This document shows, one piece after another, positions 1 to 30,345 of a DNA stretch of 30,345 nucleotides. Origin of the DNA: Myxococcales bacterium (GTDB lineage Bacteria > Myxococcota_A > UBA9042). Each line of letters begins with the position of its first letter. The stretch's first letter is position 1. The position numbers were made by a program, and so were the translations under genes. Where the stretch lies: NCBI GenBank assembly GCA_037441385.1, contig JBBISH010000083.1, positions 1 to 30,345 of the forward strand, read 5' to 3'. Below the pieces are notes generated by a model. That model saw only the letters and a list, made by a program, of their open reading frames with translations, did not search any database and had not been told where the DNA came from.

Positions 1-249
1 CGTGCCGAACGGTCGCGTGGCTGAGCTTGCGGTTTTCGCCGGATTTGGGCGGTTTTGGGGCGCCGGTGACACCTTGCCGAAGACGGGGCAAGCGAAACCT
101 CCACAGTGGCTGATTTTCTGCAGCGGTTCGGCGTGCTTGCAGTCGCCAACCTGGAGTCGGCACGGCCGTGAGAGCCTGGCCAATGAGGCCAGAACGCCGT
201 GGTGCAAGTCCAAGCAGCCCTGGACGAGCCACGCCACGATGGTGGACAG

Positions 250-277
250 TCCTGCCTCCTGCCTCCTGCCTCCTGCC
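250..277 (+). repeat. Tandem 7-mer (TCCTGCC)x4
   Basis: tcctgcc at 250, 257, 264 and 271. Confidence 0.85.
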
Positions 278-308
278 CTGCCTCAACTGCATCTTGCGTG
301 TTGTAACA

Positions 309-560
309 TCACCGCGCCTTGCGCCCCCGCGCCCTCTTGGCGGCCTTGCCCGTGGATGCCAACTCCGCGCCCTCGAGCTCCGCCAAGGCCTCAACGTCTG
401 GGTCAGGGCTGTTCGCGGTGCCACGCCACCCGGGATTATGCAGGTCGGCGTAGGCCTCTGCCTCGGACTGCGACCGAAGGACGGTGCCGTCCGCCAGGGT
501 CACGACTACACTGCCCCACCATCCACCGCTGCAATCCTGATTCCCGTCTCTATTCGACAT
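309..560 (-). CDS. Small hypothetical protein (83 aa, MSNRDGNQ...), basic C-terminus
   Basis: ATG at 560 preceded by GGAGG at a good spacing; co-oriented with the element's genes. Confidence 0.55.
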   Translation of the reverse strand: MSNRDGNQDCSGGWWGSVVVTLADGTVLRSQSEAEAYADLHNPGWRGTANSPDPDVEALAELEGAELASTGKAAKRARGRKAR

Positions 561-911
561 GTTGTACCTCCAAGACGACAGCGCGGATGCGGCCGGACCA
601 GGGAGCCTTTGGCCCCAACTGTGTCTTGCCGGACGCCCAAAGTCCTCTCCCAGGTGTCGTGCAGGGCTGCAATCGCGTGCAGCAGGCTCGATAACGCGGA
701 TGCCGAAGCTGACAGCCACCCATCCTCCCGCAGGCACCGTAGTCGAGCTACTTTGGGCCTCAGCAACTCAGACTATGCGCCGCGGCGGGTTGAGTCAACT
801 CCATTATTTTGCTTCATTTTCGAAGACAGGCGCTCAAGGATTGCCGTTCGTTGAGGGCGAATCGCGGTTGGGGGCAACAGGCCGTTCGCGGCCGCACGAG
901 TTGCGGGGATT

Positions 912-931
912 GCCGTGCGGACCGGCACGGC
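912..931. terminator. GC hairpin downstream of the replication ATPase gene (possible terminator or ori structure)
   Basis: GCCGTGC-GGACCG-GCACGGC inverted repeat; no U-tract. Confidence 0.3.
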
Positions 932-949
932 GCTACTTGCGGCCCACAT

Positions 950-976
950 CCGCTGACGCTGCTGACGCTACTGACG
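950..976 (+). repeat. Three 9-bp-period repeats (core [G/A]CTGACG), iteron-like
   Basis: ccgctgacg ctgctgacg ctactgacg, overlapping the ATPase stop codon. Confidence 0.7.
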
Positions 977-2572
977 CCGTTCTGGGACTTCGCGGATGGC
1001 TCGAAGCTGGATCATGCGCTCGCCGCGACGACCGGTTCGCCGTCGTTCTACGGCAACGCCCTGTTCGCGTAGCGCCGGGGCCAGCACTTTCAGCCGGTCA
1101 GAGACGAAGCGCGCTCCCTTGTGGGCCAGTTGGCTGTAGCCATCACCTGGCAGTTGCACAGCGGCGGCGATGAACCCCGAGGCCGTTCCCGTCCACTCCT
1201 CGTCAGAATCTGCCAGCTTCAGCGCAACTTGTGCCACCAGGTCTCCTTCGAGCGTCGCCGTCAAACTCGCTTCCCGGTTGGCGCGGAGTGCCTGCTCGAA
1301 GGTCCCGCTCGCCCATAGCGCTGGCTCACAGGCCTGCATCCAATGCTCGAAGTCGGCCAGGCGTGACGGGGCATCGGCAAGGGGAGTCTCCTGCAGGTTC
1401 GCAAAGCCCACAGCGATGATGTCGAGCAATCCGCCCAGAATCAGGGGAGCTGCGGCCTTGAACTCTCTCCACAAATCGCGTTCTGTGCGACGCTCGCCGG
1501 GCTCGATCGGCTGCAGCTCGATCCGGAGGCTCCGGTCGGCAAGGTCAGGTCGGTCCACGAAGTCTGGAATCCCATTCAGGATCATTGGTCGCTTCGCCTG
1601 AAAGAGGGTCAGATCTGCGTCGCTGTAGCACTTGCGGGTAGCAAAGCCGCTACCAGTCGACAGCGTGCAGAGTGCGTCACTTTGATCGCGCGTCAGCCCA
1701 GATACGTTGTCGAAGGCCAGGACGTGGTAGGCGTTGGCAATGACCGCCAAGTCGCGCCGGTCAGTCGGCAGCGCAAGGAGAGGGGCCTCCGCCGGGCTGA
1801 CAAGCGCCAACAAGAAGCGAGTCGCCGTCGACTTTGCGGTTCCCTGCTCTCCGGACACTACAAGCACCGGCAATGCCCCTGCTGGTTGAGCCAGCGCGGC
1901 AAGCAGCCACGCGACCGTCAACACTCGATCGGGGCCCGACTTGATCGCGATGAATTTCCAGAGGTCGTCGACTATGCCGCCCCGTTTCGGCGTTGGCAGC
2001 GCCAGCATCGGTCGAGGCCTACGGAATCGCACAGGGGCGTCGGCGATGATCCGCCACCCCTCGCTGTCTACCCGCACCGTTTGCCAGGTCTCATCGCCCA
2101 GGTCGAGGTAGAGGCACCCGTCGACGCCAGCGGTACGCAGATGCACCTCATGTTGGAGGCCACCACGCTTGGCCAAGGCGCACAGGGTACGCGTGGCGGT
2201 GTTGAGCGCCTCGTCGCCTGGTGCCACTCCCTGGTTTCCGTAGTACTCGCCAGTCAGCCAGGACCGGAAATCGTCGCCATCGACCTGCATCGTTTCGCGG
2301 TGCCCCAGAACTTGAACGTCGGCGTACGCTTTCCAGCTGCGCCCGGGCGTGCAGAAGAACTGGCACCGCTGCTGAGCCAGTTTGACCAGGGCGTCCTGGG
2401 CTCGCTGGCGCTTGCCCTTCGACTTCCCCGCAACTTCTGAACCAACGTCAGCACCGTCAGCATCGTCAGCATCCGCCTGCGGCTGCGGCTCAGCGGGTGT
2501 GGCAAGGTCGAGCAAGTCTTCCGTGTCCGGAAGCGCCTTGCAGATCCTATCAGCATCAACTACATTGCTCAT
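968..2572 (-). CDS. P-loop ATPase / putative replicative helicase of phage-satellite type (534 aa)
   Basis: Walker A GEQGTAKS, Walker B-like VLAFDN, R-K-x-Y-x-D and ILNGI...DLADR motifs. Start reassigned to ATG 2572 (MSNVV) with upstream GGGAG. Confidence 0.8.
   Translation of the reverse strand: MSNVVDADRICKALPDTEDLLDLATPAEPQPQADADDADGADVGSEVAGKSKGKRQRAQDALVKLAQQRCQFFCTPGRSWKAYADVQVLGHRETMQVDGDDFRSWLTGEYYGNQGVAPGDEALNTATRTLCALAKRGGLQHEVHLRTAGVDGCLYLDLGDETWQTVRVDSEGWRIIADAPVRFRRPRPMLALPTPKRGGIVDDLWKFIAIKSGPDRVLTVAWLLAALAQPAGALPVLVVSGEQGTAKSTATRFLLALVSPAEAPLLALPTDRRDLAVIANAYHVLAFDNVSGLTRDQSDALCTLSTGSGFATRKCYSDADLTLFQAKRPMILNGIPDFVDRPDLADRSLRIELQPIEPGERRTERDLWREFKAAAPLILGGLLDIIAVGFANLQETPLADAPSRLADFEHWMQACEPALWASGTFEQALRANREASLTATLEGDLVAQVALKLADSDEEWTGTASGFIAAAVQLPGDGYSQLAHKGARFVSDRLKVLAPALREQGVAVERRRTGRRGERMIQLRAIREVPERRQ
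2446..2472 (-). repeat. Three 9-bp repeats CGTCAGCA[C/T], reverse complement of the 950-976 repeats
   Basis: cgtcagcac cgtcagcat cgtcagcat. Confidence 0.7.
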
Positions 2573-2646
2573 TGCTCTGCTCCCATGCGGGTGTACCGCA
2601 AACAGGCCAGCCAGCGTTCCAGCGCTGAGTTGGCCACTTTTTTCGC

Positions 2647-4197
2647 TCATGCGGCAATGCGACGGAAGGCGCACCCGCGGTCCTCGGCTCGACGTCGCCA
2701 TGCCCTGGCGGCTGCATCCCCGTTTGCGTTTGGAGGAGCGACGACCAGCACCTGCCACTCTTGCGGTACCAGCGCCATCAGTTCGTGTGTCGCGCTTCCA
2801 GGAAGGCTTCCAACCAAGGCGCCTCGAGCACTTGGCCGGCGCAATGCCAACTGCAGGTAGCGGTCCGGCCCCACGGCGACCGTCAGTAGCTTGCGGTCCG
2901 CACCCTCGACCAAGAAGTCAGGCCGAGGAGCGAGGACAGCTCCGGCGCATGTGTGCCAGCTCGGGGTCACATACGCGCGGTGGCCTGTTACCGGGTGCAC
3001 CAGCGCGCCGAGTGCGGCCACTTCGCGAAGGAGGCCGACAGCTCCCGGATCAGGGGCCCAGAGCGGCATCATCAGCCGATAGCCGGCGTCGTACCAGGAT
3101 TGCCGGTAGACGCGCGCCCAACTCGGCGCCGGGCACTCGGCCAAGCCGTCGCCGTTCCCGCGAGGCAGCGCGCCGGCAAGCTTGGACTGCCAGACCAACT
3201 GGGGGTCGGCACCTTGCCGTTCCAGCATGGCCGCCACGAGCGAGTCGCTGACTGGGGACTCGATTGACGCCAGCAAAGCGCGCACCTCGCTCTCGGGCGG
3301 AAACCGTCTGAGCGCTGGACGCACATGGCCTGGGAGCGGCAACCCAAGAAACTCGCAAAGGTCGGTGATCTTGCGCTCGCTGCAATGGCTGTGGAAGCAG
3401 TTGTAGTGAAGGCTGCCCTGCGGGCCCATGAGGACCGCCGAGTCGGAATAGCTTTGCGCGCCACCGCTGTGAGCGGACCGCCATGGGCATTCAATGGCGA
3501 ACTTGTCGGCGTTCAGCAGTCGAGGTGCGAGGCCCTTCGATTCGCATGCGCTCATCATCATTTTCAAGCTCTCGCCGGGAGTTCCGTCGACAACAAGGCG
3601 TGGGCGTTCGCCGCCCCGCTTCTTGGGGGCGGATCTCGGCGTGCGCAGGGCTGCCAGCTCGCTGGGCCCAATGATCGGCAAGCTCGATGCAGGAGGAATC
3701 GCGCCGGGGTCGTCGGGTGCGTGCACCCAGCGGTAGCGCAAGCCGGTATCTGGGTGAATCGAGCCGGGAAGGACGATGTTCGCGCGTGCGCCATGGAAAG
3801 CCAGCTCTTCATGGGTGCCAGGGGCGCCACGCTCAAGCTTCATTGTGGCTGCGCAGGGCACACCGGGCGCCCAGCGGTAGAACATGTGCCCACCATGGCC
3901 GCTGCCGCTGATGGTCCGCGCCGGTGTTGGTGGCAATATGGCTTGAGCACGCTGAAGGAAGTGGTCGCCGTCGCAGTCGAACGCGACCAGCGTATCGGCC
4001 ACGTTGGGATGTGGCCCGGTGATCAGGCCAATGTTTGACTCAGGCGCATAGCGCCAGGCGGCAACGACAGCTTCGACTTCGCAGTAGCAGTGCTGAGGCC
4101 AGGCGCACAGCACTGGGCTCTTCTTACGCGGCCTGAGTGGTTGAATCCGCCAGCCGGCGGCGAAGTAGGCGAGAGCCAACTCGGCAAGGGTCTTCAT
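2647..4197 (-). CDS. Bifunctional DNA primase/polymerase (Prim-Pol, AEP) with Zn-binding module
   Basis: N-terminal PLRPRKKSP...NIGLITG...FDCD...SGSGHGGHMFY...VLPGSIHP...YRW, then CPW..H...CFHSHC. ATGA overlap with the alpA stop. Confidence 0.85.
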   Translation of the reverse strand: MKTLAELALAYFAAGWRIQPLRPRKKSPVLCAWPQHCYCEVEAVVAAWRYAPESNIGLITGPHPNVADTLVAFDCDGDHFLQRAQAILPPTPARTISGSGHGGHMFYRWAPGVPCAATMKLERGAPGTHEELAFHGARANIVLPGSIHPDTGLRYRWVHAPDDPGAIPPASSLPIIGPSELAALRTPRSAPKKRGGERPRLVVDGTPGESLKMMMSACESKGLAPRLLNADKFAIECPWRSAHSGGAQSYSDSAVLMGPQGSLHYNCFHSHCSERKITDLCEFLGLPLPGHVRPALRRFPPESEVRALLASIESPVSDSLVAAMLERQGADPQLVWQSKLAGALPRGNGDGLAECPAPSWARVYRQSWYDAGYRLMMPLWAPDPGAVGLLREVAALGALVHPVTGHRAYVTPSWHTCAGAVLAPRPDFLVEGADRKLLTVAVGPDRYLQLALRRPSARGALVGSLPGSATHELMALVPQEWQVLVVAPPNANGDAAARAWRRRAEDRGCAFRRIAA

Positions 4198-4424
4198 GGC
4201 GCCCCCATTGCTTTCGCTGCGGCAGGACGCGGGGCATCAGCACAAGTGACGCTGACGGCGGGACGGGTACGAATCCAAGCATCGACCGCGTCGCGGTCCC
4301 AGGCAACAGCCCTGTCCCCGATGCGGCAGCGCTTGGGGAATCGGCCAGCGGCTTCGAGACGGTGGAGCGTGGTCTTGGACAGGCCGGTCAGGGCTTGGAC
4401 TTGAGGAAGACGAATCAGGGTCAT
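4194..4424 (-). CDS. alpA: AlpA-family regulator / excisionase
   Basis: LIRLPQVQALTGLSKTTLHRLEAAGRFPK...IGDRAVAW...VDAWI signature; GGGGAG RBS. Confidence 0.93.
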   Translation of the reverse strand: MTLIRLPQVQALTGLSKTTLHRLEAAGRFPKRCRIGDRAVAWDRDAVDAWIRTRPAVSVTCADAPRPAAAKAMGAP

Positions 4425-4570
4425 TGCGGCAACTCCCCGGCGCTGTTGACGCGCCAGCGAGTACCGTTATCCGCCTTGCCGTATCGTAACGAATAGCCCG
4501 GCAGTTGCAGCGCAACTCCCCGGAGGACGGCTGCACTCATATGAAATTGTATGGTAATGCGTGCCGGTGG

Positions 4571-5329
4571 TTATTTCTTCTTGCTCAACGTTAGCCTTGA
4601 CCCGCCGCCCTTGGATCGAGTCGGATTTGCGACTGTGGCGATGCGGTCGGCGGCCCCGCCTTTGCCTGCGGAGTGCCCAAATTGCAGGGAAAAATCAATA
4701 ACCTTCTGCTTCGCAACGTCCGTGTCTGGGTCGCTATGGTACCGAATCCACCCGCGAATCGCGGTCACAAGCTCTGCGGCGTGATTCCGATGCTGGGTGT
4801 CGAAGATTGCGGTAAGATCCTTCCAGTCAACGTTGTCGGGCAATTCCACGCCGGGCGGTGGCGCGTGCTGCAACTCATTTCGCCCCAAGGCCGCTACCAG
4901 GCAGGTGCGCCCGTGGTCGTCGAGATACAGGTCATCGCGCGTGACTTTCGCCATAGCCTCTGGTGGCCACTGCAATCCTTGAGTTCCGAAATGGAGCGGC
5001 CCATGTGCTTCCTCACCAGTTACTGTCCGCACATGCAAGACGTGGCAAACCCGACAAGCGTAGCCGAGATTTAGCGCCTCTGAACGGAGGCCAAAGGTCG
5101 GGCGGGAACCAGACTGATCAGAACCCGCACTCTGTGCCGGCGGAACTTGCCAATGCGCTGTTGCTGCCCAGCCGGAATACAGCCCACTTGTCCGGTTCGA
5201 TTTCCACAACAAGGCACTTTCGATCTGAAAATACAAAGGAATTCCAGCATCGCGCAGTTCATTGCAGACCGCGAGAAGTCCTGTTTGTACTTCATCCGCA
5301 ACAGCCCGGACCTTGTGGTACTTCGTCAT
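4571..5329 (-). CDS. Hypothetical accessory protein (252 aa) between int and alpA
   Basis: ATG 5329 overlaps the integrase TGA (ATGA), with GGGAG upstream. Visibly more AT-rich than its neighbours. Confidence 0.65.
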   Translation of the reverse strand: MTKYHKVRAVADEVQTGLLAVCNELRDAGIPLYFQIESALLWKSNRTSGLYSGWAATAHWQVPPAQSAGSDQSGSRPTFGLRSEALNLGYACRVCHVLHVRTVTGEEAHGPLHFGTQGLQWPPEAMAKVTRDDLYLDDHGRTCLVAALGRNELQHAPPPGVELPDNVDWKDLTAIFDTQHRNHAAELVTAIRGWIRYHSDPDTDVAKQKVIDFSLQFGHSAGKGGAADRIATVANPTRSKGGGSRLTLSKKK

Positions 5330-6564
5330 GCCGCTCCCTTCACGCCGACAACCACCAAGCCGTGCTTTGCGGCCGTCTCCAGAGCCGAGACCTTGCGCCC
5401 CCACCGCTCCAGGGCGTCGCGTTTCTCGGCGTCGTAGCTGTGCCGGTCGTAGATCGCCGTCACCGCTGCGTCGCTGTGGTTCAGCAGCTTGGACACCACC
5501 AGGCGCGAAACGCCCATGCCGGTCATGAGGGATGCAGCTGTGCGGCGCAGGTCGTGCGGCGTAAAGGCGTCAACGCCGAGGTGCGTCATGTTGCGCGCCA
5601 GCGCCCGCCCCACCGCAGTCTCGACCATGGGCTTGTCGCCGCGCGGCGAAGGAAAGACCGTCTCCCGGTCGGGATTGAGAGCCCGGGCCGCGCGCAGCAC
5701 GTCGACCGCCTGAGCAGACAGCGGCACGCGGTGCGACTTGCGATTCTTTGCCTTGGCCGCCGGGATGGTCCACCAGCCGGCTTCAAGGTCGATTTCGGAC
5801 CACCGAAGCGCCAGCACCTCACCGCAACGCTGCGCGGTCAGCAGCTGCAATCGCAGGGCCAACCGGCTTTCTTCGGCGAGTGCCGCGGTGGTGAGGTTGG
5901 TCAAGAAGGCCTGCAGCTCGGCCTCACTGAGCACACGGTCGCGCTGAGTCTCCTTGCCAGGCGCCTTGATGCCGCCGCAGGGGTTGGCCGGCACCAGGTC
6001 TTCGCTCATGCCCCAGTTGTAGATCTTGCGCAGCAGGGCCAGCGTGCGGTTGGCCTGCACCGGGGCGCCGCGCTCGACGATGCGCTTGAGCAGGGCGCGC
6101 ACATCCTTGCGTTCGATCGCTTCGGCCTTGTGCGGCCCCAGGACCGGGCGCAAGTCGTGAGCCAGCGTTCGTTCGTCGTTGGCTACAGACTTGGGCGCCT
6201 TGCGGTCGCGAGCGTAGTCCGCCAGGAATTGATCGGCCAGTTCGTTGAAGGTGGGTGCCTTGCGCTCGGCGACATGCGCCTGCACCAACTGGGCGCCAGG
6301 GTCGCGGCCGGCTTCGCGAGCCTGCATCGCCTCACCGAGAGCGGCGTGCGCCTGGGCTACCGACATTTCCGGGTATGAGCCCAGGGTCATCCGGCGGTCG
6401 CGGCCGTCGACGGTGTAGAGGTACTGCCACGCCTTGTGGCCGTTGGGGCTCACGCGAAGCGAAAGCGTGCCGTTACCGTGAGCGTTGGGCTCGCGCAGTT
6501 CGTAGCGGCTGGCTTGGGGCTTCAGGTTGCGCACTGTAGCGTCGCTGAATTTGACCGTGGGCAT
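5326..6564 (-). CDS. int: Tyrosine integrase, P4-like with N-terminal arm-binding domain
   Basis: N-terminal LRVSPNGHKAW.Y.Y...TLGSYPEMSVAQA; catalytic R (QRCGE), HDLRRT, LLNH and Y (IYDR). Confidence 0.95.
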   Translation of the reverse strand: MPTVKFSDATVRNLKPQASRYELREPNAHGNGTLSLRVSPNGHKAWQYLYTVDGRDRRMTLGSYPEMSVAQAHAALGEAMQAREAGRDPGAQLVQAHVAERKAPTFNELADQFLADYARDRKAPKSVANDERTLAHDLRPVLGPHKAEAIERKDVRALLKRIVERGAPVQANRTLALLRKIYNWGMSEDLVPANPCGGIKAPGKETQRDRVLSEAELQAFLTNLTTAALAEESRLALRLQLLTAQRCGEVLALRWSEIDLEAGWWTIPAAKAKNRKSHRVPLSAQAVDVLRAARALNPDRETVFPSPRGDKPMVETAVGRALARNMTHLGVDAFTPHDLRRTAASLMTGMGVSRLVVSKLLNHSDAAVTAIYDRHSYDAEKRDALERWGRKVSALETAAKHGLVVVGVKGAA

Positions 6565-6606
6565 GGGTGCCTCGCAGGGTAGGGCCGGGCGTCAGCTGGT
6601 CCGGTC

Positions 6607-6639
6607 GGGGTCGGATTGGGGTCGGATTGGGGTCGGAAT
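6607..6639 (+). repeat. Three tandem 11-bp repeats GGGGTCGGA[T/A]T, probable integrase arm-type sites
   Basis: ggggtcggatt ggggtcggatt ggggtcggaat, between the int start and the att core. Confidence 0.75.
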
Positions 6640-6771
6640 TCGACCCTGGCAGCGTCCGGATTCTCCCGGTGCTACCTGGGACCATACTAGGCGTAACATG
6701 CGTTCATTGCAACATGTTTTCTGAACTCTGATGGTGTGATTTGGGGCCTCGTGAATCGAAACGTTGATAGT

Positions 6772-6816
6772 TTCGTAATCAGCAGGTCCCGGGTTCAAGT
6801 CCCGGTGTTGGCTCCA
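6772..6816 (+). repeat. att site 1: 3' half of tRNA-Thr(CGT), not an intact tRNA
   Basis: Anticodon loop TTCGTAA, TCAGC, AGGTC, T-arm CCGGG-TTCAAGT-CCCGG, acceptor strand TGTTGGC-T-CCA. No D-arm or 5' acceptor strand upstream. Confidence 0.9.
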
Positions 6817-6977
6817 ACTACCTGTAATCAGCGACGTAGCGAGGCGGGCTTCACACCGGAGCCGTCCCCCGGCTGTCCCCCGAGCGCCGATCTGCTTGAA
6901 AGCATAGAAGACCATCCGCAGAAACGCATCAGCAGGTCCCGCCTGCTCATGCCTCCGCACCTACGTAGGTAATTTCT

Positions 6978-9343
6978 TTAGGAAAATCCAAGCGCCCGAT
7001 ACCCAGCCCGACGCCGCTCGAACATCCGCCGCAAGACGCCTACTTCCGCGTCCAGGTAGTCGTAGACGGCGATGTCGCGCTTGCCGGGCGACGTCCGCGT
7101 CAGCCGCCCAACGTACTGCACCAGCGTGCCGCGCCAGGAGATCGGCGCTGCCATGAACAGCGTGTCGAGCCTCGGATCATCAAAACCCTCGCCGACATAG
7201 CGGCCCGTCGCAACAAGGACGCGGGACGTGCCGTCGTCCGAACGCCAGGTCGCCAAAGCGTCCCTGCGCGCCACGGTCGACAGACGGCCATGCAGCTGCA
7301 CCGTGTGAACGCCCGATTGCGCAAGAAGGTCTGCAATTATCGAGACATGCTGGGTTCGCTGGGTCAGGACCAGCACACGTCGACCTGCCAGCGCCGCTGA
7401 ACGTATGTCGCCTGCGATCAAAGTGTTGCGAGCCGTGTCGGTCGCCAGCGCCGCGTAGATTTCCTGGATCGAGGCATCGCGCGGCAGCGCTTCCGGCAGC
7501 AGTCCCGTTGGCCGAACAATGAGTTGCCGGCTGCTGGCGTCGGGCTCGGCCTGTGCCAGCACTTGCCGCACGGGTCCCAACTGCATTTCGGCAATCGGAT
7601 GCAAGCCGTCGCGTCGCTTGAGCGTTGCGGTGAGGCCCGTCACGAACTGTGCCCGCACGGCATTCAGCACACGCTCGAACGACACCGCCGGCACGTGGTG
7701 GCACTCATCGACGATGACGTGACCGTAGGTGGCTACCACATCGTCGACCGCATCGCCTTTGACGAGGCTCTGCAACGTCGCAACGTCGATCCGACCGGTG
7801 ACCTTGCGCTTGCCGCCGGCGATGATGCCGATGTCGCTCAGGTTCACGCCCAGGAAAGCCGCGAGCCGAGCGCGCCATTGCTCGACCAGCGGCTGGGAAT
7901 GCACGAGAATCAAGGTGTTTCGTCGCCTTGCCGCCAACAGCGCCGCGCCCATCACCGTCTTGCCACTGCCCGGCGGCGCAACGAGGATTCCCATGTCGTG
8001 ATCGAGCATGGCGTCGACGGCGGCTCGCTGCGAGGGCGGAGTTCACCTTGGAAGTCAATGACAATCGGCTCGCCCGCCATGCGTTTATCGGTCACATGCA
8101 CTGGTATCTGCAACTCGGTAGCGAGACGCTCAACCGACGCGCGGCAGCCACGAGGCAAGGACACGTAATTGCCGTCGATTTCCGCGCACGCGACGATACG
8201 TGGCACTTGCGACGTCGGCAGACGCATCGCCTGTTTGCGCTGGAACTCGGGGTTCGCAAATGCAGCTAGGCGGCGCAGGCGGTCGATGAGCGCGGCAGGC
8301 AGTCCGTCTACTGCTACGAAGCACCGCTGCGCCAGAACCACGTCAATGGCTGCGGGAAGCGGCCCGAGCACGGCAATGGGCGTCGCGCGCGAAGGTTGCC
8401 GCAGCCATGGTTTCTCTTCGTCCGACTGCGACCACAACGGCAGTCCGAGCACCGCGTCGGTACGCTCCGCGTCGCGAACAAGTTCCTCAAGCCGGACCAC
8501 CGAAACGACCTGAATGCACGCCAGATACGCCCATTGGTCGCCAATCGGCGCGAACCTATCATCCACGAACACGCTGTTGCCCGCTGAGCGCGGTCCACGC
8601 TGCAACGGCAAGGCAATCAGGTTGCCGAATCCACCCTTGGGCATCATGTCCTGGCTTGGAAAGAGCCGGTCGTAGGATTTCAATGACAACTTCGGGTGCT
8701 TCGCGCAGGCGGCCGTCAACAGAAGCGAACCGAGCTTGCGGGCAGTCATTGCCGGCACCGGCTCGGCAAAGAAAATCCATGCGTGGGCGCCATTTCCCGA
8801 GCGCGAGCGTTCGACCGCCACATTGACGTTCCGGTCGCGCCCGGCTTGCGTGTAGGCCAACACGTCCTGCTGCCAGTCGTCCTCGTCGAAGTCCGCAGCG
8901 AGGAACGCACACGTTTCGTCGGGCTGCATCGCGTAGCCGCCCGCCACATGCTTTCCCTGCAAGTGATCTCGAATGACGGCGTCCGTCACGGGCAGAAATG
9001 CTTGCTGCGCACATTCGCCGCATTTCACCTTGGGCTTGCCGCAGATGCCGTCCCGCCATTCATTGCCGCAGACTGGCGCGTAGCCCTTCTTGCCGGACTT
9101 GGGGTTCTGCCAGAGCCGCGGCCATACGTCGGCTCGACCGCGAAACAGCCCGCGGAACAAGGCAACCTTCTCGGCGGGTGAGATCGGCGCTGGAATGCCG
9201 CCGCCGTCAGCCGAAAGGCCCGCAAGTCGGGCAGCCAACTCGGCAATCTCCGCGTCGATAGTCTGCAATGCCCGCACCGTCTCGTCGCGCCGCGTCTTGG
9301 CCTTGGCCAGCGTGGCCTCGAGTTCCAGACGATTGTCGTTCAT
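6978..9343 (-). pseudogene. TOTE-type AEP primase domain fused to SF2 (ResIII/DEAD-like) helicase, ~788 aa, split by a 1-bp frameshift near 8034-8036
   Basis: 5' ORF: coiled coil, Cys cluster, DFD, ERSRSGNGAHAW, YDRLFPSQD..GGFGNLIALPLQ. 3' ORF: APPGSGKT, DECHH, TAT, GEGFD, QYVGR. FQGELRP continues as QRAAVDAML in the adjacent frame. Confidence 0.85.
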
Positions 9344-10302
9344 CGCCGTTCGCCAAGTGCCCGCAGCCACTCGCGAACCAGCCGACAAGCTTCCTCCAGC
9401 GCGATTCGATGTCCCCAGAACATCGGCGCAATGGCCACATGGGCCGCCATGAGTTGCGCGCGCGACGATCCATCCGTCAGAACGAAGGCTTCATCTTCCG
9501 GCGACAGCGGCCCAGCGATCTGCCGCTGCTCAACCATGTCCACCAACGTAGCCAATAGGTCGATGCCGCCGGCGCCTTGCTCCTGTAGGTACAAGACAAT
9601 TCGCGCGGCATCCTCGTAGTGCCGGACGAACTCGTGGGGTCGCATCGGCGAGCGGTGGAAGCGTCGGCGGATCGCGTCGAGCTTCTCGATGAGCACCACG
9701 GCCGGGTGCAGGCACCGCACGGCGACTGGGCGATTGTCCACGAATTCGAGGAGTTGATTGCGATCGGCGAGCCAGTCATGCACGAAAGACGAGATGTTTC
9801 GCGCCTCGCACGGCGTGACCCGCGCATCGCCGACCTCGACCAGCACGTGCGGCCGCATCGTCGTCGGCAATTGGCCCATGAACTTGCCGGGATACTCGAC
9901 ATGGTACGACGCAGACCTGCCACGCGTATCGATTCCGCCCGGCGCCACCGCGACGTGTGCGCCTGGAATGCAAAGCGCGTCGGCCAGTTGCGTGCAAAAG
10001 GCGACGCGGCTGGCAACCGGACCCTTGTTCAAGCTCGTCCACGACGCGACGTCGGGCAGGCCGGCCACGCGGCCTGGCTTGATGCACAAGTCGATGTCTT
10101 CGGAGAATCGCTCGATGATGCCGTAGCCTTTCGACAATGCGGTGCCGCCTTTGAACCAGATATCGAGGCCGGTCTCGTGCAGCGCCCAGAGCGTGTGCGT
10201 GACCCAGTAGTCCTTCTCGACCAAGGCCGGCAAGATGCGCCGATGCGTCGCGACGGCTAGAATGAGCGCGGTGAAGTCTTCGTCTTCGTGGATGAATCTC
10301 AC
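9340..10302 (-). CDS. AbiEii/AbiGii-family nucleotidyltransferase toxin (320 aa)
   Basis: VEKDYWVT, FKGGTALSKGYGIIERFSEDIDL, EKL, RHYED. GTG start 10302 with GGAGG; GTGA/ATGA overlaps with both neighbours. Confidence 0.92.
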   Translation of the reverse strand: MRFIHEDEDFTALILAVATHRRILPALVEKDYWVTHTLWALHETGLDIWFKGGTALSKGYGIIERFSEDIDLCIKPGRVAGLPDVASWTSLNKGPVASRVAFCTQLADALCIPGAHVAVAPGGIDTRGRSASYHVEYPGKFMGQLPTTMRPHVLVEVGDARVTPCEARNISSFVHDWLADRNQLLEFVDNRPVAVRCLHPAVVLIEKLDAIRRRFHRSPMRPHEFVRHYEDAARIVLYLQEQGAGGIDLLATLVDMVEQRQIAGPLSPEDEAFVLTDGSSRAQLMAAHVAIAPMFWGHRIALEEACRLVREWLRALGERR

Positions 10303-10886
10303 GCAGCATCCTCCACCGCGCCGATGCACTGTCGCACAAGCGCCCGCGTCGCCTTGGTGCCGTAGCTCGCAGCCATCTCAAGCAGGATCGTGGCATTGAG
10401 CCGGCCGGCGCTCACCTCACGTCGCAAGCCGGCAGTCAGCACATCCCCGTCGACGCCCGCCATCGCCTGGTGTTCGATGAGGTCAATCGCGAACCACTCG
10501 CGCGGTGGCCTCTCGGGAAAAGCCACACGGCGCAAGAGGAACTTGCGGCCTGCCAAAATGAACTCACCGCTGCGCTTCTGGTTGTAGACGAGCGTCGCCG
10601 CGAACATTGCCGTGGCGCCGAGGCCCAAGGTGTTCCAGGCAGGCGGCCCGGTGACGACGAAGTGGTCCGTTTCGAGGAAGGCGCTCAGCAACTCTTCGTC
10701 TCGCGGCGGAATTTCCCCGAAGCGGCTCTGCGCCGGCGCAAGGTACAGGCCGCGCGCCAACTCACGCAGGCGGCCTTCGTCTACAAGGCGCTGCACGAGC
10801 CGCGCCGGGTTCCTGCCCCAGCGCGCGAACTGCTTCGTGCGGTAGACCCGGTTGGCTTCGAGTTCAGGGCGGGCGGCTGCGGGCAT
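10299..10886 (-). CDS. Putative AbiEi-like antitoxin / wHTH regulator (195 aa)
   Basis: ATG 10886 with GGAGG; LQRLVDEGRLRELARGLY-like wHTH motif (RLVQRLVDEGRLRELARGLY), AWNTLGL; directly upstream of and coupled to AbiEii. Confidence 0.78.
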   Translation of the reverse strand: MPAAARPELEANRVYRTKQFARWGRNPARLVQRLVDEGRLRELARGLYLAPAQSRFGEIPPRDEELLSAFLETDHFVVTGPPAWNTLGLGATAMFAATLVYNQKRSGEFILAGRKFLLRRVAFPERPPREWFAIDLIEHQAMAGVDGDVLTAGLRREVSAGRLNATILLEMAASYGTKATRALVRQCIGAVEDAA

Positions 10887-11084
10887 GGGCGTCCTCCGTT
10901 GTCGCGAGTTTCCCGGAAGGAAGATACAACTCGCCGCGCGAAGGTCAAGTGCGGCCGATTCGCGGGGGCGTGCGGTGCGCGCCGGAGCGGTCCCCCGCTT
11001 AACGGCAGCAGCAGAGGCCGTCGGAGGCGCGGGCGACGCGCGATGCTGCGCAAGCTTCGGAATTGTATAGCGTTTAGGCCGCGA

Positions 11085-11128
11085 TTCGTAATCAGCAGGT
11101 CCCGGGTTCAAGTCCCGGTGTTGGCTCC
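11085..11128 (+). repeat. att site 2: second copy of the tRNA-Thr(CGT) 3' half
   Basis: 44/44 identity with 6772-6815. Confidence 0.92.
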
Positions 11129-11421
11129 GAACTCCCTGAAACTACGGCATCGCGTCGGCAGGTACTTACCATCAGCGCGTCCCCCAGTCGTCCCCTCGCC
11201 AACAGAAAGCGTAGCCAAGTTCACGCACAAGTCGACCATCGAGATCAGCAGGTCCCCGCCGCGGCCTGGCGACGCTGTGCACGCGAATCCAGCGGCCGCA
11301 AGCCCTGGCGCAGTTGCCCTCAACCCAGACTTGACCCAACGCCGGTCCGTCCCGATTATTGCCATTGCAGCTTCCGGAGGAGCTCCGGCCGAAGCGCGAA
11401 TCCGTCCAGCAAAGGCCCCCA

Positions 11422-12048
11422 ATGCCCAGCAAGTACATCGATCTCGAAAAGCTCCGAGCGTATCTGCGCCATTTTCCCGCTGTGGATTTCGTTGTGTTCG
11501 TCGACCGTGCGCTGGATGAACTGTCCGATGAAGGTCTGGCGCGGGTCCTGCACGACTATGTCGGACTCGAGGAGTTCCGCCAGTCCGCACCGACCGAGGT
11601 ACCGCTCTTGAGTGCAGTCGAGGCCTTTCACGCGGACGCGTTGCGGGGCACGTTCTATGAGGACTTCGACGTTAATTCCAGAAACTACCTCGAGATGTCG
11701 CGCGGGACTCAGTACTTCCATGCGACGTTTGGGCGCCTGTTGCGCAGGTGCTTGGAGGCCGAGCGGGTTGGTCAGGAACCCGAACTCGCGCGCGCATTCG
11801 GGTTGTTGTTCGACTTGATGAAGCGGATTGATGGCGACGATAGGATCGTCTTCTACGCCGACGAGAGCGGGTCTTGGCAGCTTTGCGTCGTCTGGCCGGA
11901 AGTTTTCCAGCGTTGGTGCCCGTGTGTGGCCGCGACCACCACTTCAGCCGAATACCTTGCCGCGATGCGCGACATCATCGAGCTTCTGCCAAGCCACAGG
12001 CAAGACGAACTCGCCAAGATTATTGATTACTGGCAGCCAAAGTCGTGA
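11422..12048 (+). CDS. Hypothetical protein (208 aa, acidic, helical)
   Basis: MPSKYIDLEK... ORF with protein-like composition, including FYEDFDVNSRNY and FYADESGSWQ; no function recognised. Confidence 0.7.
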   Translation: MPSKYIDLEKLRAYLRHFPAVDFVVFVDRALDELSDEGLARVLHDYVGLEEFRQSAPTEVPLLSAVEAFHADALRGTFYEDFDVNSRNYLEMSRGTQYFHATFGRLLRRCLEAERVGQEPELARAFGLLFDLMKRIDGDDRIVFYADESGSWQLCVVWPEVFQRWCPCVAATTTSAEYLAAMRDIIELLPSHRQDELAKIIDYWQPKS

Positions 12049-12415
12049 TCCCCTTCTGGGCACACGCGAAGTCTCGCCCGGTCAGGACTTCTGCGCCAAA
12101 TCCCAAACTTCGGTACCCGGCCTTGCGCCGCTCGAACATCCGCCGCAACACAGCCACCTCGGCGTCGAGGTAGTCGTACACCACGATGTCGCGCTTTCCC
12201 GGTGACTCCCGCGTCAGTCGGCCTACGTATTGCACCAGCGTGCCGCGCCACGACACCGGCGACGCCATGACCAGCGTGTCGAGGAGCGGGTCGTCGAAGC
12301 CCTCGCCGACGTAGCGACCGGTTGCCAACAGCACGCGGCCGACGATGGCTTCCGGGTCACGCCAAGCCGCAAGTGCCTCTTTCCGCTGCTTGACCTTGAG
12401 TTTGCCGTGTAGCGA
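12020..12415 (-). pseudogene. 3' fragment of a paralogous SF2 helicase (helicase C-terminal domain only)
   Basis: LHGKL...RVLLATGRYVGEGFDDPLLDTL...QYVGRLTR..PGKRDI.VYDYLD...RRMFERR.AGYR aligns with ~6980-7300. Similarity stops near 12415 and motifs I-III are absent. Confidence 0.85.
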
Positions 12416-12606
12416 CCGCCCAATCTTCGCCCCCATGCGTGGTCTGACACAGTAGTGACACTCGCCGGCTGCGACGGGCCGTCGACGTCGGCCAGGTGTG
12501 GCAGACTCGTCGCGCCAGCGATCAAACCAACCCCGCACGCCCGATTCGCACTGGAGTGACTGGGCCTGGGCGCCCGCCTCGCGCTGCCGCGACCCGGAGG
12601 GATCTG

Positions 12607-15600
12607 ATGTTGCGATGCCTAGTTGTCCGCGCAGGTCTGGTGCCTTTCTGCGTCAGGCAGGGTCTAGCGGCGCTCGTAGGCCTGGTGCTGATCGCCGGTG
12701 CGTTGGGGTGTAGCTCGGACGGTCCTCCCGCCGCCGTGAAACAGTGCACCAGCCCTGCGGACTGCAAGCCGCCGACCGATCTTTGCCACGTCGCGGTGTG
12801 TCAGGTCGGCATCTGCTCGCAGCAGATCCTCGACGCCGCCAAAGCCTGCGCCGACGACAATCCGTGCACCCAGGATGGCTGCGACCCCAAAATCGGCTGC
12901 AGTCATGTTGCCGCACCGGGGCCTTGCAGCGACAACAACCTCTGCACGCAGGGCGATGCCTGCCAAGCGGGCGTGTGTCTGCCAGGCGCGGCCTCGACCT
13001 GCGACGACGGCGACTGGTGCACCGCAGACAAGTGCGACCCGCTGAACGGCTGCATCCACGCCGCGGGTGCCCTCGTCTGCAGCGACGGCAACCCGTGCAC
13101 CACCGACGCATGCAACCCCGCAACCGGCTGCACGTTCTCGCCAAATGCCAGCGCCTGCAGCGACGACAACGCTTGCACCATTGGCGACGCGTGCTCGGGC
13201 GGACTGTGCCTGCCCGGCGCCCAGACGGTGTGTGACGATCAGAACCCTTGCACCACAGAAAGTTGCGACCCAAAGCTCGGCTGCACCGCCCAACCCAACT
13301 CGCTGCCGTGCGACGACGGCTCGCAGTGCACGACCGGCGAGGTCTGCGCGGCCGGCGAGTGCGCTGGCGGCAAAGACCTGGTGTGCAGCGACGGCAACCC
13401 GTGCACCACGGACGTGTGCAACCCCGCAACTGGCTGCACGTTCTCGCCAAACACCAGCGCCTGCAGCGACGACAATGCGTGCACGATGGGCGACGCATGC
13501 TCGGGCGGCCTGTGCCTGCCCGGCGCCCAGACGGTGTGCGACGATCAGAACCCTTGCACCACAGATAGTTGCGACCCAAAGCTCGGCTGCACCGCCCAAC
13601 CCAACTCGCTGCCGTGCGACGACGGCTCGCTCTGCTCCCTGGGCGACGTGTGCAATCAGGGCAGTTGCGTGCCCGGCCAGCCCGCGAGCTGCGACGACGG
13701 GAATCCCTGCACCAACGACAGTTGTGAGCCGTCGCTGGGTTGCGCGCACGCGGCGAACACGCTGCCGTGCTCGGACAACAATGCCTGCACCCTGGGCGAC
13801 ACCTGCGCAGGCGGCGCGTGCGTACCCCTCCAACCCAGTACGTGCGACGACCAGAACCCGTGCACCAGCGAAAGCTGTGACCCGGCCACCGGTTGCAGCC
13901 AGTCGCCCAACACGCTCCCGTGCGACGACGGCAATGTCTGCACCGCGGCGGACGTGTGCAGCAAGGGCGCATGCGTGGCGGGCCCCGCCTTGCCGTGCAA
14001 CGACGGCAACCCGTGCACGGACGACGGTTGCGACAAGGTCGCGGGCTGCACCTTCCTGGGCAACACCCTGCTGTGCACGGACCAAAATGCCTGCACCGCG
14101 GGCGACATCTGCAGTCAGGGCAAGTGCACGTCGGGCGCCTTGATCAACTGCGACGATGGCAATCCTTGCACGGCCGATAGTTGCGATGGCGGCGCCGGTT
14201 GCGTGCACAACCCAACGCCCGTGGCGTGCGACGACGGCTCGGCCTGCACAGTCGGCGATGCGTGCGCAAACGGCACGTGTCAGCCCGGCAAACCGCTGGC
14301 CTGCAACGATGGCAACCCGTGCACAGACGACGCTTGCGACAAGGTCGCGGGCTGCGTGCTGTTATTCAACGCGGCGCCGTGCACGGACCAAAATGTCTGC
14401 ACAGCCGGGGACCACTGCCAAGCCGGCGGCTGCGTGCCCGGCGACCAGATTTCGTGCGACGACCAAAACCCGTGCACCCACGACCTTTGCGACGCCAAGC
14501 AAGGCTGCAGCCACGCGCCCAACGGGTTGGCGTGCGACGACGGCTCGGCATGCAGCCAGGGCGACACGTGCCAGGGCGGCCTGTGCAAACCTGGCGCCGC
14601 GCTGGCCTGCGCCGACGGCAACCCCTGCACCGACGACAGCTGCGACAAGGCCACCGGCTGTGTCCACACCAACAACACCGTGCCGTGCAGTGACAACAAC
14701 AGCTGCACCCAGGGCGACACCTGCGCGGGCGGCGTGTGCCAACCCCAAAAGCCAAGCGACTGCGACGACAAGAATCCGTGCACCACCGAAACATGTGACC
14801 CAGGTGTCGGCTGCACCAGCAAGAACAACAATCTGCCCTGCGACGATGGCAGTGTTTGCAGCGCCGGCGACACCTGCGCCAGCGGCACCTGCCAGGCGGG
14901 GAGCACCGTGTCCTGCAACGACGGCAATCCGTGCACAGACGATTCCTGCGACAAGCAAGCGGGTTGCGTCGTCCTGCCCAACGCGTCCACGTGCTCCGAC
15001 TCCAACGCCTGCACCGCCGGCGATAGCTGCAAGGGCGGCGCCTGCGTGCCCGGTTCTGCGCTGAACTGCAGCGACGGCAACTCGTGCACCACGGACACCT
15101 GCTCGGCCGGCACGGGCTGCCTGTTCGCGAACAATCCGTTGCCGTGCAGCGACGGCTCGGTGTGCACGGTGGGCGACGTGTGCTTGGCGGGCGCGTGCAG
15201 CGCCGGCAGCGCGGTCGTCTGCAACGATGGGAATCCGTGCACAGACGATTCGTGCGATAAGTTGCTCGGTTGCGTGCAGGTTGCCAATTCCGCACCGTGC
15301 GACGACGGCGACGGCTGTACCGCCCAAGACGCGTGCGCGGGCGGCAAGTGCCAAGGCGGCAGCGGCTGCGACAGCCATGCGCTGTGCACCCCAGGTGCCA
15401 AGGCGACCACGTGCGTGTGCCAACCGGGCTACACGGGCAGCGGCTTTAGCTGTGCCGACGTGGACGAATGTGCTGCTGGGACTGCGAGTTGCGGCCCCAA
15501 CATGGTCTGCAAGAACGTCCCCGGCTCGTACCAGTGCGTTTGCGCAAAGGACTACGCCGACTGCGACGGCACCGCCAGCACCGGCTGCGAGGCGCACGTG

Positions 15601-17817
15601 ACCGACGACGCGAGCCAGTGCGGTGGGTGCGGCAAGGTCTGCTCGTCCGCCCACATCGCCACTCCCAGCTGCCAGGCCGGGGTTTGTGCGGGAACATGCA
15701 GCCCTGGGTTTGCTGACTGCGACAGCAACAAGTTGTCCAACGGTTGCGAGACCGCCGTGGCGGCGGCCGACTCCAAGAACTGCGGCGGCTGCGGCGTGGC
15801 GTGCAGCGGTGGCAGCTATTGCGCCGCAGGGCAGTGCAAGGCCTGTTTGGGTGGGTTCCAGGCCAAGCAAGACCTTGCGGTGACGGGCCATGCGTTTGGG
15901 GTGGCCGCGGCGGATTTGGACGGCGACGGGGACGTCGACCTGGCCGCCGTGACCGATACGGGCAATGTGCTCAGCTTGCGGTTCGCTTTGGGCGGCGGGG
16001 CCTTTGGCGACGAAGTCACCTTCCCTGCGCTCGCCGGCACGCGCTACCTGGCCGTGCGCGACATGAACGGCGACGGCAAGTTGGACATTTTGGCGTCGTC
16101 CAACGCGGTGAACCAGATCAGTCTCTTCAAGAACAATGGCCTGGGCGGCTTTGCCACGCGGACCGACTTTGCAGTTGGCAGCTTGCCTTATGAACTGCGG
16201 GCCGCCGACCTGGACGGCAACGGCACGCAAGACGTGGTGGTTGGTCTGGAGGGCCTGAGCTCGGTGCGGGTGCTGCCGGGGGATGGCAGCGGAAACCTTT
16301 TGGCGGGCAAGGACTTCAGCGTCGCGACCGCCGGCCAATGGGGCGCCGCGGCGCCCGACGCGCTGGCCCTGGCGGACGTCAACGGCGACGGCAAGCTCGA
16401 CATCGTCTGCAGCAACACCAATGGCAGCAACGTCAGCCTGCTCTTGAACCAGGGCGGCGGCAACTTTGCGCCCCACCAGGATATCGCCGTTGGCGGCCAA
16501 CCGATGGCCCTGGAATTGGCCGACCTGGACAAGGACGGCAAGGTCGACTTGGTAGTGGCCAATCGCTACGACAAGACCCTGAGCGTCCTCAAGGGCAATG
16601 GCACGGGCAGCTTTGCCCCGCCGGTTGCGTACGCGACTGGAAACACGCCGATGTGGCGGCTGCAGGTCGCGGATCTGGACGCCGACGGCGACCTGGACGT
16701 GGCCGTGCCCAACTACGGGAGCAACACCGTCAGTCTGTTTGCGAACCACGGCGACGGCACTTTTGCTAGCAAGGTCGACGTGGCCGTGGGAGTCAACCCG
16801 GCCGCCATTGCAGCCGCCGACTTGGATGGCAACGGCTCGCCGGATTTGGCGGTGGCCAACGTGGGCGGTGGCCTCAGCATTCTGCGCTCGTGCAGCAGTG
16901 GCGAGCCCTTTGGCGCCAGCTTTGGCCGGCCGTGCGCCAGCCACGCCAACTGTGGGGTGGGTATGGAGTGTGTGCGATCGGGCTGCAGCGGACCGGGCGC
17001 CTGCCAATTCAAGCTGACCAGCTGCCCGCCCATGTCGGGCCCGGCGGTGTGCGGATGCGACGGCGTGACCTATCCCAGCTCCTGCGACGCGCGCCTGGCT
17101 GGCCAGGCCCCCAAGGCCAAGTGGGCCTGCGAAAGTCCACCGACCTCCAACACCTGCAAAGTGGGCGTCGCTGGGCAGTGTCAGTTCTTCCAGATTTGCT
17201 CGGGGCCGTGCGGCGGCGACGGCCAGTGCATGAGCAGCTTCATGACGTGCATGGACGTGGCGACCCTGGGGTGCGGCTGCGACGGCAAGACCTACGGCAA
17301 CGACTGCCAGGCCGTGGCCGGGGGGACGACGATCCCTGGCGCCTGTTCGATGGGGTGCAGCAGCGACTCGCAGTACCAACTCTGCGGGGGCAAGGGCTGC
17401 CTGGGCGGCGCTGGCGGCTGCCGAGGCATGGCCAACTACAGCAGCTACTGCATGCCGCCCCCAACCGAGTGCCCCGCGTTGGACGCCCCAGTCTGCGGGT
17501 GCGACAGCAAGACGTACGGCAACGCGTGCCTGGCCCTGGCGGCGGGCACTTCGGTCTACAAGCAAGGGCCTTGCCCCTCTGGCCTTCAGTTCTGCACGGT
17601 CGACAGCTCCGTGCCCAAGCCGGTCACTTGCCCGGCCGGCAGCTACTGCATGTCGCTGTCCTGCAACCCACCGTGGGGCCTGGGCGTCTGCCAGCCGGAC
17701 CCGACCAACTGCACCACCGACACCACGCCGGTCTGCGTCTGCGGCAACACCCTCAAGAACGCGTGCGAGGCCAAGCTCTGGGCGCCGTTGCCCATGACCG
17801 CCGGGGCCTGCAAGTAG
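12607..17817 (+). CDS. Giant Cys-rich surface lipoprotein (1736 aa): CDDxNPCTxDxC repeats, EGF/Ca-EGF, CGGCG repeats, 7 FG-GAP/VCBS repeats, 4 Kazal-like domains
   Basis: GGAGG then ATG 12607; hydrophobic leader with ALGC lipobox; DVDEC..C.NVPGSYQC; seven D-x-D/N-x-D/N-G-x-x-D motifs; CGCDG.TY...C motifs. Confidence 0.9.
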   Translation: MLRCLVVRAGLVPFCVRQGLAALVGLVLIAGALGCSSDGPPAAVKQCTSPADCKPPTDLCHVAVCQVGICSQQILDAAKACADDNPCTQDGCDPKIGCSHVAAPGPCSDNNLCTQGDACQAGVCLPGAASTCDDGDWCTADKCDPLNGCIHAAGALVCSDGNPCTTDACNPATGCTFSPNASACSDDNACTIGDACSGGLCLPGAQTVCDDQNPCTTESCDPKLGCTAQPNSLPCDDGSQCTTGEVCAAGECAGGKDLVCSDGNPCTTDVCNPATGCTFSPNTSACSDDNACTMGDACSGGLCLPGAQTVCDDQNPCTTDSCDPKLGCTAQPNSLPCDDGSLCSLGDVCNQGSCVPGQPASCDDGNPCTNDSCEPSLGCAHAANTLPCSDNNACTLGDTCAGGACVPLQPSTCDDQNPCTSESCDPATGCSQSPNTLPCDDGNVCTAADVCSKGACVAGPALPCNDGNPCTDDGCDKVAGCTFLGNTLLCTDQNACTAGDICSQGKCTSGALINCDDGNPCTADSCDGGAGCVHNPTPVACDDGSACTVGDACANGTCQPGKPLACNDGNPCTDDACDKVAGCVLLFNAAPCTDQNVCTAGDHCQAGGCVPGDQISCDDQNPCTHDLCDAKQGCSHAPNGLACDDGSACSQGDTCQGGLCKPGAALACADGNPCTDDSCDKATGCVHTNNTVPCSDNNSCTQGDTCAGGVCQPQKPSDCDDKNPCTTETCDPGVGCTSKNNNLPCDDGSVCSAGDTCASGTCQAGSTVSCNDGNPCTDDSCDKQAGCVVLPNASTCSDSNACTAGDSCKGGACVPGSALNCSDGNSCTTDTCSAGTGCLFANNPLPCSDGSVCTVGDVCLAGACSAGSAVVCNDGNPCTDDSCDKLLGCVQVANSAPCDDGDGCTAQDACAGGKCQGGSGCDSHALCTPGAKATTCVCQPGYTGSGFSCADVDECAAGTASCGPNMVCKNVPGSYQCVCAKDYADCDGTASTGCEAHVTDDASQCGGCGKVCSSAHIATPSCQAGVCAGTCSPGFADCDSNKLSNGCETAVAAADSKNCGGCGVACSGGSYCAAGQCKACLGGFQAKQDLAVTGHAFGVAAADLDGDGDVDLAAVTDTGNVLSLRFALGGGAFGDEVTFPALAGTRYLAVRDMNGDGKLDILASSNAVNQISLFKNNGLGGFATRTDFAVGSLPYELRAADLDGNGTQDVVVGLEGLSSVRVLPGDGSGNLLAGKDFSVATAGQWGAAAPDALALADVNGDGKLDIVCSNTNGSNVSLLLNQGGGNFAPHQDIAVGGQPMALELADLDKDGKVDLVVANRYDKTLSVLKGNGTGSFAPPVAYATGNTPMWRLQVADLDADGDLDVAVPNYGSNTVSLFANHGDGTFASKVDVAVGVNPAAIAAADLDGNGSPDLAVANVGGGLSILRSCSSGEPFGASFGRPCASHANCGVGMECVRSGCSGPGACQFKLTSCPPMSGPAVCGCDGVTYPSSCDARLAGQAPKAKWACESPPTSNTCKVGVAGQCQFFQICSGPCGGDGQCMSSFMTCMDVATLGCGCDGKTYGNDCQAVAGGTTIPGACSMGCSSDSQYQLCGGKGCLGGAGGCRGMANYSSYCMPPPTECPALDAPVCGCDSKTYGNACLALAAGTSVYKQGPCPSGLQFCTVDSSVPKPVTCPAGSYCMSLSCNPPWGLGVCQPDPTNCTTDTTPVCVCGNTLKNACEAKLWAPLPMTAGACK
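13075..13630 (+). repeat. Intragenic near-identical duplication, 306-bp period
   Basis: 13075-13324 vs 13381-13630 share long identical tracts. Confidence 0.9.
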
Positions 17818-17854
17818 CCGCCCACACGGTGCCCCGCGGTGCCGCCGCACAGTG

Positions 17855-18232
17855 CCCCCCATTTTCTAGTACTTGAAATTGTGAAGGTATCCACGCGAGT
17901 CGGCCCCAAATTCACGGCCGCCGAGTGGTGCCCAGCCCTCACGACGAGGGCACCGTCGCGATAGTTGACTGTCGGGTCACTGACTCAGCGGTCAATGACT
18001 ACTTGGTCAGAAATGGCAACCTGCTTCTCCAGAAGCCAGCGGCAGTCAGACCTTCAGGGCGCGACCTGAGCGGAGGATCGCCAATGTAATTCACAGGTAG
18101 AAAATGCCCCCCAAACAAATCGACCTCGTCGGCCAAAAACACCACCGCCCGCACGGGCTGACCTCGACGCGAAGTCCAAGGGCCCGGCGGGCGGCAATGT
18201 CGTGCGATTTCAGCCACTAGAAAATGGCCGCC
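17855..18232. repeat. Three copies of a dispersed ~25-bp intergenic motif (A[T/A]TTCA-N4/5-TAGAAA[A]TG followed by a G/C run)
   Basis: 17855-17879 (-), 18088-18112 (+), 18207-18232 (+); further copies at 22987-23011 (-) and, partial, 30326-30345 (-). Confidence 0.65.
17966..18009. promoter_or_regulatory. Three tandem 14-bp dyads TGACT-N4-GGTCA, 15-bp period (operator-like)
   Basis: TGACTGTCGGGTCA c TGACTCAGCGGTCA a TGACTACTTGGTCA. Confidence 0.6.
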
Positions 18233-18243
18233 ATCGTGTTTGG

Positions 18244-19578
<1,335 letters not shown>

Positions 19579-20008
19579 CTGGAGACCTCCGGAAGTGGCT
19601 CCCTACCGAAATCGGGCTGATCCGGTGACTGCGCCGGTGCCGCGAACCTGCGGCCAGGCATAGGCGGGGAGGGACGGCGGCGAAACCCGCAGTTTCGGGC
19701 CGTTGCCGCGCACTAGTTAGGCTACCGCACCCGCAGAGTCAACGGCCGGACCCGCGCCCGCTACGCACGCGTGACAGAGCGCCGCCAACTTCCTCCCATC
19801 GGTCTGCCCTAGCCCGCCCCTCAGCCGCCAAGGTCCTGCAGCCTTTGCAGAAAATTGCCCCGCCGCGGCAGCCCGCATTGCACCGCCCACTGCCGCAATG
19901 TGATCGCCCGCCGCGGACCGGTCGCGGGGGACTTGCGCGGCGAGCGCCCAAAGCTGATCCTCGCCGGGGCGACCCGCGCGGACCTGCGGCAGGACCAGAA
20001 AGGTGGGC

Positions 20009-22975
20009 ATGAACGTAGAACAACTTCGGCAGCGCTACTACGACCGCTTCAACCAAGACAGCGACGGGTCGCGCGACTACATGACCGACCGCATCCGCGA
20101 CATCTTGCTGGTGTCGACGTTCTACGACGCCTTCGTTTTTGAACAAGACGGCGTACTCTCAGAGCAGTTGTTCAGCGAGTACCGGCAGTTGGCGCTGTCG
20201 TTCCCGCCGCGCGTAACCAGTGTGTCCAGCGCTCCGGCGGCGCTGTTGGCGCTGCAAAATCGCCGCTACGACTTGGTCATCACCACGCTGCGCATCGGCG
20301 ACATCTCGCCGTTTGACCTGGCCGCGCGCATCAAGGCCGACTTCCCCGGCACGCCCGTGCTGCTTTTGCTCAACAACGAAGCGGACCTGGCCTACCTGCA
20401 GCTGCAGCGCGCCCGCATGACGAACATCGACGAGGTGTTCCTGTGGAACGGCGACAGCACGGTGTTCTTGGCGGCCATCAAGACGCTGGAAGACAAGCGG
20501 AACCTGGTCGAAGACGCCCGCCGCCTGGTGCGCATCATCCTAGTCATCGAAGACTCGGTGCACCACTACTCCGCGTTCCTCCCGGCCCTGTACTCGCAGC
20601 TTTTCAAGCAGACCCAGCAACTTATCGCCGAAGAGGTGACCGCGTCGAACCGGCAGCAGCGCATGCGGATGCGGCCCAAGGTGGTGCTCGCCCACAATTT
20701 CGCTGAGGCCGAGCGCTTCTACGCCGAGTTCAAAGAGAACTTGCTATGCGTCATCACCGACGTGCAGTATGAGCGCAACGGCAAGCTCGACGACGCCGCC
20801 GGTGTCCGCTTTGTCCAGCAGATTCGGGCGGATGGCTGCCATGTGCCCGTGCTGCTGCAGTCGCTGGACAAGTCGAATCAAGACAAGGCCCACGCTTTGG
20901 GCGCACACTTCTTGCACAAGGAGTCGCACACGCTGTTGGCAGAACTCCGCGACTTCATTGTGGAGCAACTCGGTTTTGGCGACTTCGTGTTCCGTACCGA
21001 GAAGGGGCCCGAGTGCGCCCGCGCGACCACCATGGCCAACTTCATGGAGCTGCTGGCCAAAGTGCCCGAAGATTCGGTGCTTTATCATGCGCGCCACAAC
21101 CACTTCTCGGCCTGGCTGCTCGCCCACGGCGAGATTGCGTTTGCCAAGAAGCTGCAGCCGATGAAGGTGCAGGACTTTGCCAACCCGGGGCATCTGCGGC
21201 GGTTCCTCATCGACGTCTTCGAGGAGATCGAGCGCGCCAAGAACCGCGGCCGCGTGGTGGACCCGGCCACGTGGAAGCACCTGGAGCGCGAGCAGATCGT
21301 GCGCTTGCGCGAGGGCGGTCTGGGCGGCAAGGGCCGCGGGCTCGCCTTTTTGAACACGCTGCTGGCGACGCTGGACTATCGGCGGCGTTTCCCCAACATC
21401 GACGTGACCTTGCCGGCCACCGCCATCGTCGGCACCGCCGAGTTCGACGAGTTTTTGGAGCGCAACCACATCGGTCGCGACATCGTGGGCCTGACCGACG
21501 ACGCCATCCGCGCCACGTTCTTGGCTGGCGACCTGTCGCCGCTCCTCATCGAGCGCCTGAACTGGTTCGTCGAGCATGTGCGCAGCCCGCTGGCTGTGCG
21601 GTCGTCGGGCCTGCTCGAAGACTCGCAATCCTGCCCGTTTGCGGGGGTTTACAAGACCTACATGCTGCCCAACCAGCACCCCGACACGCAGGCACGCAGC
21701 GAGTTCTTGCAGTCGGCCATCAAGCTCGTGTTTGCCTGCGTGTTCGAGCGCGAGAGCCGCGAGTACATCCAGGGCAGCAAGTTCCACATCGAAGAAGAGA
21801 AGATGGCCGTGGTGATTCAAGAAATCGCCGGCGACTTCCATGGCAACTACTACTACCCCACGGTCTCGGGCGTGGCGCAGTCCTACAATTTCTACCCCAC
21901 CGGGCCCAGCCGGCCGGCCGACGGCATCGCGACCGTGGCGCTGGGGCTGGGCAAGGCGGTGGTCGAGGGCAACCGCGTCTATCGCTTCTGCCCGCGCTAC
22001 CCGCGGATGGAGCTGCTCGCCCAAGAGGATCTGGTTCGCGGAACCCAGCGCGATTTCTGGGCGATTCGCCTGGACGCGGGCCAGCAGGCGCTCTTGGCCG
22101 GCGAGGACGGCACGCTAGAGAATCTGGACCTGCGCACCGCCGAGCAGCACGGCACCTTGCAAGCCGTGGCGTCGGTTTGGGATTTCCAGAACGACCAGCT
22201 CATCGACGGACCCTTCGACCGGCGCGGGCCGCGGATCGTCTCGTTCGCCAACATCTTGAAGTACAACGCGTTCCCCCTTGCCGAGCTGCTGCAGGACCTA
22301 TTGGTCATCGGCGAGGGCGCCATGGGCGGCCCGGTCGAGATGGAATTCGCGGTGTTGCCGCACCCCGGACCTGGGCGTCGGCCCACCTTTTTCCCGTTGC
22401 AGATTCGGCCGCTTAGCGTCGATCACGCCGAGGTCGACGTGCCCGACGTGGGCGAAGTGAGCCGGGGCGAGGTGGTGCTCTACACGCGCGCCGGTCTGGG
22501 CAACGGCATCACCGAGGGCCTTGCCGACTTCATCTACGTGGACCGCGACCGCTTCAACCCCACCGAGACGGTGGCCATCCAGCACGAACTCGCCGAGCTG
22601 AACCGAAAAATGCGCGACATTGGCCGCAGTTACGTGCTCATCGGGCCCGGCCGCTGGGGCTCGCGCGACCGCTTCCTGGGCATTCCGGTGGCCTGGGCCG
22701 ACATCAGCGAAGCGCGGGCCATCGTCGAGGCGGACTTGGAGCACTTCCGCGTCGACGCGTCGCAGGGCACCCACTTCTTCCACAACCTGGTCAGCATGCA
22801 CGTGGGCTACCTGAAGGTGCAGCACGGCTCAAGTACGGGCTGGGTGGATTGGGACTGGCTTGCCCAGCAGCCCGAGGTCGAGCGCACCGCCCACTGCGTG
22901 CACGTGCGGCCCGAGCGCCCCTGCTCGCTGCGCATGGATGGCCGCACCGGCAAGGCGATGGTGACCAAGGGCTAG
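20009..22975 (+). CDS. Receiver-domain(s) + PEP synthase/PPDK N-terminal ATP-grasp domain protein (988 aa)
   Basis: N-terminal REC-like folds (YDLVITT; ILVIEDS...CVITD...PVLLQS...FLHK); GGKGRGL, PLAVRSSGLLEDS...FAGVY, EEKMAVVIQ, GLGKAVVEG, VEMEFA, LQIRP; C-terminal GPGRWGS...SQGTHFFHN. Confidence 0.88.
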   Translation: MNVEQLRQRYYDRFNQDSDGSRDYMTDRIRDILLVSTFYDAFVFEQDGVLSEQLFSEYRQLALSFPPRVTSVSSAPAALLALQNRRYDLVITTLRIGDISPFDLAARIKADFPGTPVLLLLNNEADLAYLQLQRARMTNIDEVFLWNGDSTVFLAAIKTLEDKRNLVEDARRLVRIILVIEDSVHHYSAFLPALYSQLFKQTQQLIAEEVTASNRQQRMRMRPKVVLAHNFAEAERFYAEFKENLLCVITDVQYERNGKLDDAAGVRFVQQIRADGCHVPVLLQSLDKSNQDKAHALGAHFLHKESHTLLAELRDFIVEQLGFGDFVFRTEKGPECARATTMANFMELLAKVPEDSVLYHARHNHFSAWLLAHGEIAFAKKLQPMKVQDFANPGHLRRFLIDVFEEIERAKNRGRVVDPATWKHLEREQIVRLREGGLGGKGRGLAFLNTLLATLDYRRRFPNIDVTLPATAIVGTAEFDEFLERNHIGRDIVGLTDDAIRATFLAGDLSPLLIERLNWFVEHVRSPLAVRSSGLLEDSQSCPFAGVYKTYMLPNQHPDTQARSEFLQSAIKLVFACVFERESREYIQGSKFHIEEEKMAVVIQEIAGDFHGNYYYPTVSGVAQSYNFYPTGPSRPADGIATVALGLGKAVVEGNRVYRFCPRYPRMELLAQEDLVRGTQRDFWAIRLDAGQQALLAGEDGTLENLDLRTAEQHGTLQAVASVWDFQNDQLIDGPFDRRGPRIVSFANILKYNAFPLAELLQDLLVIGEGAMGGPVEMEFAVLPHPGPGRRPTFFPLQIRPLSVDHAEVDVPDVGEVSRGEVVLYTRAGLGNGITEGLADFIYVDRDRFNPTETVAIQHELAELNRKMRDIGRSYVLIGPGRWGSRDRFLGIPVAWADISEARAIVEADLEHFRVDASQGTHFFHNLVSMHVGYLKVQHGSSTGWVDWDWLAQQPEVERTAHCVHVRPERPCSLRMDGRTGKAMVTKG

Positions 22976-22986
22976 CCGATCCGCTT

Positions 22987-23011
22987 GGGGGGCATTTCTA
23001 CTGGCTGAAAT
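22987..23011 (-). repeat. Copy of the dispersed intergenic motif
   Basis: ATTTCAGCCAGTAGAAATGCCCCCC on the minus strand, between convergent stop codons. Confidence 0.65.
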
Positions 23012-23026
23012 GACTCGACAAGTTGG

Positions 23027-23524
23027 CTAGACGACCGTCAGCACCTCTAGCTCGCGCACGCCGCCGGCCACCCGCGCCGTCACCTCGTCGCCGGCCTGCT
23101 TGCCCAGCAGGGCCAGCGCCAGCGGGGCACCCTGCCACACCGTCTGCACGGCCATGCCCGCGACCTGCAGCAAGGCGGCCGCCGCAAAAGGCGTGATGAA
23201 CAGCCAGTTCGCGCCCTTGCGATCCTCGACCAGGACCAGCGCGCCCGCCGCCACCTGCTCCAGCCTGGCGGTCGGCTGCCAGTTGTGCAGCGCGGCCAGG
23301 GTGCGGCGCAGCGCCTCGATCCGCTCGGTCTGGCCGGCGGCCAGGTAGCTCTGCTCCAAGGCGCGGGTGTCGTACTTGTTCTCGGGCCGAGCTTCTTCGT
23401 CGGTGGCAGCCTGGACGGCGGCCTGGACCGCACCGCACAGCGTGTGCAACTGCTCGGTCAGGGCGCGACGCAAAGCATCGACAACGGCGGTTTTGTTGGG
23501 AAATCGTGTCGAGTCGGCAGACAT
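23027..23524 (-). CDS. GreA/GreB-family elongation factor-like protein
   Basis: Coiled coil with ATDEEARPENKYDTRALEQSYLAAGQ; C-terminal APLALALLGKQAGDEV. Confidence 0.85.
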   Translation of the reverse strand: MSADSTRFPNKTAVVDALRRALTEQLHTLCGAVQAAVQAATDEEARPENKYDTRALEQSYLAAGQTERIEALRRTLAALHNWQPTARLEQVAAGALVLVEDRKGANWLFITPFAAAALLQVAGMAVQTVWQGAPLALALLGKQAGDEVTARVAGGVRELEVLTVV

Positions 23525-23532
23525 GGCTTTGC

Positions 23533-24347
23533 CTATTTCACCGGGCCCAGCGGCGCGCTGGCGGCCGCAAAGGCAAAAAGGGCTTCGTCGTCGGTCTGCA
23601 GGCCCAGGTCCACGCGCGCCTGGGGCGAGAGGTCACCAACCCTCTATCGCACCAACCGTGGGTATCCATGTGGTACGCCTGGATCGCGCGCACGCGCTGC
23701 GCTGGGTTGGTGGCCGGCGTCTGCGTATGGTGGATGGTGATGCGCCAGCGGGCCTTGTCGTTGGCCGTACACTTGGTCGGCCGCGCTTTCCAGGTCGCGC
23801 GATCGACGATCCCCACGCCGCTCAACGAGGTGCTCAGGCTGCCCGACTGCTGGCCAAAGCCGTCGCCACTCGCCGCGCTCTCTGCCGTCACAGGGACGGT
23901 CGCCGCCCACTCCAGCTTCTGCAGCCAGTCGACTTCGTCAGCCCGAATGCGCAGTTGTGCTGCATCGCCCCTGGCCGCAAAGCCCGCCACCAGCACCCGC
24001 AGCGACCCCTCGCTGAAGGTCGTGCTCAGCGGCTGCCAGGCGGCCAGCACCTGACCGTTCTTCAGCAACTGCGCTTCCATCCTTGGGTTCTTGTCCTCCG
24101 CGCTCACGTCGCACAAGGCGCCCACGCGCGCGACCGTGGCGGGCAGCGCGGGCGACACCAGCCACTCGCCGTCGCGCAGCCAGGTCCGCACCAGGCTGCT
24201 CAGATCCTCGTGGCGCTCGGCGCCGCGGTCGTCGTCCAACCCGGCCACGGTCGGCGCAGCGGCGGCGGGCGTAGGCTCTTCGCACCCCAGCAAGGGCGCG
24301 GTCAACAGCACCAGCCATCCCAACCAGGACAAGAAGTTGTGGCGCAT
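23533..24347 (-). pseudogene. Lipoprotein with truncated N-acetylmuramoyl-L-alanine amidase (PGRP-like) domain
   Basis: LLGC lipobox; IVDRATWKAR...ITIHHT...VRAIQAYHMDTHGWCD, then the fold is lost abruptly at ~23645; a coding-like tail in another frame ends at TAG 23533. Confidence 0.7.
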
Positions 24348-24519
24348 GGGCAGAGACCCGGCGAACATCGGTCGCGCGCAGACTGTGGCGCAAGTCCAGG
24401 CTGGCGGCAAGGGCCATTGTTGCCCGCTGGCCCCGCGCGAGCCCTATGCGCCGGCTCGGCTGACCGCTATGATGCCCGCCTAGCCGCCACCGCCTTGGCC
24501 GCTGCGCAGGACACCGCCC

Positions 24520-25608
24520 ATGGCCCAGAAATCCCTTTTTGTTCTTGCGATCTTGCTCGCTCTGGCCAGTCTGCCCGCCTGCGGCAGCGACCCTGCTCCC
24601 GCCGCGACCGACGCCAAGACCAGCGGCGACAGCGTGGCCGATAGCGCGGCCGACAGCGGCAGTGCGGATGCGAGCCCGACGGACACCGCCCCGGTCGACG
24701 CCGCCGCTGATGTCAGCCCGGCCGTCAAGCCCGTCTTGCCGCCCGCCAAGCCCGCGGATGCACTGGTGGTGCTGACCTACAACGTGATGTGCTCGTTCTG
24801 CATCAACTCGGACCACATGGACTGGGACCAGAAGTGGCTGGACCGCGTCCCCTGGCTGCGCGACGTTTTCATGCGGATGGACGCGGACTTGATGGGCATC
24901 CAAGAGCTGCAGGCGACGCTCCCCACCAAAACGGGCAAGCCCGAGGCCGAGGAGCTGTTCGGCGAGAATTCGCCCTGGGCCTACGCCTACCACCACGCCA
25001 CCCCCACGAACGCCGAAGATCACGACTACCCCGACGCGCTCGTCGCGTGGAAGAAGGACCGCTTCGACAAGCTAGAGCAGGGCGAGTTCTGGCTGAGCCC
25101 CACGCCCGACGTCCCGCTGTCGTGGGGCCTGGCTGGCAAGGCGCAGTTCGCGCGCCTGGTGCTGTGGGTCAAGCTGCACGACAAGGTCGCCAACCGCGAT
25201 CTGTATTTTGCCAGCACTCACTTTGACAACAACGCCCCCAGCCAAGAGAAGTCGTCGCCGATTGCGCTGGAGCGCCTGGGGCCACTGACCAAGAATGCCC
25301 CGCTCATCGTCACGGGCGACTTCAATTCCAACCCCTCGACCAAGGCGTATGCGCTGCTGGTGGCCGGGCAAGAGAACGTGTCGCCGCCGTGGCAGGATAC
25401 GTTTGTCGCGGCCAAGACTTGGAGCATGGTCCACAACCAGCCCAGCGCGCCGGCCTACGATCCGCAGACGCGCATCGACCACATCTTCGTCGTGGGCCCC
25501 AAGGCCACGGTTGCCTGGTGGGGCATCGATTTCTGGCGGTATGGCGAGAAGTTCCAGGCCCCGTCCGATCACGATGGCGCGATTGTCAGCTACATCCAGC
25601 TGCCCTAG
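24520..25608 (+). CDS. Endonuclease/exonuclease/phosphatase (EEP) family lipoprotein
   Basis: LPAC lipobox and Ala/Asp linker; TYNV, GIQE, GEFWLS.TPD, STHFD, TGDFNS, RIDHIF, PSDH. Confidence 0.92.
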   Translation: MAQKSLFVLAILLALASLPACGSDPAPAATDAKTSGDSVADSAADSGSADASPTDTAPVDAAADVSPAVKPVLPPAKPADALVVLTYNVMCSFCINSDHMDWDQKWLDRVPWLRDVFMRMDADLMGIQELQATLPTKTGKPEAEELFGENSPWAYAYHHATPTNAEDHDYPDALVAWKKDRFDKLEQGEFWLSPTPDVPLSWGLAGKAQFARLVLWVKLHDKVANRDLYFASTHFDNNAPSQEKSSPIALERLGPLTKNAPLIVTGDFNSNPSTKAYALLVAGQENVSPPWQDTFVAAKTWSMVHNQPSAPAYDPQTRIDHIFVVGPKATVAWWGIDFWRYGEKFQAPSDHDGAIVSYIQLP

Positions 25609-28600
25609 AACTGGCGGAAATACAGCACGGGCCGCCGGACGGCGCTCCCAGTGCAGACGTTGGCCAGCGCGAGCAAGCTGTTGTTGCCCACGTCCATGTC
25701 CACATGGCCCATCAGGTTGCCCGCGCAGCTGGTGGTTGGCCAAGCCGGCGCGGCGTCGCCCAGGTCGTGCTCGGTCCACGTTGTGACATCGCTTTGGCTG
25801 TTGAGGGCGTCCAGGTGGGTGAGCAGCACCGCGCGCCGCGACTGCTTGTTCACCGGGTCTGGTTTGGTCCCAAAGATGAGCACGTAGCCGCCGTACTTAG
25901 CCACGCTGCTGAACACGTAGCCGGCCTGGGCCGCGGAGACGACGGTCGCTGCCAACAGGCCGGTCGTGCCAACTTTGCTGTAGGCCACGTAGCCGGCCGG
26001 GCCAACGACCCAGCGATCCGAGCTGCCGGTGGCGCCGCCCTTGAACGCCACGTCGGTGGCCCACAGGTCGAACCAGCGCGACACCGCCGGTGCCGACAGG
26101 GCTGGCCCAAGTGTGGCGCCGTACGAGAGGGTGCCTTGCGGGGCGACCAAAGCACTCAGGCCTGTGAAAAGCGTGTTCGCGCTGTTGACCACGGGATCGG
26201 CGACGTGGTGCGCGGCCGTGGCGGCGCAGCCCAGGCAGCCCGTGCTGGTCGAAATGTGGGCGGCAGCAGGGCGGTGGGTGGCAGCCAGGCTGGTGGCCGC
26301 ACAGCTTGTGGCCGCGCCCGCCGACGCGCCGGTGCACTGCAAGAGCCAGCCGTTGCCGGTGTTGGCGCCCGTGCCCACGGCCGAGACGACCAGATTGGCG
26401 CCAACCACGCGCGCGTCCACGTCGTACCAGTCTACGGGCTCGGCGATGGCGACGCTGATGGGTTTGCCGTAGTTGCCCACGGTCCACGTCGTGGCGCCCG
26501 CGGCCATGGCGGCCGAAAGGTTGCCGTTGCCCAGCACGACGCGATTGGCCAGGCCGCGCATCGGGCCGGCGCCCACGGTCACGGGCGTGCCCCACACCAG
26601 CGGCTTGCCTGCCACCGTGCCGGCGGTCGAGGGGAATACCTTCCACGTGCCCGCCACGGTCTCATCGGCCGCCGCGGCGTCGTTGGCCAACAGGTGCCAT
26701 CCGGCGGCTTCGGTCTGGTAGGCGACTCGCGAGGCTGGTCCTTGCGACGGGCCGGGTAGCATCAAGAAGCCATTGCACGTGCCGGCATAGCAGCTGTCGC
26801 CGTAGGTTGTGGCGCTGTTGTCGTTGCATGGCGTGAAGTCGGGCAATGCCGCGCCCGCCACGCAGGCCTGGACGCCGTCGCAGGCATCGCCGTTGGTGCA
26901 GGGGTTGCCATCGCTACAGGCGGTGCCCTTGGTCATCGGCTCGGTGGTGCAGCCTTTGGCGGCCTCGGTGCAGAGCGCGTTGAAGCAGGTGGCCGGCTTG
27001 CCGCAGGTTGGCGCCGGGCCGCCCACGCATTTGCCGGCGCCGTCGCAGGCATCGGCGGTGGTGCAGAAAAGCCCGTCGTCGCAAGCGGTTGCTGCGGCCT
27101 TGGGCGCCTTCTTGCAGGCCGCGGCGCCGGTCGTGGCGACGTAGCAGGTGCCCGTGTTGCAGCCGTCGGTTTGCGCACTGCAGTCGTAGAGTTTGGTGGC
27201 CTTGCAGGTGGTGCCCGAGCAGGCGCTGGCTGTGCTGCAGGCGTCGCCATCGTCGCACGCCGTGCCGGCGGTGACGGCCGTGTTGCTGCACTTGCCTGCT
27301 ACGCACGCGTCGGCGGTGCAGGCGTTGGCGTCGTTGCAGTCGGCGTTGGTCTTGCATTGGCACGTCCAGCTGCCCACGCACGCGCCGTTGGCATCGCATG
27401 CGTCGCCGCTGGTGCACGCGTTGGCGTCGTCGCACTTGGCGCCCGCGGCTGGGGTGCTGACGCAACCTTTGACGGGGTCGCAACTGTCGGTGGTGCAAGC
27501 GTTCTTGTCGTCGCAGACCACGGTGACCTGGCCCGCGCAGCCGCCGGTGGCGGTACAGGCGTCGCCGGTCGTGCACACGCTGCCGTCCGAGCAAGCCGAG
27601 CCTGCCGCAGCGGCCTTGGTGGCGCAGGCGCCCTTGGCGGGATCGCAGAAGCCGACCAAACAGTTGCCGCCGGGGCACGTGGGCGCCGCGCCCCCCGCGC
27701 ACTTGCCGGCGCCGTCGCAGTGGTCGCCGCTGGTGCAGAATTGGCCATCGTCGCAGCCCACCGTGCTGGCCTTGGGCGACTTGGTGCAGGTCTTGCCGGC
27801 CTCGCTGCAAACGCCGGTGTTGCAGGCGTCGCTTTGGGCGGCGCACGACAGGGGGATGCCACCCGCGCAGGTGCCCGTGCCGTCGCAGGTTTCGCCGGTG
27901 GTGCAGTACAGGCCGTCGTCGCAGGCGGTGCCCTTGGGCGACGGCGAGTTGGTGCAGGTATGGCTGTTGGCGCCAGTTGAGGTGCAGGTGGCCGGCTGGC
28001 ACAGCTTGCTTTGGTCCGAGCAATTGACCGGGGTTCCGGGCGTGCACGCGCCGCTGGCGCACTTGTCGTCGGCCGTGCAGCCGCTGCCATCGGCGTCGCA
28101 GGCGGTGCCGTCGGCCTTGGCCACGGTTTCGCACTTGCCGGTCGCGGGGTTGCAGGCTGCCGACTGGCAGGGCCCGGCGCCGGAGCATTGGATGGGTTTG
28201 TTGCCAGGGGTGCACGCGCCCGCGCTGCAGGTGCCGCTGCCGGCTTGCTGGCACTTGTCGGCTGGGTCGCACGCGGTTCCGTTGGCGCCGGCCGCGTCGC
28301 TGCTGCACGAACCGGCGACGCACTTGTCTACGGTGCACGGGTTGTTGTCGTTGCAGCCCGCGTCGTCTTTGCATTGGCACGTGTAGGTCCCGGTGCACTG
28401 GCCGCCGCTGCACTTGTTGGTGGTGCAGGGGTCGCCGTCGTCGCAGGTTGCGCTGTCGTTGGCCGGGTGGGCGCAGCCGGTGGCGCCGCCGCACGTGTCG
28501 GTGGTGCAGGGGTTGTTGTCGTCGCAGGCCGCGTCGTTGGCCTTGTTGCTGCAGTTGCCCGTGGCCGGGTCGCACGTGTCAAAGGTGCAGGCCTGGCCGT

Positions 28601-30041
28601 CGTCGCAGTTCTTGGTGACGCCGCCGCAGCCGCCGCCGGCGCAGATATCATTCGAAGTGCACGGGTTTTTGTCGTCGCACGCGGCCGCGTTGGGCGTGAA
28701 CACGCATCCGGCTGCCGGGGTGCAGCTGTCGTCGGTGCAGGGGTTGCCGTCGCTGCAGCTCAAGTCGGGTGTGCCCTGGCACTGGCCCTTGCTGCAGGTG
28801 GACTGCGAGGTACAGGCGTTGCTGTCGTCGCACGCCTTGCCGTCGGCCAGGGCCTTGGTGCCGCACTGGCCGGTCGCCGGGTCGCAAGCGGCCACCGCGC
28901 AGGCAGAATCGCCCGAGCTGTCGCAGACCACCGCCAGCTTGGGGTCGGCCACGCAGTTGCCGGCCTGGCAGGTCAGCGGGCCAAGGCAGGGGTTGCTGCC
29001 CTTGCCCACGCAGTCCGCGTCCGTGCCGCACGTGCACGACGGGTTGCCGGCGCAGATGCCGCCCGCTTTGCAGATGTCAGAGGTGGTGCAGGCATTGCCG
29101 TCGTCGCAGCCCACGTCGGCCACGCTGCCCGAGACCACGCAACCCTTGCCCTGTTCGCAGCTTTGTTGGGTGCAGGGGTTGCCGTCGTCGCACAGGCTGT
29201 TGTCGGGTGTGTTCTTGCAGCCCTTGGCGGGGTCGCAGGTGTCTTTGGTGCATTCGATGCCGTCCGAGCAGGTGACTGGTTGGCCTTTGCAGGTGCCGGC
29301 GACGCACGCCTCGCTGCCGGTGCAGGGATTGCCGTCGTCGCAGGTGATGCCCAGGTCGGTGAACGGATCGTGGCGCACCTCAAAGCCTTGATTGCAGTAA
29401 TCTTTGGTGCAGGGGTTGCCGTCTTCGTAGTCGGTGGCGCTGGCGTCTTGGCACAGGCCGACTGCGCACTTTTTGCCGCACACGCCCAGGCCGCAGGCCG
29501 TGCCGTCAGCGGTGTTGACAAGGGCGCACTTACCCGACTCATTGCATTGGGTTGTTTGACACTCGCTCGCGTTCAGACTGTTGTCAATGCAGGATGTTCC
29601 GGCGGGCTTGCTGCCAAGGGTGCACAGTCCGGCTTTGCAGACCGGCGGTTGGCACGGGTTCTTGCTGTCCACGATGCCGACGCAGTCAAAGTCCGTCACG
29701 CACTAGGCGCCGCTCTCTGCCACGGTCTCGCCCGGCAGACTGTCCACACCGGTCACCAGATCGCTGCTGCCGTCTTGGCTGATTGGGCCGCCCGTGTCTG
29801 TCCCCGCGCCAGTGGTCGCCGGTTCGATCTGCACTTGACCGCAGCCCGCGCAAGTGGCCACAACCAGACAGATCGCCGCTAGGGCCTGTGGAAGAAGAAG
29901 TCGATCGTTCGCGTACGCGCGGAGCGGTGCGACGCCCAGCAGGGGCGCGCACTTGCGACCCACCCAGCAGCGGCAAAGGGCCCGCCAAAATCGACTAGAT
30001 TCTACGCGGGCCCTTTCCCAAGTCCTGAATTGCAGCTTCAT
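25605..30041 (-). CDS. Second giant Cys-rich secreted/lipoprotein (CDDGNPCT repeats, beta-rich C-terminal domain) with an in-frame TAG at 29703-29705; true start uncertain
   Basis: ORFs 29703..30086 and 25605..29699 are in the same frame (GCC TAG TGC GTG ACG); the upstream part supplies a hydrophobic leader and CAGC lipobox. Confidence 0.8.
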
Positions 30042-30131
30042 CGCCGTGCCTCGCACGCCCCAAGGGCAGCGATCAAGGTACTGCATTGCTCACTGCGATG
30101 CCAAGGGTTGGTTGGGCCCCGATCCGCCGCC

Positions 30132-30228
30132 TTGGGCGCAACTCGGCGTTGCTGCGTCGCTACTCTTGATGCGGCGACTGCTAGGTCGCCTCCGTCGCTC
30201 CGCTCCTTGCGCCTTGATTTGCATCCAG
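30132..30228. repeat. Imperfect long stem-loop, REP/MITE-like
   Basis: Outer TGGGCGCAA..GGCG / CGCC..TTGCATCCA; inner GGCGAC-TGCTAG-GTCGCC. Confidence 0.4.
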
Positions 30229-30253
30229 GGGTCCTCGTGGTGGCCGCAGGCCA

Positions 30254-30280
30254 GAAAAGCAGTCCAGTGGACTGCTTTTC
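30254..30280. repeat. Perfect 13-bp inverted repeat (REP-like palindrome or bidirectional terminator)
   Basis: GAAAAGCAGTCCA-G-TGGACTGCTTTTC. Confidence 0.8.
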
Positions 30281-30345
30281 AGCGGGGATCGGCGGCCGGG
30301 GCGAATTTCGGTGGTGGATCCTGGTGGGGGGCTACTTCTACTGCG

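Follow-up and report, generated by a model that had tools for sequence, protein, structure and literature searches.

A stretch of DNA from a Myxococcales bacterium carries units that are bounded by copies of a tRNA 3' half, encode no recombinase of their own, and lie beside an element that has an integrase, which raises the question of how such units come to be inserted and whether the neighboring integrase serves them. A sequence-only reading of the window, that is, of the whole 30,345-nt stretch analyzed here, had described an integron-like array. We uphold the structural part of that reading, att-bounded integrase-less units in tandem beside an integrase-bearing element, and we set aside the integron-like part. 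The same kind of unit recurs in other genomes. The interpretation we favor, at a probability of roughly 60%, sees the locus as an array built by tandem accretion at the tRNA-Thr(CGT) 3' end, in which units 2 and 3 would be of the CIME type and would have been inserted by an integrase that is not among their own genes.

The two boundary sequences, att1 and att2, form an exact 44-bp direct repeat with a spacing of 4313 bp (Table 1). Aligned to the intact tRNA-Thr(CGT) of a same-genus genome, the 44-mer corresponds to positions 32-75 and therefore starts in the anticodon loop, and the repeat search and this alignment together confirm that the two copies are identical tRNA 3' halves. At up to 3 mismatches, the 44-mer has 2 matches in the whole assembly (6.63 Mb, 221 contigs), compared with 0 for a reversed control pattern. 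No intact tRNA-Thr(cgt) was found by ARAGORN in the window, and among the 50 tRNAs of the assembly the only Thr genes are those with (ggt) and (tgt). Since the contig begins at window base 1, the assembly does not reach the intact gene. An Rfam search of 6300-12700 at E ≤ 1 returned two sub-threshold matches and nothing more.

Table 1. Coordinates of features in the left part of the window
Feature	Position	Strand	Matches and remarks
596-aa ORF, element A	968..2758	-	unmatched in Pfam, PADLOC, PHROGs, NCBIfam
Prim-Pol (AEP-type) primase, 516 aa, element A	2647..4197	-	PF09250 1.6e-24; phrog_1156 DNA primase 5.7e-23
AlpA-type excisionase/regulator, element A	4194..4424	-	PF05930 2.4e-14; phrog_2790 excisionase and transcriptional regulator
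Int A, P4-like tyrosine integrase	5326..6564	-	Arm-DNA-bind_3, Phage_int_M, Phage_integrase; phrog_1 9e-85
Tandem 11-nt repeats GGGTCGGATT, 3-4 copies, element A P arm	6608-6646	+	putative arm-type integrase sites
att1	6772-6815	+	tRNA-Thr(CGT) positions 32-75; attR of element A, left boundary of unit 2
Unit 2 P' arm	6816..6977	+	GTCCCCC at 6864, 6875; second core-like 13-mer 6928-6940
AEP-TOTE primase + SF2 helicase, one broken gene	6978..9388	-	PF22548 3.3e-93; ResIII, Helicase_C
AbiEii nucleotidyltransferase toxin	9340..10329	-	PF08843 1.3e-18; PADLOC AbiEii 4.3e-46
AbiEi antitoxin/regulator, 190 aa	10299..10871	-	PADLOC AbiEi 2.2e-50, residues 81-263 of long ORF
Unit 2 P arm	10872..11084	+	GTCCCCC at 10990; promoter-like site 10948-10921 (minus strand)
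att2	11085-11128	+	tRNA-Thr(CGT) 3' half, sequence identical to att1
Unit 3 P' arm	11129..11421	+	GTCCCC[CT] at 11179, 11190; core-like 13-mer 11244-11256
208-aa near-orphan ORF, unit 3	11422..12048	+	unmatched in Pfam, PADLOC, PHROGs, NCBIfam
3' remnant of second AEP-helicase gene, unit 3	12023..12433	-	homologous to helicase residues ~239-342
1773-aa Dicty_CTDC/FG-GAP repeat protein	12496..17817	+	probable native chromosome flank

To the left of att1 lies element A, whose integrase, Int A, is the final gene before att1 and is transcribed away from it. Pfam searches identified Int A as the sole tyrosine recombinase of the window, as had been proposed, while the assembly as a whole holds 5 PF00589 matches. 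The integrase 5' end is located 178-217 bp from the tRNA half in four relatives (G006, G024, G019, and G010), and because this geometry is the same as that of Int A, we regard Int A as part of the left-hand element. Matches to the repeat GGGTCGGATT number 5 in the window, and 4 of these fall in the tandem block of the element A P arm, where they are putative integrase-binding sites; each of the relatives' integrases has its own 10- to 11-nt tandem repeats at the equivalent place. Int, AlpA, and Prim-Pol genes are present in element A, and no morphogenesis match was obtained in the part available, the element being cut off by the contig end at window base 1.

Unit 2 (6816-11084, 4.3 kb) consists of a three-gene operon encoding AbiEi, AbiEii, and a fused AEP primase/SF2 helicase, in agreement with the earlier statement that the att-bounded unit carries conflict genes as cargo. 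The first two genes have the order of an AbiE type IV toxin-antitoxin system, with the AbiEi regulator/antitoxin followed by the AbiEii nucleotidyltransferase, and residues 1-190 of AbiEi align with the copy in L120, a metagenome contig described below. All three genes are co-oriented, and upstream of AbiEi is a sigma-70-like, promoter-like site, identified as a consensus match only. The third gene is split by a 1-nt frameshift at ~8030-8033 into a primase ORF (7952-9388) and a helicase ORF (6978-8009). Its relatives are mostly fusions of 757-837 aa (101 of 119 among the matches listed), and residues 2-447 of one of them, P0002, align to one ORF and residues 456-802 to the other; no indel appears in a second assembly made from the probable source run. 

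The claim that the unit between the att copies has no recombinase was borne out. Pfam, PADLOC, PHROGs, and NCBIfam found none among the unit 2 ORFs, and a very permissive tblastn search of 6816-12600 with 7 integrases yielded noise only (best E = 0.059). The arms of unit 2 are present on both sides, and the P' arm contains blocks conserved with unit 3 and L120. A motif, GTCCCC[CT], occurs in the arms of units 2 and 3, having been defined from these very arms and then counted (post hoc), with integrase binding as a possible role; the Int A repeats GGGTCGGATT are absent from the unit 2 arms. In addition, the element A P arm has no similarity to the stretch left of att2 (score of 16 versus a shuffle mean of 18.1).

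The decayed third unit that had been noticed after att2 is also present, recognizable from its homologous beginning and its helicase 3' remnant, and has no right-hand att. Specifically, its opening ~230 bp shares homology with the sequence that follows att1 on the right, and a second core-like 13-mer lies at a distance of 153 bp from att1 and from att2 alike (4 matches in the whole window versus 0.06 expected). The helicase remnant has 62% amino acid and 79% nucleotide identity to the unit 2 helicase and 84.8% nucleotide identity to that of L120. For the 208-aa ORF, a search of 5.8 billion clusters returned one relative, with 41% identity. In 12000-12800, no candidate for a third att exceeded the chance score, and a 61% "third copy" at 20210 was rejected as a chance match. 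On the right flank, a gene related to that of the Dicty_CTDC/FG-GAP repeat protein directly follows the att half in G023; the native tRNA flanks of G001, G003, G005, and G010 have no nucleotide similarity to the window, and the right boundary of the array therefore rests on the G023 comparison and gene content.

The same att was found in relatives. The 44-mer (≤3 mismatches) occurs in 18 of 41 genomes, the window's own included, and comparison of the locus as earlier proposed revealed multiple copies (2 or 3) in 7 of these 18. Of the 19 loci of relatives scanned with ARAGORN, 11 have an intact tRNA-Thr(cgt), which was not found at the remaining 8. Judged from these comparisons, tRNA-Thr(CGT) is a hotspot. 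L120 carries AbiEi, AbiEii, and an intact AEP-helicase followed by a 44/44 att half, with 70-74% nucleotide identity to unit 2; beyond its att, the neighbor is a DDE transposase and not an integrase, and tblastn found no integrase scrap in this contig. Unit 2, unit 3, and L120 constitute three diverged lineages with a common integrase-less tRNA-proximal end.

In passages of PMC5704250 and PMC10201445, CIMEs are described as att-flanked and without integration or transfer genes, and the former passage outlines a three-step accretion in which one element integrates and decays and a second element then integrates. Unit 2 is att-flanked, has no integration, excision, or transfer genes, and stands in tandem with element A. 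Like the CIMEs of the ICESt1/ICESt3 model in Streptococcus, it lies between an attL and an attR and shares its target, the 3' end of one gene, with an adjoining element that has an integrase; the likeness is one of anatomy, which the three-step model fits. In contrast to those CIMEs, whose partners are Firmicutes ICEs or IMEs, the partner here is an island with a P4-like integrase, AlpA, and Prim-Pol, and the cargo is a toxin-antitoxin pair with an AEP primase-helicase, a type that recurs across phyla.

Proceeding from the anatomy, homologies, and recurrence observed, we infer the order of events, the responsible integrase, and present mobility as follows. At least three successive insertions would have taken place in tandem, catalyzed by tyrosine integrases with their crossover in the anticodon loop, and every one would have left behind 44 bp duplicated from the tRNA 3' half. 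Element A would extend from off the contig to 6771 and be closed by att1 as its own attR, unit 2 (6816-11084) would be a CIME-type unit with both att copies and both arms and no integrase, and unit 3 (11129 to ~12433) would be related to unit 2 but truncated. The older islands would be units 2 and 3, and the latest element A. The older units may have entered by an integrase once carried and later lost, or by one supplied by a partner, as a composite or in trans; since their arm motif differs from that of Int A, an integrase other than Int A was probably the cognate one, and since no integrase scrap is detectable in unit 2, integrase loss is an assumption of the first route. Both units appear to be decaying now, through the frameshift in the primase-helicase gene and the missing right end and att of unit 3, and the intact AbiE pair may retain unit 2 as an addiction module. 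Because the assembly reaches neither the intact tRNA nor the left end of element A, the number of units is a minimum.

Small repeat-bounded AEP-helicase units of this kind were also found in unrelated genomes. When their ORFs were searched with Pfam, 15 of 16 had no integrase (unit 2, G005, L061c, L078, L079, L080, L083, L115, L117, L119, L132, L136, L146, L165, and L188), the exception being L094. The integrase-less units retain exact repeats of 21-58 nt, span phyla, and are often solitary, with integrase absent within 7-10 kb. For AEP-helicase units in general, the targets number more than 10 (tRNA Thr, Met, Phe, Pro, Ala, Gly, Leu, Ser, Glu, and Trp, and 5S rRNA). Two loci are arrays. L061 has five tRNA-Phe halves delimiting units with PIN, TIR-TPR plus MazF, ParDE plus AEP-helicase, and, in one unit only, Int, and L083 is a multi-att array with no integrase across 21 kb. 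Among the tRNA-Phe units of L061, L083, and L094, arms are conserved between integrase-less and integrase-bearing members. Scraps and splits resembling the decay in the window were seen in L121, L165, and L146.

These counts bear on a broader proposal, which we hold only tentatively: that compact units combining a toxin-antitoxin or toxin-like partner with a fused AEP primase/SF2 helicase form a distinct and widespread class of integrase-less, att-bounded hitchhikers borrowing the tyrosine integrases of unrelated islands. The borrowing would be in trans or as composites, units would remain when the partner leaves, and they would accumulate as cassette-like arrays at tRNA genes, as in the window, L061, and L083. 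Integrase absence in 15 of 16 units is a high frequency for independent losses and would fit dedicated trans-mobilized units better. If true, such a class would do for conflict genes at tRNA att sites what cassette capture does elsewhere, in line with the guess of the earlier reading, although Int A in particular would not be its driver.

A less probable alternative, which we regard as unlikely, is that the units are pure decay remnants of larger islands, of the G024:C195 type with a P4-like integrase at the attR end, whose integrase was removed by internal deletion; on this view they would never have moved without an integrase of their own and would be immobile now. A larger island of this kind is present in G024:C195, of the same family and with the same att, where a stretch of at least 16 kb carries AEP-helicase, Fic, two GmrSD, Schlafen, and Int genes and no att separates them, the AEP-helicase being at the tRNA-proximal end. 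Another integrase-bearing case is L094, whose 5.6-kb unit between tRNA-Phe and a 38-nt repeat encodes AbiEi, AbiEii, AEP-helicase, and Int, the same three genes plus an integrase. The frameshift and the truncation of unit 3 show decay within the window itself, and the variety of targets fits cargo of many islands better than one self-contained integrase-less element. Weighing against simple deletion, no integrase scrap was found in unit 2 or L120, the att copies and arms of unit 2 are all intact, the three lineages had already diverged with their common integrase-less end, and 15 of the 16 units searched lack integrases yet keep exact repeats.

Improbable in our view is an active integron-like platform, in which the adjacent Int A and AlpA would excise, capture, and reorder integrase-less units in trans. 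The att cores are identical across 44 bp, both genes are intact and adjacent, att1 joins the Int A P arm to the unit 2 P' arm in an attP-like configuration, and the arrays L061 and L083 and the arm conservation at tRNA-Phe offer parallels. However, Int A is no integron integrase, its arm repeats are missing from the unit 2 arms, its homologues close ordinary islands in 4 relatives, and the units are decaying. Integron cassettes carry attC sites, which are imperfect inverted repeats, with attI beside intI; they are mostly promoterless, single-gene, and expressed from a common promoter. The window resembles integrons in having units without their own recombinase, bounded by recombination sites, with one integrase at the end of the array. 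It differs as follows: Int A is P4-like by its domains and scores 28 bits (cut-off of 265) and 19.4 bits (cut-off of 435) against the NCBIfam integron-integrase models, the boundaries are identical tRNA halves in place of attC hairpins, with neither attC nor attI features present, unit 2 is a multi-gene operon with its own promoter-like site, Int A sits in its own mobile element on the left, and GGGTCGGATT is confined to the arm of that element while the unit arms carry GTCCCC[CT]. On these grounds, the integron reading is unsupported. 

The contig belongs to a short-read metagenome bin, and of 3 runs of one study, compared as assembled contigs, only X1 contains the stretch (share of 0.99) and is its probable source. 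Over 4500-13500, assembled contigs, which break in att and drop rare variants, contained no circle and no att1/att2 joint. It is very improbable that the assembler chained different genomes through a tRNA half common to several organisms of the metagenome. In favor of such chaining, the Logan contigs, assembled independently from that run, are interrupted within att1 and within att2, depth in the att bin is raised to 38.6 by tRNA genes of other organisms, and several same-genus genomes share the exact 44-mer. Against it, the three pieces are near-equal in depth (10.2, 9.98, and 9.73) and uniform in G+C (0.59-0.69), the repeat is shorter than an ordinary read, and L120 independently places the unit beside the same att. 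Because of the Logan breaks, unit order rests on the original assembler.

With accretion as the favored reading, the locus shows, base by base, how a tRNA hotspot could stockpile conflict genes through successive island insertions, the survivors being small att-bounded units with cargo kept and integrase absent. Such units escape island finders keyed to integrases; in the passage of PMC10201445 that concerns it, an ICEfinder-based survey reports zero CIMEs. Judging from sequence, a toxin-antitoxin or toxin-like partner with a fused AEP primase/SF2 helicase is a compact module and a frequent cargo at tRNA-island edges in many phyla, and we flag it as such; the literature searched held no published defense or mobility study of it. 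The unit 2 primase domain matches the Pfam AEP-TOTE model, TOTE standing for TPR, OB, TBP, Effector in a passage of PMC12458937 citing Aravind, Iyer et al. 2022. TOTE conflict systems include TPR-cold-shock (OB) and TBP genes, whereas by Pfam unit 2 has no TPR, CSD, or TBP gene and has AbiEi and AbiEii as partners, and its assignment as a TOTE conflict system was rejected.

Element A resembles P4-like and PICI-like satellites and small tRNA-integrated defense islands. Satellites carry capsid-hijacking or packaging genes, and none was seen in element A, itself incomplete. It shares with them the combination of Int, AlpA, and AEP-type primase as well as integration at a tRNA anticodon loop, and the islands of its relatives hold defense cargo: at the tRNA-Thr(CGT) att, this includes GmrSD, Schlafen/AlbA_2, AbiE, and a PLD-helicase-DUF3427 protein.

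Contig C83 (30,345 bp), the whole of which is the window, belongs to a 6.63-Mb assembly of 221 contigs that is 90.9% complete. It carries an exact 44-bp direct repeat (att1 and att2, spacing 4313 bp), and when the whole assembly was searched at up to 3 mismatches, only these two copies were returned. The 44-mer equals positions 32-75 of the intact tRNA-Thr(CGT) of a same-genus genome and therefore starts in the anticodon loop, which confirms the two identical tRNA-Thr(CGT) 3' halves of the sequence-only reading. Tyrosine integrases typically integrate at particular places within a tRNA gene, such as the anticodon loop or the T loop. No intact tRNA was found in the window, and the tRNA-Thr genes of the whole assembly are (ggt) and (tgt) only; this puts the intact tRNA-Thr(CGT) gene to the left of the contig's first base.

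The tRNA-Thr(CGT) gene is a hotspot. At up to 3 mismatches, the 44-mer was present in 18 of 41 genomes searched, the window's own included (one copy in 11, two in 6, three in 1), and many of the copies lie at contig ends. Scanning the relatives' loci with ARAGORN recovered an intact tRNA-Thr(cgt) in 11/19 and a half only in 8/19. Cargo carried by relatives at these att sites includes GmrSD, Schlafen/AlbA_2-type genes, a PLD-helicase-DUF3427 protein, and a pair of AbiE genes. A 1086-aa PLD nuclease-ResIII helicase-DUF3427 protein lies right of the att half in the related genome G006 (L024:6903-10163); since G006 yielded no second att, the locus may be another defence islet at tRNA-Thr(CGT), in a decayed state.

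The integrase that had been placed just left of att1 is a P4-like tyrosine integrase (Int A), separated from att1 by a 207-bp spacer. Homologous integrases with 40-46% identity to Int A occur in four related genomes (G006, G024, G019, and G010), where the integrase 5' end lies 178-217 bp from the tRNA-Thr half and the gene reads away from it. From this shared geometry, Int A is the terminal gene of the left-hand element (element A), and att1 is its attR. In each case the spacer contains tandem repeats of 10-11 nt that are particular to that integrase; those in the window are 3-4 copies of GGGTCGGATT at 6608-6646, which are putative arm-type sites, and no such repeats were found near att2. P4-like satellites are known to carry defence hotspots.

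Features of the window around att1 and att2
Feature	Position	Strand	Match or basis
596-aa ORF	left of att1	minus	no family match
Prim-Pol primase	left of att1	minus	family search
AlpA	left of att1	minus	family search
Int A	left of att1	minus	Arm-DNA-bind_3 + Phage_int_M + Phage_integrase
att1	6772-6815		exact 44-bp repeat
Helicase ORF	6978-8009	minus	family search
AEP-TOTE primase ORF	7952-9388	minus	Pfam 3.3e-93
AbiEii	9340-10329	minus	family search
AbiEi	10299-10871	minus	family search
att2	11085-11128		exact 44-bp repeat
208-aa near-orphan ORF, unit 3	11422-12048	plus	no family match
Second AEP-helicase remnant, last ~137 codons	~12023-12433	minus	homology to unit 2 helicase
1773-aa Dicty_CTDC/FG-GAP repeat gene, beyond unit 3	12496-17817	plus	

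The 4.3-kb unit bracketed by att1 and att2 (unit 2) had been read as free of a recombinase, and indeed none was detected there with four family libraries, nor was any integrase scrap found by tblastn (best E = 0.059). The ORFs for its helicase and its primase are two pieces of a single broken gene, AEP-helicase: among the relatives listed, 101 of 119 are primase-helicase fusions of 757-837 aa, and the closest of them, P0002 (805 aa), aligns through residues 2-447 to one ORF and through residues 456-802 to the other, which places a one-base frameshift at ~8030-8033. Another assembly made from that run shows no indel at this point. Split AEP-helicase ORFs were also seen in two other repeat-bounded units (L165:9986-12474 and L146:5398-7847); such inactivation may be frequent. 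On the forward strand, five of the six window occurrences of GTCCCC[CT] fall in the arms of unit 2 and of unit 3 to its right (6864, 6875, 10990, 11179, and 11190), a count made post hoc for a motif whose binding by integrase is presumed. Should they be arm-type sites, both units would have had a cognate integrase other than Int A, because the motif differs from GGGTCGGATT.

A decayed third unit after att2 was likewise borne out, by a P' stretch homologous to that right of att1 and by a helicase remnant; no third att was detected to its right. The two P' stretches have in common the blocks CGTCCCCC..GTCCCC, GAAAGC.TAG, and a second core-like sequence, ATCAGCAGGTCCC, located 153 bp from att1 and from att2 respectively; this 13-mer has 4 window matches against 0.06 expected. 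The helicase remnant shows 62% amino acid and 79% nucleotide identity to the unit 2 helicase, and a single relative of the 208-aa ORF, at 41% identity, turned up in 5.8 billion protein clusters. In the related genome G023, a repeat gene akin to the 1773-aa gene comes straight after the att half; the latter gene is therefore likely native flank, and the right end of unit 3 was likely lost by deletion. The window encodes two very large cysteine-rich repeat proteins, the 1773-aa one with 16 Dicty_CTDC repeats (period 153/306 nt) plus FG-GAP repeats, and another with similar CxxC-rich repeats at 25605-29699 (minus strand).

A 6,088-bp metagenome contig (L120) carries AbiEi and AbiEii together with an unbroken AEP-helicase of 805 aa, and 220 bp further on comes an identical att half (47/47 bases). 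L120 shows 70-74% nucleotide identity to unit 2 and 85% to the remnant in unit 3, and on the far side of its att is a DDE transposase rather than an integrase. In L121, genes for HTH and PIN proteins and AEP-helicase lie behind a decayed att, and a 30-residue helicase scrap adjoins chromosomal genes. The same-family genome G024 has an intact 835-aa AEP-helicase, Fic, two GmrSD, a Schlafen-type gene, and an integrase on one contig, with no att between any of these genes. This integrase-bearing island spans at least 16 kb; its contig terminates at the att, and the intact tRNA ends another contig of the genome.

The AEP-helicase family is very common, with ~7000 stored stretches estimated in the genome collection, of which 80 loci were kept; the unit counts come from these and 80 metagenome loci, samples that were ordered by similarity and in which many loci are truncated where a contig stops. 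The helicase part follows the primase part in 79/80 genome loci. In 13/160 loci, AEP-helicase has an intact tRNA gene no more than 1.5 kb away, and tRNA density in the flanks is 14 in 389 kb versus ~1 per 130 kb in the window's genome. The gene is surrounded by exact repeats, 17 nt or longer, in 22/80 genome loci, 13 of which hold a small repeat-bounded unit of 3.2-5.7 kb (L061, L068, L074, L078, L079, L080, L081, L082, L083, L094, L115, L117, and L119); for 9 of these 13 units, the repeat matches the 3' part of an adjacent tRNA. The target at L068 is not a tRNA, a 3.5-kb unit lying between two 5S rRNA copies (L068:2228-5855; Rfam 72 and 110 bits). The pattern recurred in 9 of the 80 metagenome loci, representing 5 distinct units. 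A 4.05-kb unit in the same-genus genome G005 is bounded on one side by tRNA-Met and on the other by a 43-nt repeat beginning at tRNA position 33. At L188:8442-14190, the 41-nt repeat that bounds the unit corresponds to the 5' rather than the 3' half of tRNA-Trp, which is unusual for a repeat of this kind.

Only one of 16 repeat-bounded units, the window's included, contains an integrase by Pfam search of unit ORFs; four further units (L068, L074, L081, and L082) were checked by tblastn with Int A only. ORFs for the Pfam search were picked greedily with a minimum length of 70-90 aa, under which a recombinase that is split or very short could escape notice. The exception, L094 (5.6 kb, at tRNA-Phe), reads AbiEi-AbiEii-AEP-helicase-Int, the unit 2 order plus an integrase. 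Flanks of L078, L079, L115, L117, L119, and G005 hold housekeeping genes and no integrase to the locus ends. Arrays like that of the window occur elsewhere. At L061:1258-17424, five tRNA-Phe 3' halves (45-52 nt) bound four units (PIN/hydrolase/TetR; TIR-TPR and MazF; ParDE and AEP-helicase; small ORFs and an integrase), with no intact tRNA in the locus, and L083 has three att copies and a tRNA, with no integrase in 21 kb. The att-adjoining arm at tRNA-Phe is conserved among L061, L083, and integrase-bearing L094.

Taken as a whole, the anatomy of the window fits tandem accretion with CIME-type units, as judged on a contig from a short-read metagenome bin, with the left end of the array off the contig, and against relatives distant at the DNA level. 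As outlined in PMC5704250, a CIME keeps attL and attR and lacks integration and transfer genes, and arises when an element integrates and decays and a second integrates at the same target. Unit 2 resembles this in having both att copies and no integrase. Units 2 and 3 may once have had an integrase that was since lost: integrase-bearing relatives are known (G024 and L094), the window itself shows decay, and the units occupy more than 10 different targets, suggesting cargo of many different islands. They may instead propagate without an integrase, as 15 of 16 units lack one while keeping exact repeats, an integrase-less proximal end is common to three diverged lineages, the arms show conservation, and not a scrap of an integrase is left. 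Both readings would be covered if a composite integrates first and its integrase-bearing partner later excises alone, leaving the unit in place. The integron-like array proposed earlier fails as an analogy, because integrase type, nature of the sites, and unit make-up all differ in the window.

AbiE pairs were found by tblastn in 11/80 loci, directly upstream of AEP-helicase on the same strand in 8, and also accompany it in L120 and L165. They fall into three subfamilies with mutual identity of at most 26%, and this recurrence in distant bacteria suggests that AbiEi-AbiEii-AEP-helicase is a functional three-gene module; the trio is not among PADLOC's systems. The directly upstream position was seen in the window (6978-10871), L040, L043, L048, L053, L067, L086, L094, L116, L120, and L165. 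Other partners are Fic/DOC (G024 and L132), HTH and PIN (L121), ParDE (L061), HigB (L146), and a DUF4143 ATPase (L079 and L083). A conserved protein matching no Pfam or NCBIfam family lies directly downstream of AEP-helicase at L061:12734-13642, L083:12570-13355, and L119:12689-13876, and recurs in four to five further loci, L042, L052, L074, and L090 included, with 48-84% identity among the copies.
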